Source: a virus
Taxonomy: Duplodnaviria > Heunggongvirae > Uroviricota > Caudoviricetes
Virus record (IMG/VR): IMGVR_UViG_2706794681_000009
Length of the DNA: 38,759 nt
Reading direction: 5' to 3' (one strand)
Shown here: positions 1 through 38,759 of the stretch, piece by piece
How the letters are laid out: each line of letters begins with the position of its first letter
How positions within the stretch are numbered: position 1 is the stretch's first letter
Notes under the pieces: generated by a model
Told to the model about the DNA's origin: nothing
The model's input: the letters and a program-made list of their open reading frames with translations, nothing else
Database searches by the model: none
Program-made: the position numbers and the translations under genes

Positions 1-121
1 TCGGTTTACGGGAAACGGTAAACAGGGCGGCGAATGCTCTGCCATCGGACGGCACCGCCGTTGCCGCGAATAGACTCGCCACCCCAAGAAATATTAATGG
101 GGTTCCCTTTGACGGGACGCA
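1..121. repeat. Left inverted repeat of invertible tail-fibre segment; positions 1-13 form the inner half of a gix-like site
   Basis: Reverse complement of 1-121 matches 1199-1319 with a single mismatch; window begins at the centre of the palindrome. Confidence 0.8.
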
Positions 122-362
122 GGACATAAACATCACTTCTGGTATAACACAGCAGGATGCGGATTCCCGATATATCCAGGATATCAGGCTGGGAGCAGAG
201 AACAGGCAGGTAATGTACGGTGGGGCATATTACTCTGCGTACGGTAATGTTATGGCAGGCCTGCAGATTGACAGTAAAGTTGATGCTTCAAACGATTTTA
301 TAGCATTCAGACCCCTGCAAAAATTAGTCGGAGGTACATGGATTACGGTATCTCAGTTATAA
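3..362 (+). CDS. Tail fibre protein, C-terminal variable segment (Sv), 5'-partial
   Basis: Frame open from window start to TAA at 360-362; encodes ANRLATPRNINGVPFDGTQDI crossover-type motif and GGTWITVSQL tip. Confidence 0.7.
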   Translation, partial: GLRETVNRAANALPSDGTAVAANRLATPRNINGVPFDGTQDINITSGITQQDADSRYIQDIRLGAENRQVMYGGAYYSAYGNVMAGLQIDSKVDASNDFIAFRPLQKLVGGTWITVSQL

Positions 363-413
363 ATAGTCAGTAAATAATATATTTTAAAACAGATTTATTT
401 CCAGGAGGATTTT

Positions 414-935
414 ATGGAACTAAAAAATATAACCCGTTATTATCCTGAAAATATGCCATATGGTAATAATGTTCAGTATTTCCAGAGTGAAGATGGTAAG
501 GATTTCTACGAATCCCTGCCATTATTCACCAAAAAATATAAACTTTGCATAACACCTGACAGCGGCGTTATCTGCTCAATATCACAGGACGCCTCGGCGC
601 TGTATCCTGCGGGGTTTTCTGTGGTTGAGGTCGATGAACTCCCTGAAGGCACGGATATTTCAGGAAACTGGAAGTTTGATAATGGCATAATCTCCCGTAT
701 TCCGGTTAACTACGCAAGAAAACTGGAAGCAATGCGCCAGTCATATCTTAATCAGGCATATGAAAAAATTAATGACTGGAGAACGGAGCTACAACTGGGC
801 ACCATCAGCGATGAAGACAGAGCAGCACTTACCCAATGGATGGCATACATCAGTCAGGTGAAGAAAATGGAACTACCCGCCATTAAAACAGAAGCTGAAT
901 TTAACGCCATTAAATGGCCTGAGCAGCCACAGTAA
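414..935 (+). CDS. Tail fibre assembly chaperone (Tfa/U family), 173 aa
   Basis: AGGAGG RBS 6 nt upstream of ATG; size, position directly after fibre tip, C-terminal ...AIKWPEQPQ resembling Tfa C-termini. Confidence 0.75.
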   Translation: MELKNITRYYPENMPYGNNVQYFQSEDGKDFYESLPLFTKKYKLCITPDSGVICSISQDASALYPAGFSVVEVDELPEGTDISGNWKFDNGIISRIPVNYARKLEAMRQSYLNQAYEKINDWRTELQLGTISDEDRAALTQWMAYISQVKKMELPAIKTEAEFNAIKWPEQPQ

Positions 936-939
936 TAAA

Positions 940-957
940 GAAGGCCGGAAGGCCTTC
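940..957. terminator. Bidirectional hairpin (GAAGGCC-GGAA-GGCCTTC) between convergent tfa and Sv-prime
   Basis: Perfect 7-bp stem with 4-nt loop located between two convergent stop codons. Confidence 0.45.
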
Positions 958-966
958 TGAATATCA

Positions 967-1317
967 TTATATACTTGCAGCCGTCACCCATGCTCCATTT
1001 AACAGATACTGCAACGGCCGGTAATACACGCCGCCGACGTTATCTGCCGTATTCTTACCGACATCCTGTACTTTAATTCCGGTAAGAACATTGCCGCCCC
1101 CCAGATTCAGATCCCAGCTTTCCCATGTTCCGGGCATATGTGCGGTCACCGACCCCAGTCTTATGGCGGTTACTGTTCCTGATGAGATAGTGATATCCTG
1201 CGTCCCGTCAAAGGGAACCCCATTAATATTTCTTGGGGTGGCGAGTCTATTCGCGGCAACGGCGGTGCCGTCCGATGGCAGGGCATTCGCCGCCCTGTTT
1301 ACCGTTTCCCGTAAACC
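967..1317 (-). CDS. Alternative tail fibre C-terminal segment (Sv-prime), expressed only after inversion
   Basis: Minus-strand frame continuous from the gix crossover; first ~40 codons identical to Sv (inverted repeat), then diverges, ending NGAWVTAASI. Confidence 0.6.
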   Translation of the reverse strand, partial: GLRETVNRAANALPSDGTAVAANRLATPRNINGVPFDGTQDITISSGTVTAIRLGSVTAHMPGTWESWDLNLGGGNVLTGIKVQDVGKNTADNVGGVYYRPLQYLLNGAWVTAASI

Positions 1318-1319
1318 GA
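1199..1319. repeat. Right inverted repeat of invertible segment
   Basis: Matches reverse complement of 1-121. Confidence 0.8.
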
Positions 1320-1331
1320 GGTTTTCAGGAA
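1306..1331. other. gix-like recombination site (gixR): TTCCCGTAAACCGAGGTTTTCAGGAA
   Basis: Imperfect 26-bp palindrome at the repeat boundary immediately upstream of gin, closely resembling gix/hix crossover sites. Confidence 0.6.
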
Positions 1332-1396
1332 AGCCAGGATTAACTCTGTTTTATTCCTCATGCGACAATTCCGGCTTTTTATAATAAGGAAATCGT

Positions 1397-1969
1397 ATGC
1401 TGATTGGGTATATCAGGGTGTCAACAAATGACCAGAATACGGCGCTACAAAGAAATGCGCTGGAATGTGCAGGATGTGAGCTGTTTTTCGAAGACAGAAT
1501 AAGCGGTAAGACAAGGGAGCGTCCCGGACTTAAACGCGCATTAAAGCGACTCCGGCCAGGGGATACCCTGCTGGTCTGGAAACTGGATCGCCTTGGACGC
1601 AGTATGCAGCACCTTGTCCTTTTAACAGAAGAACTCCGGCAACGCGGCGTTAACTTCCGCAGCATTACGGACAATATTGATACATCCACTCCCATGGGAC
1701 GTTTCTTTTTCCATATAATGGGCGCGCTGGCGGAAATGGAGCGGGAACTCATTATTGAACGTACACGCGCGGGTCTTGCTGCTGCCCGTGCTCAGGGGCG
1801 TCATGGCGGCAGACCTCAGAAACTGACAGAGAAAGAGCGGGAGCAAATCGCCCGTTTGCTGGCTAATGGCGAGTCCCGTAAACAAATCGCACTGATATTT
1901 GATATTGGCCTTTCCACCCTTTATCGTTATTTTCCTGCCTCACCAGCTCCGTCACCAAAAGTACCGTGA
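1397..1969 (+). CDS. gin: Gin DNA invertase (serine recombinase, Hin/Gin/Pin/Cin family), 190 aa
   Basis: MLIGYIRVSTNDQNTALQRNAL... N-terminus with catalytic Ser; near-identity in pattern to Mu Gin; TATAAT and AAGGA upstream. Confidence 0.9.
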   Translation: MLIGYIRVSTNDQNTALQRNALECAGCELFFEDRISGKTRERPGLKRALKRLRPGDTLLVWKLDRLGRSMQHLVLLTEELRQRGVNFRSITDNIDTSTPMGRFFFHIMGALAEMERELIIERTRAGLAAARAQGRHGGRPQKLTEKEREQIARLLANGESRKQIALIFDIGLSTLYRYFPASPAPSPKVP

Positions 1970-2054
1970 CGCTTTTTTGAATTTCCGCAAAACACATATT
2001 TTTCAGCGGTCGCTATTCTGACTCTGTTTAATTCAGAAACAGGCAGAAAAGACG

Positions 2055-4109
2055 ATGTCAGACTCCAAGTGGAAAATGCTCTCCGCCATGCCCGGAGAGT
2101 TTTCAGTCAAGGTTGCCGGTGGCACGGTGGCATTTATTGAAAGCCCTTTCCGCCCTTCGGGTAATAAAGGGGGGATCACCTTCGCAGACTGCGTGATCCG
2201 CTTCAGCACGAAAGAGCCATTATGGGTAATGCCGGTATCCGGTAATCCCAGTGCAGAAATCACCAGTTCAGGCGTGACTGGCATCATTCCAATCACATCT
2301 GACGTGGCCGGAACGCTCACGCCCTCCGACTGGAATGCACCGGATAACGCCGGGCCTTCCGGTAGCACGAATGGCAGCAGTTCAGAGCCGGAATATTACT
2401 TTGTTGTCATTCTCGCGGGTCAGTCAAATGGCATGGCCTACGGCGAGGGGCTGCCGTTACCGGATTCGTTTGACCGCCCGGACCCACGCATTAAGCAACT
2501 GGCACGCCGCAGTACGGTAACGCCCAACGGTACGTCGTGTACATACAACGACATCATTCCGGCAGACCACTGCCTGCATGATGTTCAGGATATGAGCGGG
2601 ATAAACCACCCGAAAGCTGATCTGGCAAAAGGCCAGTACGGGACTGTCGGTCAGGGGTTGCATATTGCCAAAAAACTGCTTCCCTATATCCCACAGAATG
2701 CCGGGATACTTCTGGTGCCCTGTTGTCGTGGCGGGTCAGCATTCACCACTGGAGCCGACGGCTCATTCAGTGAGGCCAGCGGTGCTTCCGCTGATTCTTC
2801 ACGCTGGGGGGCCGGTAAACCTCTGTATCAGGACCTGGTAAGCCGCACCAAAGTCGCGCTGGCGAAAAACCCGAAAAACAAACTTCTGGCTGTGGTCTGG
2901 ATGCAGGGAGAGGCAGACCTTGCCTCAGGAAGCCAGCAGCATAATAGTTTATTCACGGCCATGGTTCAGCAGTTCAGAACTGACCTGGCTCCGCTTGCTG
3001 CGCAGTGCGTGAGTGGAAATGCCACCACGGTGCCGTGGATTTGCGGTGATACCACGTATTACTGGAAAAACGCTGGCACCGATAAATATGAGGCAGTATA
3101 CGGTGGCTACAAAGGCAAGGAAGCACAGAAAATTTTCTTTGTACCGTTCCTGACGGATGAGAATGGACAGAGCACGCCAACGAATGCTCCGGCGGAAGAC
3201 CCGGATATTGTGGCTGTCGGGTATTACGGTGCAGCATCCCGAACCCAGGGCAGTTTTGTTTCGACACAGCGTGACAGCCATTTCAGCTCATGGGCACGCA
3301 GGGGCGTCATTTCAGACCGTCTGGCCTCAGCTATTATGCTCCATGCAGGGCGCACGGCTGAACTGATGCGTGGGCAGACCGTGACACCACCGGATGAGAA
3401 GCCGTCACCTGATACACCATCAAAACCGTCCACGCCACCCGCAGACACCACGACGATGAGTACGCTATTTGCTTACCGGGCATCTGAGTCTGAAGGACGG
3501 TTGACACCACAGGGTTGGGCTGCCGGAGGTGGCAAGGCTCAAATCGTGGATGATGCCGGAGCCAGCGGGGGTAAGGCAATGAAACTGACCAAGGAAACAG
3601 GAAGAGCCCCCTGGTACCTTGAGCATGATGCTGGTAATGGTGCGGACCTGCTGGGTAAAGGTGGTCTTGTCAGTTGTCGTTTTAAACTCGATGGCGCGCT
3701 TACGGCTAATCAGTACGCACTGGCGCTGTACTGGCCGGTTTCTGCCCTGCCGCAAGGGGTTACTCTGGAAGGAAATGCCGGTCATAACCTGCTGGCATCG
3801 TTCTACGTACAGAGCGATGCCACAGACCTTAACGTGATGTATCACAAAGGAAACACGGCGCAGAACACGAAGCTGGGGTCATTCGGCGCATTTAATAACG
3901 AATGGCATACGCTGGGCTTCCGTTTTGCCGGTAACAACAGTATTGAGGTGACGCCGGTCATTGATGGTAAGGACGGGACACCATTCATGCTGTCGCAGTC
4001 TCCGGTCGGCACGTTTACGGCAGACAAGTTGCGCGTGACCGATATCACTAAAAATGCGACTTACCCGGTACTGATTGACAGTATCGTGGTGGAAGTGAAT
4101 AACGCGTAA
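2055..4109 (+). CDS. SASA/SGNH-type carbohydrate O-acetylesterase (NanS-p-like) with Pro-rich linker and C-terminal lectin-like domain, 684 aa
   Basis: Motifs ILAGQSNGMAYGEG and VVWMQGEADLASG; linker PPDEKPSPDTPSKPSTPP; beta-rich C-terminal ~230 aa; no signal peptide. Confidence 0.6.
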   Translation: MSDSKWKMLSAMPGEFSVKVAGGTVAFIESPFRPSGNKGGITFADCVIRFSTKEPLWVMPVSGNPSAEITSSGVTGIIPITSDVAGTLTPSDWNAPDNAGPSGSTNGSSSEPEYYFVVILAGQSNGMAYGEGLPLPDSFDRPDPRIKQLARRSTVTPNGTSCTYNDIIPADHCLHDVQDMSGINHPKADLAKGQYGTVGQGLHIAKKLLPYIPQNAGILLVPCCRGGSAFTTGADGSFSEASGASADSSRWGAGKPLYQDLVSRTKVALAKNPKNKLLAVVWMQGEADLASGSQQHNSLFTAMVQQFRTDLAPLAAQCVSGNATTVPWICGDTTYYWKNAGTDKYEAVYGGYKGKEAQKIFFVPFLTDENGQSTPTNAPAEDPDIVAVGYYGAASRTQGSFVSTQRDSHFSSWARRGVISDRLASAIMLHAGRTAELMRGQTVTPPDEKPSPDTPSKPSTPPADTTTMSTLFAYRASESEGRLTPQGWAAGGGKAQIVDDAGASGGKAMKLTKETGRAPWYLEHDAGNGADLLGKGGLVSCRFKLDGALTANQYALALYWPVSALPQGVTLEGNAGHNLLASFYVQSDATDLNVMYHKGNTAQNTKLGSFGAFNNEWHTLGFRFAGNNSIEVTPVIDGKDGTPFMLSQSPVGTFTADKLRVTDITKNATYPVLIDSIVVEVNNA

Positions 4110-4253
4110 GCAGGATAAAAAAATGCCGCCGGTAAGGGAAAACAAGAAACCGGCGGCAAAAAGATCGTTATATCCAAAGCAAAAAATGCAGTGCACCTTT
4201 TTACCTAACAGATATTACCGGTGTCAACACCATGTCAATAATTGGGAGGGATA

Positions 4254-4436
4254 ATGACATTTTTACAGCTTATTTTATTGTATTTCTGCACGGCAGTATG
4301 TGCGTTATATCTGGTGAGTGGTGGTTATAAGGCCATCAGAAATTATGTTCGCCGCAAAATTGAGGACGCAGCAGCTGAAAAACTCAGTAAAACAGCGCAG
4401 GTAACTCCGCTCCCAAAAGACCCGACCCAGCCCTGA
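4254..4436 (+). CDS. Small predicted membrane protein (~60 aa, one N-terminal TM helix)
   Basis: GGGAGGG RBS 4-10 nt upstream of ATG at 4254; hydrophobic FLQLILLYFCTAVCALYLV segment. Confidence 0.4.
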   Translation: MTFLQLILLYFCTAVCALYLVSGGYKAIRNYVRRKIEDAAAEKLSKTAQVTPLPKDPTQP

Positions 4437-4471
4437 TTGCAGGGCTTTATTCCCGCATAAGGAGGATATAC

Positions 4472-4726
4472 ATGCCAGAAATTAAAGGCACCGTCACTGA
4501 AGACCTGGTAAAACAGGCACTGTATTCCGGTGAAGTAAATAAGTTGCTGAAAGCGCAGGTCCGCAAGGATTTTGAGGCACAAATCGACACTTACGTTGAT
4601 GAAGTGCTGGCAAAACTTATTGGGCCAGCAGTTGCGGCCAGTGATGCTGATAATGAGCCGAAAACCGACGCGCAGCCAGAGCAACCAGACCCGGCTCAGC
4701 CCGGAACTGACAGTACCATGATGTAA
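4472..4726 (+). CDS. Hypothetical protein, 84 aa, acidic Pro-rich tail
   Basis: AAGGAGG RBS 6 nt upstream of ATG. Confidence 0.45.
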   Translation: MPEIKGTVTEDLVKQALYSGEVNKLLKAQVRKDFEAQIDTYVDEVLAKLIGPAVAASDADNEPKTDAQPEQPDPAQPGTDSTMM

Positions 4727-4893
4727 CAATACAAACCGGTGGTGTCCTCTGCCGGTTTGACACTAATGAAAACATCTTTGCCGCTATCCAGCCATATGTA
4801 ATCGCTGGATAGTATTTCGTATTCAGAAATATAGCTGCTTATGGAGCAGTCAATCCTGCTTCCCCATCCGGGCAGGCAAATGAACCGGTATCA

Positions 4894-5187
4894 TTAGTCC
4901 GATTCACGCTTTTGTAGAATCGTTCCCAGAATGCTATACAGCTCATTAGCCTGTTGCTCCATCATTGAGACGGAGGCTATACGGTGCAAAGTGATTTCAG
5001 GAGGTGGCACACCTCCATCTTCTTGCTGTGGAGGAAAAACATAAGATTTAATAAAAAAGTTGAAGCATATGAACTCTCCCGCACTCGAACTGTATTTGCA
5101 GGCATCTGAATAATCGGAAAAATAATCATTATAGATTTCCGCATTTTCAATCATTTTTCGATTTCTCGTCGTTACATGATTGTCCAT
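4894..5187 (-). CDS. Hypothetical protein, 97 aa, AT-rich gene divergent from com-mom
   Basis: AAGAGG RBS upstream; only long ORF in an AT-rich block. Confidence 0.35.
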   Translation of the reverse strand: MDNHVTTRNRKMIENAEIYNDYFSDYSDACKYSSSAGEFICFNFFIKSYVFPPQQEDGGVPPPEITLHRIASVSMMEQQANELYSILGTILQKRESD

Positions 5188-5310
5188 AGCAGCCTCTTAC
5201 GCTGGCAATTAACCAATTGACTTCTATAAATTAGTTGATTTGTTTGCTTTGCGGTATTCAAATGTACAATCATTCAGCACTTATGCGTTACAGCACCGTT
5301 TAAAATTAGT

Positions 5311-5396
5311 GATCAAACTCATAAATTTTCGCTAATGACATTTCGTGTTATTTGTTGTATCAATTAAATAAATCAAATCGATCGTTTTTGTCGATC
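5311..5396 (+). promoter_or_regulatory. mom upstream regulatory region with three GATC (Dam) sites
   Basis: GATC at 5311, 5380 and 5393, the last two within the palindrome AATCGATCG-N-CGATCGATT, just upstream of com. Confidence 0.5.
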
Positions 5397-5443
5397 GATT
5401 GAGTGATAAAGATATCAACAACAAAGCAGGAGGTTATGCGGCC

Positions 5444-5644
5444 ATGTATCGAAACATACGGTGCCGACATTGTAACAAGCTACTGGCACGAGCCAGCTTC
5501 AGTTATCTGGAAGTTAAATGTCCGCGCTGTAAAACCCTCAATCAAATCACATCTCAGAGCGCCACAGAGCACCCCACATACACAAGGAAATCCTGTCGTG
5601 GGGAACAGAAAGCAAGTTACATCCCGTATCATCAGCACGCCTGA
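5444..5644 (+). CDS. com: Com, zinc-finger translational activator of mom, 66 aa
   Basis: CRHCNKLL...CPRCKT zinc-finger pattern as in Mu Com; AGGAGG RBS 9 nt upstream; overlaps start of mom frame. Confidence 0.75.
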
Positions 5645-6335
5645 ACTTATTCACTATAACGACAATATCGTCGGTTATGGCTCCCGTGAGTTACGGGTTG
5701 AGACAATAAGTTGCTGGCTGGCCCGGCTGGTCGTCGTCAATAAACATTACAGCCATCGTTTCGTAAATAATTCCTACCTTCATCTGGGCATATTTTCAGA
5801 ACGGGAGCTGGTTGGCGTAATGCAATGGGGTTATGCCCTTAATCCAAACAATGGTGCACGCGTCGTAACTGGCACGCAGAACCGCGAATATATGGAGCTT
5901 AACCGGTTATGGCTGCATGACTGTATGCCGAGAAACTCCGAATCAAGGGCAATCAGTTACGCGCTCAAACTAATCAGACAACTTTATCCGCAGGTGCAGT
6001 GGGTTCAGTCGTTTGCAGATGAGCGTTGTGGCTGTCTTGGTGTCGTGTACCAGGCAAGCAATTTTGATTATGTAGGCAGTCATGAAACAACATTCTATGA
6101 ACTTGATGGCGAGTGGTATCACGAGATTTGCAAGAATGCAATCAAACGAGGAGGACAGCGAGGTGAACATCTGCGGGCTAATATCGACAGAGCCAGTGTT
6201 CATAAATTCCGTCAGTTTCGTTACATCCGGTTTCTGGACAAGAGAGCCAGAAAACGCCTTAACACAAAGCTATTCAAAGTCCAGCCTTACCCAAAACCAC
6301 AAACAGTTAAAACTGGTTTGAAAGAGAGTGAATGA
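5598..6335 (+). CDS. mom: Mom DNA-modification (anti-restriction) protein; start codon uncertain (GTG at 5598 proposed)
   Basis: Long frame overlapping com 3' end, position at phage right end after com; no ATG in frame near com stop, AAGGA precedes GTG 5598. Confidence 0.55.
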
Positions 6336-6407
6336 ACGCTTAAAAACTCATTCTAAAACTCAAAAGAAAAGCGCCGATTTAGTATCAAATAAGTTGCGTA
6401 TCGGCGT

Positions 6408-6657
6408 NNNNNNNNNNNNNNNNNNNNNNNNNNNNNNNNNNNNNNNNNNNNNNNNNNNNNNNNNNNNNNNNNNNNNNNNNNNNNNNNNNNNNNNNNNNNN
6501 NNNNNNNNNNNNNNNNNNNNNNNNNNNNNNNNNNNNNNNNNNNNNNNNNNNNNNNNNNNNNNNNNNNNNNNNNNNNNNNNNNNNNNNNNNNNNNNNNNNN
6601 NNNNNNNNNNNNNNNNNNNNNNNNNNNNNNNNNNNNNNNNNNNNNNNNNNNNNNNNN
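6408..6657. other. Assembly gap (run of 250 N)
   Basis: Literal N characters. Confidence 1.
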
Positions 6658-7039
6658 TCGCCAGGGCATTAACGTCAGCGGGACCAAGACTGTTTTTTGT
6701 GGCAAGCGTCCCCAGACCAAGATAACCACGGGCCAGACGCTGGGCCTCCGCACCGGCATCAGCAATTTCTTTCAGGTTATTTTTCCGGGAAAAGGCATTC
6801 GCAGCGATAATGGCTTTAATGGACAGCGTAAGCTGGTTTAACTGCGCCTTATCCGGCTGAATACTGGCTTCAGCCAGAATATTCAGCAGTTCGGCCTGGA
6901 GAATATTCAGCCAGTCCTGACCAATCCAGCTGATACCTTTTTGTCCGTCACCTTCGGTAAACCAGGTGGTGGTATTACTCTGCGCCGGTGCCAGCGCAGG
7001 CATATTCGCCACGCCGGAATTATTATCAACATGAAACAT
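6658..7039 (-). CDS. Tail fibre protein, N-terminal constant part, 3'-truncated by gap
   Basis: Starts MFHVDNNSGVANMPALAPAQ..., overlaps stop of upstream baseplate gene (TAATG); runs into N gap. Confidence 0.6.
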
Positions 7040-7599
7040 TAAATAGTCTCCTCTTCATGGCTGTTTGCATAAACGTAAATAAACGTCTGCCATGCAGGCT
7101 TATAACGGTTCAGAATACATTCCAGCGCACCGCCTTCATAAATACGCAGCGGCGTGAGAATATCATCCAGCACATTCATATTCCGGTAGCCGGTTTCACT
7201 GTTAATCGTGACAATACTGACCCACTGCGAATCCGGTGAGGGCTGAATGTCAATCTGATAACCAAACTCCGCCGCAAACCGGATATAAAATTCACGGTTC
7301 AGCGAGGGCTTCATCCGGTATTTATTTCCGGCATAACGCTGTCGCTCCGTGAGGGTGGCTCCGGCCATATCACACTCGGGAAGCCCGAGATAACGCTCCC
7401 AGTCTTCCAGCAGCAGGCGCGACGTGTCAGGGAAACGCTCGGCAAGCAGCTGTTTACCCGTCCAGGATACACGCGCTGTCGAATGACTGAGGCCCAGACA
7501 TAATGATGCCAGTACGGATGACGGACGCTTGTCCCATGCCAGCCCGTCAGGCAGTAACTGCAACAGGGCGCGCTGATGCGGGGTCAGGGTTACAGCCAT
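7039..7599 (-). CDS. Baseplate/tail protein (Mu gp48-like, YmfQ/DUF2313-like)
   Basis: Synteny between baseplate J-like gene and tail fibre; 186 aa. Confidence 0.55.
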   Translation of the reverse strand: MAVTLTPHQRALLQLLPDGLAWDKRPSSVLASLCLGLSHSTARVSWTGKQLLAERFPDTSRLLLEDWERYLGLPECDMAGATLTERQRYAGNKYRMKPSLNREFYIRFAAEFGYQIDIQPSPDSQWVSIVTINSETGYRNMNVLDDILTPLRIYEGGALECILNRYKPAWQTFIYVYANSHEEETI

Positions 7600-8672
7600 G
7601 TGATTTCTCCTACCGTCAGCAGCTCACTGTCTCCCGCCTGAACTGACGTCAGCGGACTGCGCACTTCAAAATCCTCCAGATTTTTCACCCCTGCCACCGC
7701 CCGCCAGAAAGACGACGGCAGAACCAGACCGCCGGGCCGGGATTCGTTATACAACAGGTCGGTCAGCGCCTGTTTTACGGCCGCCTGATTCTCCGGTGTT
7801 TTCGGGATGATCCTGATGCTGAAGGGCACCGGCTTATTGGTCAGTTTAAACACGGTCACCGTCGGCCCCAGAGGCTGTCCGACAGGCTGGCCGGTCGCCG
7901 GATCATCATGACTGCGGATATAATCCGCCACCCGCTGAACATCACCGTCACCGGGGAAAATATCCGGGTTATTATCCTGAACAAACGTTACCCCCACGCT
8001 GCCCGCCTGCGGCCATTCCGGGCGGCACCATGCCCGCGTCACGCCCGGCACTTCACGCGCCCAGCGTTCAAAATCATACTGCGTGCCGCCGGACGGTGGA
8101 TTCTGCACCCGGAAAACCAGACGGGAAAGCAGCTCCGGCACGGTTTCCACATCCGCACCACCGGTGATCCCCGTTCCGGTCACCGTGGCCGTCTGGTTGA
8201 TCCCCGCCTGCGGTGTGATAAATGTCAGTTTTGTCCCTGCCGGGGCATTCCCCGCACGACCGGCACTTTCGGCTTCCACACTGACATTCAGCGTACCGGC
8301 CTTACCGGTCAGGGAGGTGGTGATACGGTAAACCACGCCATCACTTCGCTGGAGAAGCACACCTTCCTTGATCCCCGCATCCGTGGTCAGCATCAGCTGA
8401 ACCGGCCCGTCCCCCCGAGAGGCAGGCTTACGCATGACGCCCCAGAATGCACAGTGTTTCAGCAGTTCGGCTTCATCGGCTTCGGTCGGGATGATCTGAC
8501 GCGCAATCCAGGCCAGATGCTCATGCTCCTGAGCAGATAACCCTGCCTGAGCGTAAGCAATGGCATTCAGGGTGGTTTCATTCACACCCGGCTGCGAGCC
8601 GGGCAGGCGCTGGCTGATATCCTGCTGTGTCTGCGTGATTAACTGTGCCAGCGGTAAAGGCTGATAAGGCAT
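7590..8672 (-). CDS. Baseplate J-like protein (Mu gp47-like)
   Basis: 360 aa, position and composition typical of baseplate J family. Confidence 0.7.
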   Translation of the reverse strand: MPYQPLPLAQLITQTQQDISQRLPGSQPGVNETTLNAIAYAQAGLSAQEHEHLAWIARQIIPTEADEAELLKHCAFWGVMRKPASRGDGPVQLMLTTDAGIKEGVLLQRSDGVVYRITTSLTGKAGTLNVSVEAESAGRAGNAPAGTKLTFITPQAGINQTATVTGTGITGGADVETVPELLSRLVFRVQNPPSGGTQYDFERWAREVPGVTRAWCRPEWPQAGSVGVTFVQDNNPDIFPGDGDVQRVADYIRSHDDPATGQPVGQPLGPTVTVFKLTNKPVPFSIRIIPKTPENQAAVKQALTDLLYNESRPGGLVLPSSFWRAVAGVKNLEDFEVRSPLTSVQAGDSELLTVGEITWL

Positions 8673-9109
8673 TACTCCCCCTTAAGATCAGCATAAAAAA
8701 TCATGGGCCTCACTGAACCATCAGGCAGGGTTATGCGCACCGAAAGCGCCAGCCGCGCGTGTCCCACACGTTCTGCATGACAGACCACGGATGACGCCAC
8801 GCCATCCTGACTGAGCCAGCCCAGCGCCTCATCCGCGTAAGCACGGGCACGGCTTATCACCGAGGCCAGCGTTTTTTCCCGGCTGAGAAGCCACAGACGG
8901 GAGCCAATGGGGCGCGGGCGAAAACTGTCTCCCCACCATCCCCGGCGGTCGCGCGTACCGTCAGGGATTTCATCCGATGCCAGCGCCCGGCGGTCAGTAA
9001 ACAGCGAAATCAGAACGGCCGTCAGCAGACTGTCATCCGTCAGCAAGTCGGCACCGTTCAGTTGCAGCGAACCGCACCCCTGATCCCATACAATTGCAAT
9101 ATCAGCCAT
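8672..9109 (-). CDS. Baseplate protein, GP46 family (start trimmed to MADIAIVWD)
   Basis: MADIAIVWDQG...LTAVLISLFTDRRA typical of phage GP46 family; upstream part of ORF has atypical composition. Confidence 0.6.
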   Translation of the reverse strand: MADIAIVWDQGCGSLQLNGADLLTDDSLLTAVLISLFTDRRALASDEIPDGTRDRRGWWGDSFRPRPIGSRLWLLSREKTLASVISRARAYADEALGWLSQDGVASSVVCHAERVGHARLALSVRITLPDGSVRPMIFYADLKGE

Positions 9110-9716
9110 TCTCCGGCGCTCCTGTCTTACTGCCTTTGCCGTTATCCTGATGCACATGGCCGGAATAGGTGATCCCGGCAATAACGGCATCAGACATCGT
9201 GAACAGCCCGTCTGATTTACCTGTACCATCAAGCACGAAATTACCCTTAACATGCAGGTTTTTATCCACCGTCACATTGCCCGTAAAGGTGGCCTCCGGC
9301 GTATCCACCCGCATCCCCTCATCGGCGTAAATCTCCAGCATTTTGCATGTCACAATAATGCGACCATCCTTTGTTAACCGTATCCGGTGCCCCTCATGGT
9401 GATACACCCCCGTATCTCCGGCTGTGAGTCCGGTCGGGCGGCTGCGCCGGTCTTCCACCACAAGCACCACAGTCTGATCCCGCTGTCCGCCCAGACAGGC
9501 AAAAAAGGTTTCCGCACCCGGCAGGGGAACGCTGATCTGCCCGTACTGCTGGGGACGCTCCACATCATCAAAGGTTTCGCCGTCCATGCCGGTGAGCTGC
9601 ACATTCTGCATTTTCAGTTCGTCATGTGTGCCGGTCAGAACGCCCCGGCCAAACAACAGGCGAATACCGCGCGTTACCGGGGCAATCAGGCGGCTGAACA
9701 CTTCATCATTCATCAA
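9102..9716 (-). CDS. Baseplate assembly protein V / spike (Mu gp45-like)
   Basis: 204 aa; synteny; gpV-like. Confidence 0.65.
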   Translation of the reverse strand: MMNDEVFSRLIAPVTRGIRLLFGRGVLTGTHDELKMQNVQLTGMDGETFDDVERPQQYGQISVPLPGAETFFACLGGQRDQTVVLVVEDRRSRPTGLTAGDTGVYHHEGHRIRLTKDGRIIVTCKMLEIYADEGMRVDTPEATFTGNVTVDKNLHVKGNFVLDGTGKSDGLFTMSDAVIAGITYSGHVHQDNGKGSKTGAPENG

Positions 9717-10830
9717 AGCTGATCCCCTGTTTTTTCATCTGCTGGCGAATAAAGGCATCAACATCGTCACCGGAACCACCCCGGCCCTTACTGTCCGGCT
9801 CTGCCGGAACGATAAAGCCGTCACGCGGTGCCAGTACCAGCCGGGTGACTTCCCCGTTATGTTCATCAAGTAAAAACTCCACCTGACAGACCAGCAGTTC
9901 AGTCTGTTCTATACCGAAACGCAGGGCTGAAACACCGGTCAGCAGATTGACATCCCATAACCGGCCATCATCCCGGAACCAGCCACGCACGGTGGCAGAA
10001 AACCGTTCTGAACGGGCAATCGCACGGCGCATTTCACGCAGGGCACGCTGCCGTGCACCGGTGGTGTCTGTCTGTTGATCGGCGAGGATGATTTTCGACC
10101 GGTAGCGGCCGATCTGCTCATCACTGATGACGCCCACAGGTGCTGCCAGACGGGCGGCGGATTCGCTGTCTCCCCGTTTGCCACCACCGCGCCCGTGTCC
10201 CCGGACACGGTATTCGCTGTATCGTCCTCGCCAGTCCGTGTTGTAATCGGCATCAAGCAGGTTATCTCCCAGCACCAGTCTGTCCGTCTGCTGGCTTCCT
10301 GCCTGGGTGAACACCAGATCGCCGTCAGCATTACTGGTCACCAGCACCCCGCGATGCCGGGCAGCACGGGTCAGCGCATCCGCCACGGTTTCTGAGTTTT
10401 CCAGCGTAAAAGAGCTGAAGGGGCGTGCAGCCGTGTCGTCGTTAACCTGCCAGCGCACGGCTATCCCGAAGGGCGCACATAAATCTGCGGCAATCTGTGC
10501 CAGCGTCCGGTTGCGCCACTGGCTGCCGGGATGGATGGCGGCACAGTCCACCAGGTCGCCGGTTTTATCCCGACCGCTGATGCTGATCTGATGACGGGTT
10601 GCACTGATCCGCTGACTGACCTGATCCAGCCAGCCACTGATGACCGTCTGCCCGTTAATTCTGAGCGTCAGGGACTGACCGGTTCGCAGGGCTGAGGGGA
10701 TGCGCTCACCGGGCAGCATCAGCCCCAGTTCAAACGACCCGGCCAGATGCTCCAGCGAGCGACGGACGCTGACCGTCAGCCAGCCGGAAAAAATACTGCC
10801 ACCGATATACAGTTCAATCCTGCTGCTCAC
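9706..10830 (-). CDS. Tail/baseplate hub protein (Mu gp44-like)
   Basis: 374 aa; synteny after DNA circularisation protein. Confidence 0.6.
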   Translation of the reverse strand: MSSRIELYIGGSIFSGWLTVSVRRSLEHLAGSFELGLMLPGERIPSALRTGQSLTLRINGQTVISGWLDQVSQRISATRHQISISGRDKTGDLVDCAAIHPGSQWRNRTLAQIAADLCAPFGIAVRWQVNDDTAARPFSSFTLENSETVADALTRAARHRGVLVTSNADGDLVFTQAGSQQTDRLVLGDNLLDADYNTDWRGRYSEYRVRGHGRGGGKRGDSESAARLAAPVGVISDEQIGRYRSKIILADQQTDTTGARQRALREMRRAIARSERFSATVRGWFRDDGRLWDVNLLTGVSALRFGIEQTELLVCQVEFLLDEHNGEVTRLVLAPRDGFIVPAEPDSKGRGGSGDDVDAFIRQQMKKQGISFDE

Positions 10831-12172
10831 TGATCACCTCCACGCTGCGGCCACCCGGAACAAAAACCGGATCGGGGATATTGTTTCTGCGGACAAAATA
10901 CTGCCAGCGACTGCTGTTGCCGGTGGCACGGTACAGCGTGACCAGTGCCGGTTCGGTGGTGCGAACCATGACCTGAAAAGCACCGGGAAGATGCACGCTC
11001 CGTGTGGTTAAATCTTCTGTCAGCGCAAGCCCTGCATCACGTAATGCAAGGGCAGTCCCGGTATAGCCCTGTGCGGACAGATCCAGCACCTGTTGTTCCA
11101 TGGCATCGCTCAAATCCCGGTTGATACGCTGCACATCAGCAGAACTTTCCAGCCAGGCCAGTCCGCCCGAACGGTCAGTATCCTGAACGTGCGTCGTATT
11201 CTGCCGGATGACCTGATCCAGCAGTTTTCCGAGCGTCTGTGCCTGCGACACCAGGGTTGCACTCTGCATCACGCTCCGCAGCAGACGGATATTTTTCTGT
11301 GCCGCAGGCGTCAGGCCAATCAGGCGCTGTGGATCATCCTGTTCGCTGAGGGTGTAACGCAGGGAGGAAAGTGTGCGGTACAGCTGCGGCATGGCCTGCT
11401 CTGCCATGCTGTCACGGTTTGTGGTCAGGCTGCCGGACGGCGTTCCGGCTTTTCCGGTCAGAGACAGGGAAGGATCGCCGGGCAGCCCGGTCAGCACGGC
11501 AAACATTCCGGCCAGCGATTCAGCCATGCGACGGGGCGCATTAATCAGGGCGGCGGCATTGCCTTTCAGGGCAGTAAAACTGGCCGTAAAGGCACTGATA
11601 TCCTGCACAATCCCCATCCCCGAAACGGCATTCTCCAGTGCATCAATCTTATCGCTGATGGTGTCGGTCATGGCCTGTACATCATGCAGACCGTCTGAAA
11701 TCACCGTCCAGCCGTCTGAAAGCGTGTTAAACAGCTGATTCATTGCTGAGCCGCTTTTCTGCTCCAGCGCAGCTGCCGTATCTTCTGCCACCGCAGGGGC
11801 GGTATCGTCACTGGCGGGGATCACGTTGATCGTGAACTCAACCGTTCCCTGCTCGCTGGCGTTATAACGGCTTTCAAAGCTGTTTATCAGCACGTTTAAC
11901 GTGCCGTAATCCGGGTGCATCAGTTCACCGGCACCGGGTGCACGCAGCGCATCACGCAGGCGGCTTCGCTGTGTCTGAAGATCGTCTCCGGTCACCAGAA
12001 CCGTGAATGTGAACTCCGGGAGTTTTGGCCCCAGATCATCCGCACCGCCGCTTTCACGCAGTGGGTATTCACGGCGCACAATGTTACGTCCGCCCCGTTC
12101 CCGCTGCTCCTGATAAACCAGGAACGGTACGCCACGAAAGGAGCCACGCCCCGGCGTGTCAGTAGAGGCCAT
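10814..12172 (-). CDS. Tail protein, DNA circularisation protein N-like (Mu gp43-like)
   Basis: 452 aa directly downstream of tape measure. Confidence 0.55.
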   Translation of the reverse strand: MASTDTPGRGSFRGVPFLVYQEQRERGGRNIVRREYPLRESGGADDLGPKLPEFTFTVLVTGDDLQTQRSRLRDALRAPGAGELMHPDYGTLNVLINSFESRYNASEQGTVEFTINVIPASDDTAPAVAEDTAAALEQKSGSAMNQLFNTLSDGWTVISDGLHDVQAMTDTISDKIDALENAVSGMGIVQDISAFTASFTALKGNAAALINAPRRMAESLAGMFAVLTGLPGDPSLSLTGKAGTPSGSLTTNRDSMAEQAMPQLYRTLSSLRYTLSEQDDPQRLIGLTPAAQKNIRLLRSVMQSATLVSQAQTLGKLLDQVIRQNTTHVQDTDRSGGLAWLESSADVQRINRDLSDAMEQQVLDLSAQGYTGTALALRDAGLALTEDLTTRSVHLPGAFQVMVRTTEPALVTLYRATGNSSRWQYFVRRNNIPDPVFVPGGRSVEVISEQQD

Positions 12173-14216
12173 AGTTCCCTCCGTTCCAGACGTTCACATC
12201 CAGGCCATGCTGTGCGGTATCATCCACATCAATACTGCGCGCCCGCCAGCCTTCAGGGGCAACAAGCTCCACCCGTGCGGCGGTTTTCGCGGTGGCCTGT
12301 CCGCCGTTTTCGTCACTGCCGCCACGCAGTTTCTGCCAGGCCTGCGTCAGCCAGCCCCCCAGATAATCACCGAGATAGCTGCCCACCGTGGAACCAATGG
12401 CAACCCCGACCGGACCGGCAGCCGCCCCCAGCGCGCCACCGGCGATACTTCCGGCAAGGGAACCCACGGCACCGGCTTTATCGGCTGCACTGGCGCTGCT
12501 GTCCAGCAGTACAGGAGCCGCCATGGCACCGGCCCACAGGGCACCACCACCCAGCCGACCGGCACCACGGAACAGCCCGGCAAAACGCCCCAGCCCCATG
12601 CGGTTTCCGGCCGCCGTTAGCAGACCACCGGCACGGCTCATCATACGACCGAAGAAGCCCTGTTTACCGGCACTCTCCGCCAGTTGCTCACCGGCAGTCA
12701 CGACGGTCGTGACACCCCGTCCACGTCCGGGGCCGCGTTTTTTACGGCCGCGCACGGTTTTGCCGTCACCGCTGACCACCACATCCCCGCCACCTGAGGC
12801 CAGGCCACCCGCAGGCCAATTGGTGACCAGCACGGGCTGAACGGCAGCCGGATTTACCCCGGTAAGGAAATTCAGGAACCGGCCAGCGCGTCCGGGCTGC
12901 GTTCCCGGTACAGTGGTCTGCGGTTTGCGGAAGGGCGACGTCAGCACGGAGGTCATCGCCATGCCATAGCGTAAGGGGGTTGCGCCGAGACGTAATGCCC
13001 CCGTCCCCGCAAACCTGAGCACCTTCAGCGCACGGGAGGCGAGATACATATACATCAGGTACTTTGCGGCGGTCTGCGCACCCTGACCAATGCGATCCAG
13101 CGCATCGCCATAACCGGCGTCGCGCAGTGCCTGAAGCGTTTCCCTGACTTTCTGAATGACCCGGTAAAAGCCGGTCGCAGCGTCTCTGGCATACTCAAAT
13201 CCCTGATTCAGGGCTGAGGCCGTCTGTGTGGCCAGCTTATCCTGTAAGCCGCTTTTCTGTGCCGCATCAGCATAATCCAGAAAGCCTTTCAGGCTCTTTT
13301 TCAGGCTGTCAAACGGTCCCTTTGCCATCACCTCGCGGGCAAATCCGTCCCAGACATCGCCCATCATGGACGTCATTCCCGTCCAGGAATTCATGGCGTT
13401 TTTCTGGGCACCTTTTGCCTGTTCGGCCATCACCTGAAATAACAGGCGAATGCTGTCCGGTCCCAGTTTTCCTTTCTCGCCTTTCTCACGGATGATCTTC
13501 TGGTTTACACCCAGCTTATCGGCCAGCAACTGGTAAACGTTAATCCCGTATCCGGTCAGAATATTGGCGTCCGCTGCCTGGATACTCTGGCGGGCAAACA
13601 TCTGTTTGAGTTGCAGGGACGCACCCTGTGCATCTGACAGTGACCAGCCGTGATAGCCGCCCTGATCCTGAAGCATGGTAATAAAGCGACGGGCTTCCCT
13701 GTCACTCATACCGAACCCGCGACTGGAGGCGTATTCCTGCATAACCCCCGCCAGCCCCCAGGTGGTGTCTTTGGCGTTCTGTACCGCCCAGGCTTTCACT
13801 GCTTCCGTTTTTGCCGTATCGCCATGATTAATGGCGTTGAGACGCAGAATATAGTTCTCCATCTCTGCGGCCGGGCGGATAAAGGCTTTATTAAACCCGT
13901 AGACCGCAGCCCCTCCCGCCAGCATCCCGTAAAGGTTGCTTATCCGCCCGATGGTGCCGGTAATGCTGCCCTGAAGGCGGTCAAAATCTGACGTCACCGT
14001 GCGGATACTGCCACGAACACCGGCAAGCGTTCGCTGCATACGGGAGCCGACAAGTTCTGTCTCCTGACCGGCACGACGTGCTGCATTTCCAAGACCACCC
14101 AGCCCCGTCCTGCCGGAACGGGAGAATGCCCCCAGCTCCTGTGACCACTGGCGGGATTTGGCAGAAATATTGCCGAGTAAATCGACAATCAGGGAGGCTT
14201 TCAGGTTTTTTGCCAT
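12159..14216 (-). CDS. Tail tape measure protein
   Basis: 685 aa, Gly/Ala-rich repeats, position between tail chaperone and baseplate genes. Confidence 0.8.
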   Translation of the reverse strand: MAKNLKASLIVDLLGNISAKSRQWSQELGAFSRSGRTGLGGLGNAARRAGQETELVGSRMQRTLAGVRGSIRTVTSDFDRLQGSITGTIGRISNLYGMLAGGAAVYGFNKAFIRPAAEMENYILRLNAINHGDTAKTEAVKAWAVQNAKDTTWGLAGVMQEYASSRGFGMSDREARRFITMLQDQGGYHGWSLSDAQGASLQLKQMFARQSIQAADANILTGYGINVYQLLADKLGVNQKIIREKGEKGKLGPDSIRLLFQVMAEQAKGAQKNAMNSWTGMTSMMGDVWDGFAREVMAKGPFDSLKKSLKGFLDYADAAQKSGLQDKLATQTASALNQGFEYARDAATGFYRVIQKVRETLQALRDAGYGDALDRIGQGAQTAAKYLMYMYLASRALKVLRFAGTGALRLGATPLRYGMAMTSVLTSPFRKPQTTVPGTQPGRAGRFLNFLTGVNPAAVQPVLVTNWPAGGLASGGGDVVVSGDGKTVRGRKKRGPGRGRGVTTVVTAGEQLAESAGKQGFFGRMMSRAGGLLTAAGNRMGLGRFAGLFRGAGRLGGGALWAGAMAAPVLLDSSASAADKAGAVGSLAGSIAGGALGAAAGPVGVAIGSTVGSYLGDYLGGWLTQAWQKLRGGSDENGGQATAKTAARVELVAPEGWRARSIDVDDTAQHGLDVNVWNGGNYGLY

Positions 14217-14343
14217 GGGTTACTGCTTCGTTCTGAGAATTTTTTCGGTCTGTCGGCAGTGCCGGTAAAGCTGCGATAAGGGGAGGTTAAGCGCCCACTC
14301 CGGGCCGCTTTTTGTCACCATCCCCAGCACAATTGCGGCTTCT

Positions 14344-14820
14344 TCAATCTGATCCCGGCACTGCATCTGGTCGCCCCCGTTCAGCGACCAGCTTTCCGGC
14401 CATCGCGGAATCAAGCAGGCTTACTGCCGCCATCAGTCGGGAGAGATCGCGCTCGCTGAGCTGTCCTATCTGACGCGGAGACAATGGCCCCTCAATCTGG
14501 CCGACAGCGGCAATCTGACGGCGCAGCAGCGCAATGCCGCGCAGTGCCGGTGAGGCCACAAGAACCGGACCGTTTCGGGTTTCCATAAGACGCTCGGCCT
14601 CGCTCTCCGCATCAATGCTGTCTTTTGCCGTCAGTTCGCGGAAGGTGACGCGGTATTCACGGGATTCCCCGAACGGCAGACCGTCGAGCAGATCCACATA
14701 GCCGTTCGCCAGTTGTTCAGCCAGCCCGGCGGTGCGGGGATCGCCGTCTTCAAGTGCATCCCGGATAGCCTCCATCACGGCCTCGTCAGAAACCGCCGTT
14801 TTTTTCTTACGTGTGCTCAT
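14344..14820 (-). CDS. Tail assembly chaperone (Mu gp41-like)
   Basis: 158 aa acidic protein between tail tube and tape measure. Confidence 0.5.
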   Translation of the reverse strand: MSTRKKKTAVSDEAVMEAIRDALEDGDPRTAGLAEQLANGYVDLLDGLPFGESREYRVTFRELTAKDSIDAESEAERLMETRNGPVLVASPALRGIALLRRQIAAVGQIEGPLSPRQIGQLSERDLSRLMAAVSLLDSAMAGKLVAERGRPDAVPGSD

Positions 14821-14834
14821 TACATTTTTCCTGA

Positions 14835-15200
14835 TTACTGGACACGGGTACTGGTGGCGCTGGCGAACTTCGCGGAGATATCACCACCACCGTCAAGCGA
14901 GGCCGGTTCACTGCTCCAGGCCTTCGTCATCATGTGGACTTCACCGGTATCGGCCACGAACTCAATCGTGACCGCAGTCCAGGTGTTGATTTCATCGGCA
15001 GCCGGTGAACCTTCTCCGCCCGCCGGGAATTTACAGTCCAGCGTCGCCTCACGGGGTTTCTCGCGATAGCCGTAAACTTTCGCGCCTTTCACCACTTCAC
15101 GCTCAAAGCCGGACGGGGAGAACGTGGCCCCCTCAAGGGTGTCGTACTCCTGCCCGTTCACACGGATGGTGGCCGTGCCCTGATACTGTTTTCCGCTCAT
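14835..15200 (-). CDS. Tail tube protein
   Basis: 121 aa directly downstream of sheath gene. Confidence 0.7.
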   Translation of the reverse strand: MSGKQYQGTATIRVNGQEYDTLEGATFSPSGFEREVVKGAKVYGYREKPREATLDCKFPAGGEGSPAADEINTWTAVTIEFVADTGEVHMMTKAWSSEPASLDGGGDISAKFASATSTRVQ

Positions 15201-15208
15201 GCCTTACC

Positions 15209-16711
15209 TCACAAAATGAAACGGATCTGCGCGGCCATGAAGCGGAACTGGTTAACCAGATCCGGTGTACACATCACATCCAGACGGTTACGGTCTTTTG
15301 TGTTGCGCTCCACGAGCAGATTCTTTTTAAAGGTGTCCAGATTTTCGACCAGTCCCAGATCCACCCATTCTTCCCCCAGCGAAATTAACTGAAGTTTCAT
15401 GATCTCCGGTGTCACGATATTCTGACCGGCACGAACGGGCGTCCCGTCATCAGCCAGTTTATGGCGCGGAAAACGCTGCGTGATAAAGGTGCGCAGGGAA
15501 TAACGCAGATATGACAGGGTGTAGATGGTTTCCACATCCAGATAGCTGGGATCGATTTCGCCGTATGCATTCTGACGGTACATCGTCACCTGACGTTCAA
15601 TCTGCACCACATCCGCGGCCGCGACGGTCACCGTGGACATGCCGGTATAAAGCAGGCTGTTTCGCTCTTCCCGCGTCAGACGATCCGGTGCTTCAGGTGC
15701 CATACGGGCAGGCAGCGCCAGTGTCTGTAATGGTCGGGCCGGATCCGTTGACAGGGAGGGCGCACAGACCGCACAAATGGAGGCAGCCCAGACATAATCC
15801 GGCTCTGGTGCTTTAGGAATAGAAGTGCAGGTAAACAGGAAGTCATTACGGGATTCACCAAAACTGGTTGCCGTACCGAAGGTGCCGGTATGCGCCATCC
15901 AGACCATACCGTCCGACATTTTTACCGGTCCCCAGCGTTTCAGCAGTTCATCCGCCAGAATTTTGAGATTTGCCGCATCCTTATAGGGCATGACGATGTA
16001 GTTGTACTGACGATTCCCCATCCCTGAGACGCTACGGGTGATATCGGGGTTTGTTGCCTTCTGTGTTGGCGCGACGAGCTCCAGCGTAAGACCGGCCGGT
16101 GTAGTTTCACCGTCATAATAGTTCACCCGTAAATCATGAGCTGAGCATTCACCGATAAAGCGGGCGTTAACCCCCATGCTGCCTTTAAGTCCTTCAGCAT
16201 TATCACCACTGACTTCAGCTGCGATAGCAGTGAATGGCGCATCAGTGTCAGCGTTAATGACCTTAGCCAGCTCTTCCACAAGCTCTTTACCTTTTTTCCC
16301 CTTACTGACGGGCAGGAGGTAACGGCGACCGCCGATGTAAACACTTAACACCCCGTCTGCCAATGCTGTTCCAATGATATTCATCACGCATGCCCTGGAC
16401 TGACCTGTTCCAGCCCCCTGTGCAATGGCATATAACTCTGTGTCAGGGTTAATGGCGATAAATTCCTCTACCATCAGTGCAATCATGGAACCTCGCCCCC
16501 AGAGTTCTCTTGCTTGTGAAGCTCGGGTAATACGTACTGGTACATCAAGCTGACCGCGCCCCTGAATGGTAGTGTCTTTCATTGCAGCCTGACCAAACAA
16601 CAGTACCGCCTGACGCTGTGGTGGAGTGCCGGTCACGGCCATTGAATTATTGATTTCAATCTGTACCAGCGGAATGCGATTGTTATCGCCGATATAATCA
16701 AAGTTAATCAT
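15209..16711 (-). CDS. Contractile tail sheath protein
   Basis: 500 aa, MINFDYIGD... sheath-like; followed by tube gene. Confidence 0.8.
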   Translation of the reverse strand: MINFDYIGDNNRIPLVQIEINNSMAVTGTPPQRQAVLLFGQAAMKDTTIQGRGQLDVPVRITRASQARELWGRGSMIALMVEEFIAINPDTELYAIAQGAGTGQSRACVMNIIGTALADGVLSVYIGGRRYLLPVSKGKKGKELVEELAKVINADTDAPFTAIAAEVSGDNAEGLKGSMGVNARFIGECSAHDLRVNYYDGETTPAGLTLELVAPTQKATNPDITRSVSGMGNRQYNYIVMPYKDAANLKILADELLKRWGPVKMSDGMVWMAHTGTFGTATSFGESRNDFLFTCTSIPKAPEPDYVWAASICAVCAPSLSTDPARPLQTLALPARMAPEAPDRLTREERNSLLYTGMSTVTVAAADVVQIERQVTMYRQNAYGEIDPSYLDVETIYTLSYLRYSLRTFITQRFPRHKLADDGTPVRAGQNIVTPEIMKLQLISLGEEWVDLGLVENLDTFKKNLLVERNTKDRNRLDVMCTPDLVNQFRFMAAQIRFIL

Positions 16712-16989
16712 CAGGACGTCCCCTTATCTGATGCTGCGGTTTTTTCAGCCACCGCCGCAGTTTTTTCTGCTACCGCTCCCGCTGGTTTTGCCGCCGCGCC
16801 GGTATTAGCAGTTGTGGCAGCCGGGGCAGGCTCCGCCGTTTTATCCACCACAATGACGTCGCCATCATTAAGACGGCGGCACCAGAACGGAGTGAAGGGT
16901 TTCTCTTCCCCGTCCTGAGAGAGCGGAGTCATCGTGTCGGGATCGCGGATCAGGCATCCCGGCGCAGGTTTAATAAAAATGGTTGTCAT
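16711..16989 (-). CDS. Small virion-associated protein (Mu gp38-like)
   Basis: 92 aa, Ala-rich tail, synteny. Confidence 0.45.
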   Translation of the reverse strand: MTTIFIKPAPGCLIRDPDTMTPLSQDGEEKPFTPFWCRRLNDGDVIVVDKTAEPAPAATTANTGAAAKPAGAVAEKTAAVAEKTAASDKGTS

Positions 16990-16992
16990 CTG

Positions 16993-17556
16993 TTATTCCT
17001 CTGACAGTCCGGCGTTTTCACCGGCGGCAGTTGCACCAGGCAGACGGATGTGTGCCTTAAATTCCGGCGTGCCTTCCGGTTCGGTAAAGGTTTCGTAATG
17101 GCGCAGGAAATCATCCAGCGAGCTGATATCCGTCAGCGGGTCGATCATTTCCTCGCATGAGAAATACAGGGCGTACATCACGGCACCGCTGCCTGCCTGC
17201 GTTTCGGTGTAACCGTTGACCGCCTTTTCAAAGTAAAGCGGTGAGGTTTTTTCTGCTCTGAAGCCGTCCAGCACGGTAATCAGGCGGGCCACAATCTGAT
17301 AAAGCCCGGGACGGCTGACCTCACGGCCATTGAGCATGTCGCCGATGACGTAGAACACCCAGTGACTGACCAGACGCCCACGGGTACGCCCTTCACCGGC
17401 ACCCAGCCAGGCAACATAGATAGCCGGGGCGTTAATCAGCATGGTGCGCAGTACGCTGTCGCTCCAGTCGCCGGGATGTGTGTCAACAGACACCAGTTCA
17501 TTCCCGAAATACTCACGGATACGGGCGATGTACGCCTGCTCGGTTTCCGTAATCAT
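16993..17556 (-). CDS. Tail completion/neck protein (Mu gp37-like)
   Basis: 187 aa; synteny. Confidence 0.5.
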   Translation of the reverse strand: MITETEQAYIARIREYFGNELVSVDTHPGDWSDSVLRTMLINAPAIYVAWLGAGEGRTRGRLVSHWVFYVIGDMLNGREVSRPGLYQIVARLITVLDGFRAEKTSPLYFEKAVNGYTETQAGSGAVMYALYFSCEEMIDPLTDISSLDDFLRHYETFTEPEGTPEFKAHIRLPGATAAGENAGLSEE

Positions 17557-17972
17557 ATAAAGCCCTTCTGGTTGCGCCCGAACACCGCCGCATCAGACTG
17601 CACCTGCGGTAAATCCCCGGATTCAGGGGCCGCACCGTCTGTATCCACGCCGACCGGCACGTTACCGTTCATGACATCTTTCAGCCAGGCCAGCGCCTCA
17701 CGGTAACGGTCACGCGCCTGATCGGATGCCCGCTGATCGCACAGGTAATAAAAGGCAATCGTGCAGCAATGCTGAACAAGGACCGCCGGAACCACCGCCA
17801 GCGGCAGCGTGTAACGGGAAGACAGATAGCTGTCGATAAGGGCAGACGCGTCCGTCAGTGCCCGGTTCAGCTTGCGCGTGTCCGGTTCATCCGAACGGGG
17901 CACGGCCAGTAATGGCCTGAGCAAATCCTCGCGGTAACGTGCCCGCATATCGGTTTCGGTGGCGTAATTCAT
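17553..17972 (-). CDS. Head-tail joining protein (Mu gp36-like)
   Basis: 139 aa; synteny. Confidence 0.5.
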   Translation of the reverse strand: MNYATETDMRARYREDLLRPLLAVPRSDEPDTRKLNRALTDASALIDSYLSSRYTLPLAVVPAVLVQHCCTIAFYYLCDQRASDQARDRYREALAWLKDVMNGNVPVGVDTDGAAPESGDLPQVQSDAAVFGRNQKGFI

Positions 17973-18328
17973 GCGCGCGCCTTTTTCGCCTGTCTGGCGT
18001 TATTGCCGGTCTTTTTCCGGGGAGCATCCTGTACGGTTTCGGCTTCGGCTAAATCTGCACCGGTCTCTGCATGAACCACACCCGCCACGGCTCCCGCATC
18101 ATCACCAGGCGTCTGTAGTATTCGTACAGTGAGGCATGGCTCCGCTTCCAGTCGGGCAAGCTGCTCCGGGGTGACGTCAACCTGCTGGCGTCCCCGCATG
18201 AACAGGAACCCCGCACGACGAAAATGCGTACGACTGCAACGCACTTCTGCCAGTACCGTGACAGGACTGTCACCACTGACCTGAAGGCCTGAATCATCTG
18301 TTGCTGCCACAGTGTGATGTTCATTCAT
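17969..18328 (-). CDS. Hypothetical head protein (Mu gp35 position)
   Basis: 119 aa between major capsid and gp36-like gene. Confidence 0.4.
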   Translation of the reverse strand: MNEHHTVAATDDSGLQVSGDSPVTVLAEVRCSRTHFRRAGFLFMRGRQQVDVTPEQLARLEAEPCLTVRILQTPGDDAGAVAGVVHAETGADLAEAETVQDAPRKKTGNNARQAKKARA

Positions 18329-18371
18329 ATTTGCCCTCCGCAGGGGCCGGGCCGTAAGCCCGGCTCACCGT

Positions 18372-19319
18372 TTACAGATAATCCGCGACAACCAGCTCCA
18401 GCTTGCCCTTCATCTCGTTAGAGACTGTGGCGTTACCGTCTGCGAACAGCTCGCGCTCCAGCAGCTGCACCGCCTGTTTTTCCAGCGAGGTGGGGACAAC
18501 AATATGGGTGGGTTTGATGCCGAGTTTGCGGCCACCGTCAGCCTTAAAGTCACGCATGGCTGACCAGCCGTGCCACAGCGCATCCAGCGTCAGCGGTGAC
18601 TGCATCATGTAGGCCATCTGCCAGAAGCCGTAGCCCACATTGCGACGGGCGGAAGCACCGAACACAAACTCGTTATCAGTAAACGCACGGCCTTCATCGA
18701 CTTTTGTCTGGGCAACCAGTTCGGCTTTGCGGCGATCCTGATAAATCAGCGGTTTTACCGCGCGGGAGCAGTCAAGCAGATACCAGGCCGGGCCGCTGTA
18801 ATCCGCCTGTGCACCGACAGAGCCGGTTTTTGCCACAAACATATTGCTGACCATCTGTGCATCACCGGAGCCATCCACTTTGGGGTAAACAGGGTGTTCG
18901 GTATCAAAGAAGTTCTGGCCGTCATAGCAGGCCGCATTCAGACCATCACGCAGTGCAGCAAAGACCAGTTCATCCGGTTGTGCCGCAGCGGCACGACCCA
19001 TTTCCTGGAATAACGGGGAGTAGATGCCGAGATTGTCGTCTTCAAAGTCATCGCGGCTAATGGCAACGGTGCCTTCAAAGGTTTTGTTCACGATGGCGTA
19101 GCCATAGGCTTTCATCTTCTCGATGACGCGGGAGCCGATCCACTCACGGAACTGCGGGAACTGCCCCAGCCAGCCGTAGGTGTTGGATTTCGAGGTGGAC
19201 GGCACGGTCATCGCAATTTTCTGGTACTGCGACGGAGCCATGGACATCCCGGCCTGAAAATCAGAACGGTAGCCCGTCATCAGGGCGGTGATCATCGCCG
19301 GTGTAATCGGGGTAGGCAT
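18372..19319 (-). CDS. Major capsid protein (Mu T-like)
   Basis: 315 aa immediately downstream of protease/scaffold gene. Confidence 0.8.
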   Translation of the reverse strand: MPTPITPAMITALMTGYRSDFQAGMSMAPSQYQKIAMTVPSTSKSNTYGWLGQFPQFREWIGSRVIEKMKAYGYAIVNKTFEGTVAISRDDFEDDNLGIYSPLFQEMGRAAAAQPDELVFAALRDGLNAACYDGQNFFDTEHPVYPKVDGSGDAQMVSNMFVAKTGSVGAQADYSGPAWYLLDCSRAVKPLIYQDRRKAELVAQTKVDEGRAFTDNEFVFGASARRNVGYGFWQMAYMMQSPLTLDALWHGWSAMRDFKADGGRKLGIKPTHIVVPTSLEKQAVQLLERELFADGNATVSNEMKGKLELVVADYL

Positions 19320-20452
19320 TATTGCATTTCCTCTTTCATTTTCAGGAACTCGGCTTCGGTTTTACCCAACAGACGTGCGGCGGCGATATCTTCAGCCGAC
19401 AGCACAGCGGTGGCGGTCTTTTTATCCGGCACGGTTACGGTGTCGGTCTGAAGAGTGGTCAGAGCCGCAACCGGCTGGCGGGCGTCAAGCTGTGCAGAAA
19501 GTGCCGCGACGCCAATCTGTTGTCCGAGTCCTTCCATGTATCCGCGTTCGCTTTTGAAAATGCGTCCTTCGGACTCGGCCTTATCCAGCAACTGCTCCAG
19601 CGTGGTGCTGCCGTGTTGTGCCGACAGCGCGGCATATTCGGTACGCAGGGCGTTATACGTCTCAACGGGCACATATTTCGTCAGATCAATAGTGCCGCCA
19701 GTTGGTGTGCCTTTTGCGGTTTCCAGTTCTGCCGACAGGCTGGCAACCTGCGTTTTCAGGGTGTCGTGCGCATCCGCACGGGTTTTGATCCCGGTAAGGG
19801 CAGACAGCGCCGCCGTGCCCAGTTCCGGTGTAAATTCGTCACCGTCAGCCACGGTCAGACCGAGCGCCGTCAGCAACTGGCGTAATTGCTCATTCATGGG
19901 GGATTGCTCCTGAGAAGGGGAAACGACATAGAGATCATCAGCACTGAGTGCCGCGACAGGGTTCATACCCGTAATACCCGGATCATTCGTCAGGGAAGCC
20001 ATGCGCAACAGGTAGGGTTCCCCGGTGTCAGCGAAATAATGCATATATGCAGACAGATAGGCATATTCACGGTCATCAATATGTTTTTGTGCCTGTGGTG
20101 TCCATTCAGGTTTAATGAAAATCCCCTGACCCTCACGCCATTCGATGTTTTCCGGCTTAACCCATCCTGCAGCAATAGCCTTGAATCCGTTTTTCTGCGC
20201 ATTCACGGAGTGATGGTCATAATCAATCAGTAACGGCTGATGCAGGGCGGAAAGCCCGGCTTTCATCCGGTTACAGGCGGATTCGTTAATCAGCCAGCCT
20301 TCAGTCGGTTTTTCCGGGCGACCGTCACGGGCCTTTACCCGACCGGCTGGCAGTAACTGACACCATCCGTCGCCGGATGCAGTCAGCGAAGCTGAAAGCA
20401 CGGCTAAACCGGAGGGGCGATTTGCGTCTTTTGGGTGATTTTCTGTCTTCAT
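19319..20452 (-). CDS. Head maturation protease/scaffold (Mu I-like)
   Basis: 377 aa; protease-like N-terminal region and coiled-coil Ala/Leu-rich C-terminus. Confidence 0.7.
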   Translation of the reverse strand: MKTENHPKDANRPSGLAVLSASLTASGDGWCQLLPAGRVKARDGRPEKPTEGWLINESACNRMKAGLSALHQPLLIDYDHHSVNAQKNGFKAIAAGWVKPENIEWREGQGIFIKPEWTPQAQKHIDDREYAYLSAYMHYFADTGEPYLLRMASLTNDPGITGMNPVAALSADDLYVVSPSQEQSPMNEQLRQLLTALGLTVADGDEFTPELGTAALSALTGIKTRADAHDTLKTQVASLSAELETAKGTPTGGTIDLTKYVPVETYNALRTEYAALSAQHGSTTLEQLLDKAESEGRIFKSERGYMEGLGQQIGVAALSAQLDARQPVAALTTLQTDTVTVPDKKTATAVLSAEDIAAARLLGKTEAEFLKMKEEMQ

Positions 20453-20629
20453 ACCGGCAGCATAAGCCGGGTATTTTTGGGGCTGGTTTTGCGGGACTTC
20501 AGAAAGTGCTGACAGGGGGGGAATGAGAAAGGCGCTTCACGCAGATTTTAAAGCCCGTTAAATACAGGTTAGAAAATCACGACACGCGCCTGAAGGGGGT
20601 AAGGTAATACGTTTGCATACCTTAAACCA

Positions 20630-21103
20630 TTACGGCGTTTCTGTGGCCTTTTTAAAGCGTTTTCTGATTTCGTCCATGATCTCCTGTTCTGCCACCTGAT
20701 CAAAGCCCATATACGGACGTGCGCCAATGGCCGCCGGTCCCGGTGGCATACCAGGCAGGCCACCCCACTGATGAATGGCTGCATAAGGTTCATTTGATCC
20801 AATCAGCGCCCAGGTATCGCCATAATCCGTGGTCAGGCGGCGGGCCAGATCGCCGTTCAGCGTCAGGATTTTGCCGGGCGTGTATCCCTTACGGGTACGC
20901 CACTCACGGTAAGGATCTGACCAGTCATGCCAGCGTTCACCATCCGGCTCTTTTTCCTGCTCAAACGCCATTTCTGACGATGACAGAAGACTCGCCGCCA
21001 CACTGCGGGCCAGGTCTTTTCCGCCGCCCACAAACTGAAGCCGGGCAAACACTCGCTGGAGACGCGTAACGTCAACAACGACAGCTGCATCAATGGATGA
21101 CAT
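20630..21103 (-). CDS. Virion morphogenesis protein (Mu G-like)
   Basis: 157 aa; synteny after F-like gene. Confidence 0.65.
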   Translation of the reverse strand: MSSIDAAVVVDVTRLQRVFARLQFVGGGKDLARSVAASLLSSSEMAFEQEKEPDGERWHDWSDPYREWRTRKGYTPGKILTLNGDLARRLTTDYGDTWALIGSNEPYAAIHQWGGLPGMPPGPAAIGARPYMGFDQVAEQEIMDEIRKRFKKATETP

Positions 21104-21224
21104 ATTGCCTCCGCATAAAGGATGAATATAAAATAAACAGGCGGTCAGTGTACGCTTAACTGGTAAAGTCGGTGCCTGCCTCCGGGTGGATCATGTATGC
21201 GGGTTCGACCCCCGCCACTGACCG

Positions 21225-22556
21225 TTAATCAATTTGTCCTTCCAGCACCTCAAGCATTCCGCCCCGGATATCCGATTTCAGCTTATCCATATTGATAACC
21301 CGGTAAGCATTCACAATCACATCCAGTTTGTCGGGCTGACGTTTCAGACTGTACGGTGCATTAACGGCAATCTGCACACTGCCATCCTGATTTTCCACGA
21401 TATACATCAGATTGTTGTGCCGTTTGTCCCACAGTACCGCTTTTGGCCTTGCCAGCATTGCCGGTAAGCGCCCGAAGTCCTCCGGCGTCAGAGCGATGCC
21501 GTCATTCTGATGTTTCACACTGTCCGCATGGAGCACATTTTTACCGCTCATCGCCAGCAGGCGGGCCGGTGGCGTTCCCGTCCGGCTTTCCACTGCCTGC
21601 GCAATGCTTTCAGTCATAAAGCCCAGCGTGCGGATATCGTTACCACCTCGCCGGGTCTGCATGATGTTTTTTGCCCAGATGCGGAACGCCAGCTGCCGCT
21701 CCGGGCTGTTGTTCATCTCCTGAACCACCATTTCCCGTAACGCCGGGCTTTTCACCTCGATCAGTTTGCGGATCAGCGCCTGGTCTGTGCCGAACGCTGC
21801 CGAGCCGGGGTTATATGACCAGCCCACATCCGGTGTCATGGTTCTGGCGCCATCTGAATATGTGGTCACCGGCATTTCTCTGACTTCTCCGGTCTGTTTA
21901 TCCACGCCAGCCTCAACATTGCGGGTGGAGAGATGATCCTCACCGGATGAAACGGATAACCCCATTGCATCCAGACGGGCCTGAGACAATGGCCGCACAC
22001 GGCAGCGGCAGTTCCAGCCATTGGGCGGGTAGTGTGTTTTCCAGAACGGATCGTCATAGCGGAATACCAGACCGTTAAGGGCGGAATGCGACGGGCGGGT
22101 ACGGCTGTCCATGACCGCCACATACTGCCAGAACGGATGCGTGTCCGTGTTGTTCATCATCTGCGTGTAACGCCCGGCATTGTAAGCCACACGGGTGTTC
22201 ACGTTGTAAATCAGCGCCAGACGACGGGGACTGCCCTGCTGCACTTCTTCCGCGTTACCGTCGCTGTCCACCACAATCTGCTTTCCCCACCATCCCAGCT
22301 TTTGCAGGCGTGGCGTCAGTGTGCGGATAAATTCTTTCTGTGAAATCCCCTCATCAATGGCCCGCTGCACTTCGGCCTGTAATGTGGTTACCACATCCAG
22401 CCGTGCCGTTTTTGCTGCCGTGAATGAGCGGGCATGAACATCCGCGTCTGTTTCGAACCAGTTCCAGCTGATATGCGCCCCTTTGGCGCGGAAGTATGCC
22501 ACCGTCTCTTTTGAGGGAAGCGTGGCGGCATAACCTAAATCAATCCCCTGAGCCAT
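21225..22556 (-). CDS. Head morphogenesis protein (Mu F-like)
   Basis: 443 aa directly downstream of portal gene. Confidence 0.7.
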   Translation of the reverse strand: MAQGIDLGYAATLPSKETVAYFRAKGAHISWNWFETDADVHARSFTAAKTARLDVVTTLQAEVQRAIDEGISQKEFIRTLTPRLQKLGWWGKQIVVDSDGNAEEVQQGSPRRLALIYNVNTRVAYNAGRYTQMMNNTDTHPFWQYVAVMDSRTRPSHSALNGLVFRYDDPFWKTHYPPNGWNCRCRVRPLSQARLDAMGLSVSSGEDHLSTRNVEAGVDKQTGEVREMPVTTYSDGARTMTPDVGWSYNPGSAAFGTDQALIRKLIEVKSPALREMVVQEMNNSPERQLAFRIWAKNIMQTRRGGNDIRTLGFMTESIAQAVESRTGTPPARLLAMSGKNVLHADSVKHQNDGIALTPEDFGRLPAMLARPKAVLWDKRHNNLMYIVENQDGSVQIAVNAPYSLKRQPDKLDVIVNAYRVINMDKLKSDIRGGMLEVLEGQID

Positions 22557-24129
22557 CCAGCATCCCCTTCATTTCCGCAGCAAACATGGCATCACTGAGC
22601 AGCGTCATCAGGCGGGAATCATCCATTTCACGGTAAAGGGCAGGCAGGTCTGCCAGTGCCTCCGCCAGCCCCCGCGTTCTGATGACATCAATGACCGGCT
22701 CCAGCACCGGATCGATGGCCTCCTGTAAGCGGCGGGCAGGCACCGCGTCCCCCATGTCGTCCAGTTCATCACGCGGCGTGTTTTTCGCTTCCGGCAGTCG
22801 GGCTGAAAGCGCCGTCTGTTCTGTCTTTTCCTGTTTTTCCGGTAGCGTTTCCCTGTCAGGCATGGCCGGTTCATTACTGCTCTGACGGACACGGAATATG
22901 GCTTCACCGGGCGTGGGCTGTGGAATACCGGTCTGATCCCGTACCCAGGGATCAGGAATATCCATCCCCGCACTGAGTTGCATCACCGCACTGGCTATTT
23001 TGGTGATATCCCCCGGTTCTTTGGTCTGGAAACAGATACGCGGCAGGCGACGGATATCAATGGCGTGGGCGGTGTTCAGGGCATACAGCGGATACACCAG
23101 ATCGCGGTTCAGGGTTGCAGCCAGCTGGCGTAAATCAGAATCCCTGATTTCCCGGCGCACCTCGTTATGCACCTCACCCAGCGAGCGCGCGCCTTTGTCT
23201 CCGGCTTCTGTGGTCAGCGTGCCGCCGAGTATTGCTTTGGAGATGGAACGCTCACCCCACGAAATCATGGTTTCAAACGGATCGGCCTGACCGTTCGCTG
23301 CCGCCTGAAACTCCAGCGACATCCCGGCCGGGATGATCCCGCCTGTACGTCGCCCGATATCCATCACCGCCCGCATCAGGGCACTTTTCTGCTCCGGTGT
23401 TGCCCCGGACGGGTATTTCCCGACCTTCATTGGCAGGCCGTACACCTCCAGAAATTCCGCCAGATCGCGCACGGAATAGTTTTTGAAAATGAACGGCCAG
23501 ATAAGCGTTCTGACAAGCCCCGTCGCACCACCGTAGCCGGTGCGTGAACGCGACTGATGCACTATCCAGCCAAAGGGCTGAAACGCCACCCCGGCATGGC
23601 TGCCGTCACGCAGCCGCAGTTCGCTCAAATCATCCGGGTTAAGGCAGAAATGCCCGCTGTCACGCCAGCGGATGGCGCGGATGATGTGCATTTTACCGAG
23701 CATCCCGTGCTCAATTTCCATGCAGGAATAGCCCTTCAGGATGGCATCCGTGGCGTCAAACAGCATGGCATCAAACCAGTCTGCGGAATGCAGATATTCG
23801 TCGAGCATTTCCGCGTCCTTTTTCTCATTCGCGCTGGCGTTCGGTGGCGGCTCAATACTCCATGGCACCCCCTGAATGGCAAGACGTCGCTTGCCCAGCT
23901 CCGCAAAAAGGTGGGTGTCCTTTTCTTCAATATCAGCGGCCAGATCGGACTGGGCAATCAGATCGCCACGTTCAGCCCCGCGAAGGCACTGCGCCGCCCG
24001 GTTCGGGGTGATACCCGAAGCCGGATGTTCAATATAACGGCTGGCAATCTGCGGAATATCCAGCGCGGCACTCTGCATCTCCGGGTCAAAGGAGAAAGGT
24101 TTTCCGTCAGTATCAATGATGCGTCCCAC
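22540..24129 (-). CDS. Portal protein (Mu gp29-like)
   Basis: 529 aa downstream of large terminase. Confidence 0.75.
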   Translation of the reverse strand: MGRIIDTDGKPFSFDPEMQSAALDIPQIASRYIEHPASGITPNRAAQCLRGAERGDLIAQSDLAADIEEKDTHLFAELGKRRLAIQGVPWSIEPPPNASANEKKDAEMLDEYLHSADWFDAMLFDATDAILKGYSCMEIEHGMLGKMHIIRAIRWRDSGHFCLNPDDLSELRLRDGSHAGVAFQPFGWIVHQSRSRTGYGGATGLVRTLIWPFIFKNYSVRDLAEFLEVYGLPMKVGKYPSGATPEQKSALMRAVMDIGRRTGGIIPAGMSLEFQAAANGQADPFETMISWGERSISKAILGGTLTTEAGDKGARSLGEVHNEVRREIRDSDLRQLAATLNRDLVYPLYALNTAHAIDIRRLPRICFQTKEPGDITKIASAVMQLSAGMDIPDPWVRDQTGIPQPTPGEAIFRVRQSSNEPAMPDRETLPEKQEKTEQTALSARLPEAKNTPRDELDDMGDAVPARRLQEAIDPVLEPVIDVIRTRGLAEALADLPALYREMDDSRLMTLLSDAMFAAEMKGMLDGSGD

Positions 24130-25796
24130 TACCAGCCCCCCCGATCAAATTCATGATATGCCTCATCGTCATCACGATAACCGCCCTCCATTGCCCGCGA
24201 CCGCTCCTGTAGCGCCTGACAGGCTGATTCATCCAGGATGAAGCCCTCCATGTATGACGCCCGGTTTGCCATACAGAGCGCCACGGCAAAATCACCATGG
24301 CGGCGGGCGTTCGCAGCCGTTGCGTTCTGGTCCTTCGTGCGCCCCTTGTCGATTTGCGGGATACCATTCACTACCTTCACATGGCGCAAATCATCAAGCG
24401 TGGTCTGATGGCGGGCGACGAGGATATTCTGATCTTCAAACTCGGCTTTCAGTTTTGGCATCCACTCGCCGTACCACTTCGGCGACAACATCACGCAGTC
24501 GATGATGTCCGGGCCAAAGGCCAGCAGTGCGGCCTCTGCCAGATAGCCGCCGTTACCGGTGGCGTCGAACGCCGCACCGACCAGCGCCGGAACGCGGGTC
24601 AGGATGTACATCATCACCTGTTCCTGCTGGGCATACGGCAGGTTGCGCAGCTCCACGCGAAACACCTCGCGCTTTGCCAGGGATTCGGTGATTTCCAGCA
24701 GCACAAAGCAGGACAGGTCACCGGTGCGGGCAAAGTCTTCCCCGAAGCTGAAGCGGGAACGGGGATTTAATTTCTCTAAAAGCGGTTTTAAATGTTCTTC
24801 ACACCAGGTTAAAACTTCCGATTCACGCAGCCATGCGGCACGGCTGATGAAGTTGTCCGGGGCTTCAAACGTCAGAATCGGGATGTCGCGGATCATCGCC
24901 ATTTCAATAAGCGCGTGGGGGATATAGGCACCGCCGGATTTTTTCGGGATACAGCCGTATTCCTCGTCGGCATCCTCACGGGTCGGGGCGTTTTTGTAGA
25001 GATCATCACGCCATTTCTGCTCGCTTTCCGGTGACCATTCCTGATCGGTGACGTAACAGATACGACGGTACAGCCCGTCCGCAATGGCATCATCCAGGGT
25101 TATGCGGTGGACGCTGTAATCCTTGCGCCCCTCGCGGGCTTCCTGAATGTACTGATTAAACAGATTATCGACGCCGTTATGCGTGGAGATAATACGCACG
25201 CGCGCGCCCCACATAGTGAGCGCCATTGCCGCCTTGAGAAGCTCATCCAGTGACTCGTGGAACGCGGCTTCATCAATCACCACATCCCCCTGAAGGCCGC
25301 GCAGGTTTGACGGACGGGAAGACAATGCCTGAATTTTGAATCCACTGTTCGGAAAGCGGATCATGTAGGTCAAAATTTCTTCTTTTTTATCCCGATCCCA
25401 GAATGTCTGCTCATACACATCAGCATCTGCCAGCTGGTTAAAGGCACGGGAGAACAGCGCGCAGGCAGAAATATATTCCAGCGCCATCTCCTGCTTTGAT
25501 CCCACATAAAACACATTGCGGCCACCACGACGCTTCGGTTTTGCAGCAGTAATGACGTTACGCCCGGCTTCCGCCCAGGTAAGACCGGTGCGGCGGGATT
25601 TCTCCGCGATGCAGACCTGACTTTCATCTGCAAACCAGCGGGCCTGATAATCCAGAAACACCGGCATATCACCGGGCAAATCAAGGCTGTCCGGCACATC
25701 CACGCCCAGCAGGGCTTTTTCACCTGACAGATCAATTTTGCGGGGAGGCGTCATTTGCATCAGTGAAGGCGACGTTTCTCTGGCTTTGTTCATCAT
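24129..25796 (-). CDS. Terminase large subunit
   Basis: 555 aa; ATPase/nuclease-type composition; synteny. Confidence 0.8.
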   Translation of the reverse strand: MMNKARETSPSLMQMTPPRKIDLSGEKALLGVDVPDSLDLPGDMPVFLDYQARWFADESQVCIAEKSRRTGLTWAEAGRNVITAAKPKRRGGRNVFYVGSKQEMALEYISACALFSRAFNQLADADVYEQTFWDRDKKEEILTYMIRFPNSGFKIQALSSRPSNLRGLQGDVVIDEAAFHESLDELLKAAMALTMWGARVRIISTHNGVDNLFNQYIQEAREGRKDYSVHRITLDDAIADGLYRRICYVTDQEWSPESEQKWRDDLYKNAPTREDADEEYGCIPKKSGGAYIPHALIEMAMIRDIPILTFEAPDNFISRAAWLRESEVLTWCEEHLKPLLEKLNPRSRFSFGEDFARTGDLSCFVLLEITESLAKREVFRVELRNLPYAQQEQVMMYILTRVPALVGAAFDATGNGGYLAEAALLAFGPDIIDCVMLSPKWYGEWMPKLKAEFEDQNILVARHQTTLDDLRHVKVVNGIPQIDKGRTKDQNATAANARRHGDFAVALCMANRASYMEGFILDESACQALQERSRAMEGGYRDDDEAYHEFDRGGW

Positions 25797-26041
25797 GCTT
25801 TACCTGTCAGAATGCTTTTGATTCGGGACTCAAGCTCTTCAGTCATCACGTCCACGCCGCTCAACTCATCAGTGGCAGCCTCTGCCAGCAGCGAATGCAG
25901 TTGTTCCAGGGATATTTCCCCGGCAATGCTGAGTTCAGTCAACTCACGACATACCTTTATGGTTTCAGGAGGTAACTGTGTTGCAAGACTGAATGCTTTC
26001 TGATGGGCACTGCTCATCAGTGAGCGGTTATCTGTTGCCAT
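25793..26041 (-). CDS. Small protein paralogous to the C-terminus of the small terminase subunit
   Basis: 82 aa; ...ATDELSGVDVMTEELESRIKSILTGKA aligns with ...VTDELRGVDGMSEQIEFRIRQMLLGKA of the upstream gene. Confidence 0.45.
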   Translation of the reverse strand: MATDNRSLMSSAHQKAFSLATQLPPETIKVCRELTELSIAGEISLEQLHSLLAEAATDELSGVDVMTEELESRIKSILTGKA

Positions 26042-26051
26042 GATTCACCTC

Positions 26052-26633
26052 CTACGCCTTACCCAGCAGCATCTGCCTGATACGGAATTCGATCTGCTCG
26101 CTCATGCCATCCACGCCGCGCAACTCATCGGTGACCGCATTCGCCATCTCTTCAGCAAATGCGGCCCGGATTTCTTTTTCACGCTTAATGCTGCGCTCGG
26201 CGGCACTTTCTGCACGCTGTGCCGACAGGAGGATGTCCTTAATAAGGCGCATATCCACATCGCTGTCGCTGTTCAGGGATTCGGTGGCGGCACGCAGACG
26301 GCGGTACATCAGGGCACGGGACATCTCCAGAATCAGTGCCGTGGTTTCACCGGTCGGCTTATCCCCCAGTTCGGCCATCATGGCTTTTGTCTGCTCGCGT
26401 AAATCACGCAGATTACGGGCAATCAGCTCATTACGGGAGGCTTCCCGGCTGATGGCCGCCGGTGAGAGCTGCTGCTCTTCCGGCAGACCTGCTTCACGGA
26501 TCAGACGGTTGATTTCCTCGCGGATCTGGACCTGCGTCAGACGTTTTTCACGCAGCATTTCCAGCAGCGGCTTACGGATGCTGTCGGGGAGCAAATCCAC
26601 CTTGCGTACACGGCCACGCGCTGGCTTATCCAT
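26052..26633 (-). CDS. Terminase small subunit (Mu gp27-like)
   Basis: 193 aa basic N-terminus, position before large terminase. Confidence 0.6.
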   Translation of the reverse strand: MDKPARGRVRKVDLLPDSIRKPLLEMLREKRLTQVQIREEINRLIREAGLPEEQQLSPAAISREASRNELIARNLRDLREQTKAMMAELGDKPTGETTALILEMSRALMYRRLRAATESLNSDSDVDMRLIKDILLSAQRAESAAERSIKREKEIRAAFAEEMANAVTDELRGVDGMSEQIEFRIRQMLLGKA

Positions 26634-26635
26634 CG

Positions 26636-26926
26636 TTACCCCCTTGCGCGTGGTTTCTTCACACCCGGAACGGTGGCGCGGCCTTCCGCCACATCCTGAC
26701 CCCGGCCGGTCAGTTCAGCGATGAAATAACCGTTAACAAGCGTGCGCTTACGCACCAGTCCCTGCTCGGCAAGCCAGGCAATGTGGGTATGAACGGTGTC
26801 GCGGGACACGCGGTGACCGTAATCATCCAGGCAGTCCTGAAGCACGGATTCGCCCAGTTCGCCGTTGTAATCCGCCAGCGACCGCAGAATGACAAGACGC
26901 TGATCTTCAGTAATGAAATCACTCAT
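26636..26926 (-). CDS. Hypothetical protein (Mu gp26 position)
   Basis: 96 aa; synteny. Confidence 0.4.
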   Translation of the reverse strand: MSDFITEDQRLVILRSLADYNGELGESVLQDCLDDYGHRVSRDTVHTHIAWLAEQGLVRKRTLVNGYFIAELTGRGQDVAEGRATVPGVKKPRARG

Positions 26927-27230
26927 TGTGTTTTTTCCTTACAGCCTGCTCCAGCAGCAGTTCGTTCTGATGGGAGACGGATTTCAGGGTGGCATTGGTG
27001 GCCTTAAGCTCACCGCGCAGGGTGGTGATTTCGATATTGAGTCTGTTCACCTCCTGCTGCGTGGGCAGGCCGGAAATCCGGCTCTCCACCCGCTCAACCC
27101 GGTCGGAGAGTTTTTCAAAGGCCTCGCGGGGGACAAAGGTTTTGCGCATCAGCGCCATGAAGATCCCCCCGGCTGTGGCCGTTGCCGACAGGATCGGCAC
27201 GACATAATCTTTAACGATGCTGACCCACAT
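26919..27230 (-). CDS. Membrane/coiled-coil protein (Mu gp25 position; possible lysis accessory)
   Basis: N-terminal hydrophobic helix then coiled coil. Confidence 0.4.
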   Translation of the reverse strand: MWVSIVKDYVVPILSATATAGGIFMALMRKTFVPREAFEKLSDRVERVESRISGLPTQQEVNRLNIEITTLRGELKATNATLKSVSHQNELLLEQAVRKKHNE

Positions 27231-27438
27231 GACCGGCCTCCATGATGTTCTGGCAGTTCACACAACGGATGGCATCCGGCACGGCAACCAGACGGGCAGC
27301 CGGAATGTCACCCCCGCAGTCCGCGCATACACGCCTGCCCGGTGTCTCCGCCACCCGGCGCTTACGTGTCAGCCGGTCACAAAGGGCGCGTTCTGTTGCA
27401 CGCTCCATGACTGCCTGAGCACAATCTGAATCATCCAT
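27211..27438 (-). CDS. TraR/DksA-type C4 zinc-finger protein
   Basis: CADCGG...CVNCQ motif; start trimmed to MDDSDCAQ. Confidence 0.5.
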   Translation of the reverse strand: MDDSDCAQAVMERATERALCDRLTRKRRVAETPGRRVCADCGGDIPAARLVAVPDAIRCVNCQNIMEAGHVGQHR

Positions 27439-27448
27439 ACCTTTTTCC

Positions 27449-27820
27449 TTACTTCGTCTTTCCTGCCGGAACAGCAGTCGTTCCGGCCATATCAGTAAAT
27501 TCATGCTGTCGCTGTGTCTCCAGACGGCGGATGCTGGCCTTGTCCACGTTGCAGTTTTTAATCACCGCCAGCAGTTGCAGGTTGTAAGTGACCGATGCAC
27601 CAAACGTGAACGGCTGCGGCGCGGGAGGGACCAGGCAGTCAGCCAGCCATTCAGCGGGGATCGGCACCGGCTTCACCGGCACGTATTTCACAGACGGCCC
27701 GCCGCACCCGGTCAGCCACATCATCAGGCACAGGCACAGCGGCAGCAGGCACCGTTGCCAGTGACCGGCGGACAATGCTCTGCTGTTCCTCGCTGTGCTG
27801 CATGTTCTGCTGTTTTTCAT
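27449..27820 (-). CDS. o-spanin lipoprotein (Rz1-like), overlapping i-spanin out of frame
   Basis: Signal peptide ending in lipobox LTGC followed by Pro-rich mature region. Confidence 0.45.
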   Translation of the reverse strand: MKNSRTCSTARNSRALSAGHWQRCLLPLCLCLMMWLTGCGGPSVKYVPVKPVPIPAEWLADCLVPPAPQPFTFGASVTYNLQLLAVIKNCNVDKASIRRLETQRQHEFTDMAGTTAVPAGKTK

Positions 27821-28001
27821 TCGTGGCCGCCTTGCTGATTTGTGAAATGAGTTGCAGGGTGCGTTGCTGGTTTGCCAGCACCAGACGGGCTTCGTCCCGT
27901 TCACGCACAAGCACATGATTATTGTCCTCAAGGCGCTGCGTCTTCTGGTGCATTCCCCATACCACGGCAGCCAGCACGCTCATCACCCCCAGCGCCGCCA
28001 T
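27651..28001 (-). CDS. i-spanin (Rz-like); start uncertain (alternative 28151)
   Basis: N-terminal TM helix AALGVMSVLAAVVW then charged coiled-coil region; directly after endolysin. Confidence 0.4.
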   Translation of the reverse strand: MAALGVMSVLAAVVWGMHQKTQRLEDNNHVLVRERDEARLVLANQQRTLQLISQISKAATNEKQQNMQHSEEQQSIVRRSLATVPAAAVPVPDDVADRVRRAVCEIRAGEAGADPR

Positions 28002-28113
28002 ACAGCCTCCGGCAATCAGGGCCGGTAAGGGATTGTTCACCGCAGACACAGCACACCCCGCAGCAGCACAACGGCACACAGCAGCGCAATCATGAGCGGT
28101 CGCCAGAAGCGGT

Positions 28114-28614
28114 TCAGACTTTCGGCAAATCGTAACGACATAACCATTCATCCGCCGAACGGCGGGCCTCAAGACCGGGGAGTTTTACCCCCTTTGAATA
28201 AATCCAGCGGATATACTGCTTACAGGACGCGGGCATCTGCCCGGCATTGATAAGGCGCAGGAGCGTGGAGTTGCGAAAGTTCGTTTCACCGGCCCAGAAA
28301 ATCCAGGAGGCCAGCGCCACCGTCTGACCACGGGTAAGCGGCACCTGAACATGACGATCGATAGCCGCAAAGGCCCATTTCATGTCCTTTTCCAGCAGCT
28401 CCAGACACTCTTCATCAGTTTTTGTCATCCCCGGTTTCACATCCGGGCCGGTATGGCCGTAACAGATGGTGGGGGTGCCGGTGGGATCAATGTACGTGGT
28501 GTTTTCTTTCCCTTCCCAGTAGCCGGTGTAGTGCGTGGCAATGGTGAACGTCCCGGCTCCGGCCAGAACAAGGGCAATCAGCTTTTTACGCAGGGGTGCG
28601 GGGAGTTTTGGCAT
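28114..28614 (-). CDS. lys: SAR endolysin (T4-lysozyme-like muramidase with N-terminal signal-anchor)
   Basis: N-terminal LIALVLAGAGTFTIATHY hydrophobic segment followed by EGKENTTYIDPTGTPTICYGHT catalytic region. Confidence 0.75.
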   Translation of the reverse strand: MPKLPAPLRKKLIALVLAGAGTFTIATHYTGYWEGKENTTYIDPTGTPTICYGHTGPDVKPGMTKTDEECLELLEKDMKWAFAAIDRHVQVPLTRGQTVALASWIFWAGETNFRNSTLLRLINAGQMPASCKQYIRWIYSKGVKLPGLEARRSADEWLCRYDLPKV

Positions 28615-28685
28615 TGTTACGCTGTCTCATGGTGTTCTCTGAGTCAGCGTAACCGTGAGGAAAAGGGGGCAGGATTTGCGGAATA

Positions 28686-29108
28686 TCAGAAAAGCCGTGG
28701 CTGCGTGCGTTCCTGATGCAGGCGACGCTGGTTGCGGATAACGGAGTAAATCTGCGTCTCTGACATCTGGTAGTGGCGGCGCAGGGTTTCAATTTTTTCG
28801 CCCTGGCTCCAGCGGGAAAAAATTTCATTATTGCGCAGTTCGGTGAAAAGGGATTCACCGACCGGGAGATAATAACCACGCCCGCCCATGTACCCGGCCT
28901 GTGCGGCTGCAACCTTACGGGCAAGCATTCCCGCCTGAGCAGGTTCAATCCCCTGACGGTGCAGTTCAGCACTGATCACATCAACCAGGTCCCGCAGCGT
29001 GCCGGGCCAGTTCTTTTTCAGCTCATCATCAGGAATATCATCCAGACGGTCAATCAGCGCGTGCAGCTGTTCGCTGTCACCAAACATGCTCATCTGTGTT
29101 TCAGCCAT
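28686..29108 (-). CDS. Mor/C-family transcription activator, 140 aa
   Basis: Size identical to Mu C; C-terminal HTH; located between gemA-like gene and lys. Confidence 0.7.
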   Translation of the reverse strand: MAETQMSMFGDSEQLHALIDRLDDIPDDELKKNWPGTLRDLVDVISAELHRQGIEPAQAGMLARKVAAAQAGYMGGRGYYLPVGESLFTELRNNEIFSRWSQGEKIETLRRHYQMSETQIYSVIRNQRRLHQERTQPRLF

Positions 29109-29178
29109 ACCCGCCTCCGGTCATCATTACACAGGGCAAGTTTAAAATAAAAATCCCGCGCTGTGGCGGGATTTGGGG

Positions 29179-29691
29179 TTAACGGGGGAATGATTTTTCA
29201 TACAGCCTGCAAACACGCTCATAACTCATCACTGCACGTTCCGACATATCCAGGGCTGCCAGCATTTTGCGGCGGTGCCAGCGTTTGAGACGCTCCAGCA
29301 CATCAGAGGCCAGCGCGGGTTGTTGCTCCAGCCACTGCCAGTTAGCCACACCTTCGCCGTCGTTCTGCGCGGCCGTCTGCGATTTCACCCAGCGGTTAAG
29401 GGCCGTTTCCCCGCCATCAGAGATAAATCCCTGCCGGTGCATCACTTTCCAGATGGCGCGAATTTTGGCGGTCACCGTACCCGGTTTTAAGGCCCGGTTA
29501 ACCGGCTTCTGACGCACTTTAAAACCGCGTTTTTTGAAAACATCCAGCACGCGGGATAACTCACCGGGTGACATATCACGGCAACTGGATTTGCCGGTGG
29601 CTGCCAGCAGCGCGGATGTATAGGTATCATGGTCAAGCTGTAGATCGCGTTTTGCGACATGTATTAAGGTAATCAGGGAAGCGCGATTCAT
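29179..29691 (-). CDS. GemA/gp16-like protein
   Basis: 170 aa; position before Mor/C gene. Confidence 0.55.
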   Translation of the reverse strand: MNRASLITLIHVAKRDLQLDHDTYTSALLAATGKSSCRDMSPGELSRVLDVFKKRGFKVRQKPVNRALKPGTVTAKIRAIWKVMHRQGFISDGGETALNRWVKSQTAAQNDGEGVANWQWLEQQPALASDVLERLKRWHRRKMLAALDMSERAVMSYERVCRLYEKSFPR

Positions 29692-29706
29692 TATCGTGGC
29701 TCCATA

Positions 29707-29735
29707 AAAAATGGGCGGTGTTACCGCACCGCCAT
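29707..29735 (-). terminator. Hairpin plus T-run on the minus strand upstream of gemA
   Basis: GGCGGTG-N6-CACCGCC stem followed by TTTTTTAT on minus strand. Confidence 0.4.
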
Positions 29736-29761
29736 GTCAATTAACATAAAAGGAAAAATCT

Positions 29762-30001
29762 ATGTCAGATATAAAAAATGCACTTGATGTTGCCGCATTC
29801 ACAATGGCTGGAAATCTTATGGTAACCCTGTTCGATAAGGGGCTGATTTCCCGTGAGGAGGCAATACATATTATCAATCTCGCTCAAAAAAACTCTACCC
29901 CGGAAAATGCAGAAGATATCCAGGATGGCTCATATATTAATACCGACTGGCATTTCGACAATCTCCGGGCCTGTATGGGGATTACCGCTGAAAAAGATTA
30001 A
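29762..30001 (+). CDS. Hypothetical 79-aa protein on the strand opposite to the early operon
   Basis: Only long ORF in this 250-bp AT-rich stretch; AAGGA upstream. Confidence 0.35.
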   Translation: MSDIKNALDVAAFTMAGNLMVTLFDKGLISREEAIHIINLAQKNSTPENAEDIQDGSYINTDWHFDNLRACMGITAEKD

Positions 30002-30278
30002 AAATTTTTGCATAATGTTCAGATGTAAGAATTGCTGAACCATCAACACCGAGCCTACGGCGAACGTATTCCTCGCGGGCTATTTTATTATCCAGAGATA
30101 CAGCATCCTTAATCAGGTTAATCTCCCGCTCCATTATCAAAAGGGCTTCTCTGGCTGCAAGATTTTCTTTTATCGCATATTCGATAATGTCCCGCATACG
30201 TTCAAGCATGCCGATTTTAGCCAGTTCTTCGTCGATAGATTTAGGCGCAAATTTGATTTCTTTTTCCATATTATTCAT
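29982..30278 (-). CDS. Hypothetical coiled-coil protein (~98 aa), AT-rich
   Basis: ATG overlapping stop of upstream zinc-ribbon ORF. Confidence 0.45.
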   Translation of the reverse strand: MNNMEKEIKFAPKSIDEELAKIGMLERMRDIIEYAIKENLAAREALLIMEREINLIKDAVSLDNKIAREEYVRRRLGVDGSAILTSEHYAKIFNLFQR

Positions 30279-30414
30279 CCTCACAATTTATACATGCAGT
30301 GTCGTCGCCCATATCGCAGTGGTTACATTTTATCTCACCACAATGTGGGCACTCTTTCAGATACTCCGGGTCCTCATTTCCACAGGTGGGACATTCAACA
30401 ATTTGCTCATCCAT
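30271..30414 (-). CDS. Zinc-ribbon protein, 47 aa, four CxxC pairs
   Basis: CPTCG...CPHCG...CNHC...CINC; translationally coupled to flanking genes. Confidence 0.4.
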   Translation of the reverse strand: MDEQIVECPTCGNEDPEYLKECPHCGEIKCNHCDMGDDTACINCEDE

Positions 30415-30739
30415 TATGTATCCCCTGTAATTCCGGCAAGGCCGAAAGATGGCACCAGTGCGTCACCTGTCCGTCCTCATCTTCAAGGCAGGCTCCGGTT
30501 TCTTCATCAATAAAAAAGCCTTCATACCCCATATGGCCGATGCGCAGTTCCTGTTGGTCACCATACTGAACAATCAGCACGACAGCCTCCATATCAGGCG
30601 GAAATGCGTCATCCAGTGAATGCCAGGGATAACCGCGCAAATCCCCGAAATAAACGCCGGTCAGCGTTCCGCCACAGAGCGGCATTCCGGCGGCACACAC
30701 AAGAGGTTCATCTGATTCAACAAATAAGGTCGTTATCAT
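30407..30739 (-). CDS. Hypothetical protein, 110 aa
   Basis: ORF in early operon, coupled starts/stops. Confidence 0.4.
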   Translation of the reverse strand: MITTLFVESDEPLVCAAGMPLCGGTLTGVYFGDLRGYPWHSLDDAFPPDMEAVVLIVQYGDQQELRIGHMGYEGFFIDEETGACLEDEDGQVTHWCHLSALPELQGIHNG

Positions 30740-31287
30740 GGCGTTAACTCCCGTAATACAGCGTCCTCGGCAGTCCGGCGACGGTAATAAACTGCGTGAG
30801 CAGAATGTTCAGATATTCCAAACTTTTCGCCAATTTCCCGGAATGACAGACGGCGTGGGTAATCGGAATCACGCAGCTCACGTATAAGACGTACATCATC
30901 ATCAGATATGCGCGTGCCGGGGCGTAACTCTCCGCACTTTGTTAATCCAGCACCAATCATTCCTGCCCGACATCTGACAGAATCTTTATTACGTCCGAGA
31001 TATTCTCCCATTTGCTGGCAGGTCATTGTTCTGGCATTTTTTCGAATAAACTTATCTTCATCAGGTGTAAATCTTGGGTGTTTATATTTCAGTAACTCCG
31101 GGTATGAACTGCGCAATACACCAGTCCGGTTATATACAGCCCAGACAGTTCTTTTTATTCTGGCAGCAATATCCTTAACCGGGGTGGATGAATAAAGCGC
31201 AATCAGCAGCGCATCTTCTTCAGGTGTCCACGGACGGACATGAGCGGGGGCGCGACCTTTTAGTCCCATGGGTTGTAATTTCATCAT
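30736..31287 (-). CDS. Hypothetical DNA-binding protein with three tandem HTH-like repeats
   Basis: Repeats WTPEEDALLIALY..., FTPDEDKFIRKN..., ISDDDVRLIRELRD... Confidence 0.45.
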   Translation of the reverse strand: MMKLQPMGLKGRAPAHVRPWTPEEDALLIALYSSTPVKDIAARIKRTVWAVYNRTGVLRSSYPELLKYKHPRFTPDEDKFIRKNARTMTCQQMGEYLGRNKDSVRCRAGMIGAGLTKCGELRPGTRISDDDVRLIRELRDSDYPRRLSFREIGEKFGISEHSAHAVYYRRRTAEDAVLRELTP

Positions 31288-31290
31288 GCA

Positions 31291-31806
31291 TCACCCCCTG
31301 ACTCGCTTTTCAGCAGCATAAAACTCATCAGACAGTATTTCGGTCATTTTCTGTTTTGCGGGTTTTACGCCGCACTGAAGGTAAATCACATCGTCAACGC
31401 AGAACCACTTCACAGGGCCAAACAGGATTGCCGAGAAATCAATACCCAACCAGAACAACAGCGCATCGGTTCTGGCATACGTGACGGGCGAATATTCACG
31501 CCACAGACTGTTCAGTTCATCAGAGGCAACACGCAGGGTTTTAGGGATACGTGATGTGCGCGGTGTGCAGCTCCAGCCATTCGACGCAGTCGGTTTTCGC
31601 CATAAGTCGCGATGAAAAGGATATTTGTCCTCCGTAAAACGCAGTCCCTTAAAGTAAAATCCACTGATACCGGATACAAATACCGACCGGCACGCAACAT
31701 TCAGCACGGCCTCAAGGCGTTTTGCCTCATCCTTAACTTTCTGGCAGTCCTGCTGGTATTTTTGCCACGCAGCCAGCGCGGAAGGGTTTGATGTTTTAAA
31801 GAACAT
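31291..31806 (-). CDS. Hypothetical protein, 171 aa
   Basis: ORF in early operon. Confidence 0.4.
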   Translation of the reverse strand: MFFKTSNPSALAAWQKYQQDCQKVKDEAKRLEAVLNVACRSVFVSGISGFYFKGLRFTEDKYPFHRDLWRKPTASNGWSCTPRTSRIPKTLRVASDELNSLWREYSPVTYARTDALLFWLGIDFSAILFGPVKWFCVDDVIYLQCGVKPAKQKMTEILSDEFYAAEKRVRG

Positions 31807-32339
31807 TACGCCACCTCCGCAGATATCCCGGCAGGCGCTGCTGTCCGGTCAACAATCAGGTAGCGCAGAACATGTTCAGTGATATTCCAGCCGCTTAAAC
31901 CGCAGATAATGACGCCCAGGCGTATGTCGATATACGCCATCACAAACTGGGGCACGCCTTCTTTCATGGCCTGCTCATCAACTTCAGCCACCACATAAAC
32001 GGTTTCACAGGTCAGAACGCCCTGAGCAAATTCCCACGCCATCGACGGAATATCATGCCCCTCAATCCATGGCAGGGATTTTCTGAAGCCGCACCACTGA
32101 ACATCATCAGCCGCAGATTCCTGGCTGCATTTGCGACGAACCGGCTGCACCGGGCGGGGACGCGGAATATCATAAAAACCGTTACATTCCGTCAGCACGC
32201 CTGCATCAACCGCATCACGCAGAAAATAAACCATGGAGGATGGCGGCATATTCATTTTTTCAGCCAGTACACCGCAGGTCAGGCGGCCATAAATACACAG
32301 CCAGTTTTTAACCCCTTCAAGCACTTTTGCATCAATCAT
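31806..32339 (-). CDS. Hypothetical protein, 177 aa, N-terminal wHTH-like
   Basis: ORF in early operon. Confidence 0.4.
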   Translation of the reverse strand: MIDAKVLEGVKNWLCIYGRLTCGVLAEKMNMPPSSMVYFLRDAVDAGVLTECNGFYDIPRPRPVQPVRRKCSQESAADDVQWCGFRKSLPWIEGHDIPSMAWEFAQGVLTCETVYVVAEVDEQAMKEGVPQFVMAYIDIRLGVIICGLSGWNITEHVLRYLIVDRTAAPAGISAEVA

Positions 32340-32484
32340 GATTTATTTCCCCACCACATTATTAATGACGATATAAACGTATTTCATATTTCTTAACCCT
32401 TATTTTCTGTTTTCAGGCGCAAGCAGTCCCCTGACGCGAGCGCCATAATTAAAATGAAGTGATATTTAATTGATTAATGCGGTG

Positions 32485-33015
32485 TTATTTATTCAGTCCG
32501 GCGTCCTGTTCAAAAGGCTCGACATAAAAACTTTCAGCGCCTTTATTCACCTTGATACCGGCAATGCCTTTCACAGCATCCGGCTCCGCCAGGACGGCTT
32601 CCTTGTTCACTTCCTCTTTCGTGCGGATGAAACGCTCAAGCCCCATACGGCGCAGCATTTCAATCACACCTTCCACATCACGGCTGACGCTGCATGATGG
32701 CGTTCCCAGCCGCCATGACACCGTTCCGGTGGTCAGATTGGCTGTTTTGGTTTTGCCGCCGTTCGTCAGCTCATCACGGTTGGTTTTGCACCAGTCCTGA
32801 ATCCCTTTAAAAAGCACTTTGATTTGCTTTTTAAGATTTTCAATCTGCGGCGTATAACGGGCGGTGATTTCTGCCACTTCGTCATTCATCGCCGTTTCCA
32901 GGCGCAGCGCCTCTCGCTGAATATCTCCCAGGGTGCGGATATCACGGCTGACTTCTTCCCGGGTCTGCGGTGCCGCCTCGGCTGCGGCCTTTAATTTTGT
33001 AACGCGTTTAGCCAT
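32485..33015 (-). CDS. gam: Gam host-nuclease inhibitor (DNA-end binding)
   Basis: 176 aa; ...LETAMNDEVAEITARY... and ...NRDELTNGGKTKTANLTTGTVSWR...FIRTKEEVNKEAVL... closely resemble Mu Gam. Confidence 0.85.
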   Translation of the reverse strand: MAKRVTKLKAAAEAAPQTREEVSRDIRTLGDIQREALRLETAMNDEVAEITARYTPQIENLKKQIKVLFKGIQDWCKTNRDELTNGGKTKTANLTTGTVSWRLGTPSCSVSRDVEGVIEMLRRMGLERFIRTKEEVNKEAVLAEPDAVKGIAGIKVNKGAESFYVEPFEQDAGLNK

Positions 33016-33026
33016 TTTGTTTTTCC

Positions 33027-33320
33027 TTATTGCAGTGTGCCTGATGCTTTATGCACGCGGTGGCGTTTAATGATGGCATCCGCTCCAAAAGACTGTGCAG
33101 ATGCCTGAAATTCCGCTGAGAGAAACTGAATAATTGCAGGACTGTGATACTGGAGAATACTTGCATAAACGTCACAGAGTGACGTCGGCCTGTTATCCGT
33201 ATCACGTTCTGTTTTCACATCCACTCCAATCTTTTCATGCACTTCAACACAGTCATTGCCTGCCAACTTTTCGTCATGCGAAACATGATTAAATTCAAAA
33301 ATAACGCGTACTTTGCTCAT
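33027..33320 (-). CDS. Small early protein, paralogue 2 (MSKVRVIFEF...)
   Basis: AGGGG RBS; shares N-terminal motif with upstream gene. Confidence 0.45.
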   Translation of the reverse strand: MSKVRVIFEFNHVSHDEKLAGNDCVEVHEKIGVDVKTERDTDNRPTSLCDVYASILQYHSPAIIQFLSAEFQASAQSFGADAIIKRHRVHKASGTLQ

Positions 33321-33324
33321 GGAA

Positions 33325-33597
33325 TTACCCCTGTTGATTAAATTCATTACCGTTAATAACCCCGGAAGCCATGCCTCTGTCTTTCATGAATGCACTGGCT
33401 TTCATTGCCACAAACTCTGCGAAGTTTCTGCTTTCTGCCAGCATAACCACCCCAAAAATCATGGCGGGTCCATTATCTTTCTTCTTTATTCCGGTTGAAC
33501 GTATATCCAGACTTACCCCTCTGTGCGTGCTGCCATCAGAGTTTTTGCAGATAACATCTTCCTTGTATTCGAAAATAATGCGTACGACTTTACTCAT
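33325..33597 (-). CDS. Small early protein, paralogue 1 (MSKVVRIIFEY...)
   Basis: 90 aa; tandem with paralogue 2. Confidence 0.45.
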   Translation of the reverse strand: MSKVVRIIFEYKEDVICKNSDGSTHRGVSLDIRSTGIKKKDNGPAMIFGVVMLAESRNFAEFVAMKASAFMKDRGMASGVINGNEFNQQG

Positions 33598-33875
33598 CCT
33601 CTGGTCCTCGTTCTGTTTGGATAACTGACCCGGCGTCTAACCTCACGGCAGAACCGAATCATGGCATTAAAGGCTTCTTCCTCCGTCACCGCTTCCGGTA
33701 TCCCCGGAACCAGTAACTGCTCCTGTTCATCACGTCCATGACGCGCCATAACCTCAATCACATGCCGTACCGTGGCAGGCTTTCCGGCAACTATCGGCAA
33801 TGCACCTTCCGGCAGGACGTAACCAAACTCAATAAGACCACTCGACCACGCCCATGCAATGAGATTTTTTTTCAC
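33594..33875 (-). CDS. Hypothetical early protein, 93 aa
   Basis: ORF in early operon. Confidence 0.4.
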   Translation of the reverse strand: MKKNLIAWAWSSGLIEFGYVLPEGALPIVAGKPATVRHVIEVMARHGRDEQEQLLVPGIPEAVTEEEAFNAMIRFCREVRRRVSYPNRTRTRG

Positions 33876-33876
33876 C

Positions 33877-34143
33877 TCACACCTCCCAGTAAACCGTGCA
33901 GCCGCTGATGCGGGTGGCCTTCACACGGCGGCGCAGGCCGTTGGTCTGTATGGTGATTTCAATTTCACCGGTTCCCTGCACGTTGCCTACCGGCGGCGTG
34001 GTTTTCAGTGCAAAACGTTGCGGATAGCGCTTACTGCGTTCCAGTACCGCACCGGCAAGTTCGGTCAGACGGCGCGCGCTGTTCAGGGAGTCGAATAAAT
34101 TCATTTTGTTACCGCAGGATTGCATATTCATATAACACCTCAT
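33877..34143 (-). CDS. Hypothetical early protein, 88 aa
   Basis: ORF in early operon. Confidence 0.35.
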   Translation of the reverse strand: MRCYMNMQSCGNKMNLFDSLNSARRLTELAGAVLERSKRYPQRFALKTTPPVGNVQGTGEIEITIQTNGLRRRVKATRISGCTVYWEV

Positions 34144-34371
34144 TTAGCTGACTTGTTTCGCACCAACAGAACGGCATATTCCGCTGTAAACTTCTGTCGC
34201 ACCTTCGCGATCAAGTCCGGCAGATATCACCATTCGTGTGCGGTCATTAAATTCAAAAAGTAAATCGCCACATTCTTTATTTTCGGCCAGTGAAATCACC
34301 TTCACGTTATCGAAATTAACCAGGTAAAAGCGTCCGTAAATATCAGGAATATTAAATACCGCCATAATCAC
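34144..34371 (-). CDS. Hypothetical early protein, 75 aa
   Basis: ORF directly downstream of B. Confidence 0.35.
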   Translation of the reverse strand: MIMAVFNIPDIYGRFYLVNFDNVKVISLAENKECGDLLFEFNDRTRMVISAGLDREGATEVYSGICRSVGAKQVS

Positions 34372-35309
34372 ACCTGTGAGAGTAATTCAGGGTTGGTATA
34401 AACCTCTTTAAAGGCCGCATTAATATGTTTTTCTGTCAGCGCCGCGCCTTCACCGCTGGCGGTGAGCCACGCCTGGTTAAGCGTATGTGTCAGAACGCGT
34501 AACGCTCCCGGCTTTTCAGCGATAGCCTGCATGACGGCCAGCTCGGCCTCACCACTGATCCCCCACGCCATGGCAATGGCCAGCACATCCGCCTTTTTGG
34601 CCTTGCGAAGTTGTTTTGTACGGGCAAGACGGCTGAACAGGCGCGATAAATCATCAAAGGCGCGGCGTCCACCTTTAAACAATCCGCGCGGGTTACCAAT
34701 AAGCACCATCCCGATCCCCGTGGCGTCCTGAATTGCCCGGAGTTGCTCCAGACCGTCAATACCAAGATGATCCGCCTCATCCACAATCACCAGTCCACGC
34801 GTTCCCATCAGGCGACGGCGGATGGCGCGGGATAATGCCCCTTTGTTCGCGCGGGTGTAATCAATCCCCAGCGCATCGGCCAGCTCCAGCAGACACTCCG
34901 TGACGCTGGAGTGCGCGGGTGACAGGGTGATCATCCAGGTGTTTGGTTGCTCCTGGCAGTAATTACGGGCAGTGGCCGTTTTACCCACACCCGGTACGCC
35001 CACAATAACGTTAATACAGCCCATCAGGCGAACCGCCTGAAACAGTGCGCGCAGCTCCTGGACTGTCTGAGTTTCCACAAACTGCGGCGGTTCCGGCAGT
35101 GCGCTTTGTTTATTCCAGTTCTCATACCAGGAGCGCAGGGAAGCAGCCACAGCAGCGTTATCGCCTTTATATTTTCCCTTACGGAAAGCCGATAATGTGC
35201 CGTCGGAAATTCCCGCCTCTCTGGCGATGGCATACTGCGTCAGTACGCCGCCATCAATAAGTTCATCAATGGTCTTGATTACATCGTTAATATCGGTCAT
35301 ATTATTCAC
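34368..35309 (-). CDS. B: MuB-like AAA+ ATPase, transposition target-DNA activator
   Basis: 313 aa; N-terminal HTH, Walker A GVPGVGKT, Walker B LVIVDEAD. Confidence 0.85.
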   Translation of the reverse strand: MNNMTDINDVIKTIDELIDGGVLTQYAIAREAGISDGTLSAFRKGKYKGDNAAVAASLRSWYENWNKQSALPEPPQFVETQTVQELRALFQAVRLMGCINVIVGVPGVGKTATARNYCQEQPNTWMITLSPAHSSVTECLLELADALGIDYTRANKGALSRAIRRRLMGTRGLVIVDEADHLGIDGLEQLRAIQDATGIGMVLIGNPRGLFKGGRRAFDDLSRLFSRLARTKQLRKAKKADVLAIAMAWGISGEAELAVMQAIAEKPGALRVLTHTLNQAWLTASGEGAALTEKHINAAFKEVYTNPELLSQV

Positions 35310-35349
35310 CTCGCTTGAGACAGCATTCTCCGAGACTGAAACCTCAAAT

Positions 35350-35380
35350 AACCTGAGTCACCCCTCGGGTTATTTTTTTA
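35350..35380 (+). terminator. Hairpin followed by T7 run in the A-B intergenic region, oriented on plus strand
   Basis: AACCTGAG-N6-CTCGGGTT stem then ATTTTTTTA. Confidence 0.35.
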
Positions 35381-35382
35381 TT

Positions 35383-37470
35383 TCAGGCCAGCGGATCACT
35401 TTCTTTTAATTTCGCTTCGAGCAGTTGCAATCCCCGCTGGAAATTACGCTCGTATTCTTCATCAGGTTCATCGTCAGCGACCGGTTGCTGAACGGTCACC
35501 GTATTACCCACAGGGCGGTATATGTTTTCCAGCCAGGGCTCCTGCGGCTTGTGCTCCAGCACGTTGACAACCTCATCCTCGGCATCACGGATTTTTTCCT
35601 CTGCGCGTTTACGCATGCCTTTAAGGCGCTGCTGCTGTTTGTAGTATTCCGCGCTGACAGGGAAGGCTTCGCGTTTATTGCCGTCCCATACCGCCTCGCA
35701 AATCACGCTGCCATCCGGGCGGCGCACGGTAATTCGTTCGGCATCATGAATGTCATAGCTGATAAGTACCTTACGGCCATGCTCGTCACGCAGCTCGGGC
35801 GCGTAGTAAATATTATTCAGCCAGCGTATTTCACAGCGTCTTACAGGGCGCTCCACCATCGGCCGGAACATATCCCGCAGTTCAACATCGGACAGCCATT
35901 CAATTTCCGTGTCCTCTTCCGCCAGGCGTTTTTTTCTGAACTCCGCCGGGCTGTAATGTTTACCGTTCGGCTTCATGGGTAATTCATCGTGCGGCCGGTT
36001 GTTGTACCACTCAACACCGTCACGAATGGCATCAATCAGTTCAGACCAGGACGGTAAATCACGCATCGCTGACTGCTGCCGGGCGTTCAGCCGTTTGCCC
36101 TGTTGCAGGGCACTGAATGCCGAGCGTAAATCGCGGTTGGTTTTACGTAACGTCTCGCGATCTGCTCCTTTCCCGAAATAGGTGCGGTATTTACGGGCTA
36201 TGCGCATCGGTAATGTGCGGTTAAGCCGTTCGATAATGCCCCGTCCCTGCGGATTACCGGCAATCCCTGTCGGGTGATTAATCCCCAGTCGTGGCAGTAT
36301 CCCCACAATCTCCTTATCCAGGACGTCGGCGGTTTCCCCGGAGCCATTATCCGAGTAATACAGAAACGGTTTGCCATGATGGCGAATACCGTGCTGTATG
36401 GCACCGGCTACGGCGAAAACATTTTCAGCCAGGTCAAGGCTCCAGCCCACCACAAAGCGCGTGCCACCGTCGATAACAAAGGTCACTTCCGGTGCGAATG
36501 GCCGCCCGTGAACCGGGTGCGCGCATTTCAGCTTCATGCCGTGACCGTCACCAATCCAGACATAATTCACCGGCATTCTGGACCAGTCGCGGCGCGTGAA
36601 TCCCTCAAGCTGACGGTATTCACTGCCAGTTACCCGGCCTTTTTGTTTCACCACTTCCGGCAGTTTCTTCATTGCGCGGCGAATGGTGTCATAAGAGGGC
36701 ATGATATCGAGCATATAAGGCTCATCAGCGTGCCGGTGCTGCCATTCAGCAACAAAATCCTCGTAAGCCTCGGTCATTGGTCGGCCGTTTGACTGGCGAT
36801 ACTGCGCCAGAAATTCGGGCAGCCAGTTAATATCTTCGGCTTTTATTTCCTGGCGTTTACCCGGTGCCAGTAAAAGCAGGCGTTCAGCGGCGTTCTGTGC
36901 CTTGTTAAAGGCCGCAATCCAGCGTTTCAGCGTGATTTCACTCAACGCGCGGCTGTTTCCCTTTTTGGCGTTCGCCGTCTCAACCATTGCCACAATGCGC
37001 TCGTCCAGTTGTGATCGTGCCAGGCTGTTAACGAGGAACCGGATAGCTTTAGCGCAGCTGAAACCGGGTTGTTGCGTGAATTTCAGCACCTCACTGACGA
37101 TCGCAATGCGTGCGTCTGCCACCTGGCGCTGGTTTTCAGTCAGGGCATTGAGGCGTTCGACCATCAGTTGTGGTGATCCGCGATATGCCTCCACCGCATC
37201 AACCACGGCAGACGAGCGTCTGGCCTTTGTCACCACCGGAGCCGGTGATTCATCGGCTTTTTGCGTCATCAGTTGCAGGGCATAACGTTCGCGTAATGCC
37301 TGCTGTGTCACTTCAGGTAAACAGTCAATGCTGTATTCAAAACCTTTAGCGCCTTTCTTGCGGCGTCTGCTGGTTTCGCTGGTTGCATACTTCCTGATTG
37401 AATAGCGAACGCCTTGCTCCGTTCCCGGCATCCCCGGTAATCCAACCAGTTCTTTAACTGAAGCAAACAT
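35383..37470 (-). CDS. A: MuA-like DDE transposase
   Basis: 695 aa; N-terminal DNA-binding region and central DDE core; position between ner and B. Confidence 0.9.
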   Translation of the reverse strand: MFASVKELVGLPGMPGTEQGVRYSIRKYATSETSRRRKKGAKGFEYSIDCLPEVTQQALRERYALQLMTQKADESPAPVVTKARRSSAVVDAVEAYRGSPQLMVERLNALTENQRQVADARIAIVSEVLKFTQQPGFSCAKAIRFLVNSLARSQLDERIVAMVETANAKKGNSRALSEITLKRWIAAFNKAQNAAERLLLLAPGKRQEIKAEDINWLPEFLAQYRQSNGRPMTEAYEDFVAEWQHRHADEPYMLDIMPSYDTIRRAMKKLPEVVKQKGRVTGSEYRQLEGFTRRDWSRMPVNYVWIGDGHGMKLKCAHPVHGRPFAPEVTFVIDGGTRFVVGWSLDLAENVFAVAGAIQHGIRHHGKPFLYYSDNGSGETADVLDKEIVGILPRLGINHPTGIAGNPQGRGIIERLNRTLPMRIARKYRTYFGKGADRETLRKTNRDLRSAFSALQQGKRLNARQQSAMRDLPSWSELIDAIRDGVEWYNNRPHDELPMKPNGKHYSPAEFRKKRLAEEDTEIEWLSDVELRDMFRPMVERPVRRCEIRWLNNIYYAPELRDEHGRKVLISYDIHDAERITVRRPDGSVICEAVWDGNKREAFPVSAEYYKQQQRLKGMRKRAEEKIRDAEDEVVNVLEHKPQEPWLENIYRPVGNTVTVQQPVADDEPDEEYERNFQRGLQLLEAKLKESDPLA

Positions 37471-37472
37471 AA

Positions 37473-37703
37473 TTACGCGACCTTACGAATGTAGCGGCTG
37501 GGCCAAATCTCCTCGGGCGGCACCCCCAGGCATTCCGCGATAATCCCCTCATACTTGGGAACATGGCGGTATACCGCGTTGTACAGATTGTTCTGACCCA
37601 CGCCAGCTTTACGGGCCAGCGCCCTCATGCTTCCTTCTCTGGCTCTGACTTCCCCCAAAATTCTTTGAGGATGCCAATCAGGCTTAACTTCATTTCTCGC
37701 CAT
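37473..37703 (-). CDS. ner: Ner-like DNA-binding regulator
   Basis: 76 aa; ...EIWPSRY... C-terminus as in Mu Ner; divergent from repressor. Confidence 0.8.
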   Translation of the reverse strand: MARNEVKPDWHPQRILGEVRAREGSMRALARKAGVGQNNLYNAVYRHVPKYEGIIAECLGVPPEEIWPSRYIRKVA

Positions 37704-37888
37704 GATTCATCTATCCTAAAAAGTTACGAAATTTGATAACTAAACTTAGTTATCAAGTTTGATATAAGTATTGATCCACTTCTGCTTCATGTAAAGCAAA
37801 AAAAACATCTTTCTTTTGTCTATTGTGGATCAATGGTTGCTGACAACACTAAAAGTTAATAATTTCAAATTGATAGGAAGAAAAGAAA
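37704..37888. promoter_or_regulatory. Early operator/promoter region between ner and c
   Basis: Perfect palindrome TGATAACTAA-AC-TTAGTTATCA (37734-37755); inverted repeats ATTGATCCAC (37770-37779) and GTGGATCAAT (37825-37834); repeated TTTGATA motifs. Confidence 0.6.
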
Positions 37889-38434
37889 ATGAACAAGCAA
37901 ACAACAACATCTCTTTCTTTTCCTGGTGGTAGAAAAGAAAGCATTGCTGAGCGTCTGAAAAGGCTGATTGGCTCCCGCAGCGTCAGAGCTGCAGCAAGAG
38001 ATTGGGGGCTTTCATTTTCAACACTAAACAATTATCTGTCTCGTGGCACTGAGCCATCCTTAAGTGTCGCCCTTCAGATTGCGTCTATCGAAGGAGTAAG
38101 TGTTGAGTGGCTATGTGGATTCAGTGATGCATCACAAGTGAATCGGTGTGAGATCAAGGAAAATCAAGATGAAAGCAAGAAGATAATTATGACGATTATC
38201 AGCGCACTTGATGAAAAAGACTTAGAGCAGCTATCGAAAAATTTGGTTCTGAATGGAGCCAAGTACTTAGCTCGGTTGTTAGAGCCTGAAAATCAAGATC
38301 TAATCCGCTTAGAAGGAAGGAAAAGAATAGCTGCATTACAGCTTGAAGGTATGTCTGACGAACGCGTCAGAGAGATTTTGGAAGAAACTGAGAGAAGTCG
38401 CAAATCTAACGCGGTAGAACCAAAAGCGGGTTAA
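37889..38434 (+). CDS. c: Repressor c-like lysogeny regulator
   Basis: 181 aa, N-terminal HTH (LSFSTLNNYLSRG...), divergent from ner at phage left end. Confidence 0.6.
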   Translation: MNKQTTTSLSFPGGRKESIAERLKRLIGSRSVRAAARDWGLSFSTLNNYLSRGTEPSLSVALQIASIEGVSVEWLCGFSDASQVNRCEIKENQDESKKIIMTIISALDEKDLEQLSKNLVLNGAKYLARLLEPENQDLIRLEGRKRIAALQLEGMSDERVREILEETERSRKSNAVEPKAG

Positions 38435-38508
38435 TAGCATTAGCCCGCATTTTGCACTATATCGAGTATTTCGCATTGTTTGGAACGCCTTAAAAGACTA
38501 AAACCACA

Positions 38509-38670
38509 GTATCAAATGAGTTGCCGATTTTATAATAAATGACTAATTATTGCACAATCGGTATCAAATAGACCTTATCCGCACATCTAGCCATCACCTG
38601 TTTTATTTCAGTATCTTACAGGTGATTTCACCTCCTTTCACTAAACCCCTTGTCGGTATCAAATGATTCA
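38509..38670. repeat. Phage left-end region with three transposase-binding-like repeats (consensus CATTTGATACCG on minus strand)
   Basis: Copies at 38509-38519, 38561-38570, 38656-38666; terminal TTCA-3' (5'-TGAA on minus strand) at 38670. Confidence 0.5.
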
Positions 38671-38759
38671 CCTGGTTATATGTCGCCAGTCGATACCTTC
38701 CAGCAGCATCGCCAGCTGCGCCTGTGTAAGGAACACTTTGCCATCACGGGCTGACGGCC
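38671..38759 (-). CDS. Flanking host-like ORF fragment, 3' end, apparently interrupted by the phage terminus
   Basis: Minus-strand frame open to window edge (...ARDGKVFLTQAQLAMLLEGIDWRHITR) ending in TGA formed by the phage terminal nucleotides. Confidence 0.3.

Follow-up and report, generated by a model that had tools for sequence, protein, structure and literature searches.

Invertible tail-fibre segments are textbook cases of programmed host-range variation. In the C segment of P1 a serine invertase, Cin, exchanges the C-termini of the tail fibre, and in Mu, P1, e14 and SfMu alike each alternative fibre end has an assembly gene of its own. A shorter exchange is said to have been described by Nguyen and colleagues in 2001 in carotovoricin Er, where a short inversion reportedly swaps only the C-terminal end of the fibre and alters the killing range; unlike the locus considered here, carotovoricin Er is a tailocin of Pectobacterium. 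The Mu G segment (AF083977), approximately 3.06 kb long, follows the baseplate genes gp47/gp48 and precedes gin and com/mom; it joins a constant fibre part, Sc, to either of two opposed C-terminal parts of some 320-335 codons, with the chaperone genes U and U′. The segment of Shigella phage SfMu (KP010268; PMC4406740) is a symmetric Mu-type switch of approximately 3 kb in which two fibre ends are matched by two tfa genes, SfMu_50 and SfMu_51, and the P segment of the E. coli prophage e14, turned over by Pin, measures 1,797 bp and likewise carries two, tfaP and tfaE (PMC12529663). Inversion has been confirmed in the Mu prophage of EPEC E2348/69 (Goldberg et al. 2014), long reads have confirmed a 1.47-kb inversion in a Mu-S-like fibre gene (CP066032.1; Milman et al. 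2023), and a P2-like locus of EPEC bears three repeats (PMC4272514). Full-text literature searches found no account of a Mu-type segment with one tfa.

The locus described here opens a window of 38,759 nucleotides, the whole stretch of DNA that was analysed (IMG/VR record IMGVR_UViG_2706794681_000009), and its positions 1-1319 are a Gin/gix invertible tail-fibre segment of an E. coli Mu-like prophage. A sequence-only reading had already proposed a segment of the Mu G type with gix sites and Gin, and anatomy, Pfam matches and closed genomes agree on this. The segment, 1,319 bp from core to core, is very probably the prophage's host-range switch, turned over by the adjoining Gin invertase. Its features and those of the associated fibre genes are, along the window:

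1-14, no strand: left gix site, truncated where the window starts; TC core (1-2) and inner half-site GGTTTACGGGAA (3-14)
1-124, no strand: left inverted-repeat arm, pairing with 1196-1319 except for one mismatch
3-362, plus strand: Sv, the C-terminal 119 codons of the fibre and stop (360-362); tip type A, 77 unique residues
414-935, plus strand: tfa, 173 aa; Pfam Caudo_TAP (PF02413), E 4.8e-19
939-958, minus strand: GC-rich hairpin terminator, AGAAGGCC TTCC GGCCTTCT then TTTATTA, between the tfa and Sv′ stops
967-1317, minus strand: Sv′, the alternative C-terminal 116 codons and stop (967-969); tip type B1, 74 unique residues
1196-1319, no strand: right inverted-repeat arm, near-perfect partner of 1-124
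1306-1331, no strand: right gix site, TTCCCGTAAACC GA GGTTTTCAGGAA
1397-1969, plus strand: gin, DNA invertase, 190 aa; Pfam Resolvase and HTH_7
6408-6657, no strand: run of 250 N between two mis-joined pieces
6658-7039, minus strand: Sc, first 127 codons of the constant fibre part, directly after the gp48 gene
7039-7599, minus strand: gp48 gene, Phage_Mu_Gp48

The segment shares with Mu its place after gp47/gp48 and before gin and com/mom, a constant Sc that is joined to either of two opposed C-terminal parts, near-identical gix sites, a Gin that is 74% identical, an Sc that is approximately 47% identical and a tfa homologous to U. It departs from Mu in its length of 1.32 kb, which bears out its earlier description as minimised, in variable parts of only 119 and 116 codons that lack a shaft of approximately 240 residues, in its one chaperone gene, and in having gin and com separated by an additional 3.4 kb of cargo. 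The e14 system, also of an E. coli prophage, resembles it in that a serine invertase swaps the C-termini of a tail fibre; it differs in its lambdoid stf fibre family, its other recombination-site sequences and its two tfa genes. SfMu, for all its symmetry, offers the SfMu_52 tip, 46-47% identical to the Sv′ tip. Nearer in layout is a Mu-like prophage of Citrobacter braakii (L028; L073 in IMG/VR), in which Sc is 74% identical, the fibre gene contains a gix-like site, gin lies downstream and the only tfa is attached to one of the two arms; it is set apart by a 472-aa fibre, a span of 3.3 kb from Sc to gin, a 229-aa tfa and a B-type tip on the arm that carries tfa.

The inverted repeats, first reported at 1-121 and 1199-1319, prove slightly longer (1-124 and 1196-1319), with a sole, synonymous mismatch at position 38; taken over 1-142 and 1178-1319 the arms are 94% complementary. 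The roughly 40 residues thought to be common to both are 42 on translation (GLRETVNRAANALPSDGTAVAANRLATPRNINGVPFDGTQDI), after which the two tips, put at some 77 residues each, diverge for 77 aa in Sv and 74 aa in Sv′. So long and near-perfect a repeat is a peculiarity of the window sequence when set against most close relatives, in which arm-to-arm identity over 126 nt is 78-87% and a perfect match extends for only 16-37 nt beside the core. A layout for multiple inversion, with more than two recombination sites as in the shufflon and in Min of p15B, was not seen in the window, where one gix-type match at up to 3 mismatches, the cut left site and two arms were found.

The two tips are homologous to one another (approximately 31% identity across the final 42 residues) and, when aligned with known fibre tips, to those of Mu S and S′. 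The Sv tip resembles that of Mu S, with the 296-aa Sc-Sv fibre of a complete relative (L001) matching Mu S (5YVQ) over residues 1-198 and 229-294, and the Sv′ tip resembles that of Mu S′ and matches 8JU3 and 9CUY_c. A C-terminal motif, Y/F-R-x-[LIV]-Q...N/G-x-W, is common to all of the tips. Sc, which at full length has approximately 177 codons, aligns with Mu S residues 1-191, and on these alignments the Sc-Sv and Sc-Sv′ fibres would be the equivalent of Mu S without its shaft of approximately 240 residues. The two tips presumably bind different receptors.

In the window the segment and Sc are not joined, for the N run and a wrong orientation lie between them. The N run may be a gap or a mask, and a search of genome and viral contigs for the exact attL-host junction found no match. 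Hidden in the run are the final 56 nt of the right end of the prophage and, towards the opposite side, the final 147 nt of Sc with the outer gix half; the Sc region matches 8066-8853 of L001 at 99.7%, and in both L001 and L002 the constant N-terminal part lies outside, with the opposed C-terminal parts inside. Most likely the piece 1-6407 is misoriented relative to 6658-38759 as an artefact of scaffolding. That attR and Sc were brought together by a genuine large inversion is unlikely, as no gix-like site is present at the attR end and the window starts at the exact point where the two states diverge. That start, with the first base of the window on the crossover core of the left gix site, together with the 250 N, the misplaced piece and arms more alike than in relatives, which could reflect consensus collapse, might suggest that the whole feature, or the lack of U′, is a product of assembly. 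Such an origin is barely credible, as a 1,319-bp segment of identical gene content recurs at 99.3-99.5% identity in 4 closed E. coli genomes and at 95.9% in a fifth, its flipped state occurs in 18 complete E. coli genomes, and the 31 nt between the tfa and Sv′ stops have no space for a gene.

The gix-like sites of the sequence-only reading are present in part within the window: the complete palindromic site beside gin (1306-1331) is there, the second only partly so. The former is the sole match to the gix-type pattern in the window, with 0 matches in 100 shuffles. The window opens on the central dinucleotide of the left gix site (TC, bases 1-2), so that the outer half of that site, TTATCGATAACG, and the constant fibre part fall off the left edge; the full site as read in L001 is TTATCGATAACG TC GGTTTACGGGAA. 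With the left site so completed, there are two imperfectly palindromic, inverted 26-bp sites with an identical 2-bp core. Compared with Mu gix (gixR, TTCCTGTAAACC GA GGTTTTGGATAA), the half-sites agree at 10/12 and 11/12 positions, and the TC/GA core is as in Mu.

Gin is a well-supported serine invertase by its Pfam scores (Resolvase, E 1.6e-51; HTH_7, E 4.9e-15) and aligns with Mu Gin (4M6F; E 2.5e-88) without gaps over residues 1-184, so that Ser9 (YIRVS) and Met114, whose roles are described in PMC3575834, align with their counterparts in Mu Gin. The reading frame is intact over 1397-1969. In Mu and Hin the 5′ end of the invertase gene contains a Fis-dependent enhancer that acts in cis, and by analogy the first ~90 nt of gin are a likely candidate position for such an enhancer here. 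Third-codon identity over gin codons 1-30 is 0.57 with Mu (0.27-0.47 elsewhere in the gene) and 0.77-0.97 with relatives (approximately 0.5 elsewhere); a strict Fis-site regular expression found 0 matches in the window, and likewise 0 in Mu itself. The raised identity at the 5′ end of gin could also reflect recombination mosaics.

Both orientations were found among complete E. coli genomes, the Sv′-gix-gin junction at full length in 5 and the Sv-gix-gin junction in 18, at 98-100% identity with many at 100.0%; these counts (5:18, and 4:11 in IMG/VR) come from phylogenetically non-independent genomes. In 3 complete genomes there is one copy of each orientation. Carriers of this prophage include E. 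coli JE86-ST05 and HH35. Comparison of L001 (Sc-Sv fibre, 296 aa) with L002 (Sc-Sv′ fibre, 293 aa) places the exchange at the 2-bp core, with each arm retaining its own internal polymorphisms; the outer half-sites keep their partners, Sc with TTATCGATAACG and gin with TTCCTGAAAACC, while everything inside the core swaps. With the breakpoints lying precisely at the central TC/GA pair, the inversion among these genomes is genuine and site-specific. The two orientations could also have been produced without Gin, by general homologous recombination between the long arms, which in the window have 124 nt in common on which it could act. In some relatives an ATPRN/ANAHT polymorphism has moved between the arms (ATPRN on both in the window, ANAHT on the Sv arm in L015), which indicates some homologous exchange or gene conversion. 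As the origin of the inversion it is nevertheless very unlikely, given that between L001 and L002 only the outer half-sites change partner, that an intact Gin adjoins the site, and that the architecture is still present in L003 and L023, in which the perfect repeat is 16-22 nt, approximately a gix half-site.

A Gin-driven switch would operate by the binding of Gin dimers to both 26-bp gix sites and strand exchange at the central TC/GA dinucleotide, flipping the segment; by analogy with Mu, host Fis would be needed and would act on an enhancer within the first ~90 nt of gin. In one state Sc is joined to Sv, and tfa would be on the same transcript; in the other Sc is joined to Sv′, the transcript would stop at the hairpin just past Sv′, and tfa lies antisense.

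That tfa product is a predicted chaperone, a tail-fibre assembly protein of the Caudo_TAP family, to which Mu U, P2 G and lambda Tfa belong, by its match to PF02413 (69 bits against a cut-off of 22) and to Mu U (5YVQ_B; E 4.2e-16). The gene starts 51 nt past the Sv stop on the same strand and has a strong Shine-Dalgarno sequence of its own; no chaperone gene lies 3′ of Sv′. The sequence-only reading had held that there is one tfa and no U′, and that tfa would oppose the fibre transcript after inversion. The gene layout supports the latter, and for the former a Tfa profile search of the whole window found no second match besides 414-935, in agreement with the complete genomes, which, when inspected as other assemblies that might disclose a concealed U′, also have none. 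An assembly gene for each fibre end, in the S-U and S′-U′ manner, was found neither in the window nor in the closed genomes. The Tfa profile misses another class of chaperone, as locus L066 showed; this was rejected as a single-tfa locus, a second, 196-aa chaperone-like gene being present. An overlooked gene of this class is impossible in the compact segments, which have no room for it, and in L028, where the tfa stop comes 61 nt after the fibre stop.

The one-tfa layout recurs in L003 (85% nucleotide identity), L004 (77%), L005 (83%) and L023, in 15 IMG/VR loci, and in the Citrobacter braakii prophage L028/L073. An equivalent hairpin between A and T runs occupies the same place in L003, L004, L005 and L023, so that a terminator between tfa and Sv′ was found in every lineage examined. 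The tfa-less tips show dN/dS of 0.06-0.14 at dS >1, where dS is saturated, and both fibre tips appear, from these codon comparisons, to be kept intact by selection. One chaperone for two selected tips is an arrangement kept across a clade of E. coli Mu-like prophages and one of Citrobacter.

The sequence-only reading had allowed that Sv′ might be a decaying remnant. A prophage that had lost U′ and disused the arm, or one whose flipped state were a non-infective "off" state, would account for the lack of U′ and for the chaperone gene that follows each relative of the tip elsewhere. Decay is rejected on the dN/dS values of the tfa-less tips, and remnant and off state together are highly improbable: these tips are intact frames in all lineages, and the only two truncations come from one low-quality IMG genome with frameshifts also in gin and the DUF6645 gene. 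Furthermore, the tfa-less slot has been refilled (B1, B2 and the Citrobacter type), never with the gain of a chaperone, and a dedicated terminator is retained after Sv′.

The favoured reading, to which we would give close to an even chance, is that Sv′ folds without a co-transcribed Tfa, such that a naked tip would alternate with a Tfa-capped one. More tentatively, Sv′ may be a Tfa-independent member of a tip family otherwise accompanied by chaperones, with the switch toggling between capped and naked fibres. Relatives of the tip in POP15, PVP-SE1, vB_Apl-pPE4, 19-1-2 and SfMu are each directly followed by a tfa-sized gene (annotated as tfa in 4, as hypothetical in 19-1-2), which argues against an intrinsically chaperone-free fold. 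The source papers of structures 9CUY and 8JU3 contain nothing on chaperones.

The same neighbouring genes lend themselves to an economical layout in which one Tfa serves both tips, expressed in the Sc-Sv′ state from the silent arm by an unrecognised promoter reading inward from the gin side or lying within that arm. The strong ribosome-binding site of tfa and the C-terminal motif common to all tips would suit such sharing. The N-terminal half of tfa, which in Mu U is the fibre-binding domain according to work attributed to North and colleagues (2019), is 75-100% identical across lineages with neighbouring tips of types A, C and D, and its conservation irrespective of the adjacent tip makes one Tfa for both possible; the C-terminal half is variable and tracks neither the neighbouring nor the distal tip type. 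A shared Tfa is nonetheless rather unlikely. A sigma-70-like consensus scan found no promoter for tfa, neither upstream on its strand nor inward from the gix-gin spacer, with activator-dependent late promoters still possible; the spacer itself is unconserved between lineages, the conserved hairpin separates the two arms transcriptionally, and the tfa-less slot holds B-type tips in all five compact lineages.

The one-chaperone layout raises a testable question, namely when Tfa proteins are required. Should Sv′ be Tfa-independent, Sv and Sv′ would form a matched natural pair, from the same phage and on the same Sc with homologous tips of approximately 75 residues, that could reveal what makes a fibre tip need Tfa, and the minimal fibre of Sc, 42 aa and a tip of approximately 75 aa offers a small scaffold for tip swaps. 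Draft assemblies are also broken and mis-oriented by the inverted repeat. The silent arm, read here as a functional, alternative, exon-like cassette, is labelled by annotation pipelines as a pseudogene ("phage tail protein, missing N-terminus").

The invertible segment of this Mu-like prophage is framed by an inverted repeat (1-142 against 1178-1319, 94% complementary). Within it, 1-124 pairs with 1196-1319 at every position but one, the synonymous mismatch at 38. Read inward, both arms encode the same 42 residues (GLRETVNRAANALPSDGTAVAANRLATPRNINGVPFDGTQDI), beyond which follow the alternative fibre tips, Sv and Sv', and one fibre-assembly chaperone gene, tfa.

Features of the invertible segment and gin
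Stop at 360-362, plus strand: Sv tip, 77 residues beyond the shared 42 (translation)
414-935, plus strand: tfa, tail-fibre assembly gene (Pfam Caudo_TAP, E 4.8e-19; Mu U homologue, E 4.2e-16)
939-958: predicted GC-rich hairpin terminator, after tfa and between the tips
Stop at 967-969, minus strand: Sv' tip, 74 residues beyond the shared 42 (translation)
1306-1331: complete gix site, TTCCCGTAAACC GA GGTTTTCAGGAA, the sole gix-type match in the window
1397-1969, plus strand: intact gin (gapless alignment to Mu Gin residues 1-184, E 2.5e-88)

With repeat arms, two tips, one tfa, a gix site and gin all present, the sequence-only reading described the segment correctly. The gix-type pattern found no match in 100 shuffles, and the gapless alignment indicates that the gin product keeps the catalytic Ser9 (PMC3575834). 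Leaving the enhancer aside, the segment has all that defines a Gin/gix system. For the enhancer the approach was only indirect: third-codon identity is raised in gin codons 1-30 when these are compared with those of Mu, SfMu and three relatives.

The segment really does invert, and does so at specific sites. The window-state junction (Sv'-gix-gin) occurs at full length in 5 complete E. coli genomes. For the flipped junction (Sv-gix-gin), as reconstructed, the count is 18, and many of these matches are 100.0% identical; three genomes (DLI.5a, TOE17 and AST46) carry one copy of each state. Between two E. coli loci in opposite states, L001 (Sc-Sv, where Sc is the constant N-terminal fibre part) and L002 (Sc-Sv'), the outer half-sites are fixed and all sequence inside the 2-bp core is exchanged.

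gix sites in the two states
L001, Sc side: TTATCGATAACG TC GGTTTACGGGAA; gin side: TTCCCGTAAACC GA GGTTTTCAGGAA
L002 (flipped), Sc side: TTCCCGTAAACC GA CGTTATCGATAA; gin side: TTCCTGAAAACC TC GGTTTACGGGAA

The gix sites of Mu, TTATCCAAAACC TC GGTTTACAGGAA and TTCCTGTAAACC GA GGTTTTGGATAA, lie only a few bases away from these, and the Mu G segment shares the same working principle. Experimental work elsewhere has confirmed that Mu-type prophage fibres undergo inversion (PMC4272514; PMC9881135). In assembled lysogens, which are not independent samples, the Sc-Sv' state with tfa antisense is roughly threefold commoner than Sc-Sv-tfa (18 against 5 complete genomes; 11 against 4 in IMG/VR). In the L001 copy (DLI.5a, NZ_CP103972.1, 3.516-3.523 Mb), whose genome holds the opposite-state second copy, gin is frameshifted and a deletion reaches from the DUF2730 gene into gp48, yet the fibre switch is retained.

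The near-identity of the arms is peculiar to the window. In relatives the arms are 78-87% identical, with a perfect stretch beside the core down to 16-22 nt, so the gix sites matter and the long repeat does not. In the window their near-identity reflects gene conversion, or possibly consensus collapse. Both window arms (71-101 and 1219-1249) encode ATPRN, whereas in most relatives the Sv arm encodes ATPRN and the Sv' arm ANAHT, and at one locus, L015, ANAHT stands on the Sv arm. This distribution across the window, L001, L002 and L015 comes from arm-to-arm homologous exchange or gene conversion, in addition to inversion by Gin.

The full fibres, 296 aa in L001 and 293 aa in L002, both align to Mu S residues 1-191 and again over its last ~70 residues (5YVQ), and are therefore Mu S minus a shaft of ~240 residues. 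For Sv', alignments were obtained with the Mu S' tip (8JU3) and a phiTE short-fibre tip (9CUY_c, E 1.6e-9). Whereas the Mu and SfMu segments span 3 kb and encode S-U plus U'-S', that of the window has 1,319 bp and a single chaperone gene. It therefore lacks one feature by which the classical segments (G, C and P) are defined, a pair of chaperone genes. A Tfa profile search of the window matched nothing beyond the one tfa, and the 31 nt between the tfa and Sv' stops leave no space for a gene. The order tip-tfa-hairpin-tip with one tfa recurs in four diverged E. coli prophages (L003, 85% nucleotide identity; L005, 83%; L004, 77%; and L023) and in 15 IMG/VR loci, and a longer one-tfa form occurs in Citrobacter braakii; two tfa genes are present in Mu and SfMu-like loci, where Sc is about 47% identical, and an intermediate locus, L066, has two chaperones, the second of another class. 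Judged from this sequence distribution, the asymmetry is not an accident. No description of a one-tfa Mu-type layout was found in the searched literature; the switch is found in many E. coli genomes, where annotation routinely mistakes it for a pseudogene. In C. braakii (ATCC 51113, L028 5001-8871, and IMG/VR locus L073), with a 472-aa fibre and a gix-like site at 5819, the single tfa (229 aa) lies on the currently silent arm, and there the chaperone accompanies the B-type tip. Straight after the stop of its tfa-adjacent tip, L005 (2884-2925) retains an in-frame remnant of another tip's C-terminus, LINGSWRTAGSA with its stop, a scar left when recombination replaced the tip.

At the tfa-less position the window has a tip of type B1, the other four lineages one of type B2. 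Across the four B2 sequences dN/dS lies at 0.06-0.14 and synonymous sites are saturated, which marks the tfa-less tip as a selected coding sequence and rules out the earlier suggestion that Sv' might be a decaying remnant.

How this tip folds is a closer matter. Folding independently of Tfa is tentatively favoured, at near-even confidence, over supply in trans from the silent arm, by which one Tfa would serve both tips and which we consider possible but rather doubtful. Relatives of the B tip in POP15, PVP-SE1, vB_Apl-pPE4, 19-1-2 and SfMu directly precede a tfa-sized gene (annotated tfa in four of the five, a hypothetical protein in 19-1-2), which speaks for sharing and against independence. 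Moreover, the N-terminal half of tfa is 75-100% identical across lineages with three adjacent tip types and its variable C-terminal half follows neither tip, so that one Tfa could plausibly fit both. Sharing is harder to reconcile, however, with a tfa that is antisense in the Sc-Sv' state, a conserved hairpin that insulates the two arms, an unconserved gix-gin spacer, and a search that found no consensus promoter reading toward tfa. The main value of the switch is as a natural test case for the chaperone dependence of fibre tips.

The remainder of the window is taken up by a Mu-like prophage, which lies on the minus strand.

Landmarks of the remaining prophage
About 5399-6335: com/mom
6408-6657: run of 250 N, separating Sc from com/mom
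6658-7039, minus strand: Sc, first 127 fibre codons
7039-7599, minus strand: baseplate gp48
7590-8672, minus strand: baseplate gp47
35383-37470, minus strand: transposase A
37889-38434, minus strand: repressor

The window opens with the central dinucleotide (TC, bases 1-2) of the left gix site, whose outer half-site is missing along with the last 147 nt of Sc. The prophage right end lies 56 nt beyond the start of the N run, and 147 nt separate the other end of the run from the gix core in Sc. Closed E. coli genomes give the correct order as the reverse complement of 6658 onward, 147 nt, 1-6407 and 56 nt of right end, and 1-6407 is thus wrongly oriented relative to 6658-38759. The most economical reading would be that the invertible repeat led to an error in scaffolding. 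It is also at this repeat that several IMG/VR draft contigs end.

Between gin and com/mom lies ~3.4 kb of cargo absent from Mu and SfMu (2055-4109, 4242-4436 and 4472-4726, plus strand; 4894-5187, minus strand). It encodes a 684-aa protein with a sialate-O-acetylesterase-type domain (SASA) and DUF6645, small genes annotated DUF1378 and DUF826 in L001, and one reverse-strand ORF. Its role may lie in lysogenic conversion or the modification of receptors. Repeats of GGTATCAAA, probably transposase-binding sites, cluster at both prophage ends; the window holds 3 against 0.2 expected, two of them at the left end (38560-38568 and 38655-38663), and the attR part was read in L001 (15407-15462). Beyond the prophage left end, ~68 nt of host DNA form the right edge of the window.

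Follow-up and report, generated by a model that had tools for sequence, protein, structure and literature searches.

A viral stretch of 38,759 nt (hereafter, the window) carries a Mu-like tail-fibre gene whose 5′ part runs into a gap on one strand and whose 3′ part lies at the far edge of the sequence on the other, which raises the question of whether the arm between them is truly inverted or was placed in the wrong orientation during scaffolding. The window is composed of two contigs, A (1-6407) and B (6658-38759), linked by 250 N (Table 1). An earlier note on this DNA had described the fibre 5′ part (7039-6658, minus strand) entering the gap, the 3′ end of mom followed by a phage-end-like repeat on the plus strand to the left of it, and the fibre 3′ part with a gix site at position 1, also on the plus strand. 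These elements were confirmed far beyond chance: an open 127-codon N-terminus extends up to the gap, a Pfam Mom match precedes a GTATCAAAT repeat at 6382, and a 119-codon C-terminus (3-362) follows a gix core at 1-2, the chance of a contig starting on one given dinucleotide in a window of 38.8 kb being roughly 1 in 20,000. A tRNA scan of the window returned none.

Table 1. Features of the window in scaffold coordinates.
Feature	Position	Strand	Basis or remark
gixL, central TC (1-2) and inner half-site GGTTTACGGGAA (3-14)	1-14	+	contig A starts on crossover core
Inverted repeat, left arm (partner arm 1178-1319)	1-142	none	142 nt, 94% complementary
Sv, variable 3′ part of S, 119 codons + stop	3-362	+	without 5′ part in contig A
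U-like tail-fibre assembly protein	414-935	+	Pfam Caudo_TAP, E 5e-19
Sv′, alternative variable 3′ part of S, 116 codons + stop	967-1317	-	used when segment flipped
gixR, complete 26-bp crossover site, TTCCCGTAAACC GA GGTTTTCAGGAA	1306-1331	+	
gin-type serine invertase, intact, 190 aa	1397-1969	+	Resolvase E 2e-51, HTH_7 E 5e-15
Accessory module between gin and com	2055-4726	+	Pfam; RefSeq annotation of 99.9%-identical DNA
SASA esterase/DUF6645 protein, 684 aa	2055-4109	+	accessory module
DUF1378	4254-4436	+	accessory module
DUF826	4472-4726	+	accessory module
com	5444-5644	+	Pfam Zn_ribbon_Com, E 8e-13
mom	5598-6335	+	Pfam Mom, E 8e-78
Innermost right-end repeat, GTATCAAAT motif	6382-6407	+	contig A ends here
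Scaffold gap, 250 N	6408-6657	none	sole N run in window
Sc, constant 5′ part of S, 127 codons	6658-7039	-	cut by gap 147 bp before gixL
Rest of Mu-like prophage on B, baseplate/tail/head/lysis/Mor/Gam to MuB, MuA, ner	7039-38434	-	annotation of 99.4%-identical HH35
MuB	34368-35309	-	Phage-MuB_C, 310 aa, on loci with identical repressor
MuA	35383-37470	-	HTH_Tnp_Mu_1 + Mu-transpos_C, 695 aa, on loci with identical repressor
Repressor	37889-38434	+	
Left-end repeats, GTATCAAA at 38509, 38561, 38656	38509-38680	+	polarity same as right-end repeat at 6382
Host flank, IS66-family tnpB fragment	38681-38759	-	scaffold ends inside

The left part of contig A has the make-up of an invertible segment. 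The outer half-site of gixL, TTATCGATAACG, is absent from the window and present in homologues, which read TTATCGATAACG-TC-GGTTTACGGGAA; with this half supplied from homologues only, gixL and gixR form two 26-bp inverted crossover sites with the same central dinucleotide, and they have the form of those listed in PMC4134206 (Table 3). The arms of the inverted repeat, mismatched at position 38 and at 125-140 only, are exact for the 37 nt beside the core and again for 86 nt farther inside, and they bound a G-type segment of 1319 bp. On the other side of the gixL core the possible neighbours differ from the first base, reading ...AACG on the Sc side and ...AACC on the gin side. Beside the segment lies a serine recombinase that combines a resolvase catalytic domain with a C-terminal HTH, and in which the YIRVSTNDQ motif with the catalytic Ser is visible. 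Both orientations of the segment occur among near-identical prophages, that of the window being shared by DLI.5a, TOE17, L039 and L043 and the opposite one being found in HH35, L015, L019, L022, L037 and L040. A search with a 30-nt gix/arm pattern yielded 16 loci in viral_contigs, 10 in metagenome_contigs and 0 in genome_contigs.

Both C-termini encoded in this segment are in frame with the constant N-terminal part of S. Joining Sc to Sv through the missing 147 bp, which are identical in DLI.5a and HH35, restores an intact S of 296 aa that is identical to the annotated RefSeq CDS of DLI.5a, and the fusion of Sc with Sv′ gives an open product of 293 aa, of which 290 residues are identical to the HH35 CDS. 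The junction of Sc, the 147 bp and the gix arm is unbroken in 227 of the 229 genomes that have it.

The arrangement was then compared with 17 contiguous homologues, namely eight complete E. coli genomes (HH35, PO06021, 600029, OZ547136, JE86-ST05, AST198, DLI.5a and TOE17), two phage records (LC727895 and LC727881), and three viral and four metagenome contigs (L015, L019, L022, L037, L039, L040 and L043). In all 17 the gin-mom side of contig A lies on the strand opposite to that of B, and position 1 is joined to 6658 via the same 147-bp spacer; the order of the scaffold was seen in none. The references thus agree with each other and disagree with the scaffold (17 vs 0), as is found when a contig has been misoriented. 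Taken separately, each contig is collinear with complete genomes: A matches HH35 at 99.94% identity over 1196-6407 and has a best match of 99.8% in ecoli_genomes, and B matches HH35 at 99.4% over 32 kb. Only their relative strand is opposite there. Each block keeps its internal order in finished references and the disagreement comes down to the N gap, which again is the signature of an orientation error. It had been proposed that the Mu order is obtained only by reverse-complementing 1-6407 and joining its gix end to the fibre gene, and the homologues are arranged in exactly this way.

The polarity of the phage ends points in the same direction. The end motif GTATCAAA occurs five times in the window, always on the plus strand, so that the att ends of the scaffold are direct. 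In a transposable phage the two prophage ends are inverted and cannot point the same way; inverted transposase-binding end repeats, lacking in the scaffold, are present in every contiguous homologue, and their loss here is itself a sign of an orientation error. At the left end, a MuA-type transposase and a MuB ATPase lie beside the repressor/ner region, and the terminus, ...CCTGGTTATA, is at 38680. We fixed the termini by comparing at least 10 different host flanks, which follow ...GCGCTATA and ...GGTTATA as expected for fixed termini at varied host sites, in place of a target duplication; a clean 5-bp duplication was not found in HH35, whose flanks GCGTA/CGTAG share only CGTA, with a 1-nt offset. 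Outside the left terminus, the sequence 38681-38759 is 100% identical to 10,446 places in 3,260 genomes (median 2 copies per genome, up to 25), and insertion in this multicopy IS66 tnpB, not transposition heterogeneity, accounts for the outer end of the scaffold.

As regards the points at which the contigs broke, the earlier note had placed them at the invertible site and at the prophage end, and this stands in part. Contig A does start on the gixL core; B ends 147 bp short of it, and the outer end of A lies not at the prophage terminus but 56 bp inside the right end, these 56 bp being missing before ...GCGCTATA. We found no cause for B stopping 147 bp before gix or for A stopping 56 bp before the terminus. 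The missing 147 bp had been considered as a genomic repeat that could break B at 6658, and this was rejected, the stretch being generally single-copy (median 1 place per genome, maximum 6). The break at the gix core, by contrast with these two, recurs in independent assemblies, in agreement with the claim of a break at the invertible site: 105 blocks from other assemblies contain the core-truncated 119-aa product, of which 102 lie on contigs shorter than 2 kb, three contigs span exactly 1319 bp from core to core, one or more of these from a Logan assembly, and some SPAdes-style NODE contigs start exactly at the gix core. Spurious contigs are known to arise from invertible prophage tail-fibre segments of E. 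coli, whose orientation is mixed within one culture (PMC4134206), and a Mu prophage of EPEC is mixed in clonal cultures, where the edges of the inversion give read pairs that map to the same strand (PMC4272514).

Taken together, the data suggest, with a probability of about 0.86, that a single ordinary Mu-like E. coli prophage (~38.6 kb), inserted in an IS66-family tnpB, is represented in the window by a draft scaffold of two contigs, of which A is misoriented; for the source strain we infer the arrangement from the homologues and from parsimony. In the orientation of B, the real order would start with the left IS66 part, the missing 56 bp of the right end and reverse-complemented A (mom, com, the esterase module, gin, gixR, the G segment and the gixL core), and it would continue with the missing 147 bp of S, B from 6658 to 38680 and the right IS66 part. 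The expected junction of the right terminus with IS66 would read ...GCGCTATA followed directly by CGACAGCCTAAGCGG. During assembly, the graph would branch at the gixL core because the two possible neighbours first differ there, either since the culture held both G orientations, gin being intact, or through collapse of the inverted repeat (exact for 37 nt); judged from sequence alone, a population mixed by G orientation or transposition and a plain repeat collapse would look the same. Short pieces between branch points would then have been dropped and replaced by N. The simplest cause of the wrong orientation may be misleading read pairs across gixL, coming from G-flipped molecules or from placement on the other arm. 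We regard this step as a candidate only, because a scaffolder that checks distances should reject links implying a 5-kb overlap.

Could the given orientation be real, with a 6.4-kb right arm truly inverted beside a truncated S in the lysogen? Such an inversion might arise if Gin recombined gixL with a secondary gix-like site past the right end, or through aberrant intramolecular (self-targeted Mu-type) transposition of the right end into the G arm; its breakpoints would indeed fall at or near sites of rearranging enzymes (position 1 on the gix core, ~6407 at the right end), gin is intact, and the missing 56 + 147 = 203 bp would fit in the 250-bp gap with 47 bp to spare. However, this order is seen in 0 of the 17 contiguous homologues, and under it S would lack a C-terminus and the att ends would be direct repeats. 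Furthermore, no gix-like site was found in 2.5 kb of IS66 on either side of the insertion point, where the closest match, 16/26, equals the random background in the window, and the transpositional route is opposed by the target immunity of Mu, as Mu-type elements avoid self-insertion. A real inversion would also need extra, unseen sequence before position 1, whereas flipping A closes all open ends with known sequence. We therefore consider it extremely improbable, and the judgement that a wrong relative orientation is likelier than a large inversion is borne out by the 17 homologues, the restored 296-aa S and the direct att ends.

It is also very improbable that the genome contains two Mu-like elements related to each other, such as a full prophage plus a deletion derivative of the DLI.5a and TOE17 kind, and that A and B derive from different ones, the join itself being false. 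The tail-fibre region is present two to six times in some E. coli genomes, deleted derivatives keeping G-gin-mom do exist, and the breaks at 6658 and 6407, which have no visible local cause, would fit points of divergence between copies. Yet the full-length HH35 prophage is the best match of both A (99.94%, 1196-6407) and B, gin is intact in A and frameshifted in the deleted derivatives, most genomes with the phage have one copy (median 1 place), and A plus B add up to precisely one whole prophage (38,633 bp, against 38,626 bp in HH35). A further alternative concerns only the cause of the break within the misoriented scaffold, namely a sample clonal for G orientation in which the core break comes purely from the inverted repeat; this we hold to be somewhat unlikely. 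The exact arms (37 nt beside the core, 86 nt further in) would suffice to branch a short-k graph or to confuse read placement, and core-to-core contigs of 1319 bp also occur in a Logan assembly, where k = 31. SPAdes, however, normally uses a k of 55 or more, at which a 37-nt repeat alone would not cause a break, and NODE contigs start at the core all the same. The intact gin and the two G orientations among near-identical prophages likewise speak against clonality, mixed orientations being the rule with active invertases (PMC4134206; PMC4272514).

What looks like a split and reversed tail-fibre region is thus an artefact of draft assembly, and the rearrangement holds no new biology. Read literally, the scaffold shows direct att ends, a 6.4-kb inversion that is false, a tail-fibre gene cut short and a fibre C-terminus left as an orphan, from which annotation and comparative pipelines could call the prophage defective or rearranged. 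The gix cores are recurrent contig ends, the truncated product being found in more than 100 assemblies, and these recurrent ends together with the exact 1319-bp pieces make such breaks recognisable and automatically repairable.

A comparable case is E. coli EC958, in which flipping of a tail-fibre segment by an invertase during growth gave discrepant and spurious contigs, with crossover sites of like form (TTATCGAATACCTC GGTTTACGAGAA in EC958, TTATCGATAACGTC GGTTTACGGGAA here; PMC4134206). There, long reads yielded extra whole contigs for the alternative allele, whereas here the break at the core lies in a scaffold of short contigs, one of which was flipped; a mixture of orientations in the present sample is putative. 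The paired-end 'funnel' described for inversions that coexist in one culture, among them that of a Mu prophage of EPEC E2348/69, in which plus/plus or minus/minus pairs give a false orientation signal, offers a mechanism that could apply here, although in that work inversions were detected against a finished reference and scaffolding errors are not described (PMC4272514).

Among invertible systems, the locus resembles the G segment of Mu with Gin and gix, as well as Cin/cix of P1 and Pin of e14, in having a serine invertase beside a segment with inverted 26-bp sites and a 2-bp core. As in Mu, inversion exchanges the C-terminus of S fused to a constant N-terminal part, and com-mom stand at the right end in the same gene order (PMC3575834). 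DNA identity of the prophage to Mu and SfMu is nevertheless negligible, and the segment is 1.3 kb long here compared to 3 kb in Mu. It differs from that of Mu also in having a single assembly gene (U), Sv′ being without one, and an inverted repeat of 142 nt, and a 3.4-kb esterase module stands between gin and com. Finally, the ends of Mu are TG...CA, and those of the prophage described here are TATA...TATA.

The window contains a single run of N, at 6408-6657 and exactly 250 N long, and it is therefore composed of contig A (1-6407) and contig B (6658-38759). Read on the minus strand, B is a Mu-like prophage with 99.4% identity over 32 kb to one in E. coli HH35, for which RefSeq gives the order repressor, ner, MuA transposase, MuB ATPase, Gam, Mor, lysis, head, tail, baseplate and tail fibre; the Pfam domains HTH_Tnp_Mu_1, Mu-transpos_C and Phage-MuB_C were confirmed in loci with the identical repressor. 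The tail-fibre gene S is read leftwards from B into the gap, and the sole candidates for its continuation, the alternative 3′ parts Sv and Sv′, lie 6.4 kb off at the far end of A. Furthermore, the end motif GTATCAAA occurs in five copies, of which one (6382) belongs to the right end, three (38509, 38561 and 38656) belong to the left end and one is internal, and because all of them are on the plus strand the two prophage ends, as scaffolded, point in the same direction. The ends of a transposable phage must be inverted. The conflict between A and B is evident without reference sequences.

Features of the tail-fibre switch and accessory genes in contig A, and the fibre gene end of contig B
Feature	Position	Strand	Remark
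Sv, tail-fibre C-terminus	3-362	+	119 codons
U, assembly gene	414-935	+	Caudo_TAP
Sv′, second fibre C-terminus	967-1317	-	alternative 3′ part
Complete 26-bp crossover site	1306-1331	+	TTCCCGTAAACC GA GGTTTTCAGGAA
Invertase, intact	1397-1969	+	Resolvase+HTH_7
684-aa SASA/DUF6645 esterase, then DUF1378 and DUF826 ORFs	within 2055-4726	+	between gin and com
com	5444-5644	+	
mom	5598-6335	+	
Sc, tail-fibre N-terminus	7039-6658	-	last gene of B; open, 127 codons, enters gap

The strands of A and B are opposite in six complete E. coli genomes (HH35, PO06021, 600029, OZ547136, JE86-ST05 and AST198), where position 1 of A and position 6658 of B are in every case exactly 147 bp apart. The same arrangement was observed in the E. 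coli prophages of DLI.5a and TOE17, in two Stx-phage records with an inserted Mu-like phage, and in three IMG/VR contigs and four metagenome contigs spanning both blocks, so that the gin-mom side is opposite to B in 17 of 17 contiguous sequences and the order of the scaffold is found in 0 of 17. Of the 229 complete genomes with any match to the junction of Sc, the 147 bp and a gix arm, 227 have it in one piece, and the 147 bp are identical between DLI.5a and HH35. Joining the reverse complement of 7039-6658 to the 147 bp and to 1-362 gave an open S of 296 aa, identical to the annotated DLI.5a CDS, and joining Sc to the other arm gave an S′ of 293 aa, identical at 290/293 positions to the HH35 CDS. 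The reconstructed prophage measures 38,633 bp, compared to 38,626 bp in HH35. The earlier note had held that the tail-fibre gene is split by the N gap with A reversed, and that the reverse complement of 1-6407 should be joined to it by its gix end; the 17 homologues and the intact 296-aa S bear this out, and each element that it listed was found in its place. Its observation is thus confirmed and its interpretation supported with corrections: the prophage "rearrangement" is a scaffolding artefact and not a biological feature.

The start of the window had also been assigned to the gix crossover, and indeed the left crossover site has its central dinucleotide, TC, at bases 1-2, followed by its inner half GGTTTACGGGAA. 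In homologues the left crossover reads TTATCGATAACG-TC-GGTTTACGGGAA and the gin-side one, reverse-complemented, TTCCTGAAAACC-TC-GGTTTACGGGAA. Outward from the invertible G segment, the two possible neighbours diverge at the base just before TC, and this position is therefore a branch point of the assembly graph, at which contig A starts. The inverted repeat of 142 nt (1-142 versus 1178-1319, 94% complementary) has no mismatch in the 37 nt adjoining the core nor in another 86 nt, and gin is intact in the window; the branch could be due either to the presence of both G orientations in the sequenced DNA or to repeat collapse, two causes that are inseparable by sequence alone. Invertible segments have been found mixed in single E. 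coli cultures, with spurious contigs in EC958 (PMC4134206), and same-strand read pairs were obtained at the inversion edges of a Mu prophage in EPEC E2348/69 (PMC4272514). The break at the gix core is recurrent, as 105 blocks of the public collection contain the core-starting 119-aa product, on contigs < 2 kb in 102 cases; contigs L010, L011 and L012 run from core to core over exactly 1319 bp, and L003 and L006-L009 also start on TC.

The claim that the contigs broke at the invertible site and at the prophage end holds for the start of A; it does not for the other ends facing these sites, with B stopping 147 bp before the gix core and A lacking the final 56 bp of the right end. No local cause was found for the stop of A or B, and the 147 bp are single-copy in most genomes. 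The left terminus of the prophage was placed at 38680 (...CCTGGTTATA) and the right terminus at ...GCGCTATA, each from at least 10 different host flanks. Positions 38681-38759, the final 79 bp, match an IS66-family tnpB at 100% identity, and comparison with an intact copy fixes the insertion point, 37 bp from the tnpB 3′ end. That stretch is matched at 10,446 places, spread over 3,260 complete E. coli genomes (median 2, up to 25 per genome), and this tnpB insertion is found in none of the complete E. coli genomes of the collection. Since the far scaffold end lies within a repeat, it can be explained by the multicopy tnpB without recourse to transposition heterogeneity. The termini read 5′-TATAACC...GCGCTATA-3′ (window 38670-38680; HH35 locus L001 1636-1641; right ends in L002 and L030-L033), and the HH35 flanks, GCGTA and CGTAG, form no clean 5-bp duplication. 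The metagenome contig L037 (OKCX01000538.1) ends at 7252 precisely on the right terminus ...GCGCTATA, as heterogeneous flanks in that sample would lead one to expect.

The corrected order would be IS66-left, 56 bp (TTTTCAGCGGTATCAAATGAAATGCAAATCGGTATCAAAAAAATCGCCGCGCTATA, reverse-complemented), the reverse complement of 1-6407, 147 bp (AGGATCAG...ATCGATAACG) and 6658-38759, and the junction of the right terminus with IS66 would read GCGCTATA directly followed by CGACAGCCTAAGCGG. When the G segment is flipped, which is the case in HH35, the stretch 1-1319 of A is in forward orientation immediately left of B. Read pairs from flipped molecules would signal A as collinear with B, and the same signal would come from reads of arm 1 (1-142), in its 86-nt exact part, if the aligner placed them on arm 2 (1178-1319); a scaffolder disregarding the implied distance would then emit A forward, gap and B, as in the window. 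The flip may have originated from such misleading reads. The length of the gap, 250 N, disagrees with the 147 bp truly belonging between the contigs.

A genuine inversion of the right arm in the source strain is very improbable, as it would leave S truncated and the prophage ends direct, would require unseen sequence at both sides and has no precedent among the homologues (0/17), and the IS66 element offers no gix-like partner, its best match of 16/26 being background. Several prophage copies are present in some genomes, and A and B might thus derive from two different ones; however, the same full-length prophage is closest to both contigs, gin is intact in the window, as opposed to the deleted derivatives, and A and B sum to exactly one genome, which makes a mixed origin quite unlikely.

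The system underlying the scaffolding artefact belongs to a known kind, the Gin/gix-type tail-fibre switch, here in a Mu-like prophage, with invertase domains, paired 26-bp sites with identical core, both orientations in nature and alternative C-termini in frame. Compared to Mu, the window prophage has a segment of 1.3 kb with a single assembly gene, an inverted repeat of 142 nt and termini TATA...TATA instead of the TG...CA of Mu; in addition, an esterase module separates gin from com, a position at which Mu has nothing. The G segment (414-1317) is asymmetric, with a Caudo_TAP gene after Sv and no assembly gene of its own for Sv′; in the flipped state of HH35 the sole assembly gene is directed away from the tail operon. 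Parts of the esterase module, whose 684-aa protein has a sialate-esterase (SASA) domain, match P88-like phage DNA at 76%, and the module (2055-4726) is reminiscent of the NanS-p esterase module known from lambdoid Stx phages. DLI.5a (L002 7397-7968) and TOE17 (L033 8935-9506) carry internally deleted derivatives of the window prophage with gin annotated as frameshifted, in which the G segment is in the Sv-U orientation and apparently frozen. RefSeq annotates a "tRNA-OTHER" between the virion morphogenesis and minor head genes of the HH35 prophage (L001 22726-22805, about 21138-21217 in the window), and ARAGORN found no tRNA anywhere in the window. There are 2,797 blocks with a protein identical to the repressor (37889-38434, 181 aa), and for 996 of these the longest carrying contig is 20-50 kb, which would fit many drafts isolating the prophage as a contig of ~32 kb, from the left end to the G segment, as here.

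Follow-up and report, generated by a model that had tools for sequence, protein, structure and literature searches.

The window, the whole stretch of 38,759 nucleotides that was analyzed, belongs to an Escherichia coli Mu-like prophage (a transposable, Mu-like myovirus) with a three-gene sialic-acid O-acetylesterase module between gin and com-mom. Homology and gene order suggest that the esterase, a DUF1378 membrane protein and an acidic DUF826 protein probably make up a sialate O-acetylesterase module which is a standing accessory feature of this site. Until now NanS-p has been discussed almost exclusively as a passenger of Shiga toxin phages that aids the growth of EHEC on mucin sialic acid. 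What is new is the near-constant presence of the three-gene module in a second, unrelated type of E. coli phage, including the Mu-like prophage of O157:H7 strains, together with a construction in which the body of the module is exchanged with lambdoid copies and the N-terminal domain alone is specific to the phage type. A limited literature search revealed no report of NanS in Mu-like phages or Sp18. The features of the region are as follows.

1397-1969, plus strand: gin-type DNA invertase (Pfam Resolvase, 1.6e-51, and HTH_7); left flank of the module
2024-2042, plus strand: short inverted repeat CTGTTT-AATTCAG-AAACAG, immediately 5′ of the start codon of the esterase
2055-4109, plus strand: esterase ORF, 684 aa, NanS-p-type sialate 9-O-acetylesterase
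2055-2339, plus strand: esterase residues 1-95, Mu-type N-terminal domain in place of DUF1737
2340-2393, plus strand: esterase residues 96-113, Ser/Gly/Pro-rich linker
2394-3344, plus strand: esterase residues 114-430, NanS-type SGNH/SASA catalytic domain (3PT5 match, conserved residues)
3345-3458, plus strand: esterase residues 431-468 (approximately), Pro/Ser/Thr linker read from the sequence (...TPPDEKPSPDTPSKPSTPPADTTT)
3459-4109, plus strand: esterase residues 469-684 and stop codon, lectin-like jelly-roll domain (DUF6645)
4124-4158, no strand assigned: strong hairpin between the esterase and DUF1378 genes (-22.8 kcal/mol, z -4.6)
4254-4436, plus strand: DUF1378 protein of 60 aa with a single transmembrane helix at its N-terminus and a basic C-terminal end (Pfam DUF1378, 1.2e-31; phrog_494)
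4472-4726, plus strand: DUF826 protein, 84 aa, acidic (Pfam DUF826, 6.4e-16; phrog_311, 4.9e-28)
4732-4759 and 4783-4813, plus strand: two hairpins 3′ of the DUF826 gene (z -2.6 and z -3.2), with UAUUUCGUAUUC after the second
4894-5187, minus strand: orphan 97-aa ORF in an AT-rich variable slot (86 aa in RefSeq, from an internal ATG)
5444-5644, plus strand: com (Pfam Zn_ribbon_Com, 1.3e-12); right flank of the module (RefSeq coordinates from locus L001)
5598-6335, plus strand: mom (Pfam Mom, 1.6e-77); right flank of the module (RefSeq coordinates from locus L001)

The phage that carries the esterase encodes MuA, MuB, gpT, the Mu portal and Mor, and its Gin and Mom proteins are 74% and 78% identical to those of Mu. 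An invertible segment, bounded by 142-nt inverted repeats at 1-142 and 1178-1319, precedes gin. The right end of Mu, of D108 and of SfMu (G segment, gin, com, mom) has the same flanking genes, and the window keeps the GATC cluster that precedes com. The stretch from gin to com is 94 bp long in Mu but 3,474 bp, with four genes, in the window, which departs from the Muvirus arrangement in which com-mom follows gin within about 100 bp. Because similarity to the region upstream of mom in Mu resumes only near 5355-5400, the extra DNA spans about 1970-5350. The interval originally proposed, 1970-5200, was slightly too short at its end.

The 684-aa ORF had been described as a SASA-type O-acetylesterase with the motifs GQSNGMAYGEG and WMQGEAD, a Pro/Ser/Thr linker and a lectin-like C-terminal domain, and each of these elements is present, with GQSN at residue 122 and WMQGEAD at residue 282. 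[quoted passage not shown] The block I motif (GQS124N) and the catalytic His block (RDSH409) are both intact, as is QGE at 284-286; Gln123, Ser124 and His409 correspond to Gln18, Ser19 and His301 as described for NanS (PMC9063846). The C-terminal domain matches NanS-p 6YP6 (E 7.1e-98) and, over residues 533-650, Pfam DUF6645 (7.4e-68), and it keeps the four aromatic residues (Y554, Y559, Y584, and F654) of the NanS-p lectin site named in PMC10462455. In the predicted model, confidence is low from residue 82 onward, a part that takes in the Ser/Gly/Pro-rich linker. Neither a signal peptide nor a membrane anchor which might place it on the lysogen surface was found in the esterase.

Chromosomal E. 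coli NanS (YjhS, 3PT5; 9-O-acetyl-N-acetylneuraminate esterase) shares the Gln-Ser nucleophile/oxyanion pair and the catalytic His, and itself lacks the canonical Asp. NanS, however, consists of one domain (about 326 aa). The window protein has three, with a barrel at the N-terminus, a lectin domain and two linkers in addition to the catalytic part, and its gene lies within a prophage. With the lambdoid NanS-p proteins (933W L0105/z1466; phi24B gp84, also vb_24B_21; the C-terminal domain 6YP6) it has in common the Pro/Ser/Thr linker, DUF6645 with its four aromatics, and the downstream DUF1378 and DUF826 genes; in the catalytic domain, identity is 70% to the 933W protein and reaches 93% with a non-Stx lambdoid allele. 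The two differ in N-terminus (DUF1737 in the lambdoid proteins, the beta-barrel here), in phage (lambdoid as against a Mu-like myovirus) and in site (Q/stx-holin S as against gin/com-mom). Every NanS-p allele of EDL933 and O104:H4 that was assayed proved to be an active esterase, allowed growth on Neu5,9Ac2 and removed acetyl groups from mucin glycans (PMC8065619).

Three small ORFs had been grouped with the esterase, and only two of them belong with it. The 60-aa single-transmembrane ORF and the 84-aa ORF, both with strong ribosome-binding sites as previously noted, encode DUF1378 (GGAGG 5 nt upstream; hydrophobic stretch at residues 3-24; pI 9.3) and DUF826 (AAGGAGG 8 nt upstream; pI 4.2). 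These are conserved partners of nanS-p in lambdoid phages too, the order nanS-p, DUF1378, DUF826 being found in 933W, between stx and holin S, and, immediately before holin S, in a lambdoid prophage of E. coli M3. The same order occurs in 30 of the 34 IMG/VR contigs with the Mu-type N-terminal domain; three of the remaining four end before DUF1378/DUF826, and the fourth (L029) is a recombinant. By tblastn, DUF1378 is present in 309 phage records and the esterase in 349, with a nearly identical breakdown by organism, and the DUF1378 and DUF826 alleles differ between Mu-type and lambdoid contexts. This conserved linkage suggests that both small proteins may serve the esterase. NanS-p genes had been thought to adjoin tail-fiber genes as morons, but in lambdoid prophages they sit in the late region between Q/stx and the lysis cassette.

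The third small ORF, of 97 aa, is divergently oriented in DNA of 32-44% GC, as had been reported, and is an E. coli/Shigella orphan, unrelated to the module, in a variable slot. No family was assigned to it in Pfam, PHROGs, NCBIfam or PADLOC, and NCBIfam likewise returned nothing for the esterase, DUF1378 and DUF826 proteins. Its homologues, at least 79% identical, come only from E. coli and Shigella; it is missing from many related loci, and its codon changes comprise 10 synonymous and 20 non-synonymous. The AF2 model (pLDDT 62.5) was too poor for a fold search.

Residues 1-95 of the esterase show no DUF1737 match in Pfam at E values up to 0.1 and are 13-25% identical to the N-termini of lambdoid NanS-p, a difference that the preliminary description had missed. 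Their predicted fold is all-beta, a cupin-like barrel of about 80-95 residues, whereas DUF1737 is described as a helix plus three strands (bioRxiv 10.64898/2026.04.10.717836). As modeled, this domain is a small beta-barrel unrelated to DUF1737 and found only in the esterases of Mu-type phages: its context is Mu-type in 34 of 34 IMG/VR loci, in 17 metagenome loci, and in a distant third lineage (L026), in which the domain is 30% identical and keeps its position, while the baseplate J protein of that phage is only 30% identical. The two E. coli alleles of the domain are only about 60% identical to each other; copies of allele 2 share 97-98% identity in proteins that match one another at 67-69% in the catalytic domain and 36-46% in the lectin domain. 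A word-indexed search for homologues recovered only fragments of the esterase itself. An exhaustive HMMER search of 1.84 billion representatives gave three matches, one of them informative (P0006), and no stand-alone homologue. Scanning IMG/VR and metagenome contigs for patterns drawn from the domain alignment yielded only the same two E. coli alleles, no paralogue was found elsewhere in the phage, and fold-search matches were weak and generic.

The block is absent from Mu, D108, SfMu and the Mom-bearing loci of 19 other species. The preliminary reading withstands both objections that had been set against it, namely the want of a SASA match with catalytic residues and the conservation of the block throughout Mu-family phages. 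About 230 of approximately 273 complete E. coli genomes in which this Mu-type (gpT-type) capsid gene occurs carry the block, so it is an accessory module fixed in the lineage of E. coli/Shigella Mu-like prophages, not a one-off insertion. Among complete E. coli genomes, 32 have allele 1 of the N-terminal domain and 205 have allele 2. Between the two alleles the island from gin to DUF826 is 59-78% identical, as against 92-98% for the flanking structural genes and com/mom; the N-terminal domain has therefore not co-diverged with the virion proteins within E. coli. The proposal of horizontally acquired cargo is upheld insofar as the block is not core, but it is no recent, single acquisition, being nearly fixed in E. 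coli Mu-like prophages as two old alleles. Relative to a lambdoid allele, DNA identity is about 35% before 2400-2423, the SASA boundary, and about 90% after it, dropping again inside DUF1378; this places a recombination breakpoint at about 2400-2423. Judged by these sequence comparisons, recombination takes place between the enzyme body and lambdoid nanS-p alleles of the same host species; with the Mu/lambdoid hybrid junction of L029, nanS homology is demonstrated to be a recombination bridge between Mu-like and lambdoid prophages.

What the sequences show directly is homology, conservation of the catalytic and sugar-binding residues, synteny, mosaicism and distribution; the substrate of the enzyme, the timing of its expression, its route of release and the roles of the N-terminal domain, DUF1378 and DUF826 we infer. 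The esterase is an SGNH type II hydrolase, with Ser124 as nucleophile, His409 as base and Gln123 as oxyanion residue, and by homology with NanS and NanS-p it would strip 9-O-acetyl groups from Neu5,9Ac2 and O-acetylated mucin sialoglycans. As it has no signal peptide, it most likely meets its substrate through lysis of part of the population by the induced prophage, or on the virion. Surviving lysogens would gain the use of sialic acid, and phage particles moving through mucus might possibly gain as well. The enzyme body is held in allelic exchange with lambdoid nanS-p, and the N-terminal barrel is known only from the Mu-type phage esterases.

Whether the enzyme works mainly on the virion is a matter on which we remain tentative. 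The Mu-type barrel might dock the esterase on the Mu-like particle, on capsid or tail, for adherence to or penetration of mucus, instead of leaving it a soluble public good. The precedent for such anchoring is DUF1737 of phi24B gp84, which cryo-EM and proteomics place as a hexamer on the capsid hexons and as a processed virion component (bioRxiv 10.64898/2026.04.10.717836). In the Mu-type esterases DUF1737 has been swapped, exactly at the domain boundary, for a domain confined to Mu-type phage contexts; a constant N-terminal domain with an exchanged enzyme body is the pattern of tail fibers and tailspikes, and the gene lies directly 3′ of the tail-fiber and invertase genes. Virion-borne SGNH esterases and mucus-binding capsid decorations are exemplified by the tailspike deacetylase of phage G7C and by T4 Hoc. 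These too are phage-encoded beside structural genes and have a modular N-terminal part; their sequence relationship to the window esterase goes no further than the SGNH fold. Display is less easily reconciled with a domain which has neither stand-alone homologues nor a paralogue in the phage, whose fold matches are generic, and whose alleles have diverged to about 60% identity when the virion proteins compared stand at 92-98%. Carried further, one deacetylase-lectin body might be plugged into two unrelated kinds of particle, the capsids of lambdoid podoviruses and Mu-type myoviruses, by means of exchangeable anchors (DUF1737 in the first, the Mu-type barrel in the second), with DUF1378 and DUF826 as dedicated release, processing or assembly factors; this is possible, though we consider it speculative. 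If true, the Mu-type barrel would represent a new family of virion-docking domains. Together with the lambdoid capsid-anchor preprint, the present loci make swappable-anchor display of mucin-modifying enzymes directly and cheaply testable, and they offer another setting for work on the uncharacterized families DUF1378 and DUF826.

An enzyme directed at the bacterial surface, deacetylating O-antigen, sialic-acid-containing LPS or K1 polysialic acid so as to give access to receptors or to exclude phages via the lysogen surface, is unlikely. A review has put forward this possibility for NanS-p (PMC8065619), the gene adjoins tail-fiber genes, and SGNH/SASA domains are also known from tail proteins of phages (phrog_25867, annotated as "tail protein," 1.2e-06; a match to an Arthrobacter phage minor tail protein); yet the catalytic domain is very close to that of chromosomal NanS, the substrate of which is free Neu5,9Ac2, the NanS-p alleles act on mucin sialic acids (PMC8065619), the lectin-site aromatics are those of the Stx-phage enzyme, and the esterase lacks any signal peptide or membrane anchor. 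Quite improbable, too, is a block without a selected role that is simply copied in time and again by homologous recombination with lambdoid prophages. Such recombination is evident, also in L029, but the ORF and its catalytic residues are intact in two alleles 59-78% identical and in about 230 complete genomes, the third lineage keeps the same position despite its divergence, and the N-terminal domain is unique to the Mu context, so that the esterase gene is no simple copy of a lambdoid gene. We give hardly any credence to a defense or exclusion module formed by the esterase and the small proteins, an alternative raised at the outset. A variable, AT-rich accessory region near the phage end is a frequent home of such genes, and the 97-aa ORF is divergently oriented and without known function; against this, PADLOC-DB v2 gave no significant match for the four proteins (best, PbeC on DUF826, E 0.0076, 12.9 bits), the three-gene set matches a characterized metabolic enzyme module, and many related loci lack the orphan ORF.

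With respect to noncoding elements, a promoter/terminator consensus scan of 1300-6400 gave counts at or below shuffle expectation, with nothing convincing between gin and the esterase gene. A single match to the Mu C-protein-type site TTAT-N6-ATAA lies at 4447-4460 and is probably due to chance, since from that position it cannot serve the flanking genes. An Esr41-like RNA suggested by Rfam at 4115-4197 on the minus strand was rejected (22 bits against a threshold of 102 bits; absent from related loci). The hairpin at 4124-4158 is followed by a T-run on the minus strand only, and its region is 81-89% identical to the lambdoid counterpart. Both E. coli alleles keep the inverted repeat at 2024-2042, as do variants from which gin has been lost, and the hairpin predicted for this repeat is statistically unexceptional (z -1.96). 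The two hairpins within 4732-4813 probably mark the end of the three-gene transcript and would act as its terminator.

The window is a Mu-like prophage of E. coli, encoding MuA, MuB, Mor, GemA, a Mu-type portal, protease I, the gpT major head protein, a tail sheath, and Gp48. Four ORFs between gin and com are present as the preliminary description had them, and the motifs, ribosome-binding sites, linker, and AT-rich tract that it claimed were all found. Gin and com are separated here by 3,474 bp, whereas in phage Mu, which lacks the block formed by the esterase, DUF1378, and DUF826 genes, the gap is 94 bp. The features are:

1397-1969, Gin-type invertase
2055-4109, esterase ORF, 684 aa, between gin and com
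4254-4436, DUF1378 ORF, 60 aa, between gin and com
4472-4726, DUF826 ORF, 84 aa, between gin and com
4894-5187, minus strand, orphan ORF, 97 aa (86 aa in RefSeq), between gin and com
5444-5644, Com
5598-6335, Mom

The esterase possesses three domains and two linkers. Residues 114-430 form a NanS-type SGNH/SASA domain (E = 1.8e-117 against the E. coli NanS crystal structure, 3PT5), and Pfam SASA is matched. NanS employs Ser19 and His301 for catalysis, lacks a catalytic Asp, and places Gln18 in the oxyanion hole (PMC9063846); the equivalents in the esterase are Ser124, His409, and Gln123. Residues 469-684 match the lectin-like C-terminal domain of NanS-p, 6YP6 (E = 7.1e-98), and DUF6645 (7.4e-68), and this domain's four putative carbohydrate-binding aromatics (PMC10462455) are kept as Y554, Y559, Y584, and F654. 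On the strength of the catalytic residues within the SGNH/SASA match and the conserved aromatics of the lectin domain, the protein is, by homology, a NanS-p-type sialate 9-O-acetylesterase; RefSeq names it "sialate O-acetylesterase" or "DUF6645 domain-containing protein." Other NanS-p alleles are active as deacetylases on Neu5,9Ac2 and mucin glycans and allow growth on Neu5,9Ac2 (PMC8065619), from which we infer esterase activity for the allele in the window. It would work like NanS-p and shares most of the defining features of that enzyme (activity by homology), differing in two respects: it is without DUF1737, and its location is not the lambdoid Q-S interval.

Lambdoid NanS-p proteins start with DUF1737. 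Residues 1-95 of the esterase, hereafter the N-domain, gave no family match and are 13-25% identical to the lambdoid NanS-p N-termini. When 1.84 billion representative proteins were searched exhaustively by HMMER with the N-domain, the only matches were fragments of the same protein and a single homologue (P0006; 30% identity). P0006 forms the beginning of another SASA esterase, encoded in a non-E. coli assembly in which a Mu-type baseplate, tail fibre, invertible segment, and resolvase precede it. To date the N-domain is known only from Mu-type phages. A literature search of incomplete coverage found no description of NanS in Mu-like phages or of its distinct N-terminus.

No signal peptide was found in the esterase. 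Its gene is co-oriented with gin across a gap of 85 bp in which no recognizable terminator was seen, and it is probably expressed through transcription continuing past gin, out of the late tail operon, or both. The enzyme would be freed on lysis of induced cells and would then de-O-acetylate mucin sialic acids at position 9, the reaction demonstrated for NanS-p. In phage phi24B, DUF1737 of the NanS-p protein gp84 is reported to anchor it to the capsid as a hexamer, gp84 being processed and part of the virion (2026 preprint, bioRxiv 10.64898/2026.04.10.717836). Since DUF1737 has been exactly replaced by a domain restricted to Mu-type phages, docking of the esterase to the virion is, by analogy, the most interesting open reading of this domain; we nevertheless consider it doubtful, because the two alleles of the N-domain in E. 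coli diverge far more than virion proteins do. Action on surface glycans, a passenger status, and a role in defence are less likely.

The 60-aa protein, with a single N-terminal membrane helix and a basic tail, is DUF1378 (1.2e-31), and the 84-aa acidic protein is DUF826 (6.4e-16). In the Stx phage 933W the gene order is stxB, nanS-p (L0105), DUF1378, DUF826, and holin S, and the last four also occur in this order in a non-Stx lambdoid prophage of E. coli M3; the presence of DUF1378 and DUF826 between nanS-p and S has also been remarked upon in PMC10462455. Among phage records searched by tblastn, DUF1378 was found in 309 and the esterase in 349, with an almost identical breakdown by organism. 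The two are not random neighbours of the esterase. In 933W and M3 they adjoin holin S, whereas in the Mu-like phage the module is distant from any lysis gene; because the trio is kept together in two unrelated phage backbones, this linkage argues for a function of DUF1378 and DUF826 alongside the esterase rather than in the lysis cassette. The preliminary description had grouped three small ORFs with the esterase, a view which holds for these conserved partners; the 97-aa ORF is different in kind and occupies a variable slot.

The transcript of the module probably ends at two hairpins located 3′ of DUF826, at 4732-4813 (z -2.6 and -3.2). A strong hairpin at 4124-4158 (z -4.6), with a T-run on the minus strand only, separates the esterase gene from DUF1378. 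The EHEC sRNA Esr41 was considered at this position on the minus strand and rejected, its Rfam score of 22 bits being below the gathering score of 102; no Esr41-type match was found in five related loci. Only one exact TTAT-N6-ATAA, TTATTCCCGCATAA at 4447-4460, occurs in the window of 38.8 kb, where chance predicts 0.22. It resembles the C-activator site of Mu, but its position directly upstream of the DUF826 ribosome-binding site precludes a promoter function for that gene.

The possibility that the block is core to all Mu-family phages was checked and is contradicted by its absence from Mu, D108, SfMu, and the Mom-bearing loci of 19 other species; in those of the latter with gin, it lies within approximately 120-300 bp of com or mom. 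In E. coli the presence of the block is the norm. Thirty of 34 IMG/VR contigs with the N-domain carry gin (or a remnant), the esterase, DUF1378, and DUF826 in order, followed, where long enough, by the variable slot, com, and mom; three of the remainder end before DUF1378 or DUF826 and the fourth is a Mu/lambdoid recombinant. Seventeen gut-metagenome contigs recovered with the same probe, typed by N-domain and not by gene order, contain the same two alleles. A gpT gene of this type is present in 273 of 5,426 complete E. coli genomes, against which N-domain allele 1, that of the window, is found in 32 and allele 2 in 205, O157:H7 strains included. The block thus counts as an accessory module fixed in this lineage, with two old alleles. 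The island from gin to DUF826 shows only 59-78% identity between these alleles; in the flanks, identity is 92-98% for baseplate J, Gp48, and the N-terminus of the tail fibre and 95-98% for Com and Mom.

Comparison with the lambdoid allele of E. coli M3 reveals a mosaic. DNA identity is approximately 35% before 2400-2423, the start of the SASA domain, approximately 90% from there to about 4270, and approximately 53% across the 3′ half of DUF1378 and then across DUF826, a region in which the window and the other Mu allele are 78-80% identical. DUF1378 and DUF826 thus have Mu-specific alleles. The catalytic and lectin domains are 93% and 91% identical to those of the M3 protein, higher than the values (90% and 86%) against other proteins with the same Mu N-domain allele. 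The allele 2 N-domain is 97-98% identical among proteins whose catalytic domains are 67-69% and lectin domains 36-46% identical. These identities show that the body of the enzyme circulates among phage types. The recombinant locus L029:96-6100 (IMG/VR UViG_2617270951_000022) is a hybrid: its gin is of the Mu type and its esterase bears the Mu N-domain, and then come DUF1378 and DUF826 of the lambdoid type, with holin S, endolysin, and Rz after them. This is evidence that Mu-like and lambdoid prophages recombine through nanS homology. In itself the enzyme is unremarkable; the useful and testable points are the domain swap, a three-gene set conserved in both phage backbones, and exchange from one prophage to another. 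Strong Rfam matches to the sRNAs STnc100, AsxR, and AgvB lie upstream of lambdoid nanS-p (L003:2921-3180 and L027:5361-5824, the latter with two tandem copies of STnc100); none of the three was found upstream of the Mu-type esterase gene.

The 97-aa ORF matched no family in four libraries, and its homologues, at least 79% identical, are confined to E. coli and Shigella; related phages have other small ORFs in its place. It is an occupant of the variable slot, outside the esterase module. Small ORFs in this AT-rich slot between DUF826 and com (4760-5400) differ among relatives: the window has the 97-aa orphan, L002 (a Mu-like insert in the Stx2c phage LC727881) a 64-aa Cys-rich ORF, and two further loci (L024 and L080) other hypothetical proteins. 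In its behaviour the slot is closer to a moron hotspot than the esterase block is.

The start of the window coincides exactly with the left 142-nt inverted repeat (1-142) of the Gin-invertible segment, a repeat 94% complementary to 1178-1319. Exactly 250 N (6408-6657) divide the stretch that runs from the G segment to mom on the plus strand from the remaining Mu-like genome on the minus strand. Because all these genes are co-oriented in complete genomes, it would seem that the window consists of two assembly pieces that were linked at the invertible repeat in opposite orientations. The invertible segment (213-1149) contains one tail-fibre assembly gene (414-935, plus strand), a second being absent, and only a short ORF for an alternative tail-fibre C-terminus (967-1149, minus strand), the counterpart of which RefSeq flags as an incomplete tail protein. 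Several relatives (L025:2783-3086, L047:8800-9000, and six other loci) have lost gin except for its last ~58 nt, locking the tail-fibre segment in one orientation; they keep ~140 nt upstream of the esterase gene. A GATC cluster, cGATCGtttttgtcGATCGATtg, upstream of com (5355-5443) is shared with the mom control region of Mu. As it lies only ~45 nt from the start of com and is followed by no TTAT-N6-ATAA, the mom promoter layout may differ from that of Mu. In L002:9221-10472, the place of mom after com is taken by a 350-aa ORF, which looks like a C5-cytosine DNA methyltransferase.

Follow-up and report, generated by a model that had tools for sequence, protein, structure and literature searches.

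The com-mom operon of bacteriophage Mu (NC_000929, positions 35768-36602) is the closest described system to the locus analysed here. In Mu, the GUG start codon of mom is located in the stem of a translation-inhibition stem-loop (TIS), and the target of Com is a short hairpin with the SELEX-defined motif 5'-CC(N)2-3GAG-3', directly 5' of the stem in which the start codon is sequestered (PMC6483171). Residues R111, S124, D149 and R151 of Mu Mom, as well as W48, H58, Y59, Y159 and W181, are essential or important (PMC13219725). Beyond Mu, a com homologue is found directly before a restriction-protecting DNA-modification gene in the case of FluMu Hin1523, Pnm1 Nma1821, Hia5 and phage B3 ORF47/48, and the same source names Sp18 as a Mu-like phage with genes for Mom and the Mom regulators (PMC3299994). 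GATC pairs with the spacing of interest here are known from P22 gtr, where pairs 13 bp apart fill one OxyR half-site overlapping the promoter (GATC4 at -33), each 13-bp pair marking one half-site (PMC2909390).

The locus described below is part of a 38,759-nt stretch of tailed-phage DNA, which in its entirety is referred to as the window. It is very probably the right-end com-mom operon of an Sp18-type E. coli Mu-like prophage, working by the mechanism outlined in the following sections. As judged by homology, the region is an intact, ordinary and already annotated copy of the Mu com-mom operon, and the module itself adds nothing new, being a textbook anti-restriction operon of which identical copies are annotated in many E. 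coli genomes. What merits attention is its control region, which belongs to a class differing from that of Mu.

The com and mom genes and their prophage setting

The com gene (5444-5644, + strand) encodes a 66-aa CxxC...CxxC zinc-ribbon protein, a predicted translational activator, and is preceded by a Shine-Dalgarno sequence, AGGAGG (5428-5433, + strand), read from the sequence 10 nt before the ATG at 5444. The protein matches Pfam PF10122 (Zn_ribbon_Com) with an E-value of 1.3e-12 and 47.4 bits (cut-off 22.9 bits) and is 44% identical to Mu Com. Its residues C7, C10, C26 and C29 align pairwise with C6, C9, C26 and C29 of Mu Com, so that the Com-like zinc-finger ORF proposed at this position in an earlier, sequence-only reading of the window is borne out by both the Pfam match and the four cysteines. 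The end of com at 5644 overlaps the start of mom at 5598 by 47 nt, compared with 50 nt in Mu, and the two genes form one operon.

The mom gene (5598-6335, + strand) starts with GTG and encodes a 245-aa protein, by homology a GNAT-fold tRNA(Gly)-dependent adenine N6 glycyl-transferase. The match to Pfam PF25680 (E=1.6e-77) covers profile positions 1-202 of 202, identity to Mu Mom is 77% over the full length, and PDB 8BV8 is matched over 229 residues and without gaps (E=2.4e-123). All nine of the essential or important Mu residues are invariant in the pairwise alignment with Mu Mom, corresponding to W40, H50, Y51, R103, S116, D141, R143, Y151 and W173 when numbered from GTG 5598, and the HTH-like insertion required for activity (Mu residues about 175-209) aligns without gaps and is highly conserved. 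The earlier reading had suspected that the long frame running to 6335 across com was mom, and had named loss of Mom-family similarity or disabling frameshifts as grounds for abandoning a com-mom module; the comparisons with Mu Com and Mom that it called for have now been made, the similarity to the Mom family is strong, both genes are intact, and the frame is that of mom.

Both genes are annotated in RefSeq with equal coordinates, com as WP_014334043.1 in identical prophages and mom as WP_000528246.1 under the name Mom. Neither protein matched any NCBIfam model above cut-off, and the RefSeq name Mom was therefore apparently not derived from an NCBIfam HMM but from a source other than that library. 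Identity to the window over 4000-6407, with the same RefSeq gene calls, extends to at least 15 complete genomes of E. coli, with strains DLI.5a (NZ_CP103972) and AF39 (NZ_OZ547136) as examples of lysogens with the identical sequence, and the control region from 5335 onward is common to about 217 additional genome records of E. coli. The Sp18-type prophages of O157 and other strains of E. coli comprise these identical copies and variants of about 93% identity; the sub-lineage of the window and locus L044 is distinguished by the DNA upstream of 5335, including the GATC at 5311, and by 5402-5414.

Comparison with relatives places the start of the prophage right-end region at 6336-6407 (+ strand). 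The true right terminus (...CGCCGCGCTATA) would be expected at about 6463, inside an N mask at 6408-6667, as judged from five relatives in which the same end is followed by different host DNA (L003, L028, L029, L031 and L034) and a sixth whose contig stops there (L033). The apparent junction between the right end and an inverted tail-fibre gene falls in this mask. In Mu, too, com-mom occupies the right end of the transposable prophage. The interval between gin and com is occupied here by about 3.4 kb of cargo (DUF6645, DUF1378, DUF826 and one divergent ORF), whereas the Mu gin stop lies inside the GATC cluster.

RNA elements and the start codon of mom

In-frame starts before the Mom domain are limited to GTG 5403, ATG 5436 and GTG 5598, and hence there is no mom ATG near the com stop, as had been noted previously together with the proposal that GTG 5598 was the best candidate. 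This codon aligns exactly with the experimentally established GUG start of Mu mom and, on the strength of that alignment, is its homologue. A GTG placed 23-25 codons before the GYGS motif was found in 13 loci, representing 11 of the 14 sampled Com lineages, and it is the sole possible start in four loci. Since the open mom frame reaches back through com to 5403, and holds ATG 5436 just past the AGGAGG, a Mom of 299 aa initiated at ATG 5436 could be proposed. However, no more than 2 nt separate this ATG from the Shine-Dalgarno sequence; L024, a 93%-identical relative and one of the four loci just mentioned, has a stop in the extension; and the extension is without a Pfam match because the Mom domain begins at residue 96 of the long frame. 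Removal of the 10 residues before the GUG is moreover tolerated in Mu (PMC13219725). A long Mom is thus hardly credible, and the starts at ATG 5436 and GTG 5403 were both rejected on the basis of the L024 stop and the lack of a domain match.

Two RNA elements accompany the accepted start. The first is a predicted Com-binding hairpin, GCGC[CACAGA]GCAC (5559-5572, + strand), which carries the CC(N3)GAG motif, CCACAGAG, at 5562-5569. The second stem pair of this hairpin is a C.A mismatch (with C5560) in this phage, unlike in Mu, which has a U-A pair there, and the hairpin alone is consequently weak (-1.7 kcal/mol). Compensatory changes are seen at all four stem pairs across 9 lineages, and the covariation score was reached by none of 500 shuffles. 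The second element is the TIS (5572-5603, + strand), with a 5' arm (C)CCCAC at 5572-5577, a Shine-Dalgarno-like loop AAGGAA at 5584-5589, and a 3' arm GUGGG(G) at 5598-5603 that contains the mom start codon. Its stem is part of the minimum-free-energy fold (-14.3 kcal/mol for 65 nt), the 5 bp of the stem are invariant in 9 lineages, and the same architecture has been described for Mu (PMC6483171). An Rfam search assigned no family, the only match being IS102 RNA at E=0.59, which is noise. The hairpin with its CC(N3)GAG and the CCCAC/GUGGG stem around the GUG are thus both present as in Mu, and the suggestion that mom translation depends on Com, as it does in Mu, is supported by these two elements.

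Taken together, these features are consistent with the following course of events. A dicistronic com-mom mRNA would be made from a weak promoter inside 5335-5425 and Com would be translated from its strong Shine-Dalgarno sequence; its zinc ribbon would bind the hairpin at 5559-5572 (loop CC-ACA-GAG) and open the adjoining CCCAC/GUGGG stem, freeing AAGGAA and GUG 5598 for translation. Mom would then use Gly-tRNA(Gly) as donor and place its glycine on the N6 of adenines in double-stranded DNA, and the adduct would rearrange to N6-carbamoylmethyl-adenine, blocking many restriction enzymes. Lysogens of this prophage would accordingly be expected to release phage DNA resistant to many adenine-sensitive restriction enzymes.

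GATC sites and the control region upstream of com

Three GATC sites, as previously noted, are present upstream of com, at 5311, 5380 and 5393. The latter two (5380-5383 and 5393-5396, both also PvuI sites) lie, again as previously noted, inside a palindrome, namely a perfect inverted repeat, AATCGATCG-N7-CGATCGATT (5376-5400), with 9-bp arms at 5376-5384 and 5392-5400 and a 7-nt spacer. This pair is homologous to GATC II and III of Mu, having the same 13-bp spacing and the same flanks (aaatcGATCg and GATCgatt), while Mu GATC I is lost in this phage and replaced by GTAT. The third site (5311-5314) is lineage-specific and outside the conserved block; it is absent from L024, L025, L026 and L002 and from the 93%-identical E. 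coli variants, and is probably not part of the conserved switch.

The number of sites as such is unremarkable. Triplets of GATC within 86 bp occur twice in the window against 3.2 expected from random placement, which is no excess, and when the 256-bp intergenic region was shuffled 20000 times, three or more GATC resulted in 971 cases. The triple was therefore rejected as a statistical signal, its count being within chance and the third site not being conserved. Unlike the count, the homology of the 13-bp-spaced pair is beyond chance: only one such pair exists in the window (0.33 expected), the pair recurs upstream of com in 8 of the 14 sampled Com lineages with 18-bp pairs in 3 more, and a GATC cluster was found in none of about 40 com-less mom loci.

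A putative OxyR-like site (5359-5395, half-sites 5359-5373 and 5381-5395) matches ATAGnTnnnAnCTAT-N7-ATAGnTnnnAnCTAT at 13 of 20 positions and ranks among the top three 37-mers of the window. The consensus match weighs little, as the surrounding DNA is AT-rich and 12/20 matches are common in it. The Mu OxyR site also scores 13/20, in a register relative to GATC II equal to that of the site here; this register is not the same in all genera. The Mu footprint coordinates used for comparison are general background on Mu, together with the statements of PMC3378877, PMC4461284 and PMC2909390.

Dam/OxyR control of com-mom is therefore plausible and may reasonably be inferred from these comparisons. 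Methylation of GATC 5380/5393 by Dam would probably gate transcription, and OxyR would bind the unmethylated DNA at 5359-5395, with the GATC pair in one half of the site. An alternative is that the palindrome is the operator of another dimeric protein, of phage or host, or acts as an RNA hairpin within a long leader of com. The perfection of the 9-bp inverted repeat and the modest OxyR match speak for either version, and the elements at 5299-5327 and 5336-5363, with scores of 9.2 and 5.8 (background median 4.8), speak for a leader, since a promoter at either would put the palindrome in the transcript. The Mu pair of the same spacing, however, lies in an OxyR/Dam-controlled region and is untranscribed there, and comparison across genera shows the GATC tetranucleotides with their 13-bp spacing to be conserved, but not the palindrome arms. 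The element at 5299-5327 is, in addition, lineage-specific and located in 34% GC DNA prone to such matches, and this alternative has only a small chance of being right. A terminator role for the palindrome was rejected, as it is terminator-like on the - strand only and nothing upstream is transcribed towards it.

The non-coding control region of com-mom extends over 5335-5443 (+ strand), position 5335 being where homology to other E. coli Mu-like prophages starts. Among 5 variants, 5349-5401 and 5415-5443 are nearly invariant, 5402-5414 is variable and the DNA upstream of 5335 is unrelated. A strict sigma-70 consensus scan yielded no + strand promoter in 4700-6420, and a looser, rough weight-matrix scan yielded three candidates, none of them decisive. 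A zone at 5336-5410 (+ strand) contains candidate weak promoters, namely ATGACA 5336-5341 with TATCAA 5358-5363 and a -10 candidate, GATAAA, at 5405-5410; a promoter-like TTTAAA-17-TAAATT at 5299-5327 is restricted to the sub-lineage of the window and L044 and has GATC 5311 in its spacer. GATAAA is the positional counterpart of the -10 boxes TATACT, TATAGT and TAGATT in other loci with short control regions, and is degenerate and located in the most variable patch among the E. coli variants. It might be argued from this -10 candidate, for which other E. coli variants have GAGAAA or GAAGCA, and from the replacement of mom by a cytosine methyltransferase in some relatives, that the module is coding-intact yet transcriptionally silent or decaying in this lineage and no longer protective. 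The ORFs, essential residues and both RNA elements are, however, intact and identical in the complete genomes mentioned above, at least 15 in number, and com-mom is kept with open frames at about 93% identity in the roughly 217 further records, which makes such silencing very improbable.

The spacing between the GATC pair and com sets this locus apart from Mu. The proximal GATC is 51 nt from the com ATG, against 78 nt in Mu, and the segment of about 30 bp that holds the C-activator site and T-tract of Mu is absent, as is any C-rich element. With this segment missing and the GATC pair closer to com, the window falls by its architecture in a "short" class of control region for com-mom, common to Edwardsiella and other prophages, in which the proximal GATC is 51-57 nt before the com ATG (window, L005, L044, L053 and L054), compared with 71-83 nt in Mu-like loci. 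In L053 and L054, -10 boxes (TATACT and TATAGT) follow the proximal GATC by 8-9 nt. The GATC pair of short-class regions is directly next to the core promoter or overlaps with it. Given the pair's position about 30 bp nearer com than in Mu, at or over the predicted core promoter and not upstream of a C site, OxyR would act by direct occlusion.

Regulation could alternatively be exactly as in Mu, with the three GATC sites as the OxyR site and a strictly C-dependent promoter. The phage does encode a homologue of C, of the Mor/C family (29108-28686, - strand; phrog_532, E=1.4e-44; 40% identity with Mu C); the GATC pair has its homologue in Mu; and the lack of a good constitutive promoter would fit activator dependence. 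Against this stand the missing C-site segment with its shortened GATC-to-ATG distance, the non-conservation of GATC 5311 and the loss of Mu GATC I. The motif common to the lys- and I-type late promoters of this phage, TCCGCAAAnCCnGCCCC, likewise had no match of at least 14/22 upstream of com in 5188-5443. A Mu-type C site and the phage's own late-promoter motif were thus both sought upstream of com, and neither was found, which renders strictly Mu-like regulation unlikely. The dependence on the C activator that the sequence-only reading had carried over from Mu is therefore doubtful and cannot be transferred to this locus. Of the complete, epigenetically controlled module proposed in that reading, the genes, the RNA elements and the GATC pair 5380/5393 stood, whereas GATC 5311 is neither homologous to a Mu site nor conserved, GATC I is lost and no C site was found.

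With no activator site, only a weak promoter and the requirement for Com would be left to silence the toxic mom gene in dam+ lysogens. This counts against the favoured explanation of an Sp18-type com-mom operon, as do the lack of a + strand sigma-70 consensus promoter, the degenerate GATAAA, the modest OxyR match and the weak Com hairpin. Sequence comparison shows the identity of the genes, the start codon, the conservation of catalytic residues, the two RNA elements, the homology of the GATC pair and the lack of a C-type site, whereas OxyR binding, the position of the promoter and the timing of expression are inferred.

The existence of two architectural classes of com-mom control region, the one present here having no room for a C-activator site, indicates that the paradigm of mom regulation may fail even for close relatives of Mu. 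Quite unlikely, but of some consequence, is the extension that the short control region, in the window as in other E. coli prophages, Edwardsiella and others, constitutes a C-independent switch comparable to those of agn43 or gtr, with one OxyR site bearing the 13-bp GATC pair directly on the core promoter. If so, Mom expression would be governed by a methylation switch in place of the late-gene timer of Mu, and would be set by the methylation of two adenines, possibly in a heritable and phase-variable manner in lysogens.

Comparison with other Dam- and Com-controlled systems

As regards Mu itself, the GATC II/III pair is shared in spacing and flanks, whereas GATC I and the approximately 30 bp with the C-binding site and T-tract belong to Mu only; as a result of this absence, the GATC pair would abut the promoter here, unlike in Mu. 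The location of GATC inside OxyR half-sites is known from agn43 and P22 gtr, and the same geometry is suggested for this locus. In agn43 and gtr the controlled genes encode surface antigens and are phase-variable, and the sites were mapped by experiment, whereas the sites here are predicted from sequence, and one GATC pair is present here against two in switches of the agn43/gtr type. With FluMu Hin1523, Pnm1 Nma1821, Hia5 and B3 ORF47/48, the locus has in common the com homologue that precedes a modification gene. Com-controlled methyltransferase modules carry an AdoMet methyltransferase, whereas the enzyme encoded here is a true Mom of the GNAT type. In the E. coli relatives L026 and L002, a C5-cytosine methyltransferase is fused at the same GTG and TIS, and the com/TIS cassette can thus be regarded as a portable translational control unit, the same GTG and stem that drive mom here driving a cytosine methyltransferase in sister prophages.

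The com and mom genes and their prophage setting

The zinc-finger ORF proposed by the sequence-only reading is present at 5444-5644, preceded by a Shine-Dalgarno sequence (AGGAGG) 10 nt before its start; its product scores 47.4 bits against Pfam Zn_ribbon_Com (cut-off 22.9 bits), and its four cysteines align with those of Mu Com. The overlapping frame, suspected to encode Mom, matches Pfam Mom over the entire model (E=1.6e-77) and, read from GTG 5598, gives a 245-aa protein with 77% identity to Mu Mom in the alignment and a gapless match to the solved Mu Mom structure 8BV8 (E=2.4e-123). A 2026 study showed that Mu Mom attaches glycine, donated by Gly-tRNA(Gly), to N6 of adenine in dsDNA, the adduct then rearranging to N6-carbamoylmethyl-adenine (PMC13219725). 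All nine Mu residues that this study found essential or important (W48, H58, Y59, R111, S124, D149, R151, Y159, and W181; numbering matching the 241-aa RefSeq form) fall in invariant columns of the window/Mu alignment, and the HTH-like insertion is kept. Both protein identities are very well supported. The RefSeq name of the protein identical to the 5444-5644 product, 'Com family DNA-binding transcriptional regulator', is misleading since Mu Com activates translation by binding RNA.

The window is an E. coli Mu-like transposable prophage. Repressor, transposase A/B, endolysin, head, tail, and baseplate genes run on the minus strand from ~38.6 kb down to 6.7 kb, as does the C-type late activator (29108-28686), while the plus-strand block from 1 to 6.4 kb holds the G-segment and a Gin-type invertase (1397-1969). 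Between invertase and com lies ~3.4 kb of cargo (2055-5187), absent from Mu, comprising plus-strand genes for a 684-aa DUF6645 protein (phrog_143), DUF1378 (4242-4436), and DUF826 (4472-4726), and a divergent 97-aa minus-strand ORF (4894-5187) whose counterpart in other E. coli variants is a pseudogene with a frameshift. At least 15 complete E. coli chromosomes match the stretch 4000-6407 at 100% identity, and in them RefSeq CDSs for a Com-family protein and Mom correspond to 5444-5644 and 5598-6335; there, the prophage ends after mom, at the equivalent of ~6463, and host DNA follows. Complete genomes do not share the gene order of 1-8511: the G segment occupies 1-1335, in the orientation opposite to locus L003, gin through mom to the right end spans 1193-6407, and from 6668 the 5' part of the tail-fibre gene and the baseplate genes follow as reverse complement, with a 260-nt N mask (6408-6667) covering the junction of the right end with the inverted tail-fibre gene. 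This junction may have been made in scaffolding or assembly, at the G-segment inverted repeat, or may be a genuine rearrangement.

The mom start and its probable RNA control

Only GTG 5403, ATG 5436, and GTG 5598 precede the domain in the mom frame, in agreement with the earlier proposal that no ATG lies near the com stop and that GTG 5598 is the best candidate. GTG 5598 aligns opposite a Mu valine codon (L001:1458), the GUG that the literature assigns to the stem of the TIS, the translation-inhibition structure (PMC6483171). Genome and viral collections supplied 14 Com lineages, and in 11 of them (13 loci) a GTG stands 23-25 codons ahead of the conserved GYGS motif. In four loci it is the sole candidate start, including L024, an E. 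coli relative (93% identity) in which a stop codon closes the upstream part of the frame, so the window's open frame back to 5403 is accidental. The GUG start is well supported.

Segment 5548-5612 is predicted to fold (-14.3 kcal/mol) with a stem pairing CCCCAC (5572-5577) with GUGGGG (5598-5603) and a Shine-Dalgarno-like AAGGAA (5584-5589) in the loop, paralleling the Mu counterpart (-12.1 kcal/mol). Directly 5' of this stem lies the Com hairpin, GCGC[CACAGA]GCAC (5559-5572, plus strand), carrying CC-ACA-GAG; SELEX and SHAPE defined the Com target as a CC(N)2-3GAG motif in a hexaloop hairpin (PMC6483171). In a nine-lineage alignment, the five TIS pairs are unvarying and all four Com hairpin pairs show both-sided changes (A-U/G-C, U-A/C-G, G-C/A-U, and C-G/U-A), with 97.5% of cells paired and the observed covariation score reached by none of 500 shuffles. 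The second hairpin pair is a C.A mismatch in the window and L053, a one-step intermediate between U-A of Mu and C-G of the Edwardsiella locus L005. Com-dependent unmasking of mom translation is likely and well supported. The com leaders of the related loci L053 (1295-1347) and L054 (1290-1344) contain CCUCC...GGAGG, a potential pairing that would hide the Shine-Dalgarno of com itself; the window's com leader has no such element.

Dam sites, promoter candidates and the C activator

Three GATC sites were found as described, at 5311, 5380, and 5393, the latter two inside a perfect inverted repeat (5376-5400) whose 9-bp arms stand 7 nt apart. DNA similarity to Mu begins only within mom in the DNA comparison; by eye, the GATC regions are homologous (Mu gaatcaattaaatcGATCggtaatacaGATCgatt, window gtatcaattaaataaatcaaatcGATCgtttttgtcGATCgatt), and 5380 and 5393 therefore correspond to Mu GATC II and III, with the same 13-bp spacing. 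Mu GATC I (GATCGAATCAATT) is absent from the window, which reads GTATCAATT. GATC 5311 falls beyond the segment that E. coli variants conserve: ~217 further E. coli genome records are homologous only from 5335 or 5349 onwards, and AATC replaces the site in four aligned variants. The GATC cluster of Mu contains the stop codon of gin, and atcaattaa just 5' of the window pair looks like a leftover of a Mu-type gin 3' end.

The OxyR consensus score is 13/20, with the best register alike in Mu and the window; the OxyR footprint coordinates for Mu come in part from secondary citations. The window match (5359-5395) is among the three best 37-mers of 38,000, and its right half-site is exactly the stretch that the paired GATCs bracket (G-ATCG...CGAT-C). 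P22 gtr is arranged in the same way: its GATC pairs, 13 bp apart, fill one OxyR half-site each, OxyR no longer binds once they are methylated, and the promoter is overlapped by the proximal pair (PMC2909390). That Dam and OxyR gate transcription through 5380/5393 is plausible, and somewhat favoured; if real, such gating would probably act by direct promoter occlusion and not upstream of an activator.

Across a survey of 100 loci, com-mom GATC pairs are spaced by 13 bp in eight Com lineages and 18 bp in three; none were found in three marine com-mom lineages or at ~40 com-less mom genes. The Mu-like 13-bp loci form a long class, in which 71-83 nt separate the proximal GATC from com and -10 boxes lie 47-57 nt past the distal GATC. 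In a short class (the window, L044 of its own sub-lineage, L005, L053, and L054) the proximal GATC lies 51-57 nt before com, and TAGATT, TATACT, and TATAGT in L005, L053, and L054, respectively, lie 24-26 nt past the distal GATC, therefore placing the pair within the -35/spacer region. Rough promoter scans, with hexamer frequencies approximated from textbook values, gave three plus-strand candidates: a weak -10, GATAAA (5405-5410), the positional counterpart of the short-class boxes, within the patch that varies most between E. coli variants; ATGACA/TATCAA (5336-5363), which the lineage conserves; and the lineage-specific TTTAAA-17-TAAATT (5299-5327), with GATC 5311 in its spacer.

The proximal GATC lies 51 nt from the com ATG in the window versus 78 nt in Mu, and the stretch lost, ttatgccccaataaccacactcaaccc...tttttt, is presumably the Mu C-binding region, judged by footprint coordinates that come in part from secondary citations. 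Binding of C to this Mu region has been reported using restriction fragments (PMC3378877). Since the C homologue of the window shares only 40% identity with Mu C, its likely site was derived from the phage's own late promoters. A 28-nt motif, TTTCTGAnnTnCCGCAAAnCCnGCCCC, is common to the lys-type and I-type upstream regions (minus strand, 28614-28720 and 20452-20530, upstream of the endolysin and protease/scaffold genes); it is unlike Mu C sites and is probably the binding site of the C-type late activator. No resemblance to it was found in 5188-5443, and C dependence of com-mom is doubtful. The complete epigenetic module envisaged by the sequence-only reading is partly supported: com, mom, and the GTG start stand, as does the homology of the 5380/5393 pair to Mu sites; GATC 5311 is unconserved and the C site is absent.

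Relation to known com-mom systems

The ~40 com-less Mom homologues (L012-L015, L018, and L073-L106, from Serratia, Yersinia, and other prophages) show 66-70% identity (L018, 62%), and their genes lie mid-genome in 40-50 kb phages without a GATC cluster, several preceded by a GC-rich leader that is conserved and may be structured (gatgggcgccccggaaagttgccgctctccggggctg...), which suggests a different, uncharacterised control. In two sister loci, L026:1610-2816 (E. coli DETEC-S792) and L002:6110-6320 (a Mu-like phage inside an Stx2c phage), the window's com gene, Com hairpin, TIS stem, and GTG are kept and identity runs through GTGGGGAAC; from codon 4 on, the ORF encodes a 350-aa C5-cytosine DNA methyltransferase (Pfam PF00145, E=1.6e-42) and no Mom. 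Recombination has placed the Com/TIS cassette in front of another DNA-modification enzyme. Only the two control-region classes, and the lack of a C site in the window's short class, are mildly new. The feature itself is already known, RefSeq already naming identical proteins: it is the com-mom operon of Mu, carried here by an Sp18-type E. coli prophage, and Mu-like phages carrying Mom and its regulators at the same position have been described (PMC3299994).

Follow-up and report, generated by a model that had tools for sequence, protein, structure and literature searches.

Do the similar C-rich strings that lie upstream of late genes in this DNA mark the sites at which a Mor/C-family activator would turn on late transcription? 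The window, by which we mean the whole stretch of 38,759 nucleotides that was analysed, reads as a Mu-like prophage. Its minus strand carries, between gemA and lys and adjoining both, a gene for a Mor/C-family activator of 140 amino acids (28686-29108; Pfam PF08765, E 6.7e-31) that shares 41% identity with Mu C and 29% with Mu Mor; a tblastn search of the window found no second Mor/C homologue. The initial annotation had proposed CCT-N-CCCCTT as a candidate binding site for this activator. When we compared the window with about 80 related Mu-like prophage loci, whose activators ranged from 100% down to 39% identical, the idea of activator-type promoters that have a −10 but lack a −35 held up at lys and I, but CCT-N-CCCCTT as the activator box did not. 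The explanation that we favor as a whole, and with considerable confidence, is that strings alike by chance accompany Mu-type late promoters with a different activator box; the three strings read as unrelated sequences, and the late promoters are likely to be ordinary relatives of the known ones of phage Mu.

Occurrence of the C-rich strings

The strings, all on the minus strand, lie where they had been reported: CCTGCCCCCTTTTCC at 28673-28659, CCTTACCCCCTTCAGG at 20604-20589, and CCTCCCCTTATCG at 14286-14274. Their distances to the ATG, which were likewise confirmed, are 49-59 nt for lys (28614), 141-152 nt for I (20452), and 62-70 nt for the tape measure gene (14216). Searching the window with CCT-N(0-3)-CCCCTT gave exactly three matches, compared with 1.0 expected on both strands (P(≥3) = 0.10) or 0.39 expected on one strand (P = 0.005) under a first-order Markov model; neither P value is a valid test, because the pattern and its flexible gap were defined from the matches themselves. 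CCCCTT alone was seen 20 times, with 20 expected. The motif is indeed absent upstream of com-mom, as had been pointed out, but this absence carries no information.

Reading the string as the Mor/C activator site that marks late units at lys, the protease/scaffold gene, and the tape measure gene has some attraction, in that all three matches are on the late strand and upstream of late genes, the one-strand count exceeds expectation, and the string near lys, site 1, falls in the part that would match the downstream end of the footprint of Mu C, −55 to −30 (PMC2582627). Besides the post hoc nature of a pattern with a 0-3-nt gap, the positions of the strings argue against this reading, as their distances to any −10 disagree: about −33 to −23 at the lysis promoter, about −150 to −140 at I, where the string is about 100 nt upstream of the promoter box, and inside an open reading frame at the tape measure gene. 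We regard it as extremely improbable, and the comparisons with related phages given below appear already to have largely refuted it.

A conserved, probable activator box and the lysis promoter

The element conserved instead is a module consisting of TTTCTGA-N4-CCGCAAAWCC, a spacer of 19-20 nt, and a TAyGCT-like −10 with no −35, in which the box forms an imperfect TTT...AAA dyad. A detection matrix trained solely on Salmonella-type relatives, whose activators are 54-69% identical, scored highest, among about 77,000 positions, the lysis promoter Plys (29.9), a promoter at I designated PI (19.4), and, third, a site at 1973 on the plus strand (17.0). The null maximum had a mean of 12.9, a 95th percentile of 16.7, and a highest value of 20.1, which places PI and the third site at or just above the 95th percentile and both below the highest null score. 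Scanning the O157 prophage gave the equivalent three sites and nothing more. Support for PI and the third site leans partly on their position and their conservation in that prophage.

Across about 80 loci, whose C-lys and G-I regions were compared, every clade has the box at a fixed distance from the −10, and the box sequence takes clade-specific forms (CCGCAAAWCC, TACCGCAAAyCC, ACCGTAAwCCC, and ACCGGAATCmCC; CCATAAyCCC in Mu). For Mu late promoters, an imperfect dyad of 16 bp with its centre at −43.5 has been described, along with a −10 but no −35 (PMC2582627). From the box centre to the end of the −10 there are 37.5 nt at Plys and PI, 36.5 nt at the third site, and 36.5 nt in Mu; a box centre of −43.5 in the window presumes a start 6-7 nt past the −10. 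The sequences in the −35 positions of Plys and PI, TCCTGC and ACCAGC, each match TTGACA at one position of six, and a consensus sigma-70 scan found no site there. The Mu C residues in contact with DNA are Q116 and R120 (bioRxiv 10.1101/2025.05.02.651988), and the box co-varies with the helix residues at these positions: QIIAR occurs with ATAA, DIIAR with GGAA, and A/S/T-(I/V)I-R-(E/N) with GCAAA. Compared with Mu, then, the window has a GCAAA core in place of ATAA, with Q116 of the recognition helix changed to S and A119-R120 to R-N, and the boxes remain partly common (Mu CACCATAATCCC, window TTCCGCAAATCC). The two systems are otherwise alike in having activators of the same family, a −10 without a −35, a matched dyad-box distance with the right half better conserved, and promoters in orthologous places (activator gene/lys, G/I, and post-invertase). 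The assignments of box, −10, and start derive from this homology and from conservation, and from them we infer activator binding, activator dependence, and start sites at the three modules; by analogy with Mu C, the 140-amino-acid protein would bind the box, whose centre would lie about 43-44 nt before the start, and would recruit or activate sigma-70 RNA polymerase at the three promoters.

Plys (28692-28646, minus strand) is composed of TTTCTGA at 28692-28686, the core CCGCAAATCC at 28681-28672, a 20-nt spacer, and the −10 TACGCT at 28651-28646, with TCCTGC in place of a −35 hexamer and a predicted start at about 28640; it would serve the lysis and head genes up to G. It is collinear with the experimentally defined Plys of Mu, sharing the box, a spacer of 20-21 nt, a TAnnCT −10, and a common TCAGAGAA past the −10. 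Among 12 distinct close Plys sequences, positions 28694-28675, 28673-28668, and the −10 were invariant, and eight of the ten positions of 28667-28658 were variable. Site 1 (CCTGCCCCCTT, 28673-28663, minus strand; about −33 to −23 of Plys) opens on the last two bases of the core (5′-CC, 28673-28672) and then runs into the most variable positions of the spacer; no change occurs in its first six bases, CCTGCC (28673-28668), and its CCCCTT part is variable spacer, with four of six positions polymorphic among near-identical phages. The motif was present at Plys in 8 of 15 loci whose activators are at least 96% identical and in none of 14 O157-type loci, where it is lost in sequences such as CCTGCCGCC and CCTCCCCCTG. 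A box would not be expected to behave in this way among phages with the same activator, and we interpret site 1 as a variable pyrimidine stretch in the lysis-promoter spacer.

The C-rich stretch following the box at Plys and PI (WGCCCC) might nevertheless serve as an accessory element that tunes promoter strength and not as a recognition site. In Mu late promoters CCC(C/G) follows the dyad directly, and the bases next to it affect activation (PMC2582627); moreover, Plys (CC-TGCCCCC) and PI (CC-AGCCCCA) have GCC(CC) past the core in common, and TGCC at 28671-28668 is invariant. However, conservation extends only to the first four bases past the core, the CCCCTT part varies freely, and there is no C-run in the O157 or Salmonella versions or in the third promoter, where the motif is also absent and CATATTT follows the core. 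As such an element would also leave sites 2 and 3 uncovered, we consider it rather unlikely.

The left half of the Plys box, TTTCTGA, includes the TGA stop codon of the activator gene and overlaps its last codons, and coding constraint could explain part of its conservation; the left half-site falls in non-coding DNA at the other two modules of the window and in Salmonella-type Plys. One Salmonella relative (L002) is missing a clear Plys box.

PI and the gyrase-site homologue

PI (20505-20459, minus strand) has the same architecture and spacing as Plys, with TTTCTGA at 20505-20499, the core CCGCAAAACC at 20494-20485, a 20-nt spacer, the −10 TATGCT at 20464-20459, and ACCAGC in the −35 position. 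The core is invariant in 13 distinct relatives, and Salmonella-type phages have a homologous box, TACCGCAAACCC. The ATG of I (20452) is just 6 nt past the −10, and the start is thus predicted, unlike that in Mu, on or next to this ATG; such an arrangement is unusual, and the −10 could be mis-assigned. PI would drive the genes for the protease/scaffold and the capsid and, apparently, every tail gene including that for the tape measure.

A conserved GC inverted repeat encloses the −10 of PI in its loop, a hint of an extra layer of control that would suit a different interpretation, namely, that the CCGCAAAWCC modules are a conserved signal of another kind, such as a host-factor site or an RNA element of read-through transcripts. 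This we judge very improbable, since the position, spacing, and partial sequence identity of the modules agree with those of the C boxes defined by experiment in Mu, the box and the recognition helix of the activator change together, and an Rfam search of the window matched no family. We therefore retain the activator box as the preferred interpretation of the modules.

Site 2 (CCTTACCCCCTT, 20604-20593, minus strand) lies inside a homologue of the Mu strong gyrase site (SGS) at 20540-20621, whose cut-site equivalent is near GGTATGCAAAC^GTATTACC and whose right arm contains phased T/A tracts (GATTTTCTAACCTGTATTTAACGG). This block could be aligned across 12 clade representatives including Mu, in which the cut site is annotated at 17879/17880, between G and I, and it varies hardly at all among 13 relatives. 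In the Mu site, the counterpart of site 2 is the first T-tract of the right arm; site 2 lies about 7 nt to the right of the cut-site equivalent. The homologue resembles the Mu SGS in its central G-I location, in alignable sequence including GATTTTnTAAnCnGTATTTAACGG, and in its phased T/A tracts, and differs from it in that the first right-arm T-tract in the clade of the window is CCCCCTT, which is site 2. Three phages (L009, L018, and L021) with activators 99-100% identical have the variant CCTTACCCTCTT at this position. The SGS of the Mu-like prophage of O157 Sakai, a close relative of the window, is reported to replace that of Mu, and strong quinolone-induced gyrase cleavage and a requirement in replication have been reported for both Mu and the Sakai prophage (PMC10052514; see also PMC3820752). 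We interpret site 2 as part of the central SGS homologue between G and I; its homology to the Mu gyrase site is a further argument against an activator site there.

The tape measure region, a predicted third promoter, and the proposed late regulon

Site 3 (CCTCCCCTT, 14286-14278, minus strand) is coding and not intergenic. The frame at 14344-14820 encodes a Gp41_Mu protein (Pfam), and a frameshift extension of this tail-assembly chaperone, of the Mu gp41 type, would occupy 14414-14220 on the minus strand, in the −2/+1 frame relative to it. The extension frame is open from 14420 to 14220, ends in SGPEWALNLPLSQLYRHCRQTEKILRTKQ and a stop 4 nt before the tape measure ATG, and in 17 distinct relatives shows substitutions that are mostly in third positions and synonymous, which indicates constraint at the level of protein. 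In this frame site 3 is read as (AA)C CTC CCC TTA, Leu-Pro-Leu, and its versions in relatives (CTC CCT TTA, CTC CCC CTG, and CTT CCC TTA) are all synonymous, a pattern that speaks against a binding site. The Mu chaperone is annotated as having a verified −2 frameshift, and the arrangement here resembles the programmed frameshifts of the Mu gp41/gp41′ and lambda G/GT type in having an overlapping frame, open from within the chaperone gene until 4 nt short of the tape measure ATG, a conserved G-run slip region, and conservation of protein; nothing about it is unusual. Site 3 thus appears to be simply the Leu-Pro-Leu codons of the extension. Matrix scans found no promoter module near it in the window or in the O157 prophage, a consensus scan found no sigma-70-like site, and these scans together gave no evidence of a separate late transcription unit starting at the tape measure gene. 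Of the three late units proposed initially, those at lys and I are supported by promoter modules and that at the tape measure gene is not.

The third module lies elsewhere, at 1974-2019 on the plus strand, past the invertase gene, where it consists of TTTTTGA at 1974-1980, the core CCGCAAAACA at 1985-1994, a 19-nt spacer, and the −10 TATTCT at 2014-2019. It was the third-best match in the whole window with two matrices from which it had been excluded (27.3 in one and 17.0 in that trained on Salmonella-type relatives), and the O157 prophage has TTTACTGA-ATTA-ACGCAAAATG-N19-TATGAT in the same place amid diverged flanks. That a promoter detected independently lacks the CCT-N-CCCCTT string is another argument against the string as activator site. 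Between the module and the ATG (2055) of a DUF6645/SASA-esterase gene there are 35 nt (2020-2054); the module occupies the place that Pmom has in Mu and would drive this gene and possibly com-mom, which it does not feed directly as the promoter does in Mu. No equivalent of Mu PP was found; the PP box of Mu falls in a 6-amino-acid insertion of N that is missing here.

The window has one Mor/C protein, located in the position of Mor after gemA, and therefore would have no separate middle stage. A wider reading, which we put forward as a possibility and hold to be doubtful, is that the widespread E. coli/Shigella family of Mu-like prophages uses a simplified two-stage cascade in which a lone Mor/C protein directly fires three late promoters. 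The activator gene would follow gemA behind a conserved terminator-like dyad with arms that resemble its own box; PI, starting on the I start codon, would give a leaderless mRNA for the protease/scaffold, and the −10 of PI would lie in the loop of a GC hairpin that covaries; and the hypervariable Plys spacer, including the C-run of site 1, might tune the timing of lysis among otherwise identical phages.

We advise against retaining the proposed CCT-N-CCCCTT motif as a regulatory element. What results is a map, open to testing, of the late regulon of the Sp18-like Mu-like prophages, with coordinates for the box and three promoters, no PP equivalent, and a gyrase-site homologue; such prophages are frequent in E. 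coli O157, in other STEC, and in Shigella sonnei. Structures of Mu C with RNA polymerase now exist, and the natural series of activators and boxes (ATAA, GGAA, GTAA, and GCAAA) could be used to decode how Mor/C proteins read DNA.

Probable late promoter modules in the prophage

Pfam matches and ORF positions identified the window as a Mu-like prophage whose minus strand carries the late genes. The genes located in this way were the repressor (37889-38434, plus strand), ner (37473-37703), transposase A (35383-37470), B (34368-35309), GemA (29179-29691), a 140-aa Mor/C-family activator (28686-29108), lysozyme (28114-28614), G (20630-21103), the protease/scaffold I (19319-20452), the tail-assembly chaperone (14344-14820), the tape measure protein (12159-14216), N (10814-12172) and P (9706-10830). 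Identity to Mu was about 72% and confined to short stretches; Mu-like elements inserted in Stx phages were 93% identical, and close copies of the prophage were found in 231 of 5,426 complete E. coli genomes. For comparison we used 73 IMG/VR loci with activators from 100% down to 39% identical to that of the window, together with one Salmonella prophage, an O157:H7 prophage and Mu, and extracted the activator-lys and G-I intergenic regions from every locus; L003-L005, which are frameshifted or chimeric contigs, were excluded from the counts.

In published descriptions, the late promoters of Mu carry a dyad with its centre at −43.5 and a −10 but no −35 hexamer, and the footprint of C covers about −55 to −30 (PMC2582627, PMC4461284). 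When the four annotated in the Mu record (Plys, PI, PP inside N, and Pmom) were aligned, they shared a 16-bp imperfect dyad followed by CCC(C/G), a spacer of about 20 nt and a weak −10. A matrix made from these four and scanned over the window found nothing at the expected places; therefore, the Mu box is too diverged for direct use. Alignment among the relatives revealed instead a different box, TTTCTGA-N4-CCGCAAAWCC, followed by a 19-20 nt spacer and a TAyGCT-like −10. At Plys the window reads TTTCTGA-TATT-CCGCAAATCC-(20 nt)-TACGCT-GACTCAGAGAA, which is collinear with Mu Plys, TTTCCTGTCACCATAATCC-(21 nt)-TAGACT-GCCATCAGAGAA. A box was present at the Plys distance from a TAnnCT −10 in every clade (TACCGCAAATCC, ACCGTAATCCC or ACCGGAATCmCC; CACCATAATCCC in Mu), and in 12 distinct close relatives positions 28694-28675, 28673-28668 and the −10 were all invariant.

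The PI module lies beside the start of I, TTTCTGA-AGTC-CCGCAAAACC-(20 nt)-TATGCT-GCCGGT-ATG (20505-20450), and Salmonella-type phages have TTTACTGA-TTTA-CCGCAAACCC-(20 nt)-TAAGCT in the same place. A GC inverted repeat, CCGGC...GCCGG (20450-20471, minus strand), has the PI −10 in its loop; in the Salmonella-type phages the repeat reads GACCGCC...GGCGGTC, so that the bases differ and the pairing is kept. In every CCGCAAA-type clade the distance from the −10 to the I ATG is 6-7 nt, and there is no Shine-Dalgarno sequence. This layout suggests that PI would produce a leaderless I mRNA and that on read-through transcripts the I start would be structured and poorly translated.

The module was scored with a matrix comprising the 22-nt box, a 19-21 nt spacer and the −10, whose training set was limited to phages with 54-69% identical activators. 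The top three scores over both strands of the window were Plys (29.9), PI (19.4) and a third site after the invertase gene (1973, plus strand; 17.0), relative to best scores in 100 Markov simulations with a mean of 12.9, a 95th percentile of 16.7 and a maximum of 20.1. Scanning the whole length of the O157 prophage gave the same three module matches and no more. We concluded that the window contains three ordinary, not yet described late promoters of the Mu type with a diverged box. For these three promoters we infer activator binding, activator dependence and the start sites.

The CCT-N-CCCCTT strings

The initial annotation had proposed that a motif, CCT-N-CCCCTT, upstream of lys, I and the tape measure gene was a candidate binding site of the activator. 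The three strings were present and their distances to the three genes were correct. In the window CCT-N(0-3)-CCCCTT had three matches, at these sites only, compared with a first-order Markov expectation of 1.0 on both strands (P of 3 or more = 0.10) or 0.39 on one strand (P = 0.005); the case is weaker than these figures make it look, because the pattern, elastic gap included, was derived from the hits themselves. CCCCTT by itself occurred 20 times, with 20 expected. The concept of activator-dependent late promoters held for lys and I, but not with CCT-N-CCCCTT as the element: one of its occurrences is a variable spacer, one a gyrase-site homologue and one coding sequence.

At lys, the CCT begins on the final two Cs of the box and the CCCCTT (28668-28663, about −28 to −23) falls in a variable patch of the spacer, where 8 of the 10 positions from 28667 to 28658 varied among the 12 close relatives. 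Among loci with activators at least 96% identical, the string occurred in 8 of 15 and CCGCAAAWCC in all 15; none of the 14 O157-type loci, which read CCTGCCGCCTTTCC, contained the string. Nearly all differences in the 110-nt activator-lys region of otherwise almost identical phages lay within this 10-nt pyrimidine patch (28658-28667), whose length was constant among them; it could be a mutational hot spot or serve to tune promoter strength. A locus of the 49% clade (L051) has at the 5' end of the lysozyme gene a tandem array of at least six copies of CCCCAAAAG, which is missing from its sister loci.

The string before I (20604-20593) is about 100 nt upstream of the PI module, in a distal block that aligns family-wide with the Mu strong gyrase site (Mu GATTTTTAAACCGGTATTTAACGG versus window GATTTTCTAACCTGTATTTAACGG). 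The Mu site is positioned between G and I and cannot do without its right arm, and the gyrase site of the O157 Sakai Mu-like prophage can substitute for it (PMC10052514, PMC3820752). In this alignment the string coincides with the right arm's first T-tract, about 7 nt to the right of the Mu cut-site position (17879/17880). Its C-run was not fixed, three loci with 99-100% identical activators having CCTTACCCTCTT. The hexamers TAACCT/TAAAAT nearby were considered as PI and rejected because of the conserved box and −10 about 100 nt downstream and because the distal block aligns with the gyrase site. The likeness of TCCCGCAAAACC in the window to the Mu PI −10 region CCCGCAAACT was judged a coincidence, as the cross-clade alignment places the window sequence as the box.

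The string before the tape measure gene is CTC CCC TTA (Leu-Pro-Leu) in the chaperone extension frame (−2/+1 shift), whose stop lies 4 nt short of the tape measure ATG; in Mu, a −2 frameshift at this chaperone gene has been verified. In 17 distinct relatives the variants CTC CCT TTA, CTC CCC CTG and CTT CCC TTA break the pattern, and they amount to synonymous drift in a constrained protein. Near this site there was no promoter module, sigma-70-like promoter or terminator.

The predicted third promoter, com-mom and N

The third promoter reads TTTTTGA-ATTT-CCGCAAAACA-(19 nt)-TATTCT, and its −10 is 35 nt from the DUF6645/SASA-esterase ATG (2055). In the O157 prophage the corresponding place has TTTACTGA-ATTA-ACGCAAAATG-(19 nt)-TATGAT within diverged surroundings. 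The gene, at 2055-4109 (plus strand) between the invertase and com-mom, encodes a 684-aa protein with a SASA sialate-O-acetylesterase domain and DUF6645, an esterase of the kind known from Stx phages; the gene appears to be under a late promoter of the Mu-like prophage. An Rfam search of the window gave no family match.

Within the tail-fibre gene there is a run of 250 Ns (6408-6657). The segment to its left (1-6407: tail-fibre C-terminus, assembly protein, invertase, DUF6645, DUF1378, DUF826, com, mom and the prophage right end) runs the opposite way to the normal order of the O157 and DLI.5a prophages, and this places com-mom and the third promoter on the plus strand. The rearrangement may be real, or the scaffold or orientation may be wrong at the invertible tail-fibre region.

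A search for the module upstream of com-mom (5188-5443, plus strand) gave only weak partial matches with the wrong spacing. A palindrome with two GATC sites, AATCGATCG-TTTTTGT-CGATCGATT (5376-5400, plus strand), lies upstream of com (ATG at about 5445) and is kept in the O157 prophage. It is reminiscent of the Dam/OxyR control region that precedes Mu Pmom; the stretch from the palindrome to com showed no clear activator box. At the N site homologous to Mu PP there was no PP equivalent in the window. The C box of Mu PP (TTAACTGCCATAACCCCG, Mu 27296-27313) codes for a 6-aa insertion, LTAITP, which Mu N has but the N proteins of the window (compared region about 11176-11224) and O157 lack, and PP looks like an acquisition of the Mu lineage inside a coding region.

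The activator and its link to the box

The activator shares 41% identity with Mu C and 29% with Mu Mor, and is the only Mor/C-family member in the window. Its gene occupies the place of mor in Mu, after gemA, yet the protein is closer to C and lys follows directly; this arrangement implies that the early stage leads straight to the late one, with no separate middle stage. Among the relatives compared, box and recognition helix co-varied: ...QIYQIIARQ occurred with the box core ATAA, ...QIYDIIARQ with GGAA, and ...QIY(A/S/T)(I/V)IR(E/N)Q with GCAAA or GTAA. The helix positions that differ correspond in the alignment to Q116 and R120 of Mu C, which a cryo-EM preprint lists among the base-contacting residues (10.1101/2025.05.02.651988). 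A GTDB genome scan with the single activator protein as query gave no matches; with an alignment it returned only Haemophilus and Actinobacillus loci, too distant for use.

Between gemA and the activator gene there is a perfect hairpin followed by a T-run, AAATCCCGC-CACAGC-GCGGGATTT (29151-29178, minus strand), which was the top terminator-like site in a scan of 9500-29300 and is kept across clades despite diverged flanks. Its left arm, CCCCAAATCCCGCC, agrees with the late box and flank at 12 of 14 positions. This box-like arm recalls the dyad/terminator of Mu Pm, and the hairpin may be a point of autoregulation or a relic of a middle promoter.

Follow-up and report, generated by a model that had tools for sequence, protein, structure and literature searches.

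Three small genes occupy positions 29700-30420 of the window, by which is meant the whole 38,759-nucleotide stretch of caudoviral DNA analysed here. Homologues of bacteriophage Mu genes 13 (30271..30414, 47 aa, from the ORF list) and 14 (29982..30269, 95 aa) lie on the minus, or early, strand, and a homologue of Mu gene 15 (29762..30001, 79 aa) lies on the plus strand and converges on gene 14. The next gene downstream on the early strand is gemA (29179..29691, minus strand; Pfam PF06252, GemA, 1.8e-28), preceded by a GC-rich hairpin with a T-run (29704..29733, minus strand). The GC content of the block is 41.5%, compared with 53.4% across the whole window, a value among the lowest 5.1% of all 721-bp windows, and the block is one of only four low-GC troughs. 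A first-pass annotation of this DNA had described the block as AT-richer than its flanks and had placed it in the Mu semi-essential early region. Both statements hold: GC content is not uniform when computed, and the codon-usage check that was proposed alongside gave GC3 values of 0.37-0.42 for the three block genes versus 0.59 for gemA and the Mor-like gene.

Matches at the DNA and protein level to genes 13, 14 and gemA of Mu, D108 and SfMu, together with PHROG matches for all three block proteins (gene 13, phrog_5584, 3e-26; gene 14, phrog_6075, 6e-44; gene 15, phrog_32893, 1e-45), identify the block as the window's copy of Mu genes 13-14-15, which have long been annotated without function. 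The module lies just before gemA, as the last part of the semi-essential early region, and genes 13 and 14 close the minus-strand early operon, their starts and stops touching or overlapping those of their neighbours. The block is not a cassette peculiar to this phage: homologues occur in Mu, D108 and SfMu, and even in relatives whose gene 14 is only 30% identical. Low GC recurs in all relatives compared and the convergent layout is the same in every one, leaving a recent island unsupported.

The gene 13 homologue carries the four CxxC pairs that had been noted previously (CPTC, CPHC, CNHC and CINC), and all four are common to the window and Mu. Its core is 88% identical to Mu gp13 (tblastn, 2e-27), and its start overlaps the stop of an upstream 110-aa ORF by 8 nt. 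Pfam zinc-ribbon models all scored below threshold (the best, Zn_ribbon_LapB, reached 16.8 bits where 25.7 was required), and the mini-protein is predicted from its cysteine pairs to bind two zinc ions. The full ORF of gene 14 (29982-30284, minus strand) corresponds to the ∼98-aa protein of the first-pass annotation and has alternative starts at 30278 and 30284; however, the Met at 30269 (ATG) is invariant in 20/20 aligned family members, giving a protein of 95 aa. This ATG lies one base past the gene 13 TAA, with GAGGA 7-11 nt upstream, such that the genes are adjacent and plausibly coupled, as had been proposed, whereas the overlapping stop and start that had been described arise only if translation begins at 30278 or 30284. 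The protein is 49% identical to Mu gp14 (tblastn, 4e-28), belongs to a family with 15 representatives among 1.84 billion proteins, and ends in a conserved C-terminal motif, NKxAR(D/E)xx(V/I)RRxLG. For this protein, originally labelled a coiled coil, the AlphaFold2 model is all-helical, with a 35-residue helix spanning residues 44-78 (pLDDT 87.5).

Gene 15 on the opposite strand

The gene 15 homologue encodes an acidic protein (net charge -7; -1 to -15 across the family), and AAGGA is located 8 nt upstream of its ATG. Direct pairwise BLASTP against Mu gp15 was not significant, but the gene 15 family profile recovers the Mu-type 88-aa proteins at 4e-24 to 5e-23, and the window protein is connected to Mu gp15 via intermediates in D108 and four other related loci (L013, L014, L017 and L018; related loci are referred to by L numbers throughout). 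A tblastn search with the window and L018 gene 15 proteins returned one phage record only, and a search for the locus in a collection holding one genome per species gave no match. AlphaFold2 predicts a three-helix bundle (pLDDT 70). The possibility that gene 15 encodes a transmembrane protein was considered and rejected: its hydrophobic first helix remains under the usual thresholds in 13/14 alleles and packs into the modelled bundle. The highest 19-residue Kyte-Doolittle mean for gene 15 is 1.27.

Annotation of this stretch differs between the Mu reference records. The GenBank Mu record AF083977.1 now carries a 55-aa early-strand ORF, Mu_54, which supplants gene 15, and the D108 record has nothing annotated over the corresponding stretch. 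On this basis the plus-strand ORF might be dismissed as spurious, and what separates gene 14 from gemA might be a leader or might encode a small early-strand protein such as Mu_54. Because gene 15 and Mu_54 share their third codon positions, simple codon-position counts do not discriminate between the two; these counts were therefore dropped as a strand test, and dN/dS and ORF conservation were used instead. The gene 15 frame has a dN/dS of 0.21-0.39, similar to that of neighbouring genes, whereas the five other frames over gene 15 all contain stops and have higher values (0.45-2.4), the early-strand frames being interrupted both in the window and in its relatives. Moreover, an ATG and a ribosome-binding site are present in 14/14 gene 15 allele types, the frame remains open down to ∼25% identity, and protein motifs are conserved at both of its ends, whereas the Mu_54 ORF is preserved only in near-identical genomes. 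These comparative data already contradict the spurious-ORF reading, which we consider extremely improbable, and indicate that gene 15 truly encodes a protein and has an orientation of its own. Hence the opposite-strand ORF recorded by the first-pass annotation is real by dN/dS, ribosome-binding site and conserved layout. The comparative evidence also settles the conflict in the Mu records in favour of an opposite-strand gene 15, and D108 gains a homologue that had not been annotated until now.

Gene 15 contains an A7 homopolymer (29886..29892, plus strand), which in L016 is reduced to A6, shifting the reading frame into another open frame (29853-30038). The existence of frameshifted or truncated copies indicates that prophages, at least, can do without gene 15. 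A consensus scan gave no promoter-like site upstream of 29762, and promoter-like sites across the scanned region were no more frequent than in shuffled sequence; nor was a sigma-70 promoter for gene 15 seen by eye. A promoter that is weak or depends on an activator could escape such a scan. The 20-35 nt that separate the hairpin from the ribosome-binding site of gene 15 differ by allele type and contain only weak -10-like hexamers, with no -35 element. Similarly, a scan past position 30001 did not find a plus-strand terminator after gene 15.

The 3' ends of genes 14 and 15 overlap by exactly 20 bp in the window (29982..30001), as had been noted for the 79-aa ORF, and by 20-98 bp in relatives. 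A gene 15 relative converges on gene 14, with overlap, in 28/30 distinct loci spanning ∼30-100% identity. Since the 3' ends overlap, antisense interference between the two transcription units would follow geometrically. It had further been suggested that the two genes form a toxin-antitoxin-like pair, and the constancy of their co-occurrence and overlap, together with a recombination unit that takes in the 3' third of gene 14 plus gene 15, could feasibly reflect an interacting, mutually regulating pair (toxin-antitoxin-like, or regulator and anti-regulator) under antisense control. However, co-occurrence is not obligate and the genes are not strictly co-inherited. Compared with the window, L009 has a gene 14 that is 99% identical and a gene 15 that is 84% identical; in L014 and L015 the corresponding values are 70-73% and 28-32%, a clear allele swap, and the pairwise identities of the two genes show a correlation of 0.49. 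Gene 15 alleles thus reassort independently of gene 14 and of gemA. Gene 14 survives a clean deletion of gene 15 in L040, stands beside a different opposite-strand gene in L046, and remains intact beside frameshifted gene 15 copies. Reassortment of alleles and the presence of gene 14 without gene 15 argue against a toxin-antitoxin-like pair. Furthermore, the genes are convergent, as opposed to the co-transcribed adjacent pair of type II systems; their soluble-looking products of 79-95 aa differ from the short hydrophobic peptides of type I toxins; and neither resembles a toxin, antitoxin or defence family in PADLOC, Pfam or NCBIfam. A mutually regulating pair of any of these kinds is accordingly judged quite improbable.

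The hairpin in front of gemA and exchange of the cassette

The minus-strand hairpin with T-run described previously was recovered by a terminator scan at 29733-29714, 10 nt upstream of the gemA ribosome-binding site. It has the sequence GGCGGTG-CGGTAA-CACCGCC, in which a 7-bp stem containing 6 G-C pairs (29733-29727 with 29720-29714) encloses the loop CGGTAA and is followed on the minus strand by CATTTTTTAT. The hairpin is retained across 11 divergent intergenic regions, in which 94.7% of cells are paired. Pairing persists although the stem differs in sequence and length and the loop in size (6, 4 and a GAAA tetraloop), and compensatory changes occur in L013 and L018. All 11 variants have a T-rich tract after the hairpin on the early strand, and none has one on the other strand. 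The structure accompanies an opposite-strand gene in front of gemA, whether gene 15 or, in L046, a DUF2513-like gene; it is also kept in L040 despite the deletion of gene 15, and is missing from L006 and L050, in both of which a co-directional upstream gene overlaps gemA. Rfam contains no RNA family matching within 29700-30420.

The position occupied by genes 13-15 is variable. The 24-kb backbone is present in 226 complete E. coli genomes and the cassette, at ≥80% of the query, in only 14; the close relatives L006 and L050 have unrelated co-directional genes in its place, so the cassette is not conserved in all relatives. A block of 150 bp (29631..29780), which comprises the 5' end of gemA, the hairpin, and the ribosome-binding site and start of gene 15, is invariant among four window-type loci (0/150 sites vary), whereas flanking 50-bp bins vary by 6-36%. 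When L014 and L015 are added, variability rises from 2/100 to ∼50% at position 29731, and the allele swap has sharp junctions at ∼29735, immediately after the hairpin, and at ∼30100. This pattern indicates that gene 15 and the 3' part of gene 14 are exchanged as a unit between phages.

A GC-rich stem-loop followed by a U-run on the transcribed strand, the sequence features of an intrinsic (Rho-independent) terminator, are both present, and the hairpin looks like an intrinsic terminator or attenuator acting on the early strand. It was rejected as a terminator for gene 15 itself, being located at the 5' end of that gene, and its T-run belongs to the early strand. Mu-type phages have a weak T-run here (CCCTTTCC), suggesting that termination there may be inefficient. 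The element could instead be a conserved boundary for recombination, a palindrome in divergent gemA and gene 15 promoters to which a protein binds, or an element influencing gemA mRNA stability or translation. Besides the weak T-run, such roles are favoured by an allele-swap junction exactly at the hairpin edge, beside 100 bp that are nearly invariant. The current GenBank Mu record also sets a 'semi-early promoter' on the gene 15-gemA intergenic region that contains the hairpin (citing PMID 9454718), and when the Mu and L013 sequences are folded, the gemA ribosome-binding site is paired with the tract that follows the hairpin. Nevertheless, changes in stem and loop with pairing kept fit a folded RNA better than a protein operator of fixed spacing, and the restriction of the T-rich tract to the early strand in every variant is as expected of a terminator. 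These non-terminator explanations therefore appear unlikely, and the hairpin is treated below as a putative terminator or attenuator.

Possible function and relationship to known systems

Whether the query was a single protein or a family profile, sequence searches of Pfam, NCBIfam, PADLOC and PDB yielded no match above threshold for any of the three proteins, and no structural match at the level of fold assigned a function to any of them. The remote homology and structure prediction recommended by the first-pass annotation thus returned no functional match for the block proteins, and the literature searched contained no expression or functional data on Mu genes 13-15. The likeliest role for the small acidic helical proteins and putative zinc ribbons encoded here is binding to proteins of host or phage, or to nucleic acids.

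The arrangement is consistent with a model in which gene 15 is an independently transcribed, exchangeable accessory gene. RNA polymerases from the early promoter would cross the whole length of gene 15 in the antisense direction, and good expression of gene 15 would consequently be possible only while early transcription is low, that is, in the lysogen or outside the early burst. In turn, transcription of gene 15 itself, together with the hairpin, could throttle early read-through into gemA and the Mor-type activator, and throttled read-through could gate the switch to late development. The identity of the block, the convergent gene 15, the hairpin and this model of gene 15 and early transcription, taken together, are considered probable on balance, although far from assured.

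Many phage inhibitors of host proteins are small, acidic and helical, and the gene 15 proteins share these properties. Gene 15 could therefore be a lytic-phase host-takeover or anti-defence protein, expressed from its own promoter during infection, with the hairpin being incidental to its function. Its alleles diversify rapidly and are exchanged, and it sits in the semi-essential region, the genes of which have been described as mostly lacking characterisation and as perhaps benefiting the host (PMC3820752). However, head-on early transcription over all of gene 15 should lower its expression precisely in the early lytic phase, the promoter that this explanation calls for was not identified by scan, and the protein has no sequence or fold similarity to any known inhibitor. 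A lytic-phase role accordingly seems rather unlikely, and expression from the lysogen or outside the early burst is preferred.

A more far-reaching version of the preferred model is offered as speculation with a limited chance of being correct as a whole. The gene 15 family may represent a fast-evolving, cassette-exchanged acidic protein made from the repressed prophage, functioning for example in superinfection exclusion or modulation of host factors; the head-on unit and hairpin may constitute a previously unrecognised checkpoint against leaky early transcription into gemA and the Mor-type activator; and, in that case, the Mu GenBank annotation that omits gene 15 would be in error. Although Mu serves as a model phage, no function is known for the majority of its semi-essential early genes (PMC3820752). 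Conservation over wide divergence of the convergent 14/15 pair, and of a structured element before gemA, suggests a control point, open to experimental testing, immediately ahead of the genes by which late development is triggered.

In the Mu-like Pseudomonas phage Fc02, gene 10 and an overlapping 7.9-kDa ORF beside the repressor are each reported to confer exclusion of superinfecting phages, and the forward-strand ORFs are reported to be transcribed together with the repressor in lysogens (PMC9936078). The window resembles Fc02 in being from a transposable phage that has a gene overlapping an early-operon gene on the other strand. The Fc02 genes adjoin the repressor, however, whereas those of the window adjoin gemA, and there is no sequence relationship between them.

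Phage morons, as described in the lambdoid-phage literature, are accessory genes that lie inserted among conserved phage genes and are transcribed independently. The window module is moron-like in its atypical GC content, its presence/absence and allele polymorphism among close relatives, and its dispensability, and gene 15 has its own orientation and ribosome-binding site. Unlike morons, gene 15 has no flanking promoter or terminator detectable by scan, and the module is old and widespread among Mu-like phages, with genes 13 and 14 being ordinary members of the early operon.

The closest counterparts are genes 13-15 of Mu (Mup13-Mup15 in NC_000929, formerly E14 and E15), SfMu and D108, where, as in the window, genes 13 and 14 converge on gene 15 within the semi-essential region and are followed by the hairpin and gemA. 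Mu likewise has the convergent 3' overlap and low GC. Identity to Mu declines from 88% for the gene 13 core to 49% for gene 14 and ∼22-24% for gene 15, the C-terminus of which (DWHFDNLRAC in the window, KIMEDIISSL in Mu) marks a different allele type. Mu gene 13 has a 19-residue N-terminal extension that is missing from the window, the 14/15 overlap is 62 bp in Mu and 20 bp in the window, and the T-run after the hairpin is much stronger in the window. Also unlike Mu, the window backbone has only one Mor/C-type activator, and its gemA is followed by a second terminator-like hairpin. The block is thus a known module present as a new allele, as opposed to a new kind of system.

Identity and composition of the block preceding gemA

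The block at 29700-30420 represents a new allelic form of a known, uncharacterised Mu module. The window is a Mu-like prophage with its phage genes on the minus strand. Ahead of the block on this strand lie a gene of the Gam type, the homologues of Mu genes 11 and 12, a gene encoding a DNA-binding protein of 183 aa and an ORF of 110 aa; past it come gemA (Pfam PF06252, 1.8e-28), a single activator of the Mor family and lysozyme. BLAST searches against phage genomes matched genes 13 and 14 to Mu, D108, SfMu and related Yersinia phages. In the RefSeq record of Mu, the 47-aa gene corresponds to Mup13 and the 95-aa gene to Mup14; Mup15, which runs on the other strand, overlaps Mup14 at the end of the latter, and gemA comes next. 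SfMu shares this layout. All three window proteins belong to PHROG families of unknown function.

The ORF list bears out the description, in the first-pass annotation, of a 47-aa protein with four CxxC pairs (gene 13; 30271-30414, minus strand) and of an opposite-strand 79-aa ORF (gene 15; 29762-30001, plus strand) overlapping gene 14 at its 3' end by 20 bp. Genes 13 and 14 had been described as coupled by an overlapping stop and start; they are indeed neighbours but do not overlap, the ATG of gene 14 at 30269 (minus strand, ORF end 29982) lying one base past the gene 13 stop. Since the methionine at 30269 is invariant in 20 of 20 family members, the gene 14 protein is most likely 95 aa. The gene 14 family is small, with only 15 representatives recovered by an exhaustive search of 1.84 billion proteins. 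Linkage of gene 13 to gene 14 is looser: an extra gene sits between them in SfMu, and a gene 13 homologue was not detected at two related loci (L017 and L018). The zinc-ribbon core (30274-30414, minus strand) also matches the C-terminal 41 residues of the 231-aa family phrog_6418 (1.7e-20), indicating that the domain exists fused to a larger phage protein as well.

The computed GC scan upheld the claim of a low-GC block, the content being 41.5% in 29700-30420 versus 53.4% window-wide and among the lowest 5% of 721-bp windows. However, the module has a GC content of 38-45%, versus 50-56% for gemA, in all relatives except one phage that is AT-rich throughout, indicating that low GC is an old property of the module and no sign of recent capture. 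A horizontally acquired cassette, if recent acquisition is meant, is therefore not borne out; the initial observation was confirmed, and its interpretation was partly right. The lowest-GC stretch of the window is at 4530-7302 (minimum 28% near 5937) and includes a gene for a 310-aa Mom-family protein (5403-6335, plus strand, opposite to the late genes; Pfam PF25680, 1.6e-77), the neighbouring ORFs of which had no family match.

Over positions 29600-30500, the window matches a prophage of E. coli JE86-ST05 at 100% identity; in the NCBI annotation of this prophage, the 47-aa gene is omitted. Five places in this genome (NZ_AP022815.1) match the 901-bp query and three match the 24-kb backbone, indicating several Mu-like prophages or copies.

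Coding status and possible function of gene 15

Existing records disagree on this region. For Mu (L001:2214-2480 and L004:949-1116), NC_000929 places gene 15 on the opposite strand, while the current GenBank record, AF083977.1, has the early-strand 55-aa Mu_54 instead; the D108 record (L002:2141-2500) has nothing annotated, although D108 encodes a 119-aa gene 15 homologue. The gene 15 frame showed dN/dS values of 0.21-0.39 in five pairwise comparisons, similar to neighbouring genes, whereas the five other frames all contain stops and gave values of 0.45-2.4; three comparisons, between near-identical Mu-type genomes with at most 5 substitutions each, were uninformative. An ATG with a good ribosome-binding site is present in 14 of 14 gene 15 allele types, and the Mu_54 ORF is kept only among near-identical genomes. 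The comparative evidence favours gene 15 over Mu_54, and the possibility that the plus-strand ORF is spurious is effectively excluded. A minority of gene 15 copies carry a frameshift in a homopolymer, either A7 or a C-run, and continue in a second open frame, indicating that gene 15 is dispensable. In the window this frame (29853-30038, plus strand) is open for 61 codons, spanning the part of gene 15 that encodes the C-terminal half and reaching the end of gene 14, and relatives frameshifted at the A7 (29886-29892) or C-run have products of 88-92 aa in it; it could be a chance occurrence or a tolerated alternative C-terminus.

Pairwise BLASTP similarity between the window protein and Mu gp15 was not significant. 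The two align over a conserved N-terminal core, with a motif of roughly a[FY]x[IM][AS]GxL[LMI]xxL[VF]xKG[VIL]I[ST]xxE[AG]xxI, and intermediates from other prophages link them in one family of 22 clusters, all those with a source name being from E. coli. The C-terminal helix is of three types, that of the window (DWHFDNLRAC) occurring also in L013, L049 and L018. The proteins are acidic (net charge -1 to -15), with no convincing transmembrane character.

The Mu semi-essential genes are largely uncharacterised (PMC3820752). Remote homology searches revealed no function for the three proteins, nor did structure prediction for gp14 and gp15: sequence and profile queries of Pfam, NCBIfam, PADLOC and PDB gave either no hit or hits below threshold, Pfam having no model for the gene 14 or gene 15 family, and fold searches with the AlphaFold2 models of gp14 (helical with a long central helix, pLDDT 87.5) and gp15 (three helices, pLDDT 70) returned generic helical matches only. 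The gp15 protein could, with low probability, be a lytic-phase anti-defence protein. The earlier suggestion that genes 14 and 15 form a toxin-antitoxin-like pair is disfavoured, since gene 15 alleles reassort against gene 14 and gene 14 is also found alone.

Conservation and exchange of the cassette

Loci were gathered via gene 14 and gene 15 relatives. Among the 30 distinct loci with room downstream of gene 14, a gene 15 relative converges on gene 14 in 28, with overlaps of 20-98 bp, including loci at which gene 14 shares only 30-34% identity with that of the window. The exceptions are L040, a clean gene 15 deletion, and L046, which has a different opposite-strand gene. In this latter metagenomic relative, a 136-aa gene with a weak DUF2513 match (L046:736-1146) replaces gene 15, and the hairpin that precedes gemA is kept.

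Of 5426 complete E. coli genomes, 226 carry the 24-kb backbone, and in 14 the cassette match extends over at least 80% of the query. The cassette is not common to all relatives: in the prophages of E. coli STEC2018-607 and O157:H7 F1273, the slot holds one or five unrelated co-directional ORFs, those of the O157:H7 prophages (L050:1316-2816) lying between the gene for the 183-aa DNA-binding protein and gemA. Comparison of these loci points to a replaceable cassette that is not private to the window phage. Within cassette-bearing phages, L014 and L015 share 92-94% identity with the window in gemA and 70-73% in gene 14, but only 28-32% in gene 15; the corresponding values for L009 are 99% in gene 14 and 84% in gene 15. 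The swapped segment has sharp junctions at approximately 29735, directly past the hairpin, and 30100, within gene 14. Judged from these alignments, gene 15 alleles are shuffled among the phages. Another convergent pair, a 140-aa opposite-strand ORF and a 78-aa early-strand ORF, neither with a Pfam match, lies between gemA and the Mor-like gene of STEC2018-607 (L006:1396-2053), which is without the cassette. The region around gemA looks like a hot spot for accessory genes on the opposite strand.

The hairpin before gemA and its proposed role

A terminator scan confirmed the minus-strand hairpin reported previously, GGCGGTG-N6-CACCGCC followed by the T-run CATTTTTTAT (29733-29704). Eleven divergent intergenic regions retain it, 94.7% of cells being paired, and two stem pairs show compensatory changes, from L013 and L018. 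Variants differ in stem length and loop (6 nt, 4 nt or a GAAA tetraloop), a pattern more in keeping with a folded RNA than with a protein operator. All have a T-rich tract 3' of the hairpin on the early strand; this tract is weak in Mu and strong in the window, L014, L018 and L049. The hairpin is found wherever an opposite-strand gene precedes gemA, L040 and L046 included, and is missing where gemA and a co-directional gene overlap (L006 and L050). The surrounding 150 bp (29631-29780) show no variation among window-type loci, which elsewhere show differences of 6-36% per 50-bp bin. Less probably, the hairpin marks a recombination boundary or belongs to the promoter or leader of gemA, as suggested by a 'semi-early promoter' feature in the Mu record AF083977.1.

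In the most likely mechanism, early transcripts would terminate or be attenuated at the hairpin and its U-run, immediately ahead of gemA and the Mor-type activator. Genes 13 and 14 would be ordinary early-operon genes, and gene 15 an exchangeable accessory gene with its own transcription; no promoter for it was found in a consensus promoter scan of the region. Polymerases from the early promoter would run antisense across gene 15, and the 3' ends of genes 14 and 15 are shared, such that the two transcription units would have to interfere when both are active. Together with the hairpin, this interference would favour gene 15 expression at low early transcription, and restrict the read-through that reaches the genes initiating late development. 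As useful by-products, the analysis corrects the annotation of Mu and D108 and points to a control element ahead of gemA that is open to testing.

A second terminator-like hairpin, a 9-bp stem followed by TTATTTTAAA, lies at 29151-29174 (minus strand), between gemA and the sole Mor/C-family gene (28686-29108, minus strand), which the lysozyme gene directly follows; gemA of the window is thus flanked by two terminator-like hairpins. In Mu, by contrast, mor overlaps gemA, and activation proceeds in sequence through two activators, Mor and then C, whereas the window has one Mor/C-family gene.

Follow-up and report, generated by a model that had tools for sequence, protein, structure and literature searches.

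The window (the whole 38,759-nucleotide stretch analyzed here) holds a Mu-like prophage on the minus strand from 6658 to 38680, together with a segment at 1 to 6408 that carries an invertible tail fiber segment, genes for a Gin-like recombinase and a DUF6645 protein, com, mom, and the start of the right end of the phage (Table 1). Genes for a DDE transposase and an AAA+ target-delivery protein adjoin the left end. The D, D, and E positions of the transposase can be read by eye in a BLASTP alignment to MuA, and comparison with solved structures matches its N terminus to the enhancer-binding domain of MuA and its core residues 362 to 424 to retroviral integrase. A terminator scan for the repressor gene between 38434 and 38680 found none.

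The sequence is made up of two assembly pieces with 249 N between them, each of which stops at the inverted repeats of the invertible segment; position 1 should therefore abut 6658, and the first piece as written is flipped with respect to a linear prophage. Position 6407 aligns to position 40793 of strain 600029 (L001), where the phage ends at 40849. The G-like invertible segment (1 to 1335) is bounded by inverted repeats of ~130 to 140 bp (1 to ~145 and 1193 to 1335), lies in the orientation opposite to that in strain 600029, and has the Gin-like serine recombinase gene next to it (1397 to 1969). Between the recombinase gene and com/mom, where Mu has no gene, lies the DUF6645 gene (2055 to 4109; 684 amino acids), which may be cargo. 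RefSeq annotates a "tRNA-OTHER" in four relatives (L001, L002, L003, L004) at the place equivalent to ~21144 to 21223, and likewise in L013 and L014 at the same gene junction; ARAGORN found no tRNA at ~21144 to 21223 of the window.

Table 1. Features of the prophage ends and adjoining genes in the window, in order of position.
Feature	Coordinates	Strand	Remarks
mom, last gene before right end	5598..6335	+	Pfam Mom, E 7.8e-78
R3 candidate, innermost right-end site	6380..6391	-	TATTTGATACTA; sole right-end site left in window
Run of N, 249	6409..6657		Hides last 56 bp of right end: R2, R1, terminus ...GCGCTATA
MuB-like AAA+ transposition ATPase	34368..35309	-	Phage-MuB_C + AAA_22; 48% identical to MuB
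Transposase A, 695 aa	35383..37470	-	Mu I-alpha-like N-terminal domain, weakly rve-like DDE core, Mu-transpos_C, HTH_Tnp_Mu_1
Ner-like small DNA-binding protein (HTH_35)	37473..37703	-	Domain match
Repressor-position gene, HTH_3/XRE type	37889..38434	+	Transcribed toward left end; not homologous to Mu c
L3 site candidate	38507..38518	-	CATTTGATACTG; core 165-172 bp from terminus
L2 site candidate	38559..38570	-	TATTTGATACCG; core 113-120 bp from terminus
Perfect 9-bp inverted repeat, 16-nt gap, in L1-L2 spacer	38593..38626		ATCACCTGT/ACAGGTGAT
L1, terminal transposase-binding site candidate	38654..38673	-	AGGTGAATCATTTGATACCG; core TTTGATAC 38656-38663, 18-25 bp from terminus
Left terminus of phage	38674..38680	-	5'-TATAACC; last phage base 38680; 4-bp duplications abut directly
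Host-side flank, IS66-family (ISEc8-like) DNA	38681..38759		79 bp, 98.7-100% identical to ISEc8/IS66 elements of Stx phages

The left limit of the element can be read from its relatives. About 125 complete E. coli genomes carry prophages that match the left-end region, with a different gene interrupted in each, and the alignments to these prophages all stop at or just after 38680. In a boundary set of 19 copies, consisting of 18 fetched relatives (L001-L005, L007, L012-L014, L017-L025) and the window, all left flanks differ from one another and all elements start with T(A/G)TAACCAGGTGAATCATTTGATAC and share the boundary T(A/G)TAACC. Since these 19 copies at 19 loci are identical in extent up to 38680, the true phage-host junction is 38680/38681, where the window reads ...cggtatcaaatgattcacctggttata/tgtcgccag... 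(the slash marks the junction). A preliminary description of this DNA had correctly recognized the left end of a Mu-like transposable prophage and placed the junction at 38670, 10 bp too far inward: phage sequence runs to 38680 in every independent copy when the ends of related phages are aligned, as that description had proposed doing, and IS66-family DNA begins at 38681. The TG that it took for the element end does exist 4 nt outside the terminal repeat (38670 to 38669, minus strand), but it is internal to a phage whose left end reads 5'-TATAACCAGGTGAATCATTTGATACCG and whose terminus is 5'-TA. To judge from the identity of the flank, the insertion site lies within an IS66-family (ISEc8-like) element, and the multicopy nature of this flank is probably the reason that the assembly stops at the window end.

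Among the 19 copies, a 5'-TA left end is found in 11 (the window's lineage and a lineage at 95% identity) and a 5'-TG left end in 8 (the Sp18-like lineage), while the right ends of all complete relatives finish ...GCGCTATA-3'. The termini of the window's lineage are TA at both ends, and those of the Sp18 lineage are TG at the left and TA at the right.

Host DNA at the insertion sites of complete relatives gives the length of the target-site duplication, for which the preliminary description had expected 5 bp. In all seven complete prophages it is 4 bp (AACA, TACG, GACG, CATG, CATC, TGTG, and TACG), and in none of the seven does the fifth base beside the duplication match on either side. In K-12, the unoccupied ybaE site has the sequence GTTGT-AACA-GCATC, which confirms the 4-bp duplication, and the depositors of GenBank record LC727881 annotated the same 4-bp duplication for an inserted Mu-like phage. 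The complete copies and the empty K-12 site together rule out a 5-bp duplication; shifted or 6-bp decompositions of the junction, tried by hand, also fail. In the window, TGTC at 38681 to 38684 is the expected 4-bp duplication. The 19 left flanks (38681 to 38692 in the window) further show an apparent target preference, in that the duplicated bases favor N-R-Y-N (a purine in 17 of 19 and a pyrimidine in 16 of 19) and a G stands two bases outside the duplication in 15 of 19. No paper on a 4-bp duplication in Mu-like phages turned up in the literature searched here, which mentions only 5 or 6 bp.

These observations bear on whether the locus could be a canonical Mu end, in which the element would stop at the TG at 38670, with its terminal site ~5 bp inside, and would duplicate 5 bp of target. 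Such an arrangement is suggested by the TG at 38669 to 38670 (minus strand) just outside the terminal repeat and by Mu itself, which starts 5'-TG with L1 ~5 bp inside. However, the 10 bases from 38671 to 38680 (TATAACCAGG) are present in all 19 independent insertions, the duplicated host bases adjoin 38680 rather than 38670, and the duplication is uniformly 4 bp, so a canonical Mu end is extremely improbable here. The sequences instead show an element that stops at 38680, has TA termini, and duplicates 4 bp of target.

Inside this boundary lie the three repeats, whose cores read TTTGATAC(C/T)G. On the minus strand, the 12-mer CATTTGATACCG occurs exactly at 38654 to 38665 and with one mismatch each at 38559 to 38570 and 38507 to 38518, and the left-end copies were recovered independently by a repeat search, with spacings of 52 and 95 bp. 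A fourth, similar copy near mom (6380 to 6391, three mismatches) begins 45 bp past the mom stop codon (6335). The repeats noted in the preliminary description are thus real and, as shown below, above chance, although its coordinates were off by 1 to 2 nt; its copy near mom also stands, at 45 bp from the stop codon rather than the 47 bp claimed. The likeness that it drew to Mu L1/L2/L3 holds as well, with a terminal site, a spacer of ~85 bp, and then two closer sites.

The layout of both ends can be read from the complete relatives. Core starts lie at 18 (L1), 113 (L2), and 165 (L3) bp from the left terminus and at 18 (R1), 40 (R2), and 75 (R3) bp from the right terminus, identically in three E. 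coli lineages; the position of L2, for example, is unchanged in the 95%-identity and Sp18-like lineages. L1 and R1 share one register, with the core at 18 to 25 bp from either terminus, and L3 and R3 have in common a longer repeat form, GCAACTYATTTGATACT. Complete relatives have three cores per end, inverted between ends; the window shows three at the left and one at the right. In strain 600029, R2 and R1 lie 35 and 57 bp outward of R3, and the terminus comes after them. Matching repeats are therefore present at the opposite end, the absence of which the preliminary description had named as grounds for abandoning its reading.

Whether the repeats exceed chance depends on the statistic. The 12-mer CATTTGATACCG at three mismatches is without enrichment in the window (37 matches against 34 expected), as would suit chance matches or leftover duplicated sequence without function. 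A 12-mer at this tolerance is uninformative, and the exact core TTTGATAC was therefore used instead. It occurs five times in the window against 0.88 expected (~6-fold), a count reached in 0 of 100 shuffles, and four of the five cores found in this search for further copies, which the preliminary description had suggested, are at phage ends, each oriented alike relative to its own end. Clustering of an enriched 8-mer at both termini, retention of the core where spacers have diverged or been replaced, and retention of the 52-bp L2-L3 spacing even where the motif itself has changed (the L009 lineage, below) all argue against chance or functionless remnants, to which we give almost no credence, and in favor of conserved sites.

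By its sequence, the E. coli prophage in the window is of a known kind, the Sp18 type of Mu-like phage. The gene order seen here recurs in Sp18 of E. coli O157:H7 Sakai and in related "Mu-like phages" of STEC (e.g., Mu_JNE082796, LC727881), which also have a transposase 93.7% identical, an identical right end, sites at 18/113/165 and 18/40/75 bp, and a 4-bp duplication. Sp18-type Mu-like phages have been described as transposing in STEC (PMC7430833, PMC10132054), and six putative transposase-binding sites were listed for Mu, FluMu, Pnm1, and Sp18 in the KS10 paper (PMC2628397). The Sp18 lineage differs from the window's in its left terminus (5'-TG versus 5'-TA), its left-end DNA (~78% identical), and its immunity region, where the repressor is 42% identical. 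The difference extends into the transposase: residues 1 to 40 (window 37351 to 37470) are 40% identical to those of the Sp18-like lineage and the rest ~98%. The Mu I-alpha-like domain seems to have been exchanged together with the immunity region, as would be expected if this domain reads an operator-linked enhancer.

Likeness to Mu lies in layout more than in sequence. Shared with Mu are three sites per end, a terminal L1 with a long spacer before L2 and L3, a distance of 22 bp between R1 and R2, a gene order of repressor, ner, A, B beside attL, mom beside attR, and a MuB-like partner protein. In contrast, a comparison with the ends of Mu itself shows no relation between the site consensus and that of MuA, whose half-site contains CGAAA; R3, which is inverted in Mu, is a direct copy in the window's phage group; full-length identity of the transposase to MuA is only 23% (E 1e-13); and the element has 5'-TATAACC...GCGCTATA-3' termini and a 4-bp duplication where Mu has TG...CA and 5 bp. 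No similarity was found between the HTH_3-type repressor of the window and Mu c, a repressor that is homologous to the N-terminal domain of the transposase.

Among those compared, the closest characterized transposase is A of the Pseudomonas phage D3112 (30% identity over 624 amino acids), and this homology is full-length and stronger than that to MuA (E 2e-87 versus 1e-13). The D3112 left end, AGGTGACTGTTTTGACAC against AGGTGAATCATTTGATAC in the window, matches L1 at 14 of 18 positions. It reads TGCTGTGGGGAGGTGACTGTTTTGACAC and resembles L1, with the terminal core 3 bp further from a 5'-TG terminus, and is followed by two further inner repeats at ~110 and 145 bp. D3112 differs from the window's phage in host and, by taxonomy (Casadabanvirus), in virion type. 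TA ends have a precedent of another kind: a 2021 paper, which speaks of a 5/6-bp scar, states that TG-CA ends are conserved throughout the Mu- and B3-like phages described to date and treats the TA-TA transposable prophages of Leptospira as unusual (PMC8705779). The Leptospira prophages have TA...TA ends like those of the window's phage, but they make a 6-bp duplication, encode a B3/Tn552-like transposase, and belong to an unrelated host and phage group.

Which protein the repeats serve is best approached through phages in which end sites and genes have been reassorted. Yersinia phage vB_YpM_5 (MT374853) encodes a transposase 82% identical to that of the window, the last ~30 residues of which match the MuA C-terminal tail, in a genome that is otherwise essentially Mu, with B, gp27, and gp28 97 to 99% identical to those of Mu (B 99%, gp27 99%, gp28 98%). 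This phage (L011, 4540 to 8023) is a natural chimera: its repressor and ner genes, the greater part of A, and the end sites on both sides are of the window's type, and B, the late genes, and the L1-L2 spacer are Mu's. The MT374853 record is circular through ~80 bp of DNA between the two ends that is presumably host derived. Three TTTGATAC sites stand at each end of vB_YpM_5, with the right-end spacing of 22/35 bp found here and a Mu-like L1-L2 spacer. Window-type transposase and sites in a Mu backbone imply that the repeats travel with the transposase and not with B or the packaging genes.

A second comparison varies the transposase itself. A scan of genome contigs with the transposase as query yielded only two loci (L009 and L010), which belong to a lineage, from a Shigella/E. 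coli prophage, in which the transposase core is 85 to 98% identical to the window's but residues 1 to 200 only 32 to 68% (74% overall). The region corresponding to these residues binds DNA in MuA. In this lineage (1737 to 1890; 5'-TATGAC terminus, with the boundary set by register only and both loci representing one insertion), the repeat is instead TTCAAGATAA, at 18, 89, and 141 bp, with L1 in an unchanged register and L2 and L3 still 52 bp apart. The repeats can be assigned to the transposase on the strength of the shared terminal register, the module swap in Yersinia, and the different repeat that accompanies a diverged transposase N terminus. Coinheritance of sites with transposase is seen by comparison, the six-site layout is conserved, and the three repeats are, from these sequence comparisons, very probably binding sites for the phage's own DDE transposase (35383 to 37470).

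An alternative hypothesis is that the repeats bind another protein, such as the repressor, Ner, terminase, or a host factor, or are packaging signals. The left-end spacer of Mu carries its pac site and an HU-binding region, and the repeats in the window lie directly downstream of the repressor gene, both of which would fit such a role. However, a pac site confined to the left end would not give inverted repeats in the same register at the right end, and in the Yersinia chimera the repeats go with the transposase while B, the packaging genes, and the spacer stay Mu's. Operators should lie in the interval that separates the repressor gene from ner (37704 to 37888) rather than on the 3' side of the repressor gene; repressor identity is only 42 to 53% among phages that keep the same repeat, and a varying repressor beside a constant repeat that recurs at the far end of the genome argues against them. 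We consider binding by another protein unlikely, and transposase binding remains the preferred reading. The L1-L2 spacer does contain a perfect inverted repeat (38593 to 38626) in a block that is identical in three E. coli lineages and replaced by a Mu-like spacer in the Yersinia chimera, and this may be a candidate packaging (pac) or host-factor site.

Taken together, 38507 to 38680 is in all likelihood the attL of an Sp18-type Mu-like E. coli prophage residing in an IS66-family element, with the TTTGATAC-core repeats as candidate L1-L3 transposase sites, matched at the right end by three inverted copies, R1-R3. If the phage works as Mu does, transposase bound at L1-L3 and R1-R3 would bring the two ends together and leave the terminal 3'-A of each exposed, both ends would then be joined to target DNA 4 bp apart, and the MuB-like ATPase would deliver the target. 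Transposase binding, assembly order, and cleavage chemistry are our inferences, and because TA termini and a 4-bp duplication are unlike the canonical case, the detailed mechanism of Mu cannot be assumed to apply unchanged.

For annotation, the exact prophage boundary is fixed at 38680, with an IS66-family element as the host flank, and a search rule built on TG/CA ends and a 5-bp duplication would misdelimit this common group of E. coli prophages. TA ends with a 4-bp duplication seem underappreciated, though not hidden, given that PMC8705779 treats TA-TA ends as unusual and speaks of 5/6-bp scars; the 4-bp duplication has perhaps already been recognized, as GenBank record LC727881 annotates one, and we are uncertain on this point. 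More tentatively, and with slightly less than an even chance in our estimate, widespread E. coli Mu-like phages may use a D3112-like transposase that joins TA-3' ends with a 4-bp stagger and that also works in a Mu backbone with Mu's B. If true, such phages would offer a natural setting in which to ask what determines stagger length and how far end dinucleotides are tolerated in the D3112-like transposase family, and the TA-ended 4-bp phages together with the natural Mu chimera could serve the study of stagger length and end recognition. Current understanding is not overturned by these findings; TA ends and a 4-bp duplication are a modest twist on otherwise ordinary biology.
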